Part shown: positions 1 to 64,000 of the stretch, piece by piece
Numbering within the stretch: the stretch's first letter is position 1
How the letters are laid out: the number at the start of each line of letters is the position of its first letter
Assembly: GCF_963921235.1 (NCBI RefSeq)
Contig: NC_086097.1
Location: forward strand, 139,998,001 to 140,062,000
DNA: 64,000 nt
Reading direction: 5' to 3'
Source of the DNA: Mobula hypostoma
Taxonomy: Eukaryota
The notes under the pieces: model-generated
Seen by the model: the letters and a program-made list of their open reading frames with translations, nothing else
Databases searched by the model: none
Told to the model about the DNA's origin: nothing
Translations under genes and position numbers: made by a program

Positions 1-1257
1 GGCAAAATTGGTGAAGTCAATGAACTCAGCATGCGTGCAGGAAGCAGTGCCAATGCAGTCGTCGATGTAGCAAAGGAAAAGTGGGGGACAGATACCAGAA
101 TAGGTACGGAACATAGATTGTTCCACAAAGCCAACAAAAAGACAGGTATAGCTAGGACCCATACGGGTGCCCATAGCTACACCTTTAGTTTGGAGGAAGT
201 GGGAGGAGCCAAAGGAGAAATTATTAAGAGTAAGGACTAATTCCGCTAGACGGAGCAGAGTGGTGGTAGAGGGGAACTGATTAGGTCTGGAATCCAAAAA
301 GAAGCGGAGAGCTTTGAGACCTTCCTGATGGGGGATGGAAGTATATAGGGACTGGGCATCCATGGTGAGAATAAAGCGGTGGGGGCCAGGGAACTTAAAA
401 TCATCGAAAAGTTTAAGAGCGTGAGAAGTGTCACGAACATAGGTAGGAAGGGATTGAACAAGGGGGGATAAAACCGTGTCGAGGTATGCAGAAATGAGTT
501 CGGTGGGGCAGGAGCAAGCTGAGACAATAGGTCTGCCAGGACAGGCAGGTTTGTGGATCTTGGGTAGGAGGTAGAAACGGGAAGTGCGAGGTGTGGGAAC
601 TATAAGGTTGGTAGCAGTGGATGGGAGATCCCCTGAGCGGATAAAGTCGGTGTTGGTGTGGGAGACAATGGCCTGGTGCTCCTTAGTGGGGTCATGATCG
701 AGGGGTAAATAAGAGGAGGTATCCGCGAGTTGTCGCTGTGCCTCGGCAAGGTAGAGGTCAGTACGCCAGACTACAACAGCACCCCCCTTATCGGCGGGTT
801 TCATAGTAAGGTTAGAATTAGTGTGGAGGGAGTGGAGAGCAGAGCGTTCCGAAGGAGTGAGGTTGGAATGGGAACAAGGTGCAGTGAAGTTGAGACGGTT
901 GATGTCCCATCGGCAGTTAGCAATAAAGAGATCCAGAGCAGGCAGAAGACCAGAGCGGGGTGTCCATGAAGAAGAGGAGGGTTGAAGACGGGAGAAGGGG
1001 TCATCGGTGGGGGTGGAAGAGTCCTTGCCGAAGAAGTAGGCTCGGAGACTGAGACGGCGGAAGAAGAGTTCCGCATCATGGCAAACACGGAACTTGCTGA
1101 GGTGTGGGCGAAGGGGGACAAAGGTAAGGCCCTTACTGAGGACAGAGCGTTTTGCTTCCGACAGTTGAAGGTCAGAGGGGATGGTAAAGACCCAGCACGA
1201 ATGACAGCTGGGATCGGAGGGGGGAGGCTGGGGGTGTCAGTGGAGGGGGGAGGGTGA
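1..1257 (-). mobile_element. Penelope-like element (PLE) fragment, RT region, running off the left edge of the window
   Basis: Minus-strand translation gives PLE RT motifs (FYLLPKIHKP, GRPIVS, GVAMGTRMGP, YIDD near 55-70). Positions 1-910 closely match the PLE at about 11127-12036. Confidence 0.9.
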
Positions 1258-2827
1258 CTTCAGACCAAGGGTGTAGCTATGGGAACTCGCATGGGCCCTA
1301 GCTATGCCTGTCTCTTTGTTGGTTATGTGGAACAGTCTATGCTCCAAACCTATTCTAGTACTGGTCCCCAACTTTTCCTTCGGTACATTGACAACTACAT
1401 TGGTGCTGCTTCCTGCACCCATGCTGAGCTCGTCAATTTCATTGACTTTACTTCTAACTTCCACCCAGCCCTCAAATTCACTTGGTCTATCTCGGACACC
1501 TCTCCCCTTTCTCAATCTCTCGGTCTCCATCTCTGGAGACAGACTGTCCACTGACATCTTCTACAAGCCCACTGACTCTCATAACTATCTCAACTGTACC
1601 TCTTCCCACCCCGCCACATGCAAAAATGCCATTCCCTATTCCCAGTTCCTCCGTCTCCGCCGCATCTGCTCCGAGGATGAGGTTTTCCGTTCCAGGACAG
1701 CTCAAATGTCCTCTTTCTTTAAGGATCGTGGTTTCACTTCTGCTGTCATTGATGATGCCCTCACCCGCATCTCCTCCATTTCCCGCACTTGGGCTCTCAC
1801 CCCATCCTCCCGCCACCACAACAGAGACAGAGTTCCCCTTGTCCTCACCTACCACCCCACTGGCCTGCGGATCCAACACATTATCCTCCGCAACTTCCGC
1901 CACCTTCAACAGGACCCCACCACTAAGCACATCTTTCCATCTCCACCCCTCTCCGCCTTCCGCAGGGATCGGTCCCTCCGCGACTCCCTGGTCCACTCGT
2001 CCCTCCCCACGGATCTCCCACCTGGCACTTAACCCTGTAAGCGCAAGTGCTACACCTGTCCCTACACCTCCTCTCTTGCCTCCATTCAGGGCCTCAAACA
2101 GTACTTCCAAGTGAGGCAACACTTCACTTGTGAGTCTGTTGGGGTCATCTATTGCATCCGGTGCTCCCGGTGCGGCCTCCTCTACATCGGTGAAACCTGA
2201 CGCAGATTGGGGGACCGCTTCGTCGAGCACCTCCGCTCCGTCTGCCAAAACAGACAGGATCGCCCAGTAGCCACCCACTTCAACTTTACTTCCCACTCCC
2301 ATTCAGATATGTCCATACATGGCCTCCTCTACTGCCATGATGAGGCCAAACTCAGGTTGGAGGAGCAACACCTCATATACCGTCTAGGTAGTCTCCAGCC
2401 CCTTGGTATGAACATAGAATTCTCCAACTTCTGGTAATTCCCTCCCCCCCCCCATCACTATGTCAGTCTGCCCCCTCCCCCAGCTGCCTATCACCTCCCT
2501 CATGGTTCCACCTCCTTCTACTACCCAATGTGTTTTCCCCTATTCTTTCTTCACCTTTCCTGCCTATCACCTCCCTGCCTCCCTTCCCCCACCCCTTTAT
2601 CTTTCCCCTTACTGGTTTTTCTCCTGGAACCTACCAGCCTTCTCCTTCCCACCCTCCCCCCACCTTCTTTATAGGGCCTCTGCCCCTTCCCCCTACAGTC
2701 CTGACGAAGGGTTCCAGCCCGAAACGTCAACAGATCTTTTCCACGGATGCTGCCCGACCTGCTGAGCTCCTCCAGCGTGTTGTGAGTATTGCTTTGACCC
2801 CAGCATCTGCAGATTATTTTGTGTCTA
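1258..2827 (+). mobile_element. 5'-truncated PLE (end of RT, GIY-YIG endonuclease, 3' repeat), head-to-head with the preceding fragment
   Basis: LQTKGVAMGTRMGPSYACLFVG, DIFYKPTDSHNYL, C..KCYTC linker, VIYCIRCSRCGLLYIGET and LGSLQPLGMNIEFSNF, with frameshifts and stops. Followed by a pyrimidine-rich 3' UTR and a hammerhead motif. Confidence 0.9.
2696..2733 (+). ncRNA. Minimal type I hammerhead ribozyme motif in the PLE 3' repeat (stem I partly decayed)
   Basis: CAGTC-CTGACGA-AGGGTTCCAGCCC-GAAACGTC-AACAG: core boxes CUGANGA and GAAA, GGG/CCC stem II, GUC cleavage triplet, palindromic ACGT stem III. Confidence 0.75.
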
Positions 2828-3079
2828 CGATTGTGGAAAAGTATTTCTACTTTATACAGGCTGTGTATTAATCATATCATTCCTGCTTTTACTATATGTT
2901 ACTGTTATCTTAGGTCTTATGTGTTATTTGGCATGATTTGGTAGGTTATTTTTGGGCCTGCGAACGCTCACAAAACTTTCCCATATAAATAAATGGTAAT
3001 TGCTTCTTCACTTTATGATATTTTGGCTTACGAACCGTTTCAAAGGAACGCTGTACCTTCGAATGACGGGGAAAACCTG
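2828..3079. mobile_element. One terminus of a Tigger/pogo-like (Tc1/mariner) DNA transposon
   Basis: Ends ...CTTCGAATGACGGGGAAAACCTG followed by TA (3080-3081), resembling Tigger-type TIRs. The other end is not in the window. Confidence 0.5.
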
Positions 3080-3845
3080 TATTCCAAATAAGGCCTCACC
3101 GGTGCCTTGTAAAGCCTCTACATTACAACCTTGCTTTTATAGTCCTCTCAAAATGAATGCTAACATCACATTTACTTTCCTCACCATTGACTTGACCTGC
3201 AAATTAACCTTTATGGAATCCTGCACGATCACTCCCAAGTCCCTTTGCACTTTAGGTTTTTGTATTTTCTCTCCATTTAGAAAATATGCTGCAGACTTCT
3301 TCTACCAAAGTGCATGACCATACACTTCCTGACACTATATTCCATCTGCCACTTCTTTGGTCCATTTTATCATGTGTCTCCAATTTCCTCGAAACCATAT
3401 TCTTAAAAATCGACTGCACCATCTTCCCAATCACTGAGGTCAGACTAACTGGCCTTTAATTTTCTTTCTTCTTCCTCTGACCCTTCTTGAAGAATGGAGT
3501 GACACTTGTAATTTTCCATTTCTTCGGATCCATGCCAGGATCAATTGATTCTTGAAAGATCATTGCTAATGCCTCCATAATCTCTTCAGCCACCTCTTCC
3601 AGAACTGTGGGTTGTGTACCATCTGTTCCAGGTGTCTTATCCACCTTCAAACCTTTCAGTTTCCCAAGAACCTTCTCCATAGTAATGGCAACTTCACACA
3701 CTTCTGCCTCCTGACATACTGCAAGTGTCTCCACAGTGAAGACTAATGCAAGATATTTATTTAGTTTGTTCTCCATTTCCTCCCCCACCCCCACATTACT
3801 CTTGCCTCTTTTTACATTTTATGTATCAAAGAAACTTTTGGTATC

Positions 3846-4035
3846 GATGAGGTGGAGGATAAATGCGTGGCTGAGGGATTGGAGCAGGGGGCAGGGATTC
3901 AAGTTTTTGGATCATTGGGACCTCTTTTGGCGCAGGTGTGACCTGTACAAAAAGGACGGGTTACACTTAAATCCTCGGGGGACCAATATCCTGGCAGGGA
4001 GATTAGCGGGGGCTACTGAGGTGACTTTAAACTAG
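3846..4035 (+). CDS. C-terminal remnant of CR1 ORF1 (SGNH/esterase-like domain)
   Basis: INAWLRDWSRGQGFKFLDHWDLFW...KDGLHLNPRGTNILAGRL...TLN*. DGLHL is the SGNH block V motif typical of CR1 ORF1. Confidence 0.85.
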
Positions 4036-7000
4036 AATGGTTGGGGGGTGGGAATCAAATTAAAGCGGCTAGGTGTGAGGAGGTTAGTTCACAACAGAGG
4101 GATGGGAACCAGTGCAGAGAGACAGAGGGGTGTAAAGTGAGCGTAGAAGCAAAAAGTACAAAGGGGAAAAGTAAAAGTGGCAGGCCGACAAATCCAGGGC
4201 AAGCATTAAAAAGGGCTAAGAGAGTTGTAAAAGAGTGCCTCAAGGCTTTATGTGTCAATGCAAGGAGCATTCGTAATAAGGTGGATGAATTGAAAGTGCA
4301 GATTGTTATTAATGATTATGATATAGTTGGGATCACAGAGACATGGCTCCAGGGTGACCAGGGATGGGAGCTCAACGTTCAGGGATATTCAATATTCAGG
4401 AGGGATAGACACGAAGGAAGGGGAGGTGGGGTGGCGTTGCTGGTTAAAAAAGAGATTAACGCAATAGAAAGGAAGGACATAAGCCGGGAAGATGTGGAAT
4501 CGATATGGGTAGAGCTGCGTAACACTAAGGGGCAGAAGACGCTGGTGGGAGTTGTGTACAGGCCACCTAACAGTAGTAGTGAGGTCGGAGATGGTATTAA
4601 ACAGGAAATTAGAAATGTGTGCAATAAAGGAACAGCAGTTATAATGGGTGACTTCAATCTACATGTAGACTGGGTGAACCAAATTGGTAAAGGTGCTGAG
4701 GAAGAGGATTTCTTGGAATGTATGCGGGATGGTTTTTTGAACCAACATGTCGAGGAACCGACTAGAGAGCAGGCTATTCTGGACTGGGTTTTGAGCAATG
4801 AGGAAGGGTTAATTAGCGATCTTGTCATGAGAGGCCCCTTGGGTAAGAGTGACCATAATATGGTGGAATTCTTCATTAACATGGAGAGTGACGTAGTTAA
4901 TTCAGAAACAAAGGTTCTGAACTTAAAGAGGGGTAACTTTGAAGGTATGAGACATGAATTAGCTAAGATAGACTGGCAAATGACACTTCAAGGATTGACG
5001 GTGGATATGCAATGGCAGGCATTTAAAGGTTGCATGGATGAACTACAACAATTGTTCATCCCAGTTTGGCAAAAGAATAAATCAAGGAAGGTAGTGCACC
5101 CGTGGCTGACAAGAGAAATTAGGGATAGTATCAATTCCAAAGAAGTAGCATACAAATTAGCCAGAGAAAGTGGCTCACCTGAGGACTGGGAGAAATTCAG
5201 AGTTCAGCAGAGGAGGACAAAGGGCTTAATTAGGAAGGGGAAAAAAGATTATGAGAGAAAACTGGCAGAGAACATAAAAACGGACTGTAAAAGCTTTTAT
5301 AGATATGTAAAAAGGAAAAGACTGATAAAGACAAATGTAGGTCCCCTGCAAACAGAAACAGGTGAATTGATTATGGGGAGCAAGGACATGGCAGACCAAT
5401 TGAATAATTACTTTGGTTCTGTCTTCACTAAGGAGGACATAAATAATCTTCCAGAAATAGTAAGGGACAGAGGGTCCAGTGAGATGGAGGAACTGAGCGA
5501 AATACATGTTAGTAGGGAAGTGGTGTTAGGTAAATTGAAGGGATTGAAGGCAGATAAATCCCCAGGGCCAGATGGTCTGCATCCCAGAGTGCTTAAGGAA
5601 GTGGCCCAAGAAATAGTGGATGCATTAGTGATAATTTTTCAAAACTCGTTAGATTCTGGACTAGTTCCTGAGGATTGGAGGGTGGCTAATGTAACCCCAC
5701 TTTTTAAAAAAGGAGGGAGAGAGAAACCGGGGAATTATAGGCCGGTTAGCCTAACGTCGGTGGTGGGGAAACTGCTGGAGTCAGTTATCAAGGATGTGAT
5801 AACAGCACATTTGGAAAGCGGTGAAATGATCGGACAAAGTCAGCATGGATTTGTGAAAGGAAAATCATGTCTGACGAATCTCATAGAATTTTTTGAGGAT
5901 GTAACTAGTAGAGTGGATAGGGGAGAACCAGTGGATGTGGTATATTTGGATTTTCAAAAGGCTTTTGACAAGGTCCCACATAGGAGATTAGTGTGCAAAC
6001 TTAAAGCACACGGTATTGGGGGTAAGGTATTGGTGTGGGTGGAGAATTGGTTAGCAGACAGGAAGCAAAGAGTGGGAATAAACGGGACCTTTTCAGAATG
6101 GCAGGCGGTGACTAGTGGGGTACCGCAAGGCTCAGTGCTAGGACCCCAGTTGTTTACAATATATATTAATGACTTGGATGAGGGAATTAAATGCAGCATC
6201 TCCAAGTTTGCGGATGACACGAAGCTGGGTGGCAGTGTTAGCAGTGAGGAGGATGCTAAGAGGATGCAGGGTGACTTGGATAGGTTGGGTGAGTGGGCAA
6301 ACTCATGGCAGATGCAATTTAATGTGGATAAATGTGAAGTTATCCACTTTGGTGGCAAAAATAGGAAAACAGATTATTATCTGAATGGTGGCCGATTAGG
6401 AAAAGGGGAGGTGCAACGAGACCTGGGTGTCATTATACACCAGTCATTGAAAGTGGGCATGCAGGTACAGCAGGCGGTGAAAAAGGCGAACGGTATGCTG
6501 GCATTTATAGCGAGAGGATTCGAGTACAGGAGCAGGGAGGTACTACTGCAGTTGTACAAGGCCTTGGTGAGACCACACCTGGAGTATTGTGTGCAGTTTT
6601 GGTCCCCTAATCTGAGGAAAGACATCTTTGCCATAGAGGGAGTACAAAGAAGGTTCACCAGATTGATTCCTGGGATGGCAGGTCTTTCATATGAAGAAAG
6701 ACTGGATGAACTGGGCTTGTACTCGTTGGAATTTAGAAGATTGAGGGGGGATCTGATTGAAACGTATAAGATCCTAAAGGGATTGGACAGGCTAGATGCA
6801 GGAAGATTGTTCCCGATGTTGGGGAGGTCTAGAACGAGGGGTCACAGTTTGAGGATAGAGGGGAAGCCTTTTAGGACCGAGGTTAGGAAAAACTTCTTCA
6901 CACAGAGAGTGGTGAATCTGTGGAATTCTCTGCCACAGCAAACTGTTGAGGCCAGTTCATTAGCTATGTTTAAAAGGAAGTTAGATATGGCCCTTGTGGC

Positions 7001-7040
7001 TACAGGGGTCAGGGGGTATGGAGGGAAGGCTGGGTTCTGA
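4020..7040 (+). CDS. CR1 ORF2: AP-endonuclease plus reverse transcriptase, uninterrupted. Frame open from 4020; no AUG before the endonuclease domain
   Basis: VNARSIRNK, GITETW, VYRPP, MGDFN, SDH (APE domain). [42 protein letters not shown] (RT domain). Stop TGA at 7038-7040. Confidence 0.95.
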   Translation, partial: GDFKLEWLGGGNQIKAARCEEVSSQQRDGNQCRETEGCKVSVEAKSTKGKSKSGRPTNPGQALKRAKRVVKECLKALCVNARSIRNKVDELKVQIVINDYDIVGITETWLQGDQGWELNVQGYSIFRRDRHEGRGGGVALLVKKEINAIERKDISREDVESIWVELRNTKGQKTLVGVVYRPPNSSSEVGDGIKQEIRNVCNKGTAVIMGDFNLHVDWVNQIGKGAEEEDFLECMRDGFLNQHVEEPTREQAILDWVLSNEEGLISDLVMRGPLGKSDHNMVEFFINMESDVVNSETKVLNLKRGNFEGMRHELAKIDWQMTLQGLTVDMQWQAFKGCMDELQQLFIPVWQKNKSRKVVHPWLTREIRDSINSKEVAYKLARESGSPEDWEKFRVQQRRTKGLIRKGKKDYERKLAENIKTDCKSFYRYVKRKRLIKTNVGPLQTETGELIMGSKDMADQLNNYFGSVFTKEDINNLPEIVRDRGSSEMEELSEIHVSREVVLGKLKGLKADKSPGPDGLHPRVLKEVAQEIVDALVIIFQNSLDSGLVPEDWRVANVTPLFKKGGREKPGNYRPVSLTSVVGKLLESVIKDVITAHLESGEMIGQSQHGFVKGKSCLTNLIEFFEDVTSRVDRGEPVDVVYLDFQKAFDKVPHRRLVCKLKAHGIGGKVLVWVENWLADRKQRVGINGTFSEWQAVTSGVPQGSVLGPQLFTIYINDLDEGIKCSISKFADDTKLGGSVSSEEDAKRMQGDLDRLGEWANSWQMQFNVDKCEVIHFGGKNRKTDYYLNGGRLGKGEVQRDLGVIIHQSLKVGMQVQQAVKKANGMLAFIARGFEYRSREVLLQLYKALVRPHLEYCVQFWSPNLRKDIFAIEGVQRRFTRLIPGMAGLSYEERLDELGLYSLEFRRLRGDLIETYKILKGLDRLDAGRLFPMLGRSRTRGHSLRIEGKPFRTEVRKNFFTQRVVNLWNSLPQQTVEASSLAMFKRKLDMALVATGVRGYGGKAGF

Positions 7041-7299
7041 GTTGGATGATCAGCCATGATCATAATAAATGGCGGTGCAGGCTCGAAGGGCCGAATGGCC
7101 TACTCCTGCACCTATTTTCTATGTTTCTATGTTTCTATGTATCCTGTTTAATACTATTGGCTAGCTTGCCTTCGTATTCTATCTTTTCCTTCTTTATGAC
7201 AGTAAAGCCACACTCAGTGAAGACCTGTATCACATGAGGTTGCATCAATATCCAATATTTTTCCTCATCATTCACTACACTGTTACACCTCTTTATTTT

Positions 7300-8195
7300 T
7301 AAAAAAAACTTCCCTTGGGGATGAAGCTACTGAACTAAAGGGAACCTGTTCAGCGTATGACAACTATATGTCAGAATCAAGGCCACCCTGGCCTGAGTAA
7401 TGGAGCTAATGATGTATATAGTATACAAGCTCCATGGCAGCCTCAACTTGTTCAATGAAGCATATGAGAGGATGAAGCACACACCCACCATCTCTCAGGT
7501 CAACTTGGTCCTGCACCACGCTGCCCTCCAAATCAAAGATTTGCAATGAGACCTGTAGTATATGGGCCATCGCTTGGTGCAGAAGGACATTAATGTAAAA
7601 TTCATCAATCCCTTCCATGTCTTAGTTGATTTTAGTAAAAAGAACTTGAAGATATGCACAAAACTCATGATTCAGTTAGTGGTTGTGATCCCTGCCATCA
7701 TAGTTGCTTTGCAGCTTAAACACTCTGCAGCAGGAACCTCGAAGCACTGGAAAATTGTGAACCAATGTCAGCATCCTCTCTCAAAAGAGTACACACAATA
7801 TTGAAGCCCCAGTTGGGTCCATTGGACAGGCCACATCATTCATATACCTGACATTGGACTCGCAAGGCACACACTTAGTTCTGAGTTCTGTTAAAGGAGG
7901 ATGTTTCAGGAGAACACAAGGGATTAAAGGATGTGCTCAAAGCCTCAGTAAAGAAATGCAACTCGCTACTGACTTGGAAACCTCTGTTCTATAGCTGCTC
8001 AAGATGGAGAAAGCATATTTGGGATGAGAGTGTAAACCTTGAGTTCATGTGTTGGGGATACACACAAGTGCAGTGTAAGGCGGCAGTAGAAATTCATCCA
8101 CTCCCCTCTGGAAGAGTCACTGGTACCAAAATTGGCCTCAGTAGCTAACCACTTACAAGTGGAAGCAAATCATCTTTGATACCGAGGAGCTGGTG
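7300..8195 (+). mobile_element. Heavily decayed 3' part of an RTE-clade LINE
   Basis: Residual peptides W.GH...PD, KD.LKASVKKC, WKPL...RWRK resemble the RTE C-terminal region. Many indels. Confidence 0.5.
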
Positions 8196-8544
8196 CAATC
8201 TGCTTCTGATGTCCTTCATCAGTTACTTATTTAGACTAATCTTGTCTCTTAAATTGATTCCTTTGTAAATCTAGAAGTCAGGCAGATTATTAAAATAGCT
8301 GTTTTGTGAAGAATAAATTATAGGGAAAGTACCCACCTTATCAAGAATCCCAGGAACTCTAGGTGTTGAAAAGGGAATCGAAGATTTTTTCACTTTCTCT
8401 TGCATTGGCCAACTTCACAGAAGGCCAGCGACTGAACTAAGTGCAGGTGAACCCTGCTGATCATAAGAGTATTGTTAATCTTCCAATCAGGATTGAGATT
8501 GCAAACAGCCATTACGATGACTTGAATCCATCAGTATAAACTGA

Positions 8545-8687
8545 AGACATGAGAGACTGGAGATGGTGGAATGTGGAGCAAAAAATAAACAGCTTAAGGA
8601 TCTCAACCCAAAACATCAGTTATCTGTTTCCCTCCACAGATGCTGCCTAACCTGCTGAGTTCCTTTACCAGATTGTATTTTGCTTCA
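8545..8687. mobile_element. Short remnant built from two inverted PLE 3' termini
   Basis: The left part (AGACATGAGAGACTGGAGATGGTGGAATGTGGAGCAAAAA) is the reverse complement of the PLE tail. The right part (CCTCCACAGATGCTGCCTAACCTGCTGAGTTCC...TTTTGCTTCA) is the forward tail. Confidence 0.55.
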
Positions 8688-9796
8688 AACATTTTAGCGC
8701 TTCAGGAGTGCTTCACTGTTATGAAGCCTCTGCGCTTGTGAATATTAGTTTTGTAAGCAAAACTTTCAGAGAGTGATCTTCTGCAAGTGTTCTTTCTGGA
8801 AACCCATATCTTTCAAGACAGCTTTATATGTGGAAAAATTAAACTGAACTGATCATTGTTCTAAAACTGTCATCACTTTTTCTATTTGTGGCATGATGCT
8901 TGGTAGTTTGGGCAGATGTACAGTAATGCCCTGTTAAATTTTAGAAGGCACTTTATCTTGTTGCCAAAATGAAAATGCATTCAGACTTTCTCTGTTGGTC
9001 AGACCTGTACCAGAGCAGCATTGGTGCTGCAGTCAGTCTGCCATGTGTCAATGCCTTCTCAGTAACTGATGCACAATGAGGAGCAGTGTGATGGGTGCAG
9101 CAGGTGGGCCCTTCCTAAAAGTGTATGTAGGTCAACCTCAGCAAAGAATCCTGCCTTCTCTCTGATGCAGTGTTGTATGTGAGTACTCACTGCTCATCTT
9201 AGCTAACTGGCAACAATTCTTTACACAAGGGTTGCATAAAGTTGCTGATTAGGGTGATAATGTCACCAATTGGAGGAATGGTTTCAAAGATGTTTTGCCT
9301 GTGAAATGAACCAACCAGGAATAAAGAAAACTGTTGATAGATGCCTCACCAACCCAGGTTTGGCTTTCTTGACCTCTTGAAGATAAACAAGCTCCTCACT
9401 ATACCTCCCATTCCCGCCTCATGTTACCTGATGAATTATTTAGATTTAAGATAGGGAACCAGACAGAAATATGTGTAGGCAAACTTTTTGGGTCCAGTGA
9501 CCATAATGTCATTAGTTTCAAGTTAATTATGGATAAGGATAGGCCTGGTCCTCGAATTGAGGTTCTAAATTAGAGAAGGGCCAGTTTTGTGGAAATGAGA
9601 AAGGATCTAGGAGTAGTGGATTGGGATAAGTTGTTTTCTGGCAAGGATGTGTTCAGTAAGTGGAAAGGCGAAATTTTGAGAGTGCAGAGTTTGCATGTTC
9701 CTGCCAGGATTAAAGGTAAAGTTAACAGGCATAGGGAACACACATCAAAGTTGCTGGTGAATACAGCAGGCCAAGCAGCATCTGTAGGAAGAGGTG

Positions 9797-9834
9797 CAGT
9801 CGACGTTTCAGGCCGAGACCCTTCGTCAGGACTA
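9797..9834 (-). ncRNA. Minimal type I hammerhead ribozyme (best-preserved copy)
   Basis: Minus strand TAGTC-CTGACGA-AGGGTCTCGGCCT-GAAACGTC-GACTG: stem I TAGTC/GACTG, intact core, AGG/CCT stem II, palindromic ACGT stem III, GUC cleavage site. Confidence 0.85.
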
Positions 9835-10127
9835 ACTGAAGGAAGAGTGAGTAAGGGATTTGAAAGTTGGAGGGGGAGAGGGAGATCCAAAATGATAGGA
9901 GAAGACAGGAGGGGGAGGGATAGAGCCAAGAGCTGGACAGGTGATAGGCAAAAGGGGATACGAGAGAATCATGGGACAGGAGGTCCGGGAAGAAAGACCG
10001 GGGGGGGGGACCCATTGGATGGGCAAGAGGTATATTCAGAGGGACAGAGGGAGAAAAAGGAGAGTGAGAGAAAGAATGTGTGCATAAAAATAAGTAACAG
10101 ATGGGGTATGAGGGGGGAGGTGGGGCC

Positions 10128-12036
10128 TTAGCGGAAGTTAGAGAAGTCGATGTTCATGCCATCAGGTTGGAGGCTACCCAGACGGAATATAAGATGTTGT
10201 TCCTCCAACCTGAGTGTGGCTTCATCTTTACAGTAGAGGAGGCCGTGGATAGACATGTCAGAATGGGAATAGGATGTGGAATTAAAATGTGTGGCCGCTG
10301 GGAGATCCTGCTTTCTCTGGCGGACAGAGCGTAGATGTTCAGCAAAGCGGTCTCCCAGTCTGCGTCGGGTCTCGCCAGTATATAAAAGGCCACATCGGGA
10401 GCACCGGACGCAGTATATCACCCCAGTCGACTCGCAGGTGAAGTGTTGCCTCACCTGAAAGGACTGTTTGGGGCCCTGAATGGTGGTAAGGGAGGAAGTG
10501 TAAGGGCATGTGTAGCACTTATTCCGCTTACACGGATAAGTGCCAGGAGGGAGATCGGTGGGGAGGGATGGGGGGGGGACGAATGGACAAGGGAGTTGTG
10601 TAGGGAGCGATCCCTGTGGAATGCAGAGGGGGGGAGAGGGAAAGATGTGCTTAGTGGTGGGATCCCGTTGGAAGTGGCGGAAGTTACGGAGAATAATATA
10701 TTGGACCCGGAGGCTGGTGGGCTGGTAGGTGAGGACCAGGGGAACCCTATTCCTAGTGGGGTGGCGGGAGGATGGAGTGAGAGCAGATGTACGTGAAATG
10801 GGGGAGATGCATTTAAGAGCAGAGTTGATAGTGGAGGAAGGGAAGCCCCTTTCTTTAAAAAAGGAAGACATCTCCCTCGTCCTAGAATGAAAAGCCTCAT
10901 CCTGAGAGCAGATGCAGCGGAGACGGAGGAATTGCGAGAAGGGGATGGTGTTTTTGCAAGAGACAGGGTGAGAAGAGGAATAGTCCAGATAGCTGTGAGA
11001 GTCAGTAGGCTTATAATAGACATCAGTGGATAAGCTGTCTCCAGAGACAGGGACAGAAAGATCTAGAAAGGGGAAGGAGGGGTCGGAAATGGACCAGGTA
11101 AACTTGAGGGCAGGGTGAAAGTTGGAGGCAAAGTTAATAAAGTCAACGAGTTCTGCATGCGTGCAGGAAGGAGCGCCAATGCAGTTGTCGATGTAGCGAA
11201 GGAAAAGTGGGGGACAGATACCAGAATAGGCACGGAACATAGATTGTTCCACAAACCCAACTAAAAGGCAGGCATAGCTAGGACCCAAACGGGTGCCCAT
11301 AGCTACACCTTTAGTTTGGAGGAAGTGGGAGGAGCCAAAGGAGAAATTATTAAGAGTGAGGACTAATTCCGCGAGACGGAGCAGGGTGGTGGGAGAGGGG
11401 AACTGATTAGGTCTGGAATCCAAAAAGAAGCGGAGAGCTTTGAGACCTTCCTGATGGGGGATGGAAGTATATAAGGACTGGACATACATGGTGAAAATAA
11501 AGCGGTGGGGGCCAGGGAACTTAAAATCATCGAAAAGTTTAAGAGCGTGAGAAGTGTCACGAACATAGGTCGGAAGGGATTGAACAAGGGGGGATAAAAC
11601 AGTGTCGAGGTATGCAGAAACGAGTTCGGTGGGGCAGGAGCAAGCTGAAACAATGGGTCTACCTGGACAGGCAGGTTTGTGGATCTTGGGTAGGAGGTAG
11701 AAACGGGAAGTGCGGGGTGTGGGAACTATAAGGTTGGTAGCAGTGGATGGGAGATCCCCTGAGCGGATAAAGTCGGTGATGGTGTGGGAGACAATGGCCT
11801 GGTGCTCCTTAGTGGGGTCATGATCGAGGGGTAAATAAGAGGAGGTATCCGCGAGTTGTCGCTGTGCCTCGGCAAGGTAGAGGTCAGTACGCCAGACTAC
11901 AACAGCACCCCCCTTATCGGCAGGTTTAATAATAAGGTTAGGATTAGTGCGGAGGGAGTGGAGAGCAGAGCGTTCTGAAGGAGTGAGGTTGGAATGGGGA
12001 CAAGGTGCGGTGAAGTCGAGACGGTTGATGTCCCAT
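10128..12036 (-). pseudogene. PLE ORF (RT, Cys-rich linker, GIY-YIG endonuclease): open reading frame but 5'-truncated and lacking catalytic Asp residues
   Basis: IIKPADKGGAVVV, YLLPKIHK, GVAMGT, CKRNKCYTC...C, VIYCVRCSRCGLLYTGET. Motif A reads FTMYV (normally D) and motif C reads YIDN (normally YIDD). Confidence 0.9.
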
Positions 12037-15000
12037 AGGGACATAGGCATAGGGAACCTTGGTTTTCAAGGAATATTGGCAATCTGGTTAAGAAAAAGAG
12101 AGAGGTGTATAGCAGGTATTGGCAACAAGGAACAAATGAGGTACTTGAAGAGTATAGAAAATGTAAGAAAATACTAAAGAAGGAAATAAGGAAGGCAAAA
12201 AGAAGACATGAGGTTGCTTTGGTGAATAATGTGAAGGTAAACCCGAAGGGTTTCTACAAGTATATTAAGAATGAAAGGATAGTAAGGGACAAAATTGGTC
12301 CCCTAGAAGATCAGAGTGGTCGTCTATGTGTGGAGCCTCACTAGATGAGGGAGATCTTAAACAGCTTTTTTGCATCAGTATTTACTCAGGAAACTGGCAT
12401 AAAGGGAAACAAGCAGTAGTGTCATGGAACATATAGAGATTAAAGAGGAGGAGGTGCTTGCTGCCTTACAGCGAATAAAGATAGATAAATCCCCCGGGCC
12501 TGACATGATATTTCCTCGGACCTTGAGGGAGACTAGTGTAGAGATTGCAGGGGCCCTGGCAGAAATATTGAAAATGTCCTTAGCCGCTGTAAAAGTAAAC
12601 CAGGTAATTACAGGCTGGTGAGCCTGACATCAGTAGTAGGTAAATTATTGGAAGGTGTTCTGAGAGATCGGATATACAAGTATTTGGACAGCCAAGGGCT
12701 GATTAAGGATAGTTAGCATGGCTTTGTGTGTGGTAGATCATGTTTAATGAATCTTGTAGAGTTTTTCGAGGAGGCTACCAAGAAAGTAGATGAAGGAAAG
12801 GCTGTGGATGTTGTCTACATGGACTTTGACAAGGTCCCACATGGGAGGTTAGTTCAAAAGGTTCAGACACTAGGTATCCATGGAGAGGTTGTAAACTGGA
12901 TTTGAAATTGGCTTTGTGGGAGAAGACAAAGAGTGGTATGGATGATTGCTTCTCAGACTGGAGGCCTGTGACTAGTGGTGTGCCTCAGGGATCTATGCTG
13001 GGACCATTGTTGTTTGTTGTCTATATCAATGATCTAGATGATAATGTGGTAAATTGGATCAGCAAGTTTGCTGATGACACTAAGATTGGAGGCGTTGTGG
13101 ACAGCAAGGAAGGCTTTCAAAGCTTGGCTTGCAGAGGGATCTGGACCAACTGGAAAAATGGCAGATGGAATTTAATGCAGACAAGTGTGAGGTGTTGCAT
13201 TTTGGAAGAACAAATCAAGGTAGGACGTACACAGTAAATGGTAGGGCACTGAGGAGTGCGGAGGAACAAAGGGATCTGGGAGTTCAGATACATAATTCCC
13301 TGAAAGTGGCATCACAGGGAGACAGGGTTGTAAAGAAGGCTTTTGGCATCCTGGCGTTCATAAATCAAAGTATTGAGTATAGGAGTTGGGATGTTATGGC
13401 GAGGTTGTATAAGACTATGGTGAGGTTGTATAAGACATTGGTGAGGCCAGATTTGGAGTATTGTGTGCAGTTCTGGTCACCTAACTATAGGAAGGATATC
13501 AGTAAGTTTGAAAGAGTGCAGAGAAGATTTACTAGGATGTTGCCGGGTCTTCAGGAGGTGAGTTACAGGGAAAGATTGAACAGGTTAGGACTTTATTCCT
13601 TGGAGTGTAGAAGAATGAGGGGGGGTTTGATAGAGGTTTACAAAATTATGAGGGGTATAGACAGAGTAAATGCGAGTAGGCTCTTTCCACTTAGATTAGG
13701 AGAGATAAATACGAGAGGACATGGATTTAGGGTGAAAGGGGAAAGGTTTAGGGGGAACTTCTTCACTCAGAGAGTGGTGGGAGTGTGGAACGAGCGGCCA
13801 TCTGATGTGGTAAATGCGGGGTCACTCTTAAGTTTTAAGAATAAATTGGATAGATACATGGATGGGAGAGGACTGGAGGGTTATGGACTGGGTGCAGGAC
13901 AATGGGACTAGCAGAATAATGTTTCAGCACAGACTAGAAGGGCCAAATGGCCTGTTTTCTGTGCTGTAGTGTTCTATGATTCTGTGGTTCTAGCACAAGA
14001 ACCAACAGTACAAACAAATCAAAGCTTTTGAAAACCATGAAATGCATAAAAACAAAATTGTTTGCAACAAATTACTACATGGTTTTATGAAAGAAAGTGG
14101 CAATCATGTGCTGTTTGCTCTGGAAACACTGATTTAGTGAAACAAAATACTGATTTATGATTTGCAGGTCTGACTAAAAGACATTAAGAGTCAGGAGCAG
14201 AATTAGGCCATTCAGCTCTTTGAATGTGCTCTGCCATTCCATCATGGCTGATTTATTATCCCTCAACCCCATTCTCCTGCCTTCTCCCTGTAACCTTTGG
14301 TGCCCTCAATCAAGCTCCATTTTAAATATACCCAAGCAACACACACAAAATGCTGGAAGAACTCAGTAGTCCAGGCAGTGTCTATGGAAAAAAGTACAAT
14401 CGATGTTTTGGGCTGAAACCCTTTGGCAGGACTGGAGAAAAAAAGCCGAGGAGTAGATTTAAAAGGTGGGTGGAGGGGAGAGAAAAACACCAGGTGATAG
14501 GTGAAGCCTGGAGAGGGAGGGATGAAGTAAAGAGCTGGGAAGTTTTTTGGTGAAACTGAAGGCCATGTAAGAAAGAAAAAGGGGAGAGGAGCACCAGAGG
14601 GAGGAGATGGGCGGGCAAGGAGATAAGGTATGTGAGGGAAAGGGGATGGGAAATGGTGAAAGGTCGGGGGGGGGGGCAGCATTACCAGAAGTTTGAGAAA
14701 TTGATGTTATGCCATCAGTTTGGAGGCTATCCAAATGGAATATAAGGTGTTGTTCCTCCAGCTTAAGTGTGGCCTCATCACAACAGTGGAGGAGGGCATG
14801 GATGGATATATGGGAATGGGAGGTGGAATAAAGATGTGGGGCCACTGGGAGATTCCGCTTGTTCTGGCGGACGGAGCATTGATGCGAAGCGGTCTCCCAG
14901 CTGACTCACAGGTGGTGTTGCCTCACCCAGAAGGACTATTTATGCCCCTGAGTGGTAGTGAGGGAGGAGGTGTAGGGTCAGACGTAGCACTTGTTCTACT

Positions 15001-15251
15001 TGCAAGGATAAGTGCCAGGAGGGAGATCAGTGGGGAGGGATGAATGGATGAGGGAGTCGCGTAGGGGGCAATCCCTGTAGAAAGCAAAAAGTAAGGGGGT
15101 GGGAAAGATGTGCTCGGTGGTGGGATCCCGATGGATGTGGCAGAAGTTTTGGTGAATTATGTGCTGAGGCCGGTGGGGTGGTAGGTGAGGTCAAGAGGAA
15201 CCCTATCCCTGGTAGGGTGGTGGGAGGATGGGGTAAGAGCAGATGTATGTA

Positions 15252-16856
15252 CATACCCCATTTCCAGAAAAGTTGGGATATTTTCCAAAATGTAATAAAA
15301 ACAAAAATCTGTGATATGTTAATTCACGTGAACCTTTATTTAACTGACAAAAGTACAAAGAAAAGATTTTCAATAGTTTACTGACTACAACTTAATTGTA
15401 TTTTGTAAACATACACACATTTAGAATTTGATGGCTGCAACACACTCAACAAAAGTTGGGACAGAGTTAAAATAAGATTGAAAAGTACACAGAATATTCA
15501 AGTAACACCGCTTTGGAAGACTCCACATTAAGCAGGCTAATTGGTAGCAGGTGAGATGTCATGACTGGGTATAAAAGTAGCGTCCATCAAAGGCTCAGTC
15601 TTTGCAAGCAAGGATGGGTCGTAGCTCACCCCTTTGTGCCAAAATTCGTGAGAGAATTGTTAGTCAGTTCAAAAGGAACACTTCTCAACGCAAGATTGCA
15701 GAGAATTTAGGTCTTTCAATATCTACAGTACATAATATTGTGAAAAGATTCAGAGAATTCAGAGACATCTCAGTGTGTAAAGGGCAAGGTGGGAAACAAC
15801 TGTCGAATGCGCGTGATCTTCGAGCTCTCAGGCGGCACTGCCTAAGAAACCGTCATGCTACTGTGACAATTATAGCCACCTGGGCTCGGGAGTACTTCGG
15901 AAAACCATTGTCACTGAACATAGTCCGTCGTTGCATCCAGAAATGCAACTTGAAACTGTATTACGCAAGGAGGAAGCTATACATCAACTCTATGCAGAAA
16001 TGCCGGCGAGTTCTCTGGGCCCGAGCTCATCTCAGATGGACTGAAAGACCGTGGAACCGTGTGCTGTGGTCAGATGAGTCCACGTTTCAGCTAGTTTTCG
16101 GAAAAAACGGGCGTCAAGTTCTCCGTGCCAAAGATGAAAGCGACCATCCAGATTGTTATCAGCGAAAGGTGCAGAAGCCAGCATCTGTGATGGTATGGGG
16201 GTGCATCAGTGCCCACGGCATGGGTGAGTTGCATGTATGTGAAGGTACCATTGACTCTGAGGCGTATATTAGGATTTTAGAGAGATATATGTTGCCATCA
16301 AGGTGACGTCTCTTCCCGGGACGTCCATGCTTATTTCAGCAGGACAATGCCAGACCACATTCTGCACGGGCTACAACTGCGTGGCTTTGTAGACACAGAG
16401 TGCGTGTGCTTGACTGGCCTGCTGCCAGTCCAGATCTATCTCCTATTGAAAATGTATGGCACATCATGAAGAGGTGAATCAGACAACGGAGCCCACGGAC
16501 CGTTGAGCAGCTGAAATCTTATATCAAGCAAGAATGGACGAAATTTCCAATTGCAAATCTACTACAATTAGTATCCTCAGTTCCAAAATGATTAAAAAGT
16601 GTTATTAAAAGGAAAGGTGATGAAACACAATGGTAAACATGCCTCTGTCCCAACTTTTGTTGAGTGTGTTGCAGCCATCAAATTCTAAATTTGTGTATGT
16701 TTACAAAATACAATTAAGTTGGTCAGTAAAACTATTGAAAATCTTTTCTTTGTGCTTTTGTCAGTTAAATAAAGTTTCACGTGAATTAACATATCACAGA
16801 TTTTTGTTTTTATTGCATTTTGGAAAATATCCCAACTTTTCTGGAAATGGGGTTTG
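15252..16856 (+). mobile_element. Full-length Tc1-like DNA transposon (about 1.6 kb) with IR/DR-type long TIRs
   Basis: TIRs of about 215 bp (15252-15466 and 16643-16856), each with outer and inner AAAAGTTGGGA repeats. TA duplication at 15250-15251 and 16857-16858. Confidence 0.95.
15614..16636 (+). pseudogene. Tc1 transposase (340 codons, DD34E) with three in-frame TGA stops
   Basis: ATG at 15614, HTH region, WSDESTF, VMVWGCIS, FQQDNARPH-34 residues-E in SPDLSPIENVW. Stops at 16304, 16475 and 16589; no frameshift; terminal TAA at 16634-16636. Confidence 0.92.
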
Positions 16857-18474
16857 TAAAATGGAAGAGATGGTGGAGGAAGGGAAGCCCCCTTCCTTGA
16901 AACAGGAGAACATCTCCTTCATTCTAGAATGAAGAGCCTCATCTTGAGAGTAGATGTGGCAGAGACGGAGGAATTGAGAGAATGAGATGGCGTTTTTACA
17001 AGTAGCAGGGTAGGACGAGGTATCATCCAGGTAGCTGTGAGAGTCCGTGGGTTTGTAATACACGTTGGTGGATAAGCTGTCTCTGGAGATGGAGACTGTG
17101 AGATCGTGAAAGGAGAGGTGTTGAAAATGGACCAGGTGAATTTGAAGGCAGGATGGAAGTTGGAGGCAAAGTGGATGAAGTCGATGAGTTCAGCACGGGT
17201 GCAGGAAGCAGCACCAATGCAGTTGTCGATGTAGCGAAGGAAAAGTGCGGGACAGTCACCAGTGTAGGCTTGGAACATAAACTGTCCACGTAGCCGACAA
17301 ACAGGCAGGCATAGCTGGGACCCATGTGAGTGCCCGTGGCTACACCTTTTGTTTGAATGAAGTGGTAGGAGCCAAAGGAGAAATTACTTAGAGTGAGGGT
17401 AAGTTCTGCTCAGCAAAGGAGAGTGGTGGTGGAGGGGAACTGGTTAGGTTTGGTGTCCAGAAAAAAACGGAGAGCTTTGAGGCCTTCCTGGTGGTGTATA
17501 GAGACTGGACATCCACAGTGAAAGTAAGCTGACGGAGGGCCAAGGAACCTGAAATCCTTGCAAAGATCGAAAGTGTGTGAGGTGTCATGGACGTAGATAG
17601 GAAGAATCTGAACTAGGGGGGATAGAACAGAGTTGAGGTATGCCCCCACCCTTTAAATCTATTCCTCAACTTTTTTTCTCCAGTCCTGCTGAAGGGTTTG
17701 GCCCAAAATGTTGACTGTACTTTCTTTCCATAAATGCTACCTGGCCTTCTGAGTTCCTCCAGCATTTTGTGCATGTTGTTCGGATTTCCAGCATCTGCAG
17801 TTTTCTCTTGTTTTAAATATACCCAACGGCTTGGCCTCCACCACCGTCTGTTGCAATGGATTCCACAGGTTCATAGTCCTCTGGCTGAAGAAGTTCCTCC
17901 TCATCTCTGTTCTAAATGGACGTCCTTCTATTCTGAGGTTGTACGCTCTGGTCCAACACTACAGGAAACATCTTCTCCACACCCACTCTCTCTATCAATA
18001 TTCAATAGATTTCAATGAGTCCCCCTCCCCCATTCTTCTAAACTCCTGTGAGTACAGGCCCGGAGCCATCAAATGCTCCTCATATTTTAACCCTTCCATT
18101 CCTGGAATTATTTGTGAACCTCCTCTGCACCCTCCAATGCCAGCACATCTTTTCTTTGATAAGGGCCTCTAAAACTGCTCACAATACCCTCATATGCAGA
18201 TTTGTTTTATATCACATCACAGCCAAAGGGAGCCACTGGTGCCAGATCACTGTGTAAAATACACCACACCTGAGTGTTCCTAGCCTGTCTCCCATCTTCC
18301 CATCTTCCCATCTCTCCATCTCCCTGTTGCACCACCTCTTCTGCCAGAGTTCTTTGTGCTTTTGTCCTATTCTTGTACTCACACCAGAATGAGAATCAGT
18401 CCAGCACTGAGTAGATGAATGGTGACTTTTGTTTCCTTGTAACTCTGAAAGTCAAAGCTCTTGTCTTGTTTATA

Positions 18475-18627
18475 CTACACCAACCACTGCCGCAGAGCTA
18501 TAAACGTACAGGAGCAATGTGTGGTTAAGTGCCTTGCTCAAGGACACAACACGCTGCCTCGACTGAGGCTCGAACTCACGACCTTCAGATCACTAGTCCA
18601 ATGCCTTAACCAATTGGCCACGCGCCA
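18475..18627 (-). mobile_element. tRNA-derived SINE
   Basis: Minus strand: A box TGGCCAATTGG, B box GAGTTCGAGCC, then a conserved SINE-body-like GTGTCCTTGAGCAAGGCACTTAACC. Confidence 0.7.
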
Positions 18628-19606
18628 AGCTCACAATCTGAACTGTTAAATAGCAGCTGAAAGCAAATTCAGTGTACCTATCAGATTGAATATTTGATAA
18701 ATTGTAATAGGAAATAAATTTTCAGGCTCTGGGGAAAGCAGAGGAGTTGGACCAAGTGGAAGTTTCTTTGAAAGAGCCAGCCCAGGTGTTATGGACCAAA
18801 TGGCTTCTGATTTTATGATTAACCAGATGGTGTTGCATGAAAAGTACAGGGCAGTTAACAAACAACAAAAGGATCTCCCTGAACTTCCAAGTGCTTTGGA
18901 GAATGTGGAAGCTATTACAAAATTAATATTGTTGCTATTCCAGACAGCTAATTTTGCTAAATTATAAAGTGTTTAAGTTATTAGTACATTTGATTCAAAT
19001 AAAACAAATTTGACCTCAAAGTGGAAGTATCTACAAACGTACATTGTCTTTTAGGTGAATAGGATAGGATGTCAAATCTCATCATCCATCACGCAAGGCG
19101 TTTATTATATTCACAACCTAAGATTGCCTGACCGATTCTGCAAAACTCGAATAGAGGTACACTCACCAGGTTCTATTTCTGTGACATATAGGTTGGGACA
19201 AGGGCATCAGAATCTGATGTATAGGGGTAAGAACATTTATTTTTCTGTGATTACTTCTTGGACTTTTCTATAGTCTAATTAAATGAGTAGTGAGCCATGC
19301 CAATAATACTCGTATATCTGGTTATGTCATTGGAAATGTATCTTCAGGAAGAGTTAAATTTGCAAATTATCATCACCACAGATTTCATGATTTCAAGCTT
19401 TTATATGAATTTACTGCTTCAGTATTGAAGTACATATTTTCTGCAGTGCACTCTGAAGATGCATCAGCAGTGATTTGTCTCTCAGAAAGAGTAGATACAA
19501 GGATTCAAGCAACCTCCGTAGGAGCAAGTGAAAGGCCATTCCATTATCTGCTTCTTGCTGCATTTCCACACTTAGAGTATTGTGTTCAATCCTGGTTGCC
19601 TCATTA

Positions 19607-22200
19607 TTAGATTAGATTAGATTCAACTTTATTGTCATTGTGCCGAGTACAGATACACAGCCAATGAAATGCAGTTAGCATCTAACCAGAAATGCAAAGA
19701 ATGGTGTTATTTACAAAATAACTGCGAATAAAAAGTAAGTGCTACAGCACACAAATATAAAAGTACTGAGACAGTACAATATGGGTACAATACTGCTTAG
19801 CGCTGTGATGTGAGGTTCAGCAGAGTCACAGCCTCAGAGAAGAAGCTCTTCCTGTGCCTGCTGGTGCGGGAGCGGAGGCTCCTGTAGCGCTTACCGGATG
19901 GCAGGAGAGTAAAAAGTCCATGGTTAGAGTGAGATGCATCCTTGATAATGCTTTTTGCCCTGCCCAGGCAGCGTTTATGGTAGATGTTCTCAATGGTGGG
20001 CAATTGGGTGCCGATAATCCACTGGGCAGTTTTCACCACACACTGGAGTTGCTTTGCAGTCCGATACGGGACAATTGCCATACCACACTGAGATGCAGTT
20101 GGTGAGTATGCTCTCAATGGTACAGCGGTAAAAGTCCGACAGTATCCTAGGACAGAGGTGAGCTTTCTTGATGCTCTGCAGGAAATAAAGGCGCTTTTTT
20201 GATCAGGATGGAGGAGTTCAGGGACCAGGTGAGATCGTCGGAAATGTGGACACCAAGGAATTTGAAGCTTGATACACGCTCCACTACAGCTCCATTGATG
20301 TAGATGGGGACATGAGTATGGCTCCTAGCATGCCTGAAGTCCACAATGATCTCTTTGGTCTTCTGGGTGTTAAGGGCCAGGTTGTTGTCGGCACACCACG
20401 CGGCCAGGTGCTGGACCTCATCCCTGTAGGCTGTCTCGTCATCCCCTCTGATCAGACCAACCACTGTGGTGTCGTCTGTGAACTTGTACAGGAACGCAGT
20501 CATAGGTGAAAAGGGAGTACAGAAGAGGGTTCAGCACACAGCCTTGAGGCACGCCAGTGTTCAGGGTGAGAGTGGAGGAGGAGAGGTTGTCTAACTTAAC
20601 TGATTGGGGTCTATTAGTCAGAAAGTCCAAGGTCCAATTGCAGAGGGATGAGCTGATACCAAGCTGGCGAAGTTTGGCGATCAGCTTGGAGGGGATCACA
20701 GTATTGAATGCCGAACTAAAGTCAATGAACAGCTTTCTGACGTAAGAGTTGAGGGCAGAGTGAAGTGCCGTGGAGGTGGTGTCCTCTGTTGACCTGTTGG
20801 TGCAATAGGCAAATTGATGGGGATCCAGGGTAGTGGGCAGACAGGATTTCAGATGTGATAGAACCAGTCTCTCAAAGCACTTTGCAATGAAGGGGGTGAG
20901 TGCAACTGGGCGGAAGTCATTCAGGCTTGTGGCAGTGGAATGCTTCAGCACTGGCGCGATGGTGACAATCTTGAAGCTTGTGGGGACAACTGCCTGGGCC
21001 AGGGACAGATTGAAAATGTCCGTGAAGACCCCGGCCAACTGCTCTGCACAGACTCTGAGCACACGGTCAGGTATTTCATCCGGATCAGCTGCCTTCCGTA
21101 TATTCACCCCGCTCAGGGTGGCGCAAACATCGGAGGTGGAAAGTGAGAGAGGCAGTTCACTAGGTGGGAGATCCGCTTTGAGGGTGACCTTGTTCTCTCG
21201 GTCAAAGCAAGCGAAGAAGTAATTGAGCTCATTAGGGAGGGAAGCAGAGCTGGAAGTGGGAGCAGTACTAGGTGGTTTGAAGTCTGTAATGACCTGTATG
21301 CCATGCCACATGCGCCGGGGGTCCGAGGAGTTGAAATGCTCCTCGATTCTCCGTTTGTATATGTGTTTAGCCTGAGACATTAGACATTCCCCTCCTCAGA
21401 TTGGCCCTGGCAGAGCTGTAAGCCTCCCGGTCTCCAGACCCAAAAGCTGAATCTCTGGGTTTGAGCAGGAGGCGAACTTCTCTGTTCATCCATGGTTTCT
21501 GATTGGGGAAAACTTTTATTTTTGTGATGTCACTCTATCCACACACTTGTTGATGTGCTCAAGGACAGAGTTGGTATATAAATCAATGTTAATCTGAGAG
21601 TCTGTGGTGGCATGGGCAGTAAACGCGCTCCAGTCTGTGTGCTGGAATTAGTGCTGAAGAGCAGAGTCAGCACCCTCCAGCCGGATCTTAATAGTCTTCA
21701 TTGTGGGTTTCACACGTTTAATGACCGGGCTATACTTGGGAAGCAGAAACAATGAAAGATGGTCGGACTGTCCCAGGTGGGAGAGGGTAGTGGCTTTGTA
21801 AGCGTCAGCCACATTTGTGTAGACATGATCTAAGGTTTTATTTCCCTTTGTGGTGCGTGATACATTTTGGTAAAATCTTGGAAGCATGGTACGTAGGTTA
21901 CAATGATTGAAGTCCCCAGCGACAATAAAGGCTCCGTCTGGATGCAATGTCTGCAGCTTGCTAATAGCGGTACTGAGGTCTTTCATGGCTACTTTAGCAT
22001 TAGCATCTGGTGGTACATAAACTGCGACAGCAATGATGCATGTAAGCTCCCGTGGTTGATAAAAAGGTCTGCACTTAATAATCAGGTATTCCAGATCAGC
22101 AGAGCATAATTGTCAGCAATGGTAGAGTTAGTACACCATGATCGATTCACAAAGATGCATAAACCGCCTCCCCTACTTTTACCTGTCGCTGTTGCAGCTC
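19607..22200 (-). mobile_element. Rex1/Babar-clade LINE (APE plus RT, decayed), inserted in a CR1 3' fragment (19565-19606 and 22203-22670, +)
   Basis: IVAGDFN, TLDHVYTN, SDH, FRPVALT, LDPHQFAY, FIDFSSAFNT, GVPQGCVL, KF.DDTTVVGLI, LNTQKTKE.IVDFR. AATAAA and (ATCTA)n tail. Confidence 0.9.
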
Positions 22201-22964
22201 TGTAGGAAGGAAGTGGGAAGTTCAGAGAGGGTGGAGGAGATTTACTAGGATGCTGCCTGGAGTAAAGAGCATGTCTTCTGAGGAAAGGTTGTGCGAGCTG
22301 GGGTTTTTATCTTGAGCGGAGAATTGATAGAGGTCTATAAAATGATAAGAGGCTTCGATAGAGTGGACTCCATATTTTTAACCAGGGTGGAAATGGCTAA
22401 CCTAAAGGGCATAATTTTCAGGTGATTGGGGAAAAGTATAGGGGGAGGAGGAATGGCAGAAGTATTTCTTTTTGGCTGAGAGTGGTGGGTGCGTGGAATG
22501 CACTGCCAGGGTGGTGGTAGAGGCCAATACATTAGGGACTTTTTAAGAGACGTTTAGATAGGCACTTGGGCTATGTGGGAGGGAAGGGTTAGGTTGTTCT
22601 TGGAATAAGGTCAATGCAGTGTAGTGGGACGAATGGCCTGTACTGTGCTGTGGTGTTTTATGTTCTGTATGTGCACTCTACTATCTGTTATACCTCTCAT
22701 CAAACCAGAGATTAACTATAGTTCAGTGAGGAGTGCCAAGAGCTTGCTGGGAGCAACTCTAAGCACACTCCCATGCTGAGCTGCCAGCCTAGTTTAGCTG
22801 CACCTCAGATCAACGTGTGCTAAATAACAAAAATAACATGCTACAAACAGCTAAGTGGTCAAATCAAAGCTTTTCAGTTCTGCCATATAAATTCATTTAT
22901 TCGCAGTATGTTGGTGTATAACTAAACAAGTAACCATTTAAAAATTTAGTTAGGCCACACTTGA

Positions 22965-24527
22965 TAGTATTATGGGCCATTTGGCTCATTGAACTGCTCT
23001 GCCATTCCATTATTCCATTTATTATCCCTCTCAACCCCGATCTCTTGTCTTTTCCCCATAACATTTTGTGCCTTAGTAATCAAGATCCTATCAATGCCTT
23101 TATTAATCAAGAACTTATCAATCTCAGCATTAAAAATACCCAATGACTTGGTCTTCACAGCCATCTGTGGCAATGAGTTCTACAGATTCACCACTCTGTG
23201 GCTAAAGAACTTACTCCTCATCCCTGTTCTAAATAGACATCCCTCAATTCTAAGGCTGTGCCCTCTCGTCCTAGACGCCCCCACTACAGGAAACATTTCT
23301 CCACGCCTACTCTATCTGGGCTATTTGATATTCGATAGGTTTCAATGAATTTCCCTCCCCATCTCATTTGATGGCCCAGAGCAAGCAAATGCTTCTCATA
23401 CGTTAATCCTTTCGTTTGCAGAATCTTATAAGGGGCCCAAAAACTGCTCACGATACACCAAGTGTGGTCTGACCAATACCTTATAAAGCCTTAAGATAAA
23501 ATGCTTTTATATTCTAGTCCTCTTGAAAGGAATGCTAACGTTGCATTTGCCTTTCTTACTACAGCCTTAACCTAGAAGTTAGCCATTAGGGAATCCTATG
23601 CAAGGACTCCCAAGTCCCTTTGCACCTCTAATTTTTGAATTTGCTGTCCATTTAGAAAATAGTCTACTCCTTTATTCATTTTACCAAAATGCATGACCAT
23701 TACTTCCCTACACTGGATTCCATCAGCCACTTCATTTCTCATCCTGCTAATCTGTCTAAGTCCTTCCGCAGACCCCTTGCCTCCAACGTTTCCTGCCCCT
23801 CCACCTAGCTTTCTATCATCTGCAAAACTGGCCACAAAGCCATCAATTCCATCATCCAAATCGCTGACATATAACATAAAAAGAAGCATTCCCAACACCG
23901 ACCCTGTGGAACACCATTAGTTACTGGTAGCAACCCGAAAGGGCCCCTTTTATTCCCACTCTTTGTCTCCTGACAGTCTGCCAATCTTTTATCCGTCATT
24001 TTGTGTCTGTTGCTTCTATCCGTGCTAGTATCTTTCCCATAATACCATGGGTTCTTATATTGTTAAACAGAGGTCTTCTGAAAACTAAGTAAACAGCCAT
24101 CGACTCTCCTTTGTCTATCCTTTCTGTTACCTCCTCAAAAAAATTCCAAAAGAATTGCTAAATAAAATTTCCCCTTAAGGAAACAATGCTGTCTTCAGTC
24201 TATTTTACCATGTGTCTCTAAGTACTCTGAAACCTCACCCTTATTAATGGACTTGAACATCTTACCAAGCACTGAAGTCAGTCTAACTGGTGTATACTTT
24301 CCTTTCTTGCAATTTTTTAGTCTTACAGAATCATTAGCCTCCACAGTCTCTTCAGCTACCTCTTTACAGAACCCTGAGGTGTAGACCATTTTGTACAGCT
24401 GACTTATCTACCTTCATACCTTTCAGCTTTCTAAATATCTTCTCCTTAGTAAAAGTGACTACGCTCAGTCCTGCCCTATGACACTCTCGAATCTCTGGCA
24501 TACTGCTAATGTCTTCCACACTGAAGA
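22965..24527 (-). mobile_element. Decayed CR1 LINE (RT and 3' UTR)
   Basis: Minus-strand fragments KLKGMKVDKS, PVRLTS, GVPQG, FADD.K; CR1 3' UTR. Confidence 0.8.
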
Positions 24528-26766
24528 AGCAAAATTCTATTGAGTTTACATAGAACAGGGAACAGTACAGCACAGAAACAGGCCCTTCGGCCCACAGTGT
24601 TATGCCAAACCAGATAAAAAGTTCATCAAAAAACCTCAAAATCCTTCTTACCTACACAATGTCCATATCCCTGCATGTACTTTACAATTATGTGCCTATC
24701 TAAACATCTCTTAAAAGCCTCTAATGTATTTGCTTGTACCACCATACCAGGCAACGCATTCCAGGCATCCACCACTTCGAGTGAAAAAAAAATGTACCCC
24801 TTTGAACTTACCCCCTCTCACCTTCAGTTCATGCCTTCTGGAAAGATCATCCCTGTCTACTCTATGCCTGTCATAATCTTATAAACCTCTGCAGATCTCC
24901 CCTCAGCCTCTGCCACTCCAAAGAAAAGAACCCGAGTTTATCCAGCTTCCCATGATAGCACATGCCCTCTAAATCAGGTAGCATCCTGGTAAACCTCTTC
25001 TGCACCCTCTCCAAACCTCAACATCCTTCCTGTAGTGGGGAGACCAGAACTGTATGCAATACTCCAGATGTGGCCTAACTAGAGTTTTATAAAGTTGCAA
25101 CATTACCTCTTGACTTTTCAATTCAATGCCTTGACAAATAAGCAAGCATTCCATAAGCCTTCTTAACCACCCTATTGACCTGTGTAGCCACTTTCATAGA
25201 ACTATGAACTTAGATCCCAAGATCTCTCTGCTCAGCAAACAGTTAGGGTCTTACCCTTAACAGTGTACTGACTCCTTGCATTTGCCCTACCAAGGTGGAA
25301 CACCTCACATTTATAAATTCCATTTGCCATTTCTCAGCCCATATCTGCAACTGGTCTGTATTGCACTGTATTCTTTCCCAGTCTTCTACACTATCCATAA
25401 CTCCAGTAATCTTGGTATCATCCACAAACTTACTAACCCACCCATTTACATTTTCATTCAGGTTATTTATATGCATCAGAAACAGCAGAGATCCCTGCAC
25501 AGATCCCTGTGGATCACCACTAATTACAGACCTCCAGCTTGAATAAGTCTTTCGTAGCCTTGTTAAAAAATTGAATCAAGTTGGTAAGACATGACCTGCC
25601 TCCTCATAAAACCATGCTGGCCCTCCCTAATTAGGTCCTGGGTTTCCAAATGATCATATATCCTATCCCTAAGAATTTTCTCCAGCAATTTCCCTACAAC
25701 TGTCACCGGGCTATAGTTCCCAGGATTTCCCTTATTCCCTTCTTAAATAGAGCTACAACATTAGCCACTCACCAGTCCTCCAGGACCTTGCCTTTGCATA
25801 AAGAGGACACAAAGATACTAGTCAAGAACCCAGCAATCTTGTTCAATAACCTGGGGTAAATCCCATCAGACCTTTGGGACTTATCCACCTTAATACTCAT
25901 TAGGAGACCCAACACTTCCTCCTCCTTGACCTCTAAACATCGTAACACATTTATACACCAAGCACGGATCTCCTGGTCCTCCTTTTTCTTGGTAAATACT
26001 GAAGCAAAATACTCATTAAGAACCTCACTCACATACTCCGCATCCAAGCAAATATTCCCCTCTTTATCCTTGAGTGGCCCTACCCTTTCCCTAGTTATCT
26101 TCTTGCTCTTGAGGTATGTATAGCGTACCTTGGGATTCACCTTAATTCTACTTGCCAAGGACATTTCATGGCCCCTCCTGGCTTTCCTAATTCCCTTCTT
26201 GAGTTCTTTTCTAGTTTCTTTATAATCCTCATGTGTTCTGTTTGATCTTGACTTCCGACGCTTTACATACTTTTCCTTTTTCTTCTTGACTAAATGAATC
26301 ATCTCTCTGGACATCCAAGATTCTCTTATCTTTCCATCCCTGTCCTTCCTTCTAGCAGGAACATACTTTTCTATACTCTTTGTAAATAATCTTTTAAAAC
26401 CCTCCACAAGTCTGATGTGGACTTGCCAGAAAAATGGTGTTCCCAATTAACCATTGTTAGTTCCTGTCTAATGCCCTCGTAATTTACCCTACTTCAATTT
26501 AAAACTCTCCTGCAAGGTCCATACCTATCTTTATCTATAGCTATCCTGAAAGTTAAGGAAATGTGCTCATTGTTCCCTAACTGCTCACCTACTGAGAGAT
26601 CAGTCACCTAGCCAGTCTCATTACCCAACACCAGATCCAGTACAGATCTTCCTCTCATTGGACAATCTGTATATTGATTTAATAAACCCTCCTGGATACA
26701 GTTAACAAATTCTGCCCCATCTAAGCCGCTTGCACTAAGAAAATCCAAGTTTATATTAGAGAAGTT

Positions 26767-28990
26767 TATGTTAGGTCACAGATCTCTCAGTGGGTGAGCA
26801 CCTGGGGGACGGTGACCACCGCTCCCTGGCCTTTAGCATTATTATGGAAAAGGATAGAATCAGAGAGGACAGGAAAAGTTTTAATTGGGGAAGGGCAAAT
26901 TATGAGGCTGTAAGGCTAGAACTTGCGGGTGTGAATTGGGATGATGTTTTTGCAGGGAAATGTGCAATGGACATGTGGTTGATGTTTAGGGATCTCTTGC
27001 AGGATGTTAGGGATAAATTTGTCCCGGTGAGGAAGATAAAGAATGGTAGGGTGAAGGAACCATGGGTGACAAGTGAGGTGGAGAATCTAGTCAGGTGGAA
27101 GAAGGCAGCTTCCATGAGGTTTAGGAAACAAGGATCAGATGGGTCTATTGAGGAATATAGGGAAGCAGGAAAGGAGCTTAAGAAGGGGCTGAGAAGAGCA
27201 AGAAGGGGGCATGAGAAGGCCTTGGCGAGTAGGGTAAAGGAAAACCCCAAGGCATTCTTCAATTATGTGAAGAAAAAAAAAGATGACAGGACCGATTAGA
27301 GATAAAGGTGGGAAGATGTGCCTGGAGGCTGTGGAAGTGAGCGAGGCGCTCAATGAATATTTCTCTTCGGTATTCACCAATGAGAGGGAACTTGATGAAA
27401 GTGAGGACAATATGAATGGGGTTGATGTTCTGGAGCATGTTGATATTAAGGGAGAGGAGGTGTTGGAGTTGTTAAAATACATTAGGATGGATAAGTCCCC
27501 GGGGCCTGACGGAATATTCCCCAGGCTGCTCCAGGAGGCGAGGGAAGAGATTGCTGAGCCTCTGGCTAGGATCTTTATGTCCTTGTTGTCCACGGGAATG
27601 GTACCAGAGGATTGGAGGGAGGTGAATGTTATCCTCTTGTTTAAAAAAGGTAGGGATAGTCTGGGTAATTATAGACCAGTGAGCCTTACGTCTGTGGTGG
27701 GAAAGCTGTTGGAAAAGATTTTTAGAGATAGGATCTATGGGCATTTAGAGAAATATGGTCTGATCAGGGACAGTCAGCATGGCTTTGTGAAGGGCAGATC
27801 ATGTCTAACAAGCCTAATAGAGTTCTTTGAGGAGGTGACCAGGCATATAGATGAGGTGTGTGTGATCTACATGGATTTTAGTAAGGCATTTGACAAGGTT
27901 CCACACGGTAGGCTTATTCAGAAAGTCAGAAGGCACGGGATCCAGGGATGTTTGGCCAGGTGGATTCAGATTTGGCTTGCCTGCAGAAAGCAAAGGGTTG
28001 TGGTGGAGGGAGTACATTCGGATTGGAGGGTTGTGACTAGTGGTGTCCCACAAGGATCGGTTCTAGGACCTCTACTTTTTGTGATTTTTATTAACGACCT
28101 GGATGTGGGGGTAGAAGGGTGGGATGGCAAGTTTGCAGACGACACAAAGGTTGGTGGTGTTGTGGATTGTGTAGAGGATTGTCGAAGAGTGCAGAGAGAC
28201 ATTGATAGGATGTAGAAGTGGGCTGAGAAGTGGCAGATGGAGTTCAACCCTGAGAAATGTGAGTTGGTACACTTTAGAAGGACAAATTCCAAGGCGGAGT
28301 ACCAAGTAAATGGTAGGTTATTTGGTAGTGTGGAGGAGCAGAGGGATCTGGGGGTACATGTCCACAGATCCCTGAAAGTTACCTCACAGGTGGATAGGGT
28401 AGTTAAGAAAACTTATGGGGTGTTAGCCTTCATAAGTCGAGGGATAGAGTTTAAGAGTGGAGAGGTAATGATGCAGCTCTATAAAACACTGGTTAGGCCA
28501 CACTTGGAGTACTGTGTCCACTTCTGGTCACCTCACTATAGGAAGGACGTGGAAGCATTGGAAAGGGTACAGAGGAGATTTACCAGGATGCTGCCTGGTT
28601 TAGAGAGTATGCATTATGATCAGAGTTTAAGGGAGCTAGGGCTTTACTCTTTGGAGAGAAGGAGGATGAGAGGAGACATGATAGAGCTATACAAGATATT
28701 AAGAGGAATAGGTAGAGTGGACCCAGTGCCTCTTCCCCAGGGCACCACTGCTCAATACAAGAGGACATGGCTTTAAGGTATGGGGTGGGAAGTTCAAAGG
28801 GGATATTAGAGGAAGATTTTTTACTCAGAGAGTGGTTGGTGCCTGGAATGCACTGCCTGAGTCAGTGGTGGAGGCAGATACACTAGTGAAGTTTAAGAGG
28901 AATTTAAGGTGGGGGGTTATATGGGAGGCAGGGTTTAAGGGTCGGCACAACATTGTGGGCCAAAGGGCCTGTACTGTGCTGTGCTGTGTT
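26767..28990 (+). mobile_element. 5'-truncated CR1 LINE with few disablements
   Basis: ORFs 26790-27299, 27283-28215 and 28237-28776 carry RT motifs. 5-bp TSD AAGTT (26762-26766 and 28991-28995). Confidence 0.9.
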
Positions 28991-29562
28991 AAGTTGAAAT
29001 CCCTCATTATAACAACCCTAATATTTTTACAAATTTCCTTAATCTGTTTACATATATATTTCTCAATGTCCCTGAGGGTCATTGGAGGGTCTGTTGTACA
29101 ATCCCATCAGTGTGGTTGCACCCTTCCTATTCCTGAGTTCTACCCAAATGGGCTTCGTGTCTGAACCCTCCATTATGTCTTCCTTGAGTGGAACTGTGAT
29201 ATTGTCCCTGATTAATTATACCACCACACCACCCCCTCCCTTTTACCTCCTTCTCTATCTTTTATAAAAGTTAGAAAACTTGGTACATTGATCATCCATC
29301 CCTGCCCCTCTCTCAACCAAGTTTCTGTAATGGCCACATCGTAGTTCCATATACTGATCCATGCTCTAAGTTCATCACTTTTACCCATAATACTCAGTCA
29401 TGGCGTTAAAATACACACTCCTTCAAACTATCTGACCCATCATACCTGTTATTTTGATTTTGCCTTTTATACTTTCCCTGACATCTACAGTACCTTCCTG
29501 TCTGATCCTTCATTACTTGACCTGGTGCTCTGGTTCCCAGCCTTCTGCAAAACTTGTTTAAA

Positions 29563-30504
29563 ATAGTTAGATAGGTACTTTATTGATCCAAAAGGAAATT
29601 ACAGTGTCATAGTAGCATTACAGGTGCACAGATATACAAAATTAAAGAGAAGTAAGAAAGAATAAAAAAATAAGTTACCCGAAACAGTCCAACAGGAGGG
29701 GTCATTGCTTCCCCAGTTTATAGGTTGACTCATTGTAGAGCCTTATGGCCAAGGGTAAGAATGACCTCAAATAGCGTTATTTGGAGCAGCGCAGTTGTCT
29801 TAGTCTGTTACTATACGTGCTCCTCTGTTCAGCAAAGGCTGCACGCAGAGGATGAGAAACATTGTCCACAATTGCCGGGATTTCCAGGAGGGTCCTTTGT
29901 TCTGCCACAGCCTCCAGTGTGTCTAGTTTGACTCCTATAACAGAGCCAGCTTTTCTAATCAGTTTATTGAGTCTGTTGGCATCACCCGTGTTGATGCCAT
30001 TGCCCCAGCACACCACCACTTGGAAGATTGTACTGGTGACAACAGACTGGTAGAACATTTGAAGTAGAGGCCTGCATACTCCAAAGAACCTCAGTCTCCT
30101 CAAGAAGTAGAGGTGACCCTGGCCCTTCTTGTACACAGTCTCTGTGCTCCACTCAAGTTTGTCATCCAGGTGCATCCCCAGGTACTTGTAGGTCCTCACC
30201 ATCAATAATAACAGGGAGCAGTTCAGGCTTAGTTTTCTTAAAGTCCATCACCATCTCCTTTGTCTTACTGATGTTGAGCTGCAGATGGTTCAGCTCACAC
30301 CATTTGTCAAAGTTCTCCACAAAGTATTCATCCTCCTGTCCTCCCTTTATACATCAAACTATTGTTGAGTCATCCGAGAATTTCTGCGGATGATATGACT
30401 CAGTACGAGGTATACAGGGTAAACAGGGAGGGAGCCCTGTGGGGCCCCAGTGCTGCTTATAGCCGTGTCTGACACACAGCTTTGAAGCCACACAAACTGT
30501 GGTC
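29563..30504 (-). mobile_element. 5'-truncated Rex1/Babar LINE
   Basis: KFSDDSTIVG, YKYLGMHLDDKLEWS, LYFLRRLR, HPL. Tail GATCAATAAAGTACCTATCT. Confidence 0.85.
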
Positions 30505-31415
30505 TCCTGAGTAGCATTAGCAAACCTCCCGGCCAGGATATTGGTTCCCCTCCAGTTCAGGTGCAACCGGTCCCTCTTGTAACAGTTACCCCTTGGCCAG
30601 AAAAGGTTCCAATGATCAAAGAACTTGAAACCGTGCCCATTGCACCGTCTCCTCAGCCACTCATTCATATGTGCTATCGTCACATTCCTACCTGCTCTAG
30701 CCCTCGGCACCGAGAGTAATCCAGAGAGTCTTACCTTGGAAGTCCTTCCCTTCAGCCTCTTTTCTAACTCTGTATGCTCACTGTGTGGGACTGCTTCCCT
30801 TTTTCCTGTCTATGTCATTGGTGCCAATATGCACCACAACCTCTGGCTGTTCGCTCTCCCACTTGAGAATATCCTGCAGCCACACCAATACATCTTGGAC
30901 CCTACCACCTCGGACATAACACACCATCCTGGTGTCTCGAATTGTGGCCAGAGAATCTCACCTCTCTGTCTCCCTAATTATCAAGTCCAAAATCACTACC
31001 GAGCTGCCTGACTTTACCCTTACCTACTGAGCCTCAGAGCTGGCCACAGTGCCACCAGCCCGACTGCTGCTGCTGTGCCCAGCAGTATCCAAAGAGGTAT
31101 TCTTGTTACTGAAGGGAATGGCTTCCGGGGATCCCTGCATTGACTTCTTCATCCCCTTACCTCTCCTAGTGGTCATCCATCTACTGTCTGAAGCCCGTAC
31201 TCTGGGTGTGACCACCTCTTCAAAAGTCTCATCTATAATGTTTTTAGCCTCCTGGATGCTCCTGAGTACATCCAACTCCAGTTCTAATTCCTTGAGCTGG
31301 TCAGTCCCCCATTAGATCATCAGCCCGAGTTGTCAGTTCTGTTTCACTCATCATAGGTTTTACCTGACTTCCGGAGTTTTCTGTTAATATTTTGGTTTCT
31401 CAGCATCTCATAGTA

Positions 31416-31857
31416 CGTGGAGACTCTGAAGAGGGTGCAGAAATGTTTAACAGGATGCTGCCAGAATGTGAGGGCATGTGCTACAGGGAGAGACTGGAAG
31501 CATTAGAAATTGACAGGGGAACCTGATAGAAATTATAAAATAATGAAAGGTAGAGATAGTGCAAGCCAATAGTCTTTTTCCAAGAATAAAAATGTCAGAT
31601 ATTAGAGGGCATGTACTTAAAGTGAGAGGGGAAGGTTCAAAGGAGATGTGTCAGCAATTATTTTTATACAGGCTGTTGGTGGGGGAGTGTTGGAAGCAAA
31701 TGTAATAGTGGTGTTTAAGAGGCTGGTAGACATATAAGCATGCAGGGAATGGATGGATATGGATGTATGAGCAGAAGAGAGTCAGTTTAATTGGCATGGT
31801 GTTTGGCACAGACACGTTGACCTGAATGGCCTTTTCGTATGCTGTACTGTTCTATGT
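31416..31857 (+). mobile_element. Decayed CR1 3' fragment
   Basis: RVQ..F.RMLP and DLIE.YKIM remnants; tail GCTGTACTGTTCTATG. Confidence 0.7.
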
Positions 31858-32027
31858 AACCACAGGGAAGGATGGTCAGAACATCACCATCTTCAGCTGT
31901 GGTTCAGTCTGATAGTGAGTTGGCTGAAACATTCAGAACCCCATTCAGCCAGAAGTGCTGAGTACATAGTTCATCTTGGCTTTCTCCTGAGCACTCCATT
32001 GTCACAGAGTTAATTTCCATTGAATTC

Positions 32028-32120
32028 CCTTCCTCCACAGATGCTGTTTGACCCACTGTGTTCTTCCAGCGGTTTGTTTCTTTTGTTCTAGTTTCCAGCA
32101 TCTACAATCTCTTGTGTCTC
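32028..32120 (+). mobile_element. Isolated PLE 3'-terminal remnant
   Basis: CCTCCACAGATGCTG...TTCTTCCAGC...TTTCCAGCATCTACAATCTCTTGTGTCTC matches the tail at 2740-2826. Confidence 0.6.
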
Positions 32121-33216
32121 GTAGTTTGTTCCATATGATATCAAAAAAAGGCTGAAGGTGTTTATTGTAGAAAACTATGGGACCAAACAACATGCTAGGT
32201 GTAATGCTAGAAACTTGCATTTCCCAGCCAGTAATACCTCCTGATCAACTGCTCCAGTTGCAACACTAACATCTACCCAACAACAAGAAAACTTGACCAA
32301 TTACAGATTGTTTTTACAGAACAGGACTAATCATTCCCACCTTATCAGTTTGCTCTCCCAATGCATTGTAGCCACAATACCTGTGACATGCTTTTCAGTG
32401 ACTCGTTAAGGCTGTACTCCCCAAATTTCAAGGGAGTACCTCACCTCCCAGTTTCGCACTTTCAATACTGGATGATGTGTTTCTGTTCCTCTGTCACTCT
32501 TGGTTCAAAGTCCTAAAATATGTTCTCCAATATCCCTATATTACATGGATTGCAGCAGTTATGACAGTAGCTCACCACCACCACCATTTCAGGGGCATTG
32601 TTTGATTAGCTTTGGGAATCTGAGCATTGCCATCAAACCCACTATTTCTTGTCCATCCCTAGCTGACTCTGAAAAGGAACGGGAAGCTGCCTATGTGCTT
32701 CCAAAGTGGTCATGAGGAAGAATTCCAGGATCTCGACTCAGTCATATTGAAGAACTGGTGATATATTTTCAAGTTAGAATATTTAACGTGTGGAACAGAG
32801 TGCCAGTCAAACAGACTTTTATTTGTCCCAGATGGTTTCAAATTTCAGAATTACTAATACTGCACTCATCCAGAAAAGTGGATAATATTCCATTATAGTC
32901 ATGACCATAGTCTTGGTGGAAAGACCTTGGGATATCAGGAGGTGAGTCACTCACCACAGGAGACCCAATTTCCAACCAGTCCTTCTACAAATATCATTTT
33001 TGTAGCTGGTCCAGATAAGTTTTTGATCAGCGGTGACTCCCAGGATGGTGATAGTGGAGGACTAATGCTATTGAATTCTTAAATTCTTAAGATGAGATGA
33101 TTCTCTCTCATGTTGGAGATGATCATTGTCTGGCACTTTTAGAGTATACCTTTTATTTGCCACGTATTCAGTGCTGCTGCTTACAGGCATGATCTGCTTC
33201 ACTTCCTGAGGAGTTG

Positions 33217-33843
33217 TTATGTACAGACATCTACTGACGCCTCTGGACACATCTTCAGTGATGTTCCTGGAATCATCGGGTGTTTCGGGTCTTTCAACAT
33301 CATACACCCTCCTCCAGGTGATCCAGCCGGGACTGATCAGACCCCAGCTTGTGTCCAGTTGGCTAGCTACTTATGACTCCATGGCTCCCCTCTTTTGAGC
33401 CACAGCCATCTTGAGGCCCTCTCTGCCGCATCGGTGGTACTGCGGATGACTCTCCTCTTCCTCTCTCCCTCGATGCCCAAATTGCTGAAGGCTCTAGCTA
33501 AAGAACGGGCTACGAATCCCCTAAAACCAACCTCCTCTGGGAGACACCTCGCTCTCCATCCAGCCTGCTGACAGTTGCTGACCAGTCCTGCGTACTTGGA
33601 GAACTTCCTTTCAAAGCCTCTTCCAAGCGATCTTCCCATGGGACTGTCAGTTCCAGCAGCACCACTGGCTTAGTCGACTCAGACACAGGGACAATGTCTG
33701 GTCACAGGGTGGTGGCTGCAATATGGTTGGGGAACTTCAGCTGCCCTTCGAGGTCCACCAACGGCTGCCAGTCCCTTGCAGAGGTCAGGATGCCTGCAGA
33801 TGTTCTTTTGGCAGGTATTGGCTGCTCCCCAGCTCTGACAAAG
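33217..33843 (-). mobile_element. 5'-truncated Hero-clade (R2-group, restriction-like endonuclease) non-LTR retrotransposon
   Basis: Minus strand: ARDWQ.LVDL..QLKFP.HIA.T.L.PDIV...KPVVLLELTVPWE...ERK.SKY..LV..CQQAGW...EVG.RGF...AERASRWLWLKR (PD..ExT RLE domain), plus a short 3' UTR. Confidence 0.8.
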
Positions 33844-34849
33844 TGTTGCTGCTTACAGACATGGTCTGCTTCACTTCCTGAGGAGTTGAACATTGTGCAT
33901 TTATCACTTCTGAAGTCTTATGGGAAGAAGGTGAACAATGAAGTAGGTAAAAATGGTTGGGCCTAGAACAACATTCCCTCTTTTTTCTGCACTGTCTGTT
34001 CCTTCCACATCCTTGCTGGTAATCAGAGGCATTGGAGAGTCAACCACATGGGGTGGGACTGGAATCACATATGGTAACCAGAACTGTGCACAATACTGCA
34101 CGCAGATTCATTGTTTACCCTTCATCCACTGACTTTGCTTTGAACAGGGGGCCTTGAAGTTAACAGCAATCATCTTCACCTCACTTCAGCTCTGGAATTC
34201 ATCTCCTAGGACCATGTGTGCACCAAGGCTGGGGTAAGACTGAACCCAAATTGTACAGTAGTTAGTTGGTTTGGGCATCCTTTATTTTCTGAACAGGACA
34301 TACCCAAGCAGTGTTGCACATTGGATGTGATGTAACTAATATAACAACTTGGCTAAAAGTGCAGCTCGTTCTAGAGCTGGGGTCTTCAGTACTGCAGTGG
34401 AGATGTCTCATCACACAGCTTTCGGAGCCAAATTTATCATCTGTTTGGCATTTCTGGCTGAACATATTTGTGAATGTAAGGTGCAAATCTGAGTACAACT
34501 CTCTCAGGAAGATGCTATGGGATAGCTCTCACAATTTATTCTCTAGTCTCCACAGGTTTGTTAGGACAAGATCAACTGAGGGGGAGTGACTTTGCTGAGT
34601 CCATGTTGTGCCTAGGTCAGTACCAAGTGGTCTTTCTGGTTTTACTCCTCTATCTGAATGTACCAGTGATGGTAAAGCCACTTGAGAGGCAATGGCGAAT
34701 CCACCACATGGGGTGAATCTGGAATCACATTAAAGGCAGCAGATTGCATTTCCTCAAGAACATCAGCTGACCAGATAGTTTTCCACTTTATTACCAAGAC
34801 TAGTTTGTGTTTGTTTCTCTAAATTGTTTCTGCTGCATCCCATTTACTT

Positions 34850-35440
34850 TAAGGTTTGACATGTGTGTTCAGAGATGCTCTTCTGCATACCACTGTTGTA
34901 ACGCATGGGGTTACTGTTGCCTTCCTATCATCTTGAACCAGTCTGGCTATTCTCCTCTGATTTCTCTCATTTCCAAGGAACTTTCGCCCACAGAATTGCC
35001 GCTCCCTGGATGTATTTGTTTTCAAGTTAAAGTTTATTGTCATTAAACTGTACGCATGTATACCAACAAATGAAAGAATATTCCTCCAGACCAAGGAGCA
35101 CAACACAGTACATATAAGTCACACACAAAGATTAAGTAATACGTATTACCACAATTAAACTAACAAACAATAAGTTGCATCTATGACACCAGTTCAAAAG
35201 TAAACAGTATAATGCTACTGACGTTTCATACATGATGAGACCTGGTTGGTGGCAGGGAGTTCAGTCGTCTGACAACCTGGGAGAAGAAGCTGTTTCCCAC
35301 CCGAACAGTCCTTGTCCTAATCCATTCTTTGGAAACTCTAGAGACTGTTGTGCATGAAAATTCCAGGCAATCAGCAGTTTCTGAAGTAGTCAAACTACCC
35401 CGTCTGCCACCAATAATCATTCCTCGGTCAAAGTCACTCA
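34850..35440 (-). mobile_element. Fragment of a second Tc1-like transposase (N-terminal HTH), interrupted by a Rex1-type 3' fragment (about 35023-35320)
   Basis: SDFDRGMIIGGRR...SETADCLEFSCTTVSRVSKEW, resuming as TSRERQFCGRK...RRIARLVQDDRKATVT. Confidence 0.7.
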
Positions 35441-35444
35441 GGCC

Positions 35445-36760
35445 ATATCTCTGGAGTCAGCTTATCTACTGATGTCTACTATAAGCCTACGGACTCTCAC
35501 AGCTACCTGGGCTATTCCTCTTCCCACCCTACCTCTTGCAAAAATGCCATCCCCTTCTCGCAATTCCTCCGTCTCCATCTCTCAGGATGAGGCTTTTCAT
35601 TCCAGGACAAAGGAGTTGTCTTCCTTTTTTAAAGAAAGGGGCTTCCCTTCCTCCACCATCAACTCTGCTCTCAAATGCATCTCTCCCATTTCACACACAT
35701 CTGCTCTCACTCCATCCTCCCGCCACCCCACTTGGGATAGGGTTCCCCTCGTCCTTACCTACCACCCAACCAGCCTCCGGGTCCAACATATAATTCTCTA
35801 ACTCCGCCACCTCCAATGGGATTCCACCACCAAGCACATCTTTCCCTCCTCCCCACTTCTGCTTTCCGCAGGGATCGGCTCCTACGCGATTCCCTTGTCC
35901 ATTCGTCCCCCCATCCCTTCCCACCGATCTCCCTCCCGGCACTTATCCTTGTAAGCGGAATAAGTGCTACACATGCCCTTACACTTCCTCCCTCACCACC
36001 ATTCAGGGCCCCAGACAGTCCTTCTAGGTGAGGCGACACTTCACCTGTGAGTCGGCTGGTGTGATATACTGTGTTCAGTGCTCCCGGTGCGGCCTTCTAA
36101 ATATTGGCGAGACCCAACGCAGACTGGGAGACCATTTCACTGAAAACCTCTGCTCTGTCCGCCAGAGTAAGCAGGATCTCCCAGTGGCCACACATTTTAA
36201 TTCCATGTCCCATTCCCGTTCTGATATGTCTATCCACAGCCTCCTCTACTGTAAAGATGAAGCCACACTCAGGTTGGAGGAACAACACCTTATATTCCAT
36301 CTGGGTAGCCTCCAACCTGATGGCATGAACATTGACTTCTCTAACTTCTTTTAATGCCCCTCCTCCCCTTCTTACCCTATCCTTTATTTAGTTATTTATT
36401 ATTTTTTATTATAATTTTTCCCTTTCTTTCTCTTTTTTTCTCCCTCTGTCCCTCTCACAATATCTTCCTCTGGTGCTCCCCTCCCCCTTTTTCTCTCTAG
36501 GATTCCCTTACCATGATCCTCTCCCTTCTCCAGCCTTGTATTCCTTTTACCAATCAACTTTCCAGCTCTTAGCTCCATCCCTCCCCCTCCTGTCTTCTCC
36601 TATCATTTTAGATCTCCCCTCCCCCTCCCACTTTCAAGTCTCTTATTATCTCTTCTTTCAGTTAGACCTGACGAAGGGTCTCGGCCGAAAACGTCGACTG
36701 TACCTCTTCCTAGAGATGCTGCCTGGCCTGCGTGTGTTCCACCAGCATTTTGTGTGTGTA
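35445..36760 (+). mobile_element. 5'-truncated PLE (RT end, GIY-YIG, 3' repeat)
   Basis: DVYYKPTDSHSYL, FTCESAGVIYCVQCSRCGLL.IGET, LGSLQPDGMNIDFSNF. Same subfamily as 9740-12044. Confidence 0.9.
36663..36700 (+). ncRNA. Minimal hammerhead ribozyme motif, slightly mutated
   Basis: TAGAC-CTGACGA-AGGGTCTCGGCC-GAAAACGTC-GACTG. Confidence 0.65.
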
Positions 36761-36859
36761 GGCCATATTTCTTCCCCGTTCTGATGTTTCTGAACAACAA
36801 GTGAACCTCTTGACCATGTCTGCAAGCTTTTATGCACTGTATATCAAGGCAATGAGTGT

Positions 36860-37370
36860 AGTAGTTAGGCATTGTGCTCCAGTTGTACAGGTTATGGCAC
36901 AGTTGGAGTATTGTGTGTAGTTCTGTCATCAGACTTTAGGAAGGATATGATTAAGCTAGAAATAGTGCAGAAAAGATTCATAGGAATATATCCTGGACAG
37001 AAAGTATTATATTATCAAGAGAGATTGGATAGGCTGGAATTCTTTACTCTGGAATGAAGGAATTGAGATGTGACTTTATAAAAATCTATAAAATTATGTA
37101 GGGCATAGAAAGATAGTCTTTGTATCAAAGTAGGGGAGTCTCAAACTAAAGGGCAAGTTTCTCCACAGAGGGTGGTAGGTACTGAGCTACCAGAGGACAT
37201 GATAGAGGTGGGTACAATTATATATTTTTTTTAAAAATGGGCAGGTACATGGATAGAAAAAGTTTAAAGGAATAAGGATCAAATGCAGGGAAACGGAATT
37301 AATACGCATCTTGGTCAGACTGAACAAGTTGGGCTGAAAGCCCTGTTTAAGTATTGTATAACTCTATGAA
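36860..37370 (+). mobile_element. Decayed CR1 3' fragment
   Basis: LEYCV, RKDMIKLE.VQKRF remnants and CR1-like tail TATAACTCTATG. Confidence 0.7.
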
Positions 37371-38146
37371 CTTCTGTTGATCAATAAATTATAACAATAA
37401 GTTCATATAAATTTCCAGTTGGAGCAATGACATTTCTTCTGTGCCTCTCACCACTGCATTGCATCATGAGTGATCTTGTTGAAATGAGGAAACACAGCAA
37501 CCATTTTCTGAACAGCAGCTTTCAAAATTGTAGGCCTTCAGTGTTCACTTGTGAAGGCAGCAGGCGTCAGTTTAATGTCACGTGTGCAAATAGGTTCCAC
37601 CCACAGCGTGGTGCTCTCTCAGCACACTACTGGGAGAATTAGTATGTAGGCTCAAACTCTCATTCTTCTGGCATCTTGACTGAAAGGAGCCAATCGCCAT
37701 TAGATCCTAGAACACTTCTGATGAAGGGGATTGTAGTATTTAAGGTGGGATTGAGTGGTTGCGAACCAATTCTGTGGGCAAACCAGGGAATGATATTCAA
37801 TCAGGTATATCTATTGACATAAGCAGATGTTAATGCCAAATAGCATGATAGCTTGTTTATTGTCCTTTTAATTTTACAATAATAATTCCTATTTTAGAAA
37901 CATAGAAACGTATTTCCCTTTATTATATTGGAGGCTGATTTTATGACTTATTGAAATTTAATTGTGCTGAGATCTAAATATTGAAATATGGACCAAGATG
38001 TCCAGGATAGTGTTAGTGTGCTTCACAGGGAGTGCAGACAGAAATCTGGAGCCCACAGGTTTTCTGGTGCTGGGGCTTCATAGGCTAGAATTTTCCCCTA
38101 TTTACTGGACCACAGCTGGAAATTAACCATGAGATTGTCAGTGGAT

Positions 38147-40216
38147 CCATAGTCATAGTCATACTTTATTGATCCTGGGGGAAGTTGGTTTTCATTACAG
38201 TTGCACCATAAATAATAGTAATAAAACCATAAATAGTTAAATAGTAATATGTAAATTATGCCAGGAAATAAGTCCAGGACCAGCCTATTGGCTCAGGGTG
38301 TCTGACCCTGTAAGGGAGGAGTTGTAAAGTTTGATGGCCACAGGCAGGAATGACTATCTATAACGCTCTGTGTTGCATCTCGGTGGAATGAGTCTCTGGC
38401 TGAATGTACTCCTGTGCCCACCCAGTACATTATGTAGTGGATAAGAGACATTGTCCAAGATGGCATGCAACTTGGACAGCATCCTCTTTTCAGACACCAC
38501 CGTCAGAGAGTCCAGTTCCATCCCCACAACATCACTGGCCTTACGAATGAGTTTGTTGATTCTGTTGGTGTCTGCTACCCCCAGCCTGCTGCCCCAGCAC
38601 ACAACAGCAAACATGATGGCACTGGCCACCAGAGACTCGTAGAACATCCTCAGCATCGTCCGGCAGATGTTAAAGGACCTCAGTCTCCTCAGGAAATAGA
38701 GACGGCTCTGACCCTTCTTGTAGACAGCCTCAGTGTTCTTTGACCAGTCCAGTTTATTGTCAATTCGTATCCCCAGGTATTTGTAATCCTCCACCATGTC
38801 CACACTGAAACAGGGGTCACCGGTACCTTAGCTCTCCTCAGGTCTACCACCAGCTCCTTAGTCTTTTTCACATTAAGCTGCAGATAATTCTGCTCACACC
38901 ATGTGACAAAGTTTCCTACCGTAGCCCTGTACTCAGCCTCATCTCCCTTCCTGATGCATCCAACTATGGCAGAGTCATCAGAAAACTTCTGAAGATGACA
39001 AGACTCTGTGAAGTAGTTGAAGTCCGAGGTGTAAGTGGTGAAGAGAAAGGGAGACAAGACAGTCCCCTGTGGAGCCCCAGTGCTGCTGATCACTCTGTCG
39101 GACACACAGTGTTGCAAGCACACGTACTGTGGTCTGCCAGTCAGGTAATCAAGAATCCATGACACCAGGGAAGCATCCACCTGCATCACTGTCAGCTTCT
39201 CCCCCAGCAGAGCAGGGCGGATGGTGTTGAACGCACTGGAGAAGTCAAAAAACATGACCCTCACAGTGCTCGCTGGCTTGTCCAGGTGGACATAGACACG
39301 GTTCAGCAGGTAGATGATGGCATCCTCAACTCCTAGTCGGGGCTGGTAGGCGAACTGGGGGGGATCTATGTGTGGCCTGACCATAGGTCGGAGCAGCTCC
39401 AGAACAAGTCTCTCCAGGGTCCTCATGATGTGGGAGGTCAATGCCACCGGTCTGTAGTCATTGACGCCGCTGGGGCACTGCATTCTTTGGCACAGGGACG
39501 AGGTAGGACGTCTTCCACAGCACAGGAACCCTCCGGAGCCTCAGGCTCAGGTTGAATACACGGCGAAGTACTCCACATAGCTGAGGGGCACAGGCTTTGA
39601 GCACCCTGGTACTGACACCATCTGGTCCTGCAGCCTTGCTTGGGTTGAGACGTTTCAGCTGTCTTCTCACCTGTTCAGCTGTGAAGCCCACCGTGGTGGT
39701 TTCGTGTGGGGAAGGGGTATAGTCATGAGAGCAAGGTGGGGCACTGTGAGGAAGGGTAGGAGGGGAGAGTGGAACATGTGTTGGTTGGGGGCGGACAACA
39801 GATGGCTCGTGGGGAATGGGCAGGGGTCATAATGTCAAATCTGTTAAAGAACAGGTTAAGTTCATTGGCCCTGTCCACACTGCCTTCGGCTCCTCTGTTG
39901 CTAGTTTGCGGGAACCTAGTGATGGTCCTCATCCCCCTCCTGACCTCTCTCGTTGTTCTGCTGGAGTTTCCACTCAAGCTTCCTCCCATACCTGTCTTTC
40001 AGGTCCCTCTGTATTGCCCTCAGCTCCTCCCTATTTCCATCTCTGAACACCCTCTTTTTAGCGTTCAGGATGTCCTTAATGTCCTTTGTTACCCATAGCT
40101 TGTTATTTGAATAACAAAGGACAGTTCTTGTCAGAACATTGCAGTCCACACAGAAGTTGATGTAATCAGTGATGCACTCTGTGAGCCCATCAATATCCTC
40201 TCCATGTGGCTCACTG
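38147..40216 (-). mobile_element. 5'-truncated Rex1/Babar LINE
   Basis: KAAGPDGV, DYRPVALT, FFDFSSAFNTI, GAPQGTVLSP, KFSDDSAIVG, YKYLG. AATAAAG(TATGAC)n tail. Confidence 0.9.
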
Positions 40217-40516
40217 TGGAGATCATGGCTTCAGCTGGTACTTTCCTTATCTAATGATAGTTTAACAAATGAGTCACTATGCAGTTTCAGGTTGGTGGCA
40301 GTTACACCAGCTGTCACTCCCACACTCTGTGTGTGCAGAGGACTTAGTGCAGCATCTTTCAGTCCCAGTGCCCTTTCTGAATATTTCTCACTTCTGAACT
40401 GCTATTCTGTGAACAGTGAATTTGTCTAATCTGTTCTTTCAAACATGCTTTAGAATGCAGTCTTATATCAACTTCAAAAGTTTCAAAGAATGATAATCAC
40501 GTGTTTTTATTTGCAG

Positions 40517-40572
40517 ACTTTGAGGGAGCTGCTGTGTTTGTTAAAAGGAGAAAAATTACAAAACACAGAAGA
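40517..40572 (+). CDS. DPY19L1: DPY19L1 internal exon (TLRELLCLLKGEKLQNTE), 56 nt
   Basis: ttttatttgcag acceptor and GA|gtaagt donor. Phase 0 to 2 joins in frame to the next microexon. Sequence is poorly conserved, so the call rests on splice sites, phase and position. Confidence 0.7.
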
Positions 40573-41247
40573 GTAAGTGTCTTGAAGGTATCTGTGTGGG
40601 TTCGGAGTTTGAATTGCAATGGGCTGAGATTTTTTCCAGAGGTTTATAATGCAGAACCAGTTGTTCCTAGAGCAGTGTTTGCTTTTTAAGTCCCATAATT
40701 TTGTAAAGTCAATTGCTAAAACATTTGGGATCTCAGAACCCAATGCCACTTCTGGCTGCATGGTTCTGTGTGCACATGCACAGTGTTACACCACTGTCTT
40801 CCCCATGCTCTCTGCACTACTGACACTTCCCTGGGAAACTGATAGGGATGTATGCAGTTACCATTCCAGTGAGTTGAGTATAGGATAGGAGAAATGAATA
40901 GCAGGAGCTAGATCACTTACATCAAGATTCCTGTGGTGTGCATGAGCTTGGTGTTGGAGGTGCCAAATGTGGTGAATTGGCTCTAACGGAGCACTAAGTT
41001 GAGGGCAGGAATTTGGGAGCTGGCAAAGTGAGAGAAAGTAAATATATCATAGCTTTAGACCTTTGGTGAATTGTAAACAAATTCTAGCTCACCCTTGATG
41101 GATGCTGTCGTTTGTGTCAAATGTCTGCTTTAAAAGCAAGTGGTAGTTAGGTGTTTAAAATATGTTTCAAACAACAAATTTCTGGAGAAACTCAGCATGT
41201 TCCATGACCTCCAGTTAAAGTGTATTTGTTTTTGTTTTTATTTATAG

Positions 41248-41272
41248 GAGCAAGAGTGCAACCCAAGGAGAG
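41248..41272 (+). CDS. DPY19L1: DPY19L1 25-nt microexon ((E)SKSATQGE)
   Basis: Long T-rich tract with tag acceptor and GAG|gtaacg donor. Phase 2 to 0. Ends in GE immediately before LVYH, as in mammalian DPY19L1. Confidence 0.8.
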
Positions 41273-41879
41273 GTAACGTACTTATCAGTATTTTACAACA
41301 AAATGTTATGAATTGTTACTAAATGTCTGCGTTTAGATTGCTGGAGAAAGATAATACTGAAATCCTGATACTAGACTCATAAGCCAGCAAGTAATTTAGG
41401 AGCTAGGCACCATTCTTATATTGGTTTTAAGTAGGACTTTTCTCTTGCTGTCTCCATTACCCAGGCTGCTGACCTTGAGGAGATAATGTACTGTTAGTGT
41501 ATTTATACTAGACATCTTCTGACCATTACCAACTGCACAAGTGCTTACATTATAAATTAAGGACTTGTGTATTCAGAGCCCTGAAGTCTTGAGAGATGGG
41601 AGAATGCAAAATAGGCAAAATCTCACTGTTCCTGAGAAATGTGGCTGGGATGGAAGTCTGTCCTATTTTACTCTAGATCAAGTGGCAGGTGGTCCACTCT
41701 CTGCAGCTTCCTATCTCTGCCTGTTTGCTGTCATCCGCCGTCTCTTGGCTAACTGGGAAAATGCACTCAGTTGATCACTTTGGGCCCATTAGGAATAGGG
41801 GCAGAGTCTACACTGATCTCTAACAAGAGAGGTCAGCATACAATAGATGCCATTTTTGGTTTCTGAAAACTCTTCTACC

Positions 41880-42910
41880 ATTTCAGGGATCCAGGAAGAG
41901 CTGACTAATTGGATACACAGTTGGCTTAATGGTATGAAGAAGAGTGATGGTTAATGATCGTTTCTGAAACTGGAGGCCTGTGACTAGTGGTGTTCCCCAA
42001 GTATTGGTGCTGGGCCCAATATTAATAATATGGACAAGAATATACAAGTAGTGGTTAGTAAGTTTTTAGGTGACACTAAAATAGGTGGTGGTGTTGTCAG
42101 TTGAGAGAAGTTATCAAAAGTTACAGGGGGATCTTGATCAGCTGGATAAGTGAGCCAAGGAATGGCAAATGTTTAATTCAGTTAAGTGCAAAATTTTGCA
42201 TTTTGGAAGTCAAATCAAGGTAAGACTATCATAGTAAATGGTAAGGCCCTGGAGGGTGTTGTGAAACAGAGGGACCTTGGAGTTCAGGTATATGGTTCCC
42301 TGAAATTAGAGTCACAGATGGACAGGGTAGTGAAGAAAGCTTTTGACATGCTGGTCTCCATCAGTCAGAGCATTGAGGATGAAAGTTGGGAGGTCGTGGT
42401 GCAGTTGTACAGGACGCTGGTAAGTTCGCACTTGGAGTATTCCGGTTTGGTCACCGTGATGTAGGAAAGATGTCATTAAATGTAAAGAGTGCTGCCAGGA
42501 CACTGAACTTTCGGGAGAGGTTGGACAAACTTTTTCTGACACGAGCACAAAGAGTTCACTTTCTGGAGGTGTATAAAATCATGAGAGGCATAGATAGGGT
42601 GAATATACAAAGTATTTTCCCGCGGGTTGGGGAATCAAGAACTGCAAAACATAGATCCAAGGTAAGAGGGGAAATATTAATTAGGAACCTGAGGGCCATT
42701 TTTTTCACATTGAGGATGGAACGTATATGGAATGAACTGCCAAAGGAAGAGGCTGAGGCATGTTTCACTAATATCATTGCATGGATAGGAAATGTTCAGA
42801 AGGATTTGGCCAAACATGGACAAATTGGGCTACTTTAAATGGGCATCATGGTCAGCATGGACAAGTTGGGCCAAAGAGCCTTTTGCTGTGGTGATTGACT
42901 TTATGACTAT
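41880..42910 (+). mobile_element. Decayed CR1 LINE 3' half
   Basis: [31 protein letters not shown] remnants. Confidence 0.75.
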
Positions 42911-42994
42911 TCAGCTCCTGAAGAGCTCCTGCCCATAGAGCAGCAAGAATTTTGTGACTGCCCCTAGATTGAAATGTCCTGGAGTTGGAGGGGT

Positions 42995-45400
42995 CACAGA
43001 GTCACAGAATTGTACAGCATAGCAGCAGGACCTTCGGCCCAATATATCTGTGCTCCCAATCATATCACTCTATACAAATCCTATTATATACAATATATCT
43101 GTGCTCCCAATCATATCACTCTGTACAAATCCTATGTGCTTGTATTAATTACATATCCTTCTATGCCCAGCTCATTCAATACATGTCCTGATGCCTCTTT
43201 AATATTTTTTACTGTTCCTGCCTCCACCACCACCTCTGGCAGCTCATTCCTGAGACCAGTTATTCCCCGGATGTCCTTCAAATCTCCTTCCTCTCACGCA
43301 AAGCCTGTTCCCTCTAGTTTTAGACACTCCTATCTGTGATTCTGGTTATCTACCCTGTCTATGCATCCCATAATTTTATATGCCTCTGTCATGTTACCTC
43401 TCAGCCTCTGTGGCTGCAGGGAAAACCAACCCAACTATCCGGTCTCCTCTTAACTTGTGTCCTCCAATCCAGGCAACACCCTTGTGAATCTTTTCTGCAT
43501 CCTCTCTAATTATATCCTTTCAATGATGTGGTGATCAGAACTGCTCACAGTACTCCAAGTGCGGTCTAACCAATGTTTGTACAACTGTGACATGATGTCC
43601 TAACACTTGTACTCTGTCAGTGAAGGTAAGGATTCCATATGCCGCCTTTGCTATATTGCCACTGACAGGGAACAGTATAACTGTACCCTGAAACCTCTCT
43701 GTTTACCAACAGTCCTCCAGGGTCCTGTCATTCACTGTGTATGTCCTGTTCGGGCTTAACTTTCTAAAATGCACAATTTTGTATTTGTTAGAGTTAAACT
43801 CCATGGCCCACTTTCCCATTTGATCAATATCTCGTTGTAACCATAGTCAACTTTCTTCACTGTTCACCACACTACGAACTTTGGATCTGTCCATAAACTT
43901 ACTAATTATGCTGCCTATTTCTTGTCCAGATCAGTAATATATATATAACAAACAGCAGAGGACCTGGCATCAATCTCTGTGGCACACTACGAGTGACAAC
44001 CCTCCCATCAGAAAAGCTCTCCACGTACTACCTCTGCCTTCTGCAGCCAAGTCAAATTTGTATCCATTTGACTAGCTCACCTTGCGTCCCATGTTATCTA
44101 ACCTCCTGGATCAGTATACCATGTGGTGCCTTTGTAAAGTCCATGTAGATAATGCCTGCTACCATGGCCTTATCAATCCACTTGGTCACCTCTTCAAACA
44201 ACTGAGCTAAACTGGTGAGATATGATTTCCTGCACATAAAGCCATGCTGACTAGGCATAATAAGCTGTTGCCTTTCCTGTCTCACAGAATTCCTACCAAT
44301 AACTTTACCAGCATTGCTGCAAGGCTGATCACTGGCCTGTGTTTCCCCAGTTTACCTTAGCTTCCCTTCTTGAATAAATGAACAGTATTAGATGTCCTCT
44401 GGTCACCTGTGGCTATCAAAATTACAAAATTTCTGGCAAACCCGCCCGACCCCCACCCAGCAATCTCCTGCCATGCTTCTGGCAACATCCAATGAAACAA
44501 CTGGTCAGAGCTGAGGGATTTATACACCTCTATGCATGTTAGGGCCTCCAACACCTCCTGTTCCGTGTTACTGATATTCTCCATGGATCACTGTTCCTTC
44601 CCCTGAAATCATTGGCTTCCATGTAAATACAGATGAGTAGTAATTGCAGATGTAAGGTTTCAGTTATAACCCATAGCTCCACATGCAGATTACTACACCA
44701 ATCCTTAAGGGATCAACTTTTTTCCTTAGTTTTCCTTTTGCTCTTTATGTACTCACAGAATCTTTCAGGATTCTCCCTATTATCATGTCCCCATTTAGCC
44801 CTCCTGGTTTTTTGTTTTTAAGTCTGCTCCTGTATCTCTGAGCTCCCTGGGGGACTACTTGATTCCAGCTCCCTATACCTGACATATGCTTCCCTTTTCC
44901 TGACCAGACCTTTGATGTCCCTCATCACTAAAAGTTCCCTAATCTTGCCAGCCTTGCCTTTCAGTCTTAACAGGCACATGCTGGCCCTGAATTCTCAGTA
45001 TCTCAGCTTTTAAATCCTCCCATCTGCCAGACATCACTTTATCTGTAAACAATCTCTCCCAAACAACTTTTGAGATTTTTTGTCTGATGTTATCAAAATT
45101 GACTTTGCCCCAATTTAAGATTTTAATTTGAGGACCAGTCCCATCTTTTTCCATAACTATCTTGAAACTAATAGAATTATGGTCACTTCACTGGTCCCGA
45201 CGTGCTCCCCCACTGACACATCACCCTCCTTTTCCCAGCACTAGCTCAAGTGCGGCCCCCTTCTCTAGTAGGGCCATCTTCATGTTCCTTCAGTAAACTT
45301 CCTGGCCGCTCTTAGCACATCTAGCCCCATTCAATTCCTTAGTCCCAGTCAATATTCAGGAAGTAAAAATTTTCAATTATTACAACCCCATTATCTCTAC
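42995..45400 (-). mobile_element. Decayed CR1 LINE, with a local tandem duplication of about 45 bp at 43040-43135
   Basis: LNWGK.NFD.IRQ and SQHGF..KS.LT remnants; CAATATATCTGTGCTCCCAATCATATCACTCT(A/G)TACAAATCCTAT occurs twice. Confidence 0.75.
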
Positions 45401-45567
45401 ACCTATATGTGATTTCCTAGATATTTGAGCCAACTGTGGGTATCTGTGCTGAGGTCTTGCAGCTTGGAACAGTGATGATGGAGGGAGAACTTGAGGCTGA
45501 TATTGCCAGAGATGCCTCTGATTGGAACTGTATAATGCATGTGTGTGATTTGTGTTTCTTTCCACAG

Positions 45568-45687
45568 CTGGTCTATCACGTTTTGCAGTTGGTAGCATTT
45601 GTATTGCTGGCTGTTCTCATCATGAGGCTCAAACTTTTCCTCACACCTCACTTGTGTCTCATGGCTTCTCTGATTTGTTCCAGACAG
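45568..45687 (+). CDS. DPY19L1: DPY19L1 exon (LVYHVLQL...[23 protein letters not shown]), 120 nt
   Basis: cag acceptor and gtaaga donor; signature DPY19 motif [11 protein letters not shown]. Confidence 0.95.
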
Positions 45688-46384
45688 GTAAGATAACTTC
45701 TGCAGTGAAATTTAATCACATGTGTCTACCACAAGGCCTGACGTGACACTCAATTGAGATTTCCAACAAATCTTGCTGCACTTCATGGGACAAGTTTCAG
45801 TTTGCAGTGTTTTGGGGTTTTATTTAATCTTCCTCCAGAAATCCCTGCTATCACAGAAGCCCATCGACAAGCAATGTAAACATCACTGCAGGAGTTCCTC
45901 AGAGCTGTGACCTAGGCCCAACCACCTGTTTCATCAATGCCATTCCTTCCATCACAAGTTTAGAAGTGGGAGGTTTCCTGATGATTGCACAACATTCAAA
46001 ATCGTTTGCAAACTCAGCCAATACTGCATGCAGGCACAAAACAATTAACATCTTCAAGAGGAGAAAGCTTAACACATGACTTTGAAAGCTGCAGATGTTA
46101 ACATTTGCATTGAATGGATCTGATGAAGGGTCACGAAATGCTAATTCTGTCTCTCTGGGTAACCTGGGATAAGGAGCAATCAAGCTAATACCACTTTGCA
46201 TTGACACTAGTTCAAGTGTGGCAGTTCAAAACCAACCTCCAGATCTTCTTTGAGATGAATCAACTTGACTTTCCCTCATCCAGGAGTACTGACTGTCCAG
46301 ATTCAGACACATGCTCTGATTTCATGATGAGGTTCTGCATTCTCCCCTCCGGGACAGCTGCCTGATCTTTATCACTCATGATAT

Positions 46385-46649
46385 CACTGGACAACAAAGA
46401 TTTTGCTTCCTGAATACTTTTCAGTGTATCTTACGGATTTTGGGCAGCTGATTGTGTAAATCACGATGACATTTCCATATCATGCACCATTTTTTTATAA
46501 TCGAATATATTTGTTATTTCAATTCTTAATTCAAGTCAATTAAAATGTTGCCCACAATGTAAGTTGAAAAGTTTTCTATCTTGTCTGGGCATGGTTAGGC
46601 AGGATGGACACTGCATGGCAGGACAGGTTTTGGAAAGGCTATAAAAGCA

Positions 46650-46703
<54 letters not shown>

Positions 46704-47395
46704 ATACACACACTGTTCTATGCATTGTGCTTATATGTGTATCGGTTTGCGATTACGATGTGCATGTTCTACACACATAGCATGTTGTGTGTACTCATTA
46801 TGATAAAGTAATTGTATTTTCAGGAGTACTTGTGATAGCAAATATCTTGCCAATGTTGCAGCAGCTGCAGAACTTTCTGTTATATTTATGATGAGTATAT
46901 GCTTAAATCTCAAAGACGGAGCATGACTCCTCTTATTAAGAAAGCCTATGAGCTGTACTTTGGGTATAAGATTGGTGACCATAGACAAAGCCTGAGATCC
47001 TCATATTAGTTGCATTCCCATTTAGACTTCTTCCTTGCAAATCTTGGCACTGTCAGTGACGAGCATAGTGAAAGGTTTCATCCGGACATTGCGATCATGG
47101 AGGACTGGAACCTATCAAAGCTGGCTGATTATTGTTGGACACTTAAGCAAGAAGATGTGGACACTGAGTACAAATGAAAATCATTAACAAAACATTTTTT
47201 TTAGCTTAGTTGAACTATTGCAAAGCGTCAGCACCATTATGCAATTAAACACATAAAAGTTCATTTCTTGTTTCTCTAAATTCCTATGTGATACAAGTAG
47301 TCTGAGATTATATCTGTGTTCAGCTTCAAGTGGTCTATTATAACCACAAAGAATTTCTGAGGAAGCAACACTTGGAAAAAAATCGTTGCCCTGTG
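46385..47395 (+). mobile_element. Internally deleted Chapaev3-like (CMC superfamily) DNA transposon
   Basis: CAC...GTG termini with imperfect TIRs (CACTGGACAAC / GTTGCCCTGTG). N-terminal FCYI...QRRSMTPLIKKAYELYFG.KIGD is fused directly to C-terminal HSHLDFF..NLG.VSDEH.ERFH.DI...LADYCW. Family assignment is from motif recall. Confidence 0.65.
46656..46713. repeat. (CA)n microsatellite
   Basis: About 28 CA units with two TA interruptions. Confidence 0.95.
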
Positions 47396-48467
47396 TGCTT
47401 TCCCATCATCAAAGTCTTGGAGTCCTCATTAATAAGAAACAGAATGAATCGCCTTCTGACAAAGCACATATTGGGAGTGTGATTGAACTCTCTCCACTTA
47501 CCTGGGTGAGTCAGTCCAACAACTCTCAATTTCAGCATCACATTCACTTTGCAAGTCAATCAAAGTGCTCCTCTGACTTCAGTTCTCAACATGAGGAGAG
47601 CTGGAAGACTTGGGAAGTGTCCCTTGTTTAAGAATTCTCATCTCTTCTGATAATTACTGCTTACCTTCCTGTACCTGTTTTAGAGGGAAACACTGAAAAA
47701 CTGGGATTGTCAGTTTTGAAGCACTATAGGTTAGGAGAAGTTAATGCTTTTATACTTGAGGGATGTAGATGAGAGGTTGTTCTCATTGACAGGAAGACCA
47801 GAGGGATTAAATTTACAGTGATGGGCTAAAGAGCCAAAGGCTACCTGAAAAGGAGCTTTGTTATGCAGTGGTGGTTAGTTCTAGAGTTCCTTGCCTGATG
47901 GGTTCAGCTGTGGCTTTGAGAGGAAATTGGATCAGTGCTCGGAAGCAAAGTCATGACAGGGTTACTCAGAGAGGCTGTAGCAGGATCGCAGATGTGGTTT
48001 TGGGCAATGGTGGAATGAGTTCCTCTTTAGCGCTTACTGCTCAGTATTTTTATGAAGTCATCGCTCAGTATCATTTAAAATGTGATGAAATTGGTCTTTG
48101 TCACCATTTCAGAAGTGAGATCTGGACAACTACTCTCCATGCAGAAAACATTCCTCCCACAATCCCCCACCACCTTCCCTCCAGACCCTCAGCAATTAAA
48201 CAATCTCTCAATACTGATCTGTGCCATGGGAAATGGGTTAATGTTTTACATGTTGTCTAAGCTTCTAGTACTTTTCTGCACTCAGACTGTGGGAGTTATA
48301 CAGCAGTAAGAGGTTGTAAAATCACTTACTTCCTTTTGAACCAGTTGCTGCTGTTTATTAATGGTGGATTTACTAGTCTTTTAATTTCCTATCCACACCA
48401 ACCTGGGGCTTCCTTTGTTACATAGAAAATTTGTTCATGAGTTTTGATTTCCCTTCCTTTGTCGAAG

Positions 48468-48642
48468 CTCTTGTGGTGGATCAGGACTAAATCCCTCCAC
48501 CAGATACTTGTGTGTGTGATACTGGCAGCAATGGCTGTACAAGGAGCCATGAACCTGAAAGAACAGTGGAGCATAATCGGAGAGTTCAGCAACTTCCCCC
48601 AGGAGGAGTTATTGGAGTGGATCAAGGAAAACACCAAAAAGG
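48468..48642 (+). CDS. DPY19L1: DPY19L1 exon (LLWWIRTK...QGAMNLKEQWSIIGEFSNFPQEELLEWIKENTKK), 175 nt
   Basis: Pyrimidine tract with aag acceptor and G|gtaagt donor; GEFSN.PQEEL.EWIK motif. Confidence 0.92.
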
Positions 48643-49033
48643 GTAAGTCACTCTTGAGACGTTTGTCATTAAGTATAGCCCCATACTAGTGAAGGGATCA
48701 TTTCAAAATGTAAACCAGCAGGATATTACAGCACTAGTTTATCAAAATTCATCCACGCACCTGTTCAAATGTGTCAAATTAAGTATGGTATTTCAGGTCT
48801 TGTGGGGAATTTTTCTGCCAGATCCGGTCTCTGGGACTGTAGTTGTTGTATTTTTTTTGTTTATTTAGATTTGGGAGTGGCGTTGAGGGCATTTTGTGAA
48901 TTCAACTTTTAGTGGCATTCAGTTGAAGGCGATTATCCCATCTCTACCTCTTGCCACTACATGGATCTGCAGATAAGCAGTTTATGATCCCTCTGTTCCT
49001 CTACCTTTTTATTATATGACCATATGTTACTTT

Positions 49034-49415
49034 GGGTGCCAGGGTGGAGATATGTCTCTACAAAAGGAGGTGTAAGACCCTCCTTTCCTCTGCTAGCCTG
49101 CCGGTCACCCTTGGGCGAAGTGTAGCACCTGCTTAGCACCCCCCACCCCCGATCAGGGTCACGTGAAGCCGTGGGAGCAGGTAGGAGATGGTCATATGAG
49201 CAGCTGGTGCATATCACAAGTTCTGGTTATGACCACTGATAGCAGGCAATCTCTGAAGAGTATTGATAATGGATGGGGTCACCCACCTTATAAAGACACT
49301 GCCCAGAAGAAGGCAATGGCAACAAACCACTTCTGTAGAAAAATTTGCCAAGAACAATTGTGGTCAAAGACCATGATTGCCCACATCATATGACACAGCA
49401 CATAATGATGTTGAT
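49034..49415 (+). mobile_element. Short non-autonomous RTE-related element or SINE
   Basis: Contains GAAGAAGGCAATGGCAA-CAAACCACTTCTGTAG...TTGCC, similar to the RTE/BovA-type segment, and ends in an ATG-like tail. Confidence 0.5.
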
Positions 49416-49674
49416 ATGTTGCTAGCCAAGGGGTTAAGTTAATGGGACTAACAGTTAAAGATCAGGACCAGTGATCCAGAGACACAAGTTCAAGCTACAC
49501 CTCCAGTACCCCATTAAAAATAGTCTTGACAGCAAGGACTAAACCCTACCTGGTTCACTCCTGTACTTACCCAGTGATCCTGGACCAGTTGGTGTAGTTG
49601 TAATTGGCTCCTCAGTTCAATAGCTATGAGAGTTGTATTAAATGATTGCCTAAATTCCATTGCTTAAAGTTATT

Positions 49675-51104
49675 ATAAGACTGTAAGACATAGGAGCAGA
49701 ATTAGGCCATCTGGCCCATCGAGTTTGCTCCACCATTCAATCATGGTTGATCCTTTTTTTTTTCTCCTCCTCCTCAACCCCAGTTCCTGGCCTTCTCCCT
49801 GTAACCTTTGATGCCGTGTCCAATCAAGATCCTATCAATCTCTGCCATAAATACACCCAACACCCTGGCCTCCACAGCTGCATGTGGTACCATATTCCAC
49901 AAATTCACCACCCCTTGGCTAAAGAAATTTCTCCACATCTCTGTTTTGAAAGGGTGCCCCTCTATCCTAAGGCTGTGCCCTCTTGTCCTAGACTCTCCCA
50001 CCATGGGAAACATCTACTCTGTCTAGGCCTTTGAACATTTGAAAGACTTCAATGAGATCCTCCCTCATTTTTCTGAATTCCAGTGAGTACAGACCCAGAA
50101 TCATCAAACATTCCTTGTATGATAACCCTTTCATTCCTGGAATCATCCTTGTGAACCTCCTCTGGACCCTCTCCAATGCCAGCACATCTTTTCTAAGATG
50201 AGGGGCTTAAAACTGTTCACAGTACTCAAGGTGAGGCCTCACCAGTGCCTCATAAAGCCTCAGCATCACATCCTTGCTCTTGTATTCTCGACCTCTTGAA
50301 ATGAACGCTAACATGGCATTTGCCTTCCTCACCACTGACTCAACCTGCAGGTTAACCTTCATGGTGTTCTGCACAAGGACTTGCAAATCCCTCTGTATCT
50401 CAGATTTTTGGATTTTCTACCCACTTAGGAAATAGTCTGCACATTTATTTCTACTACCAAAGTGTATAACCATGCATTTTCCAACATTGTATTTCATCTG
50501 CCACTTTCTTGCCCATTCTCCCAATCTGTCTAAGTCCTTTTGCATCCTACCTTTTTCCTCAACACTATCTGCCCCTCCACCAATCTTCATATCATCTGCA
50601 AACCTAGCAACAAAGCCATCTATTCCATCATCTAAATCATTTATATACAGCATAAAAACAAGTGGTCCCTGCGGAACACCACAAGTCACTGGCAGCCAAA
50701 CAGAAAAGGATCCTTTTATTCCCACTTGCTGCCTCCTACCCATCAGCCAATGCTCTAATCATGTTAGTAACTTCCTTGTAATCATGGGCTCTTAACTTGG
50801 TAAGCAGTCTCATGTGTGGCACCGTGTCAAAGGCCTTCTGAAAGTCCAAATATTCAACATTCACTGCATCCCCTTTATCTATCCTACTAGTAATCTCCTC
50901 AAAAAATTCCAACAGGTTTGTCAGGCAAGATTTTCCCTTAAGGAAACCATGCTGACTTTTTCCTATCTTTTCCTGGGTCACTAAGTACTCCATAACCTCA
51001 TCCTTAACAATTGACTCCAACATCTTCCCAACCACTGAGGCCGGGCTAACTGGTCTATAATTTCCTTTCTGCTGCCTTCCTCCTTTCTTAAAGAGTGGAG
51101 TGAC
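49675..51104 (-). mobile_element. 5'-truncated CR1 LINE
   Basis: VTPLFKKG, NYRPVS, QHGFLKGKSCLTNL, FADD.K, RTRGHSLRI; tail TCCTATGTCTTACAGTCTTAT. Confidence 0.9.
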
Positions 51105-52056
51105 AGTAAACTGCCTGGCCTGATTTACCCATCCAAACACCTACCTCTTTATCTGAACTGAATTTTATTTCTCATTCCCCTGCCCACTGGGCTTTCCTTG
51201 AGAGCTTGGCCAGCATTGTAATTATTAACTCTCCCCTTAATCATTTTTTAATTACAGGTGTAACTTCTGCAGTCCTGCAGTACAACATTGGTCAGCCAGA
51301 TTTGTTAAATACAAACTGAAATGCTGGAAGCACCTAGTCAGTCAGGGAAATGTTTAGAGTCAATATATCTTCCTCAGGATAGATCTGTAAAATGATGGTC
51401 AGAGCCTGTTATTCATGTTGGTGGTTTAGCTGCCTTTAGTATTCCATTTCTTTATTTATCATCCCTAGTATTTCACCCTCATCTTCAATACAATGTCTGT
51501 AATGCAAATGGATTTTCCTTCATCTTTCAGCCCAGGACTCTCAGGATGTATGTTTTTTTTTGCTTTAACTTTCTTTCCCCTTACATCAATGACAAGATAG
51601 CTTTGGAAGCTTCGCAGAAATGGTATTTGATCTGAGTCTTCCTCGTAAACTTCACATAACCCTGACTGTTTATTCCCAACTAACACTATGTGCAACTGGC
51701 TTAGCCCCATTTAAGAACTTCTGCTCCATTTTTCAAGTAACAATGCGAAGTCTGCTGCTAAAGTTCTCCTGATCACATCTCGTCCAGCTGCCACCCTGTG
51801 AAATGGATCTCGGTATCGCATTGCCAACTGCCTCATAAGGTTCTGCTATAATGCGCTAATGATGTTTTGCTCAGTTCTACAGATTCCTTAATACACCAGT
51901 TCCAAAGATTACTGTGTTTTGCTTTTGCCTTTAATGTAGTTGCATGATATTTCCATTTCTCTGTAGTGGAGCTGGGTGAAATTAGTGATTTATCTGCCGG
52001 GTTAGAGTCCAAACAAAAGCAGCTGCTCAGTAGCCAAAGGCAAATTATTTTAAGAG

Positions 52057-52202
52057 TAACACACAAAATGCTGGAGGAACTCAGCAGGTCAGGCAGCATC
52101 TGTAGAAAGGAATATAGACTTGATATTTCGGCCATATCATTCCTTCGGCATTTTGTGTGTGTGTTATTCTGTATTTCCAACACCAGCAAAATCTCTTGTG
52201 CA
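52057..52202. mobile_element. Short palindromic PLE-terminus element
   Basis: Starts AACACACAAAATGCTGGAGGAACTCAGCAGG (reverse tail) and continues TTCCTTCGGCATTTTGTGTGTGTT...TTTCCAACACCAGCAAAATCTCTTGTG (forward tail). Confidence 0.65.
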
Positions 52203-52591
52203 AATTACTTTAAACATAATTTTGCTGCTACCTGTTAATGCAGTCTTTGTGTACCCCAACCAGGATGGAAAAGGGAAGCTATGGAAATGTAGAAACTGGA
52301 ACAGGGGCCTGGCTTAGTGCTTTAATCAGTCGTGTGGTGCGAGGTGGTCACTGTAAACAGTTTTCCTGGGATGTTAGTGCCGAATACACAGAGAGAGCAG
52401 TCAGCAGCAATAACAGGAACATCAGTTGTCATCCTTTTTCAAGGCATCTGTAACACTCATGCGTTTATATGTGACTTAATGATTTAACTAGATTTCATTG
52501 TATTTTAAATAGAATAACTAGCCACCAATAATAGATATGTAATTATAAAAAGTTGGTCTTCTCATCAATAAAACATTCAATCTTCCCTCAG

Positions 52592-52691
52592 ATGCTGTGT
52601 TTGCTGGGGCAATGCCCACAATGGCAAGCATCAAGTTATCTACTGGACGGCCCATTGTAAATCATCCACACTATGAAGATTCAGGTCTGAG
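52592..52691 (+). CDS. DPY19L1: DPY19L1 exon ([34 protein letters not shown]), 100 nt
   Basis: cag acceptor and AG|gtgggt donor, phase 1 to 2; invariant AVFAG and NHPHYE motifs. Confidence 0.95.
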
Positions 52692-53736
52692 GTGGGTGAT
52701 AGCTCTGTTCACAGAGATGTCTACAGCTGGTTGGTTTAGGCAGCTTTTTCAATGTCTTGTGTTTTCAAATATTCATTGTTTAAAGGGCTATTTTAAATAT
52801 CAACAATTTCAGTTATTAAGGGGAATAGAAAATACTTCGAACATTTTGTTAAAGAATAACACTTTGTAGGCAAATGGTCCTATTTTCAGCTGAATGGTGA
52901 CCTACAGAATTTTAACTATACCTTGTATCCTCTTGATTTCTCCCTTGGTTTCGATAACTTTCCATTTCCCCAGTTCATTGGGTGTTACCCCCTCCTTCCA
53001 AAATAGCTCCCAGAAAGAGAAGCTGTTACCAAGGCAGCTGGTTAGCTGGGTATTGCCTTCCTTGGCCTAACCCCCTTCACTCATCTGATATTGGCTGTCT
53101 CCTGTTTTGTTATTGCTGGCCTGCTCCAAAGAAGAGACTCTATCTGAGTCTGTCAGTCTGACCTGATGCTGATCTCGGTAGCTGACCTGGAGAACCCTGG
53201 TGTTGACAATGAAACATATTGTCACTTATTGTCCATTCATTGTTTATCCTTGCTCTCCTTACTGAATTATTGACACCTTCCCACTACATTGATGGGTCAG
53301 ACTAGAATAATGTCTCTTCATACTACACAGTCGCTCTACACTGATACTCGTGCTACCTTCCGTTGCTGTCAGTAGGGTCACACTTCCTGACATGATGGTT
53401 GTTTTCCGAACCCTCCACCAGCCTCTTGCCCTCTCCTCCCTGTCATGTAAATCCTTGAATTCAAGTGTTCTTACTTGTTGGCATACTGCAGAGTGTTACT
53501 GGTACCCCTTCACTTTTCCTACCCTAGCAATCACTTCCCTGTCCCACCCTCGATTACTGTGGATCACTGATCTGCTGATATTTTGAGTGCTGTGCTTCGC
53601 CTTTCTTCTCTGAAGTGTACCCTTTCAACCATTTAACCCTAACCAAATCCTCATTCCTGAAGTATCCCCCCCCTAAACAGCTCCCCCACTTCCCATCCCT
53701 AAAGCCAAACCAACATCTTCGTCTCTTTTCACACAG

Positions 53737-53862
53737 ACAAAGAACAAAACAGGTGTATGCAATGTACAGTCGGAAGTCAGCAGAGGAGGTGAAGAACGGG
53801 CTGCTTCGCATGGGAGTAGATTATTTTATTTTTGAAGATTCTTGGTGTTTGAGAAAAACAAG
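53737..53862 (+). CDS. DPY19L1: DPY19L1 exon (QRTKQVYAMYSRKSAEEVK...EDSWCLRKTR), 126 nt
   Basis: cag acceptor and AG|gtgcgt donor, phase 2 to 2; RTK.VY.MYSRK.AEEVK motif. Confidence 0.95.
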
Positions 53863-54384
53863 GTGCGTATGATTTTAAAGCTTTAATAGATCTCTGATCT
53901 GAGTTGCCATCAAGTCCTTCATACATGCTAATTATTCCTCATTGCTTCAGTCTTTGTGTCATTGAGGAAAATCCTGGTTCAGTGCAGACTTGAACAGACT
54001 CCCTCCTTCGTCTTTGTTTGAAACATTCAGATTAATGAATGATATCCCTTCTGTAATGCCAATGAAGTTTTTATTTAAGAATTCCATAGATGAGCTATTG
54101 TATTGCAGAATCCCTCAACTCTCTTATGACCAGTGTGCCCTGTTGAGCTTGGATATTCAGGCAATGGAGAGCATCCTCAATATTGTTGCTGGGTCTGTCT
54201 TTGTGGAACTGAGTCAGCCTCTGTTTAGTCCAGTAGCTACTCAGTTGGTCCATTCACTGCTTCTCAGTGGGGGCTGCATATTGAAACCAAGTCCCTTTAA
54301 CTTGGTAGACCTTTGCCATTTTTGTTCTGCTGATTTTAGAATTAGCAGACATTTTTCAATATAATTACTGTTATGAGCAAGCTA

Positions 54385-55186
54385 AAAGCAGGTCAGGCAG
54401 CATCTGTGGAGGGAAACAAACAGTCAACATTTCAGGTCAACACCCTTTATCTGCACTGAGTAGAGGGGAGATAGCTGGTATAAAGAGGTGAGGAGAGGGC
54501 TGGCAGATGATAGGTGGGTCAAGTGAGGGGGAGTGAAAGATGAGCGAGGGAAGTGGAAACAACGACAGAAGCTGGGAGGTGACATTGGGCTGAAGATGAT
54601 GGAAAGGAAGGTGGAACTTGAAACAAGTAGAAGAGGGCCCTTGTGGAAGAGGTATGTGGATGCTCGGCTGATGAGTGGATAGAGAAGGGTAGTGGTGAGG
54701 GCTGGGTTGGATGTAGGGTGAATCAGGAGAGACACACAAAGGGAACAGTTTACCTGAAATTGGAGAATTCCGTGTTCATGCCATCCAGTTGTAGGCTACC
54801 CATGGATTATGAGGTGGGCATTATAGGAACACCACCTCATTCCTCCTGAGTAGTCTATATGCTGATGGTATATATTGAATTCTCCAATTTAATATAACCT
54901 GCTTTCCCTCTCTCTCAGCAGTTGCCCCACCCACTCCATCTTACACCACTGGGTCCCCTCCTCCATCTGGATCCATGCTCCACCTTCCTTTCCTATTAGA
55001 TTCTGTCATCTGCAGCCCATGGTTTCATCCACCTATCACCTCCCAATTCCCAATCATCGCTTCTCCTCCTGCCTAACACCCCTCCTTACCTAGATCCACC
55101 AGTCACTTTCAGATTCTAGCTCCAAGGCTTCCCTCCACCTCTTTATATTGCCATCTCCCCCTCTACCTGTTCAGTCCAGATGAAAC
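54385..55186. mobile_element. Two old PLE 3' ends arranged head-to-head (54385-54818 on -, about 54828-55186 on +)
   Basis: Both arms carry the GIY-YIG C-terminus (HLI..GSLQ.DGMN.EFSNF), a pyrimidine-rich UTR and a decayed hammerhead region. Confidence 0.7.
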
Positions 55187-55237
55187 TAATACAAGCCTGT
55201 GCTTCAGCTTCATTGGACTGCTTCCTCTCACCCATAG

Positions 55238-55406
55238 AGAAGGCTGCAGTATGCCAGAAATTTGGGATGTGGAAGATGTGGAAAATGCAAAGAAAACTCC
55301 TTTGTGCTCCATGGTTTCTCAGTCGCCGACTCCACACTTCATCCCAGTCTTTCAGAACGATGTTTACAAAGTGTTAAAGATGAAGAAAACTGTCAGCTGG
55401 ACATAA
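55238..55406 (+). CDS. DPY19L1: DPY19L1 last coding exon (EGCSMPEIWDVED...PHFIPVFQNDVYKVLKMKKTVSWT*)
   Basis: tag acceptor; GCSMPEIWDVED and VFQN.VYKVL motifs; TAA at 55404-55406. Not present in the supplied ORF track in this frame. Confidence 0.95.
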
Positions 55407-55583
55407 AGGACAGAGATGGTTAAGCATTGCTGTGCTTAAAGGGCGTCCAAATTTCTTGTATCGATGGCAACAGGAAGTATGATTGAACATGAGAACAAAT
55501 GTAGAAATATGATCTTCGTAATAGTTCCTTTATAAGAGGTATTTTCATGTCTTTATGGAGTTAATGCATATGTGATTATTTTC

Positions 55584-55604
55584 AATAAAGATTTTGTGAA
55601 TAAA
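55584..55604 (+). promoter_or_regulatory. Tandem AATAAA polyadenylation signals, probably for DPY19L1
   Basis: AATAAA at 55584-55589 and 55599-55604, about 180 nt after the stop, followed by T/GT-rich sequence. Confidence 0.6.
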
Positions 55605-56459
55605 AATTCAGCTTCGGTTATATTTTGAACTTTGAGAATATTCCTAGTTGTCACATTTACATTGTTGCTGTTCTCTGATAGACACTGGAGGCCTTTGCTG
55701 GCAGGTACATCTATACATTCATAACATACTGGAAGAGGGCAGCTTCTTCCTAGGACTAATGCAGAGGACAACAGTATAAAGGAATAAAACTTGTTGCCTA
55801 CTCCCCCCCCCCCACACATACCAGGATGACAGCTAATCTCAGCAGCTGTCTGGAGTCATAAAAGTCACCCATTTGTTTGGAAACACCCAAGGGTGTTGGG
55901 TAGGAAGCAACTCTGGTCCAAAGGTGCAGCCATTCTGTGGGGCAGTGACACTGGGGTAGCTCATAGTCCGTGCCCTACTTCCTGGTCACGTCTCCACCTG
56001 GAGCATCACAAGAGAACCAGTTCAATTGGCCCAAGGCCAGGCACCTTTGCTTTCTGCTTCAGCTGAGAAAAAGAAGTTGAATAACTCGTCCTGCAGCTGA
56101 GGAAGAGGATGACACTGGAAATCCCTGCTGAGTTCATCCATTCACTCTTAAACCAGCAAACTCTTCAGCGCACACACAGAAGCAAGGGAGGTGTGTTTTT
56201 AGAGTACTAAAATGCATAGAATACTAAAATAAATCATTCCATTTGATCTTGTATTAATTTAAGGTTTCAGTTTGCTTGTGTACATGGCACACTTTTTCAC
56301 ATATACTGTCCAATGGCGTACTCTCCGTGCGCTCATTCCAGAAAAAAACAGCATGCTCCTTTGTTCCCTTCTTGTCTGTGTTGGAGATGCAGTGTGGGTT
56401 TCGGCTGCCCCAGATTTGCGTTCTGATTACCTTATTTACCTCATGGATTCTTGGGCTGT

Positions 56460-56638
56460 TCACCGGGGGCACAAGGATGGCTTGATGCACTGTCCTCTGT
56501 GAAGCACCAAGTTTGCAGGGCAGTGGCAGCCTGCCACACATGGCTTATTGCAAGGGCCGATTTCATTCCAGTTTTCACAGGTCTTCGGACAGCCTGGTCC
56601 GCACGTGTTGTACACAGCGCCGTGCTTACACTGAGTCG
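56460..56638 (-). CDS. BMPER: BMPER last coding exon, TIL domain ((A)[58 protein letters not shown])
   Basis: ccttgcag acceptor, phase 1 matching the previous exon, TGA at 56462-56460. Near-identical to the mammalian BMPER C-terminus. Missed by the ORF track. Confidence 0.95.
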
Positions 56639-57679
56639 CTGCAAGGAGATAGAGCCTGGGTTAAAAAACAGTAAACACGATGATCCTGCGGCAGTGGGTC
56701 TTTCCCAATTTCTGCTGGCTGTATTCACCCCTTGGACGATAGTTATACTTGACAATTAAAAACCCAGAGGACAATGAAGGAGTTTGTATCTAAGGGTTGC
56801 CCTTGCACTTCTGCTTGTGTCCTTCAGTGGCAGCAGGTAAGGGAACAGTGGCCAAGCCTTAAATACCACCCAACACTCCAGCACAGCCTACACCCACAGC
56901 AGCAGGCAAGGGACCTGAGCCGGCACAAGGCAATGGTAACTAACTGATTGATGGAATTTTCTTTTTGAATTCTGATTGGTCAAGGGTTTAAAATGGCACA
57001 GTAGTGAGCAAGATACAAGATCAAAGTAAATAGTCCTGTGATTAGGCTAATGTTAAATAGGTAGGTTGATGGCGGTGCAGCTTGCTGGGCTGGAAGGGCC
57101 TGTTCCACACACTATCTGTTCATTAATTAATTAAGGAAGATACCTGATCAGTGTTATGAAGGCAGTAGATGGTGATGTGGAATTGGTTTGAATTGAAATC
57201 ATGAGCATAAATTAGGAAATGTGGGCATGTTTGAAGGTAACTACAATTATCATGGGAGATATTAATGTACATATTGATGGGATGAACCGAACTGACAAAG
57301 GTGTCATAGAAATTATTGGAATGCATGAGCAATGCATTGCAGAGTCTATCTAAATCCAGATTTGGTCTATGGAAAGAGGAAGGAATACTAAGGCACCTTG
57401 TGGTTAAAGATTCCCTATGGGGCTGGTGACCACAATGTAATAGGATTCCAGGTACAGTCTGAGGATGTACACCATAGGTCCATAACCAATGTCTCCAATC
57501 AAAATTAGGATAATTATAATGGCACGAGGGAATTGTCTAAGGTAGACTGCGTAAACAAGCTCTGAGAGGAACTGTGGCAGATATACTAATGACCGGTCTG
57601 TGATGCTGAGCAAGAGTTTATCCCCATTATAAAGACGAATTTTATTGAAGTGCTCCAAGCAGTAGTTCCATAGAGACCA

Positions 57680-60600
57680 TGTTATGGAACTGGAGCTGCA
57701 GCTTGATGATGTCAGCTCATAGGGGCAAATGCAGAGGCCATAGATAAGAGCTACATGGAGGTAGTCACGCCCAAGTTTCAGGAGGCAGGTACCTGAGTGA
57801 CTCTCAAGAGAGCAAATTTAAATAGGCAGCAAAAGAAAATAAGTGTACCACTTGGATAAAGTTGGGGTGGGGGGTGGGGTGATGGAGAACCTATCAGGGG
57901 AAACCATAGTGACCAGGGGTGTCTGGCACTGTGGTTCAGAAGAGAAGAGCTGATTCCATAATTAAAGGAGCAGAAAGCAGATAGTATGCTGTCTCCCAGG
58001 TGCTAGGGTCAGGGATGTCTCAGAAAGGGTCCACGACATTCTAAAGGAGGAGGGTGAACAGCTGGAAGTCGTGGTACATAATGGTGCCAACAACACAGGT
58101 AGAAAAAGGCAGGAGTTTCTAAAGATAGAATATAGAGTGTTAGGTATAAAGTTGAAAACAGGACCTCCAGGGTAGTAACCTCTTGACTGCTCCCTGTGCC
58201 ACGTGCCAGTGAAGGCAAGAATAGGATGATTTGGCATGATAATGCATGGCTGAAGAATTGGGGCAGGGGGCAGGGTTTCAGATTTCAGGATCATTGGGAT
58301 CTCATCTAGGGAAGATGTGATCTGTAGAAAAGGACAGGTTACACCTCAACCCAAGGGAAACCAATATCCTTGCCGGCAGGTTTGCTAGAGCTGTTGGAGA
58401 GGGTTTAAACTAATTTGGCAAGGGGATGGGAACCAGGGTGATAGGGCTGAGGATGGGAAGTTTGTTATACAACTAAATGCAGTGTGTAATGGGACTGAGA
58501 GGAAGGACAAGCAAATTGCAGTCAGTGGGATGAGCTGAAGTGTAACTTGGGGGCCAAAATCTAAAAGGATGATGAACACAGGTCTGAAGGTGCTATATTT
58601 AAATACACACAGTATACGGAATAAGGTGAATAATCCTGAGACGCAGTTAGAGATTTGCAGGTATAATGTTGTGGGCCATCTCTGAGTCATGGCTGAAAGA
58701 AGAACATAGTTGGGGGCTTATCATCCAAGGATGCACATTGTATCGAAACGACAGGAAGAGAGGCAGAGGGGGTGGGGTGGCTCTTTTGGTAAAAATGAAA
58801 TCAAATCTTTAGAAAGAGGTGACATAGGATCAGAAGATGTAGAATCCTCGTGGGTAGAGTTAAGAAACTGCAAGAGTAAAAGGACCCTGATGTGAGTTAT
58901 ATACAGGTTTCCAAACAATAACCAGGATGTGGGCTACAAATTACAATGGAAAATAGAAAAAGAATGTAAAAAGCACAATATTGCAATAATGATGGGGATT
59001 TCAATATGCAGGTAAATTGGGAAAATCAGAATGGTGCTGGATCCCAAGAGAGGGTAGTAGTAGGACACCTACAAGATGACTTTTTAAGAACAGCTTGAGG
59101 TGGAGCCCTCCAGGGGGAACAGCATTTCTGGATTGGGTGTTATGTAATGACCCAGATTTGATCAGGGAGCTTAAGGTGAATGAACCCATCGGAGCCAGTG
59201 ATCATAATATGATAGAACTCGCCCAGCACGTTGAGGAGGAGAAGTTAAAATTGGATGTATCAGTATTACAGTGCAGTAAAGGAAATTACAGAGGCATGAG
59301 AGAGGAGCTGGCTAAAGTTGATTGGAAGGGGACACTAGCAGGGATGATGGCAAAACAGCAATGACTGGTGTGTCTGCAAGAAATTCAGAAGGCAAAGGAA
59401 AGATGAAGAAGTATCCTAAAGGGAGGATGAGGAATCATGGCTGACAAGGGGAGTCAAAGACAGCATAAAGGCAAAAGAGAGGGCATATAATATTGCAAAA
59501 ATTAGTGGGAAGGTAGAGGTTTGGAAAGCTTTTAAAAACCAGCAGAAGGCAATTTTAAAAGCTGTAAAGAGAGAAAAGATGTCACATGATGGTAACTTAG
59601 TCTATAATATAAAAATGTTTTAAACGTTTTTTTTTCAGATAGTAAAAGAGACAAGAGTGGATATCAGATCGCTGGAAAATCAAACTGGAGGGGTAGTAAT
59701 GGGGGACAAACTTAATTGGTATTTTGCATCAGTCTTCACTGGGAAATACAAGAGTGCCAGGGGACAAAAGTGAGTATCGTTGCTATTACTTCGGAGATGT
59801 TTGGGAAGCTGAAAAATCAGGAGGTAGATAAGTCACCTGGACCAGATGGACTATACCCCAGGGTTCTGAAAGAGGTAGCTGAATAGATCGTGGAAGCATT
59901 AGAAATGATATTTCAAGAATCACTGAATTCTGGAATGGTTCCAGAGGACTGAAAACAGCAAATGTCACTTCATTCTTTCCGAAGGGGGGGAGGGAGAAGA
60001 AAGGCAATTATAGGCCTGTTAGGCTGACTTCAGTGGTTGGAAAGATGATGGGAGTCTATTATTAAGGATGAGGTTTCGGGTTACTTTGCGGCATGTGATA
60101 GAACGGGCAAAAGTCAGCATGCTTTTCTAAAAGGGACATTTTGCCTGATCAATCTGTTGGAATTCTTTGAAGAAATATCAGACAGGATAGACAAAGGAGA
60201 GTCAGTGAATGTTATCTATTTGGTTGTTCAGAAGGCTTTTGACAAGTTGCTGCACATGAGGCTGCTTTACAAGATGAGAGCTCGTGGTACTACAGGGAAG
60301 ATACCCACATGGATAGAAGATTGGCTGACTAGCAGGACTGGGAATAAAGGGGGTGTGTACTGTCTGGCTGCCACTGACTAGTGGTGTGCCACAGAGGTCA
60401 GTGTTAGAACCGCTTCTTTTCATGTTGTGTGTCAATAATTTGGAAAGGCACAATGATGTGTTAATGGTCTGAATGATGGAATTAGTGGTTTTGTGGACAA
60501 CACTAAGATAGGTGGGGGGCAGGTAGTGTTGAGGGATCAGGGTGTGTGCAGTAGGACTTAGGCAGACTGGGGAAATGGGCAAAGAAGTGGCAGGTGGAAT

Positions 60601-61362
60601 ATTGTGTAGGAAATTGTATGGTTATGTTTAAACAGTGGTGGAAAGAGTAAAGGCAAGGGTTATTTTCTGAATGTGAAGAAAATTCAAAGATCAGAGGTAC
60701 AAAGGGGCTTGGGAGTTCTCGTGCAGGATTCCCTAAAGGTTAACTTGCAGGTTGAGTAGGTGGTAAGGAAGGGAAATGCAATTTTACCATTCATTTTGAG
60801 AGGACTAGAATATAAAAGCAAGGATGTAATGCTGAGGCTTTATAAGGCATTGGTCAGACTTCACTTGGAGTCTTGTGAGCAGTTTTGGGCCCCTATCTAA
60901 GAAAAGATGTGCTGGCATTGGAGAGGGTCCAAGGAGGTTGGTGGAATGATCCCAGGAATGAAAGGGTTAACATATGAGGTGTGTTTGATGGCTCTGGGCC
61001 CATAATCACTGCAGTTTGTAAGATGGAGCGAGTGGGGATTTCACTGAAAACTATCAAATATTGAAAGGCCAAGTCAGAGTGGATGTGGAGACGATGTTTC
61101 CTATAGTGGGGGAGTCTAGGACCAGAGGGCACAGCCTCAGAAACAGAACAGAGATGAGGACATTTTCTTTTTAATCAGAGGGTGGTGAATCAGGAATTCA
61201 TTACCACAGATAGAAGTGCAGGCCAAGTCATTGGCTATATTTAAGGCAGAGGTTAATAGGTTTTTGATTATCAGGGCATCAAAGGTACAGGGAGAAGACA
61301 GGAGAATGGGGTTGAGGAGGGTAATGAATCAGTCATGGTGGAATGGCCTAATGCTACTCCTA
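57680..61362 (+). mobile_element. Near full-length decayed CR1 LINE (ORF1 and ORF2) in the last BMPER intron
   Basis: ELELQLDD, EVVTP, VCCLPGARVRDV, LHLNPR.TNILAGRF...EGLN* (ORF1). TTTAAAC junction at 58404-58410. APE and RT remnants. Confidence 0.88.
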
Positions 61363-61364
61363 CA

Positions 61365-61563
61365 TAGCCAGCCGAAGGTGCTTTAACATCAGCACCAGAT
61401 TTTGAGGCGAGTGGTTCTGGGTTCGAATTGGGCCAGCTCCTTGTATGCTTTACATCTGTGCTGGGTTGAATATTGAGCTAGCAACTCGGCCTCGTAAAAA
61501 ACAGATAAAAACACTAACAAAACGGCAAGGTTGCTGCCCGATGCATCACAAAGTGCAAAGAGG
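61365..61563 (+). mobile_element. tRNA-derived SINE
   Basis: B box GGGTTCGAATT, followed by a body ending GAGCTAGCAACTCGGCCTCGTAAAAA... Confidence 0.55.
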
Positions 61564-61599
61564 TATAACAAAATGACAAAAGTCATCTAATTGGAGAGA

Positions 61600-62240
61600 T
61601 TCTGCAAATGAGTGTTCAGAGGGGTCTAAGTGTTCTTGTGCATGAGTCACAAAAAATATCAGGCAGGCCCAAAAAGTAATGAAGAAGGCAACCCATTTGG
61701 GCCTTTCTTCCAAAGGAGTTTAAAAGTAGGGAGATTCTGTTGTAATTATCAGGGTGTTCGTGAGCTGGAATACTGTGTACGATTTTGGTCCACTTACCTA
61801 AAAATCATGTAATAACACTGGAGGTGGTCCAAGGAGAATTGCCAAGCTGATTCCTGGGATGAGATGATTGTCCTATCAGGAAATGCTAAAGACTTTGCTT
61901 ATTTATTCCTTAGGGCTTATAAGAATGAGGGTGATTTTATTCAAACATATTAAATGCTAAAGGGAGGGGATTCACAGTCAAGGGAACACAGCTACAAGAG
62001 GATGGTCATTTAAAACTGAGATATGGGGAAAATTCTGATGGCAGTGGCTCTCTGGGGTTCTCTGTCCCACTGAGTGGAGAGATCTGGATCATTTGAACTG
62101 GAGGTGGATAAATATTGGACAGATCAAAGAATACAGGGGAAGTGGCACAGGATTTGAAGCCAGTGTAGGTTAGTCATGGTAATATTAAATGGTGAGTCAG
62201 GCTTGAAGGGCCAGTTGGCCTACTCCTGCTCCTATTTTCT
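61600..62240 (+). mobile_element. Old CR1 3' fragment
   Basis: LEYCVRFWS.YL remnant; tail GGCCTACTCCTGCTCCTATTTTCTT. Confidence 0.7.
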
Positions 62241-62300
62241 TGAGGCTTAGGCTGAAAGATAAAATGTCTCCTGAAGAATGTGATGATCAGGATCAGTGGC

Positions 62301-62345
62301 AGGGTTTAGAGCGGGTGAAGCAGGGTTTAGAGCGGGTGAAGCAGG
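62301..62345. repeat. 21-bp tandem duplication
   Basis: AGGGTTTAGAGCGGGTGAAGC twice, perfect. Confidence 0.9.
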
Positions 62346-62672
62346 CTGTGTGCTGTGACAGGAGGAGCTGTGTGTTAGCAGTAAACGTATGGAAGCTGCT
62401 GCAGTGCGTGGCTGAGAAACCGGCAGTCCTTGGAGACTGTGAACGGTGTGTGAGGCTATTCTAGATCCGTGCCACATAACCAATGAAGGCCTTGTAACTG
62501 TGAGCATTCCAGAGGCAGTTGCACCAAGTCCCCTGTGAATTCGAACACAGTGAACACAAGACAAATTCCCAAAGCGCTCCACACAGCCTTATCCCAGTAC
62601 AAAGTGTGAGCTCCCACTGTGCAAACTTTGCTCACGAATGACCAGATCAGGCTGGCCCTGTCGGCAACTCAC

Positions 62673-62803
62673 CCAGACAGCTCATCTCTGGCTTCCAGTG
62701 CACATGCACACCTTCCCTCTGACAGGCCCGTGTGTAGGCAATTAGAGACTCGCAGTAACAATTCTTGTGCATGGGGCACTCACACATGTCAGTGACACAG
62801 GAT
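62673..62803 (-). CDS. BMPER: BMPER penultimate coding exon, C8 domain ([43 protein letters not shown]), 131 nt
   Basis: tttcccacag acceptor and G|gtgagt donor, phase 2 to 1; matches [33 protein letters not shown]. Confidence 0.95.
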
Positions 62804-62838
62804 CTGTGGGAAAGATCACAGGAGAAGTAAGAGCAAAA

Positions 62839-64000
62839 TGTCCACATCCACACCCACCATCCCTGTCCACATCCAACTCCGCTGTTCCCATCTCACATCC
62901 ACCTTTCCCTGTCCACATCCAATTCATCTCACATCCACCATCCCTGTCCACATCCAACTCATCTCACATCCATCATTCCCTGTCCACATCCAACTCCGCC
63001 TTTCCAAATCTCACATCCGTCATTCCCTGTCCACATCCAACTCATCTCACATCCATCATTCCCTGTCCACATCCAACTCATCTCACATCCATCATTCCCT
63101 GTCCACATCCAACTCTGCGTTTCCATCTCACATCCATCATTCCCTGTCCACATCCAACTCCACGTTTCTATCTCACATCCATCATTCCCTGTCCACATCC
63201 AACTCATCTCACATCCATCATTGCCTGTCCACATCCAACTCCGCGTTTCCATCTCACATCCATCATTCCCTGTCCACATCCAACTCCACCATCCCCATCT
63301 CACATCCATCATTCCCTGTCCTCATCCAACTCCACCGTCCCCATCTCACATCCACCATCCCTGTCCACATCCAACTCCACCGTCCCCATCTCACATCAAC
63401 CATCCTTGTCCACATCCAACTCCACCGTCCCCATCTCACATCCACCATCCCTGTCCACATCCAACTCCACCGTCCCCATCTCACATCCACCATCCCTGTC
63501 CACATCCAACTCCACCGTCCCCATCTCACATCCACCATCCTTGTCCACATCCAACTCCACCGTCCCCATCTCACATCCACCATCCCTGTCCACATCCAAC
63601 TCATCTCACATCCATCATTCCCTGTCCACATCCAACTCATCTCACATCCATCATTCCCTGTCCACATCCAACTCATCTCACATCCACCATCCCTGTCCAC
63701 ATCCAACTCCACCGTCCCCATCTCACATCCACCATCCCTGTCCACATCCAACTCCACCGTCCCCATCTCACATCCACCATCCCTGTCCACATCCAACTCC
63801 ACCGTCCCCATCTCACATCCACCATCCCTGTCCACATCCAACTCATCTCACATCCATCATTCCCTGTCCACATCCAACTCATCTCACATCCATCATTCCC
63901 TGTCCACATCCAACTCCGCGTTTCCATCTCACATCCATCATTACCTGTCCACATCCAACTCCACGTTTCTATCTCACATCCACCATCCCTGTCCACATCA
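62839..64000. repeat. Minisatellite array of interspersed 35/36-bp and 45/46-bp units, continuing past the window end
   Basis: Core CATCTCACATCCA(C/T)CAT(T)CCCTGTCCACATCCAACT, with or without a 10-bp insert CCACCGTCCC or CCGCGTTTC variants. Confidence 0.95.

Follow-up and report, generated by a model that had tools for sequence, protein, structure and literature searches.

The window, a 64,000-nucleotide stretch of Mobula hypostoma DNA (contig NC_086097.1, positions 139,998,001 to 140,062,000), contains a CR1-type LINE whose first open reading frame ends in an in-phase slippery heptamer, U_UUA_AAC, directly followed by the stop codon, with the ORF2 frame lying at -1. Comparison of this junction with those of its relatives indicates that CR1 LINEs with an esterase ORF1 quite probably make ORF2 by programmed -1 ribosomal frameshifting, as an ORF1-ORF2 fusion. 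An earlier note on this DNA had proposed such a gag-pol-like fusion, and the comparative evidence given below supports it. The relevant features are the following.

3845-7140 (+): young 5'-truncated CR1-type LINE copy, its 5' boundary set against a full-length copy; many near-identical copies lie in genome G000
3847-4035 (+): 3' remnant of ORF1, the C-terminus of an SGNH/GDSL esterase (PF13472 on the full ORF1), ending Leu-Asn-stop
4017-4019 (+): TGA closing the -1 frame, which confines any shift to 4020-4032
4020-7040 (+): ORF2, -1 frame, 1006 codons, first ATG at 4644
4026-4032 (+): slippery heptamer U_UUA_AAC
4033-4035 (+): ORF1 stop directly 3' of the heptamer, TAG here and TAG or TAA across groups
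4033-4238 (+): basic, variable, stop-free linker from the shift site to the APE domain (31-107 codons in 20 stop-free loci)
4037-4063 (+): out-of-frame AUG mini-ORF of 8 codons, not conserved between families
4039-4052 (+): G-rich tract, candidate stimulator, with a core G-run at 4043-4047 (+11 to +15 after the heptamer)
about 4296-4856 (+): APE endonuclease in ORF2 (PF03372, PF14529)
about 5715-6368 (+): reverse transcriptase in ORF2 (PF00078)
7113-7140 (+): 3' tail of 8-nt microsatellite repeats, seen in the sequence
58404-58413 (+): the same heptamer, then TAA, in a copy (58225-60907) of an older, decayed CR1 family

The young copy is truncated at 3845, and only the last 62 codons of its ORF1 are left. 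In full-length genomic copies ORF1 is 311 amino acids long, with N-terminal Cys pairs, the motifs GDS, GTN and DxxH, and an SGNH esterase domain (PF13472, E 3e-16). Its nearest named homologues are from rays and sharks, an ORF1 tree places it with amniote, frog and fish ORF1s, and the ORF2 protein shares 39% identity, across 640 columns, with a swallow protein belonging to the same ORF1 cluster. A 3' tail of microsatellite repeats is a CR1 trait. The one 8-nt candidate for a target-site duplication lies away from the 5' end of the window copy. We note that an older, inverted CR1 ORF2-like fragment (3456-3818, -) lies directly upstream of the young copy, and that in a third CR1 ORF1 fragment (30502-30668, -) similarity ends right before the heptamer position and is followed by unrelated sequence.

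The end of ORF1 reads ACT TTA AAC TAG, so that TTTAAAC stands in phase just before the stop, and this is the only in-phase X_XXY_YYZ in the 1,317 codons of ORF1 (311) and ORF2 (1006). The ORF2 frame begins two codons ahead of the heptamer, overlapping ORF1 by only 16 nt; a -1 slip would enter it intact, open over 4020-7040 (1006 aa). Its first ATG, at 4644, is codon 209 and lies inside the APE domain; the nearby AUG at 4037 lies in another frame, which reaches a stop after 8 codons. A G-rich tract begins 6 nt 3' of the heptamer. The earlier note had read the phase, the frame entered, the missing early AUG and the out-of-frame AUG in the same way. The same junction is found in 30 of 30 top-scoring genomic copies that were fetched, but this identity is partly built in because the copies were picked by similarity to the query; ORF2 is open to the end of the locus in 28 of them, and its first Met is 206 codons past the heptamer in 29. 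The junction is not a private mutation of the window copy.

On this reading, most ribosomes would terminate once they meet the UAR that follows Leu-Asn, and ORF1p would be released (311 aa here). A minority would slip one base back on U_UUA_AAC, where the Leu tRNA would pair anew with UUU and the Asn tRNA with AAA. Slipped ribosomes would have read Leu-Asn, would go on with Leu-Glu-Trp and would translate the basic linker and then APE-RT. Their product would be an ORF1p-ORF2p fusion some 1,310 aa long, with ORF1p in fixed excess over it, as with Gag and Gag-Pol. The pause would most likely come from the adjacent stop, through slow release and possibly a slip of the P-site Asn-tRNA with UAR in the A site, and also from the G-run, which at +11 to +15 would sit at the mRNA entry channel and to which a protein may bind. 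In Rous sarcoma virus the stop lies directly after the heptamer. Such pausing at the adjacent stop and G-run, as well as the slippage and its rate, are what we infer from the sequences, and the pause is the weakest step of the explanation.

The earlier note had taken the G-rich tract for a stimulator. Its position is conserved: all 17 vertebrate-type groups have 4-5 G of 5 at +11 to +15, whereas G makes up 32% of the sequence further downstream. But no conserved hairpin, quadruplex or long-range duplex accompanies it, so it is no more than a candidate stimulator; the G-run could instead reflect a conserved linker Gly. None of the 17 vertebrate-type groups has a stable 3' hairpin (z -1.7 to +1.3), nor do the two families of the window show one (z -0.1 to +1.1), and by these predicted folds a canonical viral-type 3' structure 5-9 nt downstream appears to be absent from the vertebrate-type groups. 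Quadruplex prediction is positive for only 6 of the 19 groups, no consistent long-range pairing partner was found across 19 elements, and Rfam gave no match apart from two weak ones far below cut-off. A duplex between the G-run and the 3' UTR came no higher than fourth in the scores for the window copy, and this pairing did not recur. Of the two divergent loci, L092 has a predicted hairpin at the G-run position (z -3.3), so that in this one locus a classical hairpin may take the place of the G-run; the L152 fold is weak (z -0.2).

Conservation was measured with a pattern that fixes amino acids only (G-L-H-L-N, 18 codons, L-N-stop), and the scan of G000 (3.48 Gb) gave 15,935 matches, compared with 4 for the reversed control. 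The exact T TTA AAC TAR is present at 14,247 of these 15,935 ORF1 ends. The Leu-Asn pair 18 codons upstream, under the same pattern, is spelled TTA AAC in just 42 of 15,935, and has six spellings among 31 loci. A first base other than T was seen at 468 of 14,715 ends, scattered over families among the 100 matches listed. These counts are of copies, not independent events, and junctions were therefore grouped: the fixed pattern was present in 49 of 101 loci, and the medoids of the resulting 19 junction groups were compared. The first T, the A at the third base of the Leu codon and the C at the third base of the Asn codon are each kept in 18 of the 19 medoids, and the stop is TAG in 8 and TAA in 11. 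T is the last base of the codon before Leu in 48 of 49 junctions, and this codon encodes nine different amino acids. Free synonymous variation of the Leu-Asn codons, which the earlier note had named as evidence against a frameshift, was not found across families, and conservation at the junction, judged from these alignments, appears to exceed what coding needs. TGA, which would keep Leu in the -1 frame, is never the stop in the 19 medoids.

The relation of the two frames is kept as well. About ten families, mostly with 36-58% identity between their APE domains, supplied 31 loci, and in 26 of these the first APE match is in the -1 frame; in the 20 of 49 loci with a stop-free linker the -1 frame is retained over linkers of 31-107 codons. 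Upstream of the heptamer the -1 frame is open for just 1-8 codons in 42 of 49 junctions. The older family represented in the window has the column majority TTTAAACTAA at 58404-58413, with 23-26 of 26 sequences agreeing per position. In one old decayed family, whose alignment has many indels and several mis-registered rows, 14 of 29 loci have APE in the -1 frame, and the heptamer in its exact form could be placed in 14 of 30.

A comparison of the junction across CR1 elements, which the earlier note had proposed, finds the heptamer, stop and phase kept in sturgeon-type and amniote-type CR1. Among the 120 homologues listed, about half of which are one distant family, 103 are intact at the end, and LN is the final dipeptide in 92 of them; named proteins with this ending come from sharks, rays, sturgeon, eel, Xenopus, lizards, turtles, soft-shell turtle and swallow. 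The amino-acid-only pattern found at least 72 loci in metagenomes, and a locus was called CR1-type if its ORF1 similarity reached 58 bits or if a match to ORF2 lay downstream, a threshold set after the table had been seen. Among the matches listed, TTTAAAC with TAR is present in 10 of 10 CR1-type loci and TTTAAAC in 0 of 62 others; seven of the ten are from one assembly, and there are four assemblies in all. Seven of the listed CR1 loci have an APE match, which is in the -1 frame in 5 of them. Over 120 aa L095 shows no difference from one member of a sturgeon cluster, and among the matches listed L114 is closest to a swallow protein and L108, L115, L128 and L149 are closest to a turtle protein; the divergent CR1 loci L092 and L152 have the same TTTAAAC and TAR signal. 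We note that P0023 (labelled Pseudomonas aeruginosa) and P0113 (Symploca), 64% and 33% identical to the query, resemble LINE ORF1 esterases and are probably animal DNA in bacterial assemblies.

More distant ORF1 relatives suggest that slip compatibility is kept while the site itself changes, a suggestion made from proteins, with the DNA spelling taken from the dipeptides. Of 170 proteins examined, the 129 with an intact end formed 82 clusters at 65%, and the last or second-last dipeptide was scored against the 16 dipeptides that fit X_XXY_YYZ. A slip-compatible ending is present in 48 of the 82 clusters, compared with 9.2% at upstream positions, and in a wider window of 21-31 in 69 of 82 compared with 45%; 34 clusters have no terminal slip-compatible dipeptide, and 13 have none even in the wider window. 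The cluster ends are not independent trials, as the query profile is rich in LN ends and kin share ends. Endings LN, GN, KN, GF and FF alternate inside supported clades of these protein trees, with GN and KN sisters at 100/95 and KN in 10 rows of a starred 11-row clade, and these endings match the four shiftiest heptamers given in the covered part of PMC5009743. The invariance of the KN and GN ends in alignments A3 and A4 is circular, their rows being hand-chosen, and was set aside.

In the KN group ORF1 continues about 12 codons beyond the frame switch. P0272 of this group is a read-through protein, running from the esterase into the start of APE, and its near-twin P0219 has a 14-codon tail; the tail and the read-through can be encoded together in the -1 relation at 13 of 14 codons, while the best +1 arrangement gives 8 and 500 shuffles give at most 9. 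Read-through copies that pass from the esterase into the linker or APE at the junction are P0026, P0036, P0112, P0272 and P0277. No clean ORF1-ORF2 fusion was present among the 9 matches of a longer-protein search. DNA of the GN, KN, GF and FF groups was not found in viral or prokaryote genome contigs; neither a CR1 junction nor an ORF1 was seen in the viral contigs, where L163 gave a single weak match at 24%, and nothing was found in the prokaryote ones. In P0282, P0307, P0285 and P0305, ORF1 ends in EN or SN, so that Asn is kept in a dipeptide that is not that of a classical heptamer; these endings may point to single-tRNA slippage. The ORF1s of P0290, P0224 and P0280 look internally duplicated or extended, and P0290 passes from one esterase end into another esterase start.

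Programmed -1 frameshifting would explain the phase, the tight overlap, the T that is free of coding need, the kept frame and the switches across clades. Against it, L-N-stop in frame 0 together with F-K-L in frame -1 would alone fix most of the junction bases. Dual coding of this kind is the basis of the strongest competing explanation, still an unlikely one, in which ribosomes terminate and then reinitiate, independently of AUG, at a non-AUG codon near the stop. The stop does adjoin the site and no structural stimulator was found; SART1 uses a stop-start (covered part of PMC3708506), and ORF2 of L1 is thought to use an unusual AUG-independent initiation (covered part of PMC5009743). Dual coding would, however, require the start to lie within the 1-8 variable codons upstream, no near-cognate codon is present at a shared position in 16 linkers, the GN, KN, GF and FF switches lose F-K-L while keeping slip compatibility, and the ORF1 of the KN group runs past the switch. 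An in-frame AUG within -30 to +60 of the ORF1 stop is present at 1 of 16 loci, at +54, and a UAAUG or AUGA stop-start, with the AUG adjoining the stop, was rejected on the same loci.

It is very unlikely that ORF2 has an AUG of its own, in the linker or on a spliced or internally initiated RNA, with TTTAAACTAR and the G-run serving as some other signal, for example in RNP assembly. An in-frame Met is present in 7 of the 20 stop-free linkers and seems to be shared in some old families, and the TAG families have a CAG/TAG-like acceptor; the other 13 linkers have none, the positions differ (18, 25, 31, 37, 38, 47 and 51), and in the young family the first AUG is codon 209. The earlier note's statement that no in-frame AUG precedes APE thus holds for the young family but not for some older ones, in which the Met positions are unconserved and the heptamer is retained. 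A start downstream of the junction would not require the frame from heptamer to APE to be kept over linkers of different length, as it is. A splice acceptor at TAG is ruled out because AG is not conserved, the stop being TAA in 11 of 19 groups; contigs of 4 runs cover the window element and are uninformative on splicing. Slippage by RNA polymerase, adding one base in T3A3 to give a minority of in-frame fusion transcripts, is hardly credible: rare genomic read-through copies exist (P0112, P0272), but the runs are only 3 nt, fused transcripts would be copied back and yet most genomic ends keep the exact site, and dependence on codon phase is a ribosomal feature.

Like the U_UUA_AAC site of the coronavirus IBV and the gag-pol site in Rous sarcoma virus (as described in the covered part of PMC5009743), the CR1 junction has an in-phase X_XXY_YYZ and a -1 polymerase frame without its own AUG, and an excess of structural protein is predicted for it; in contrast to them, no hairpin was found in the vertebrate CR1 families, and the CR1 junction has an overlap of only 16 nt, a G-run at a fixed position and a LINE as its host element. 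CR1 is unmentioned in the same part of that paper. Frameshifting by -1 is stated for ORF2 of the Dictyostelium L1-clade non-LTR elements TRE5-A and TRE3-A (covered part of PMC5911963), which share with CR1 the non-LTR nature and an APE-RT ORF2 in -1 and differ in clade, host and ORF1. SART1, with its UAAUG stop-start, and L1, with its AUG-independent ORF2, resemble CR1 in having a bicistronic LINE RNA and low ORF2 level (same partial sources), but they make a separate ORF2p by initiation, whereas CR1 has no in-frame AUG at the stop and a fusion is predicted. Vertebrate CR1 elements with a type IVB ORF1 (zinc finger/leucine zipper and esterase), as described in the covered parts of PMC4120745, PMC4316615 and PMC3905857, have Cys motifs, a coiled coil and an SGNH esterase in common with the window element, as well as an APE-RT ORF2 and 5' truncation. 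The main text of these three papers, as far as covered, lacks the word "frameshift" and does not describe the junction signal. The literature also included parts of PMC4255032, PMC6609765, PMC4700185 and PMC11835228, and no report of CR1 frameshifting was found in the full-text literature covered. We put at roughly a third the chance that an earlier suggestion of it exists; most likely the mechanism is a known one, here in a clade and an architecture that the literature covered does not describe it for.

If frameshifting is correct, it answers how CR1, a very common animal family, expresses its second gene, namely by a retrovirus-like slip, and it extends the gag-pol analogy to a major non-LTR clade. 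A fusion protein would also change models of CR1 RNP assembly and cis preference, and ORF2 annotations would be corrected to have no initiator Met. The junction may be a natural frameshift cassette of very high copy number in vertebrate genomes, with a non-canonical stimulator, and a conserved frameshift offers a direct and cheap test of the ORF2 expression question.

The window contains several other repeats. Copies of an element at 1-2440 and 10128-12065 (-), with a 645-aa frame that has a weak GIY-YIG match, we take to be Penelope-like elements. Reverse transcriptase fragments of other LINE families are present at 20442-21395 (-), 38692-39540 (-) and 27271-28212 (+), and the repetitive, C-rich sequence at 62746-64000, open in three frames, is probably a tandem repeat.

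Follow-up and report, generated by a model that had tools for sequence, protein, structure and literature searches.

At the gag-pol junctions of retroviruses and LTR-retrotransposons, in PEG10 and at the ORF1a/1b boundary of coronaviruses, ribosomes slip on a heptamer of the form X XXY YYZ (e.g. U_UUA_AAC in IBV) and enter a polymerase frame that lies at -1 behind a short overlap, with structural protein being made in excess over polymerase; in the available text of the paper covering these systems, U_UUA_AAC is counted with the heptamers that slip most readily on mammalian ribosomes, and natural frameshifting stimulated by a G-quadruplex (G4) is given as unknown as of 2016 (PMC5009743). The available parts of two further papers describe human genes in which a G4 promotes frameshifting at codon repeats (PMC12809536) and synthetic G4s that stimulate -1 slippage on UUUAAAC followed by G-runs, with an optimum spacer of 6-8 nt (PMC3919603). 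Among LINEs, L1 and SART1 possess a bicistronic RNA, whose ORF2 output is low and dependent on ORF1 translation (PMC2881922, PMC3708506, PMC3894237, in the sections available); the models listed for ORF2 initiation include reinitiation and an IRES, and the matter is there called an open and important question (PMC3894237). Recoding has been suggested between ORF1 and the reverse transcriptase of the non-LTR Paramecium LINE groups 1-3 (PMC5405496) and for the gag of the non-LTR element HeT-A (PMC5009743), and a frameshift with a pseudoknot for Penelope-like elements (PMC8557442), again as given in the accessible portions of these papers. ZfL2-1 combines an SGNH esterase at the C-terminus of ORF1p (PDB 4C1B) with an ORF2 of endonuclease and reverse transcriptase (PMC3905857, available text).

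The window analysed here, a stretch of 64,000 nucleotides, is vertebrate DNA rich in LINE copies, with the closest named homologues coming from rays, which makes a cartilaginous fish its likely source. Three copies, termed A, B and C, retain a junction between ORF1 and ORF2. Copy B, on the forward strand, is assigned to the CR1-type LINEs by its architecture and by named vertebrate ORF1 homologues, and is dead, its ORF1 being spread over three frames and the aligned pieces of its ORF2 containing 20 stops. The decayed 3' part of its ORF1 (57927..58413) encodes an SGNH esterase and ends in ...GEGLN and a stop; a profile of 23 ORF1 homologues matches it at 57951-58157, 58142-58339 and 58273-58410, and the match to P0161, an annotated protein of the ray Hypanus, begins at 57927. 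Its decayed ORF2 (58557..61314), comprising an apurinic-type endonuclease and a reverse transcriptase, was recovered by tblastn with the ORF2 of copy A, which it matches at 37-45% in five pieces, the first endonuclease piece lying in the -1 frame relative to the heptamer described below. Two traits of the CR1 clade are present: the ORF2 architecture is seen by Pfam in copy A and by similarity in copy B, and the esterase of ORF1 by the match of the homologue profile to copy B. A profile of 10 ORF1 homologues in turn recovered the solved LINE ORF1 esterase 4C1B (E 1e-39). The ORF1 fragments of the window taken alone scored below the Pfam cut-off, and a word-index search with an ORF1 fragment gave no match. 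A search of a viral collection with a single ORF1 query yielded no relatives, one with a further query (A4) gave five confirmed stretches and no loci, and one with the junction pattern gave three loci, none with a CR1-like frame on translation. Four bacterial SGNH-type loci were matched among prokaryote genomes.

The end of copy B ORF1 reads GAG GGT TTA AAC TAA, in which the heptamer T TTA AAC (58404..58410) conforms to X XXY YYZ in the phase of ORF1 and is adjoined on its 3' side by the ORF1 stop TAA (58411..58413). The stop that closes the -1 (ORF2) frame lies five codons 5' of the heptamer (58386..58388), so that the overlap of ORF1 and ORF2 is short. From the heptamer onwards the -1 frame reads FKLIWQGDGNQ, and its first in-frame AUG is at offset 126. 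An earlier note on this DNA had given the heptamer, the TAA, this peptide and a canonical G3 pattern at 58422-58446, and all four are exact. It had also described copy B as a divergent relative of copy A that keeps the heptamer and its phase, which holds: the two share 63-74% DNA identity over three aligned blocks and, judging by their sequences, belong to different families of common ancestry. Of the short tandem repeats expected at a CR1 3' end, copy A has three TTTCTATG units and the decayed tail of copy B shows none. The string TTTAAAC occurs 15 times in the window, counting both strands, and a stop codon comes next in just two cases, both of which are CR1 ORF1 ends.

Copy A has its heptamer at 4026-4032, followed by TAG, in the same phase as copy B, and its -1 frame begins FKLEWLGGGNQ. 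Its ORF2 frame is bounded by a stop at 4017-4019, is open for 1006 codons (4020..7040, forward strand) and has Pfam matches above cut-off to PF03372, PF14529 and PF00078; the first Met is codon 209, which lies inside the endonuclease. The description of this copy as intact in the earlier note holds for ORF2, whereas its ORF1 match covers only the last 61 codons. Copy C, on the reverse strand, provides a third junction in the window (29556..29562), with TTTAAAC and a -1 frame of FKQVLQKAGNQ. Its ORF1 runs from 31305 to 30504 and is followed by an inserted element of 941 nt, after which the copy resumes at 29562; the first T of its heptamer is possibly derived from the insert, and at the position of the ORF1 stop this decayed copy has AAG. 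The slippery site is thus far more general than the two copies of the earlier note showed, and the frameshift model gains much stronger support from outside the window.

A scan of metagenomes gave 80 loci, three of which (L001, L003 and L004) are of vertebrate type, span the junction, contain T TTA AAC and have the endonuclease in the -1 frame; a further locus, L002, stops two bases into the position of the heptamer and was left out of the comparison. In the resulting set of six DNA junctions, which share ancestry and three of which come from a single window, all seven bases of the heptamer are invariant, while each of the 20 upstream positions is conserved in at most four of six (the upstream part of copy C being insertion). 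With the codon usage of copy A ORF2, the probability of a U-ending codon followed by TTA and AAC is 0.014 per lineage. The heptamer region is also the highest-depth bin of 29 in all four public sequencing runs examined, a peak that amounts to a hint since run depth varies with the decay of each part of copy B. Among the 40 listed of 151 variants in the corresponding contigs none falls within 58399-58420, which suggests that the heptamer is invariant in the copy B family.

The codon that follows the heptamer is TAG in copy A, L001 and L003, TAA in copy B, TGA in L004 and AAG in copy C. This bears on the possibility that ORF1 and ORF2 are joined at the level of RNA processing, by splicing or by a transcriptional slip, with the G-rich tract downstream acting as a splicing enhancer, as G-runs can, and the TAG as an acceptor. 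An AG does follow the heptamer in A, L001 and L003, but the TAA of B and the TGA of L004 mean that no AG is conserved, and a splice acceptor at the junction was rejected on this account. Polymerase slippage at the heptamer was likewise rejected, runs of three T and three A being short for it. Joining by RNA processing is accordingly regarded as extremely improbable.

The conservation of the junction can be followed further in proteins. A profile built from four window fragments matched 582 proteins with E values no higher than 0.001, and the 150 best were analysed; these include decayed copies and near relatives, and counts among them refer to non-independent events. A Leu-Asn (LN) C-terminus, as encoded by TTA AAC, is found in 46 of these best 150 homologues; in 35 homologues the distance from DGxH to the end is exactly 26 residues, and 28 of these have it. 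Thirteen different amino acids occur immediately ahead of LN, and E, Q, K, M and W, none of which has a codon ending in U, account for 1 of the 46 cases; for the next two positions the figures are 17 of 46 and 19 of 46 (Fisher p 5e-7, among relatives that are non-independent). Helix periodicity may contribute to this bias at position -3. Conservation of the shift site at the nucleotide level is seen both in the six DNA junctions and in the bias at position -3 of the 46 proteins. Seven of ten LN-ending proteins that were looked up are named (Narcine, Synaphobranchus, Ranitomeya, Chrysemys, Pelodiscus, Salvator and Zootoca). These seven represent a ray, an eel, a frog, two turtles and two lizards. 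Four decayed ORF1 homologues continue into FKL with a tail, and P0161 runs uninterrupted from the esterase through FKL and the linker into the endonuclease; it may stem from one copy that has an indel, or from faulty gene prediction.

It might be argued that no recoding takes place and that Leu-Asn reflects a protein-level need at the C-terminus of ORF1p, with its codons inherited by descent. All 23 aligned proteins have LN, for which they were chosen, and the lineages do share ancestry. However, the esterase fold is complete before the slip site, the alignment of 4C1B extending no further than profile position 209 of 213, and relatives of the DGxHP type, examined for a Leu-Asn constraint, have free C-termini: LN ends 2 of 25 of these control proteins versus 29 of 60 of the DGxHL type, so that DGxHP-type esterases are mostly unlike the junction family in this respect. 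A protein-level need would also predict nothing about the preceding third base, the fixed TTA and AAC codons or the G-tract past the stop, and this explanation is highly improbable.

Downstream of the heptamer, the -1 frame is free of stops up to the endonuclease in copy A, L001 and L003, whose junctions have decayed least (0 in 191 codons), compared with 11 and 21 stops in the other two frames. Individually, the -1, 0 and +1 frames have 0, 5 and 8 stops in copy A (70 codons), 0, 1 and 3 in L001 (33 codons), 0, 5 and 10 in L003 (88 codons), 1, 7 and 7 in copy B (64 codons), 2, 4 and 5 in L004 (76 codons) and 6, 2 and 8 in copy C (70 codons, with no in-frame endonuclease motif found); the -1 stops of B, C and L004 are read as decay. 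In copy B the linker (58404..58594), which was followed by translation and variant depth, has its one stop at 58536-58538, probably as the result of a copy-specific deletion near 58510; the contigs of the four public runs show loose ends before 58513 and have 58547 T>A in 85-88% of depth. The linkers of copy A and L001 together comprise 103 open codons without an AUG, for which the chance is about 1.5e-4 at an off-frame stop rate of 8%. A conserved AUG in the -1 linker was rejected as a candidate, A and L001 having none. Neither L001 nor L004 has an AUG before the endonuclease; L003 is open with an early in-frame AUG, and the linker of copy B has in-frame ATGs at 58530, 58569 and 58572. The earlier note had placed the peptide of copy B upstream of any AUG, which is true up to offset 126 and ceases to be so later in the linker of this family. 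Because of these AUGs, copy B by itself is compatible with initiation at an AUG, which the linkers of A and L001 exclude.

These observations have to be set against termination at the end of ORF1 followed by reinitiation at an AUG or near-cognate codon of the -1 frame, with the heptamer and the G-tract serving as a ribosome tether. Such a mechanism is in print for L1 and SART1, as the available text of two papers relates (PMC2881922; PMC3894237), and potential start sites exist in the AUGs of the copy B family and L003 and in the near-cognate codons of the copy A linker (TTG at codon 6, ATT at codon 12 and GTG at codon 38), the start that a gene caller gave to the protein P0162 falling at the position of codon 6. 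Yet codon 6 is variously TTG, CAA or CAG, AAG or TCG, without a conserved start codon; copy A has no AUG before codon 209 and L001 and L004 have none before the endonuclease; and reinitiation leaves unexplained both the exact in-phase X XXY YYZ and the frame that is open back to the heptamer. We therefore consider reinitiation unlikely.

The peptide itself contributes little to this argument. The earlier note took the likeness of the two -1 frame peptides as a sign of translation; the frame is backed by the linkers of A and L001, but the heptamer and stop impose FKL and the glycines fall within the G-tract, so that the nucleotide motif dictates what is shared and the case for translation is carried by the open, AUG-free linkers rather than by 11 codons. 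Outside the window only F-K-L-x-x-x-G is kept, in L001, L003 and L004. Sorted by codon position, the nine differences between A and B in these 11 codons divide 2/3/4 over positions 1/2/3 and give no clear sign of coding; the synonymous changes, one in N and one in Q, would fit a coding frame but are too few to say more. The contig variants mainly represent the private decay of copy B and are not a gauge of coding constraint.

Past the stop, the most consistent feature is a G-tract of the type GG-NN-G5/6-N(N)-GGG (58417..58430 in copy B), which the comparison of the six junctions brings out as a candidate stimulatory element. Counting from the first base of the heptamer, positions 15, 18-22 and 25-27 are G in five or six of the six junctions, and the spacer between the heptamer and the first G3 run measures 10 nt in A, L001, L003 and L004 and 11 nt in copy B. 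Position 58421 is G in 87-95% of depth in the contigs of the four runs. Codon 6 of the -1 frame ends in G in five of six junctions although it encodes L, Q, K or S, a pattern indicative of a constraint on the RNA and not on the peptide. A two-tier quadruplex pattern fits four of the six junctions, the exceptions being L001 and the decayed copy C. Local single folds of up to 100 nt after the heptamer had z-scores of -0.1 to +0.6, a consensus fold of the six-junction alignment contained no consensus pairs, a search of Rfam gave no match at the junction, and local structure within 100 nt revealed neither a stem-loop nor a pseudoknot that could act as a base-paired 3' stimulator at a distance of 5-9 nt.

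Copy B additionally contains the canonical G3N1-7 pattern GGGG-AT-GGG-AACCA-GGG-TGATA-GGG (58422..58446), which the earlier note had proposed as the stimulator of frameshifting. The window contains the pattern seven times; when the 60 nt 3' of the heptamer were shuffled 10,000 times it arose in 91 cases, which makes it uncommon by chance. ViennaRNA, run with its quadruplex option, includes it in the fold of minimum energy, and synthetic G4s do act on UUUAAAC, as the accessible part of that study reports (PMC3919603). Against a role as driver, the pattern is not conserved: it is present at one of six junctions and missing from copy A, the copy with an intact ORF2. Position 58437 is A in 83, 76, 82 and 82% of depth in the four runs (depth being that of contigs from four public runs of four organisms, 13,380-18,112 per run at a likeness of at least 80%), which converts the third G-run to GAG; the four-run pattern is hence a minority state of the copy B family. 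Its loops are of 2, 5 and 5 nt, its spacer of 11 nt exceeds both the reported optimum of 6-8 nt and a wider range of about 5-8 nt, and 7% of 114 windows from the same G-rich element have a G4Hunter score at least as high. Frameshifting driven by this canonical quadruplex is therefore very unlikely; the four-run structure of copy B is not supported as a stimulator and appears incidental, with the short G-tract as the candidate signal. This negative result directs attention to the short conserved tract.

The junction thus combines the heptamer, its phase, an adjacent stop, a short overlap, an open -1 linker that is free of AUGs in two cases, conservation across vertebrate classes and a G-tract. 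On these grounds we consider it probable that -1 ribosomal frameshifting yields CR1 ORF2 in the form of a fusion to ORF1, a model whose support extends, on sequence comparison, from the window to jawed vertebrates. In the active ancestors of these elements most ribosomes would translate ORF1 and stop at the codon adjoining U_UUA_AAC. A minority would slip back by one base on the heptamer, through tandem slippage at the last two ORF1 codons, with tRNA-Leu moving from UUA to UUU and tRNA-Asn from AAC to AAA. Slipped ribosomes would then traverse a basic, variable linker in the -1 frame and go on to translate the endonuclease and reverse transcriptase, yielding a fusion of esterase-ORF1p and ORF2p at a low fixed ratio, in the manner of retroviral gag-pol. 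We infer that the necessary pause might come from the G-tract, acting as a compact two-tier quadruplex or as a protein-binding site, together with the adjacent stop codon; a stop adjoining a slip site can raise slippage.

A second layout was surveyed in the same 80 metagenome loci, with 49 ORF1 ends found by motif (L003 not being among them), 29 of which have an endonuclease motif within 600 nt. The endonuclease is in the same frame as ORF1 in 21 of these, in the -1 frame in five and in the +1 frame in three. Twenty of the 21 in-frame loci have an open linker, three have no Met, and the stop is TGA followed by C at 37 of the 49 motif-found ORF1 ends; in nearly all of the in-frame loci (21 of 29) a lone UGA-C is what stands between ORF1 and ORF2. 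These in-frame esterase LINEs are more distant and without the heptamer, and from their sequences they look like cases of stop-codon readthrough, which would constitute a second route to the same fusion. A fuller version of the proposal would have the esterase-ORF1p fusion extend across jawed-vertebrate CR1 LINEs, with the pause coming from the G-tract 6-10 nt past the heptamer, folded into a compact two-tier RNA quadruplex, and with the UGA readthrough as a convergent solution. It would amount to a natural quadruplex-driven switch of the gag-pol kind, retained for more than 400 million years, and is unlikely as a whole.

If -1 frameshifting is correct, a major LINE clade would depend on a frameshift of the retroviral kind and would make its polymerase fused to an ORF1p with the esterase; the annotated starts of CR1 ORF2 would then be wrong, and the signal would be a cassette of 30 nt. 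We found no report of CR1 frameshifting in the literature searched, including the available text of PMC4255032, PMC11835228, PMC4316615 and PMC1965478; Haas 1997, Kajikawa 1997, Kapitonov and Jurka 2003 and Repbase/Dfam were outside its coverage and may already note the site.

Compared with the described systems, the CR1 junction shares with ZfL2-1 the esterase at the C-terminus of ORF1 and the composition of ORF2; the words 'frameshift' and 'slippery' do not occur in the available text of the ZfL2-1 paper (PMC3905857). With L1 and SART1 it has the bicistronic RNA in common, but these produce a separate ORF2p whereas a fusion is predicted for CR1, and the UAAUG overlap is absent in CR1 (PMC2881922, PMC3708506, PMC3894237, available sections). 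The recoding suggested for Paramecium LINEs, Penelope-like elements and HeT-A is, in the accessible accounts, of the +1 or readthrough type, in other clades or driven by a pseudoknot, and none of it concerns vertebrate CR1 (PMC5405496, PMC8557442, PMC5009743). The synthetic G4 stimulators resemble the CR1 junction in having UUUAAAC followed by G-runs; they are engineered, three-tier and set at 5-8 nt, as far as the available text goes, whereas two G-runs and a GG at 6-10 nt are conserved in CR1 (PMC3919603). The gag-pol type of junction differs in that CR1 is a non-LTR LINE, its 0-frame stop adjoins the heptamer, and a G-tract takes the place of a detectable hairpin or pseudoknot. Membership of this class is unproven, because the search for a base-paired stimulator gave none and the fusion product is a prediction from sequence. 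The CR1 junction appears to work like a gag-pol -1 frameshift: it has an X XXY YYZ heptamer identical to that of IBV, a polymerase in the -1 frame and a short overlap, and it is predicted to yield the structural protein in excess over the polymerase, as the accessible text describes for the viral systems (PMC5009743).

Copy A, a CR1-type LINE copy on the plus strand of the window (3850-7140), possesses a fully open ORF2 of 1006 codons and a tail of three TTTCTATG units, while only the last 61 codons of its ORF1 remain; it is a young, 5'-truncated insertion, and an inverted CR1 fragment (3140-3845) adjoins it. In the minus-strand copy C, 941 nt from the 3' part of another LINE (29563-30503, minus strand), comprising an RT C-terminus, an AATAAA signal and a short-repeat tail, lie exactly at the end of copy C's ORF1, at most one codon before the TTTAAAC heptamer. 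Further canonical G3 quadruplex patterns (7005-7034, 28911-28941 and 22568-22588, all on the plus strand) were observed in three CR1 copies, at the C-terminal end of ORF2 or in the 3' region.

Beyond the CR1 copies, reading of the translations points to Penelope-like RT and GIY-YIG-type frames, open over 645 codons (10128-12065, minus strand) and 251 codons (1277-2032, plus strand). An open frame of 241 codons (15581-16306, plus strand) reads like a Tc1/mariner transposase fragment, and the window ends in a C-rich tandem repeat (about 62000-64000) with strong negative GC skew.

Certain annotated host proteins, namely P0161 (from the ray Hypanus), P0033 and P0083, consist of CR1 ORF1/ORF2 sequence or terminate in it, and would be cases of mis-annotation or exonisation; names borne by such proteins include hydroxyacid oxidase 2 isoform X1 (ray) and shisa-4 isoform X1 (turtle).

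At a set of more distant esterase LINE loci (L005, L009, L018, L021, L022, L027, L031-L033, L035-L037, L039, L042, L044, L048, L051, L054, L061 and L068) the endonuclease follows in the frame of ORF1, separated from it by just one TGA, for the most part in the context TGA-CTA or TGA-CCA. The linker is open, and in L005, L042 and L048 it contains no methionine. This joint looks like programmed stop-codon readthrough.
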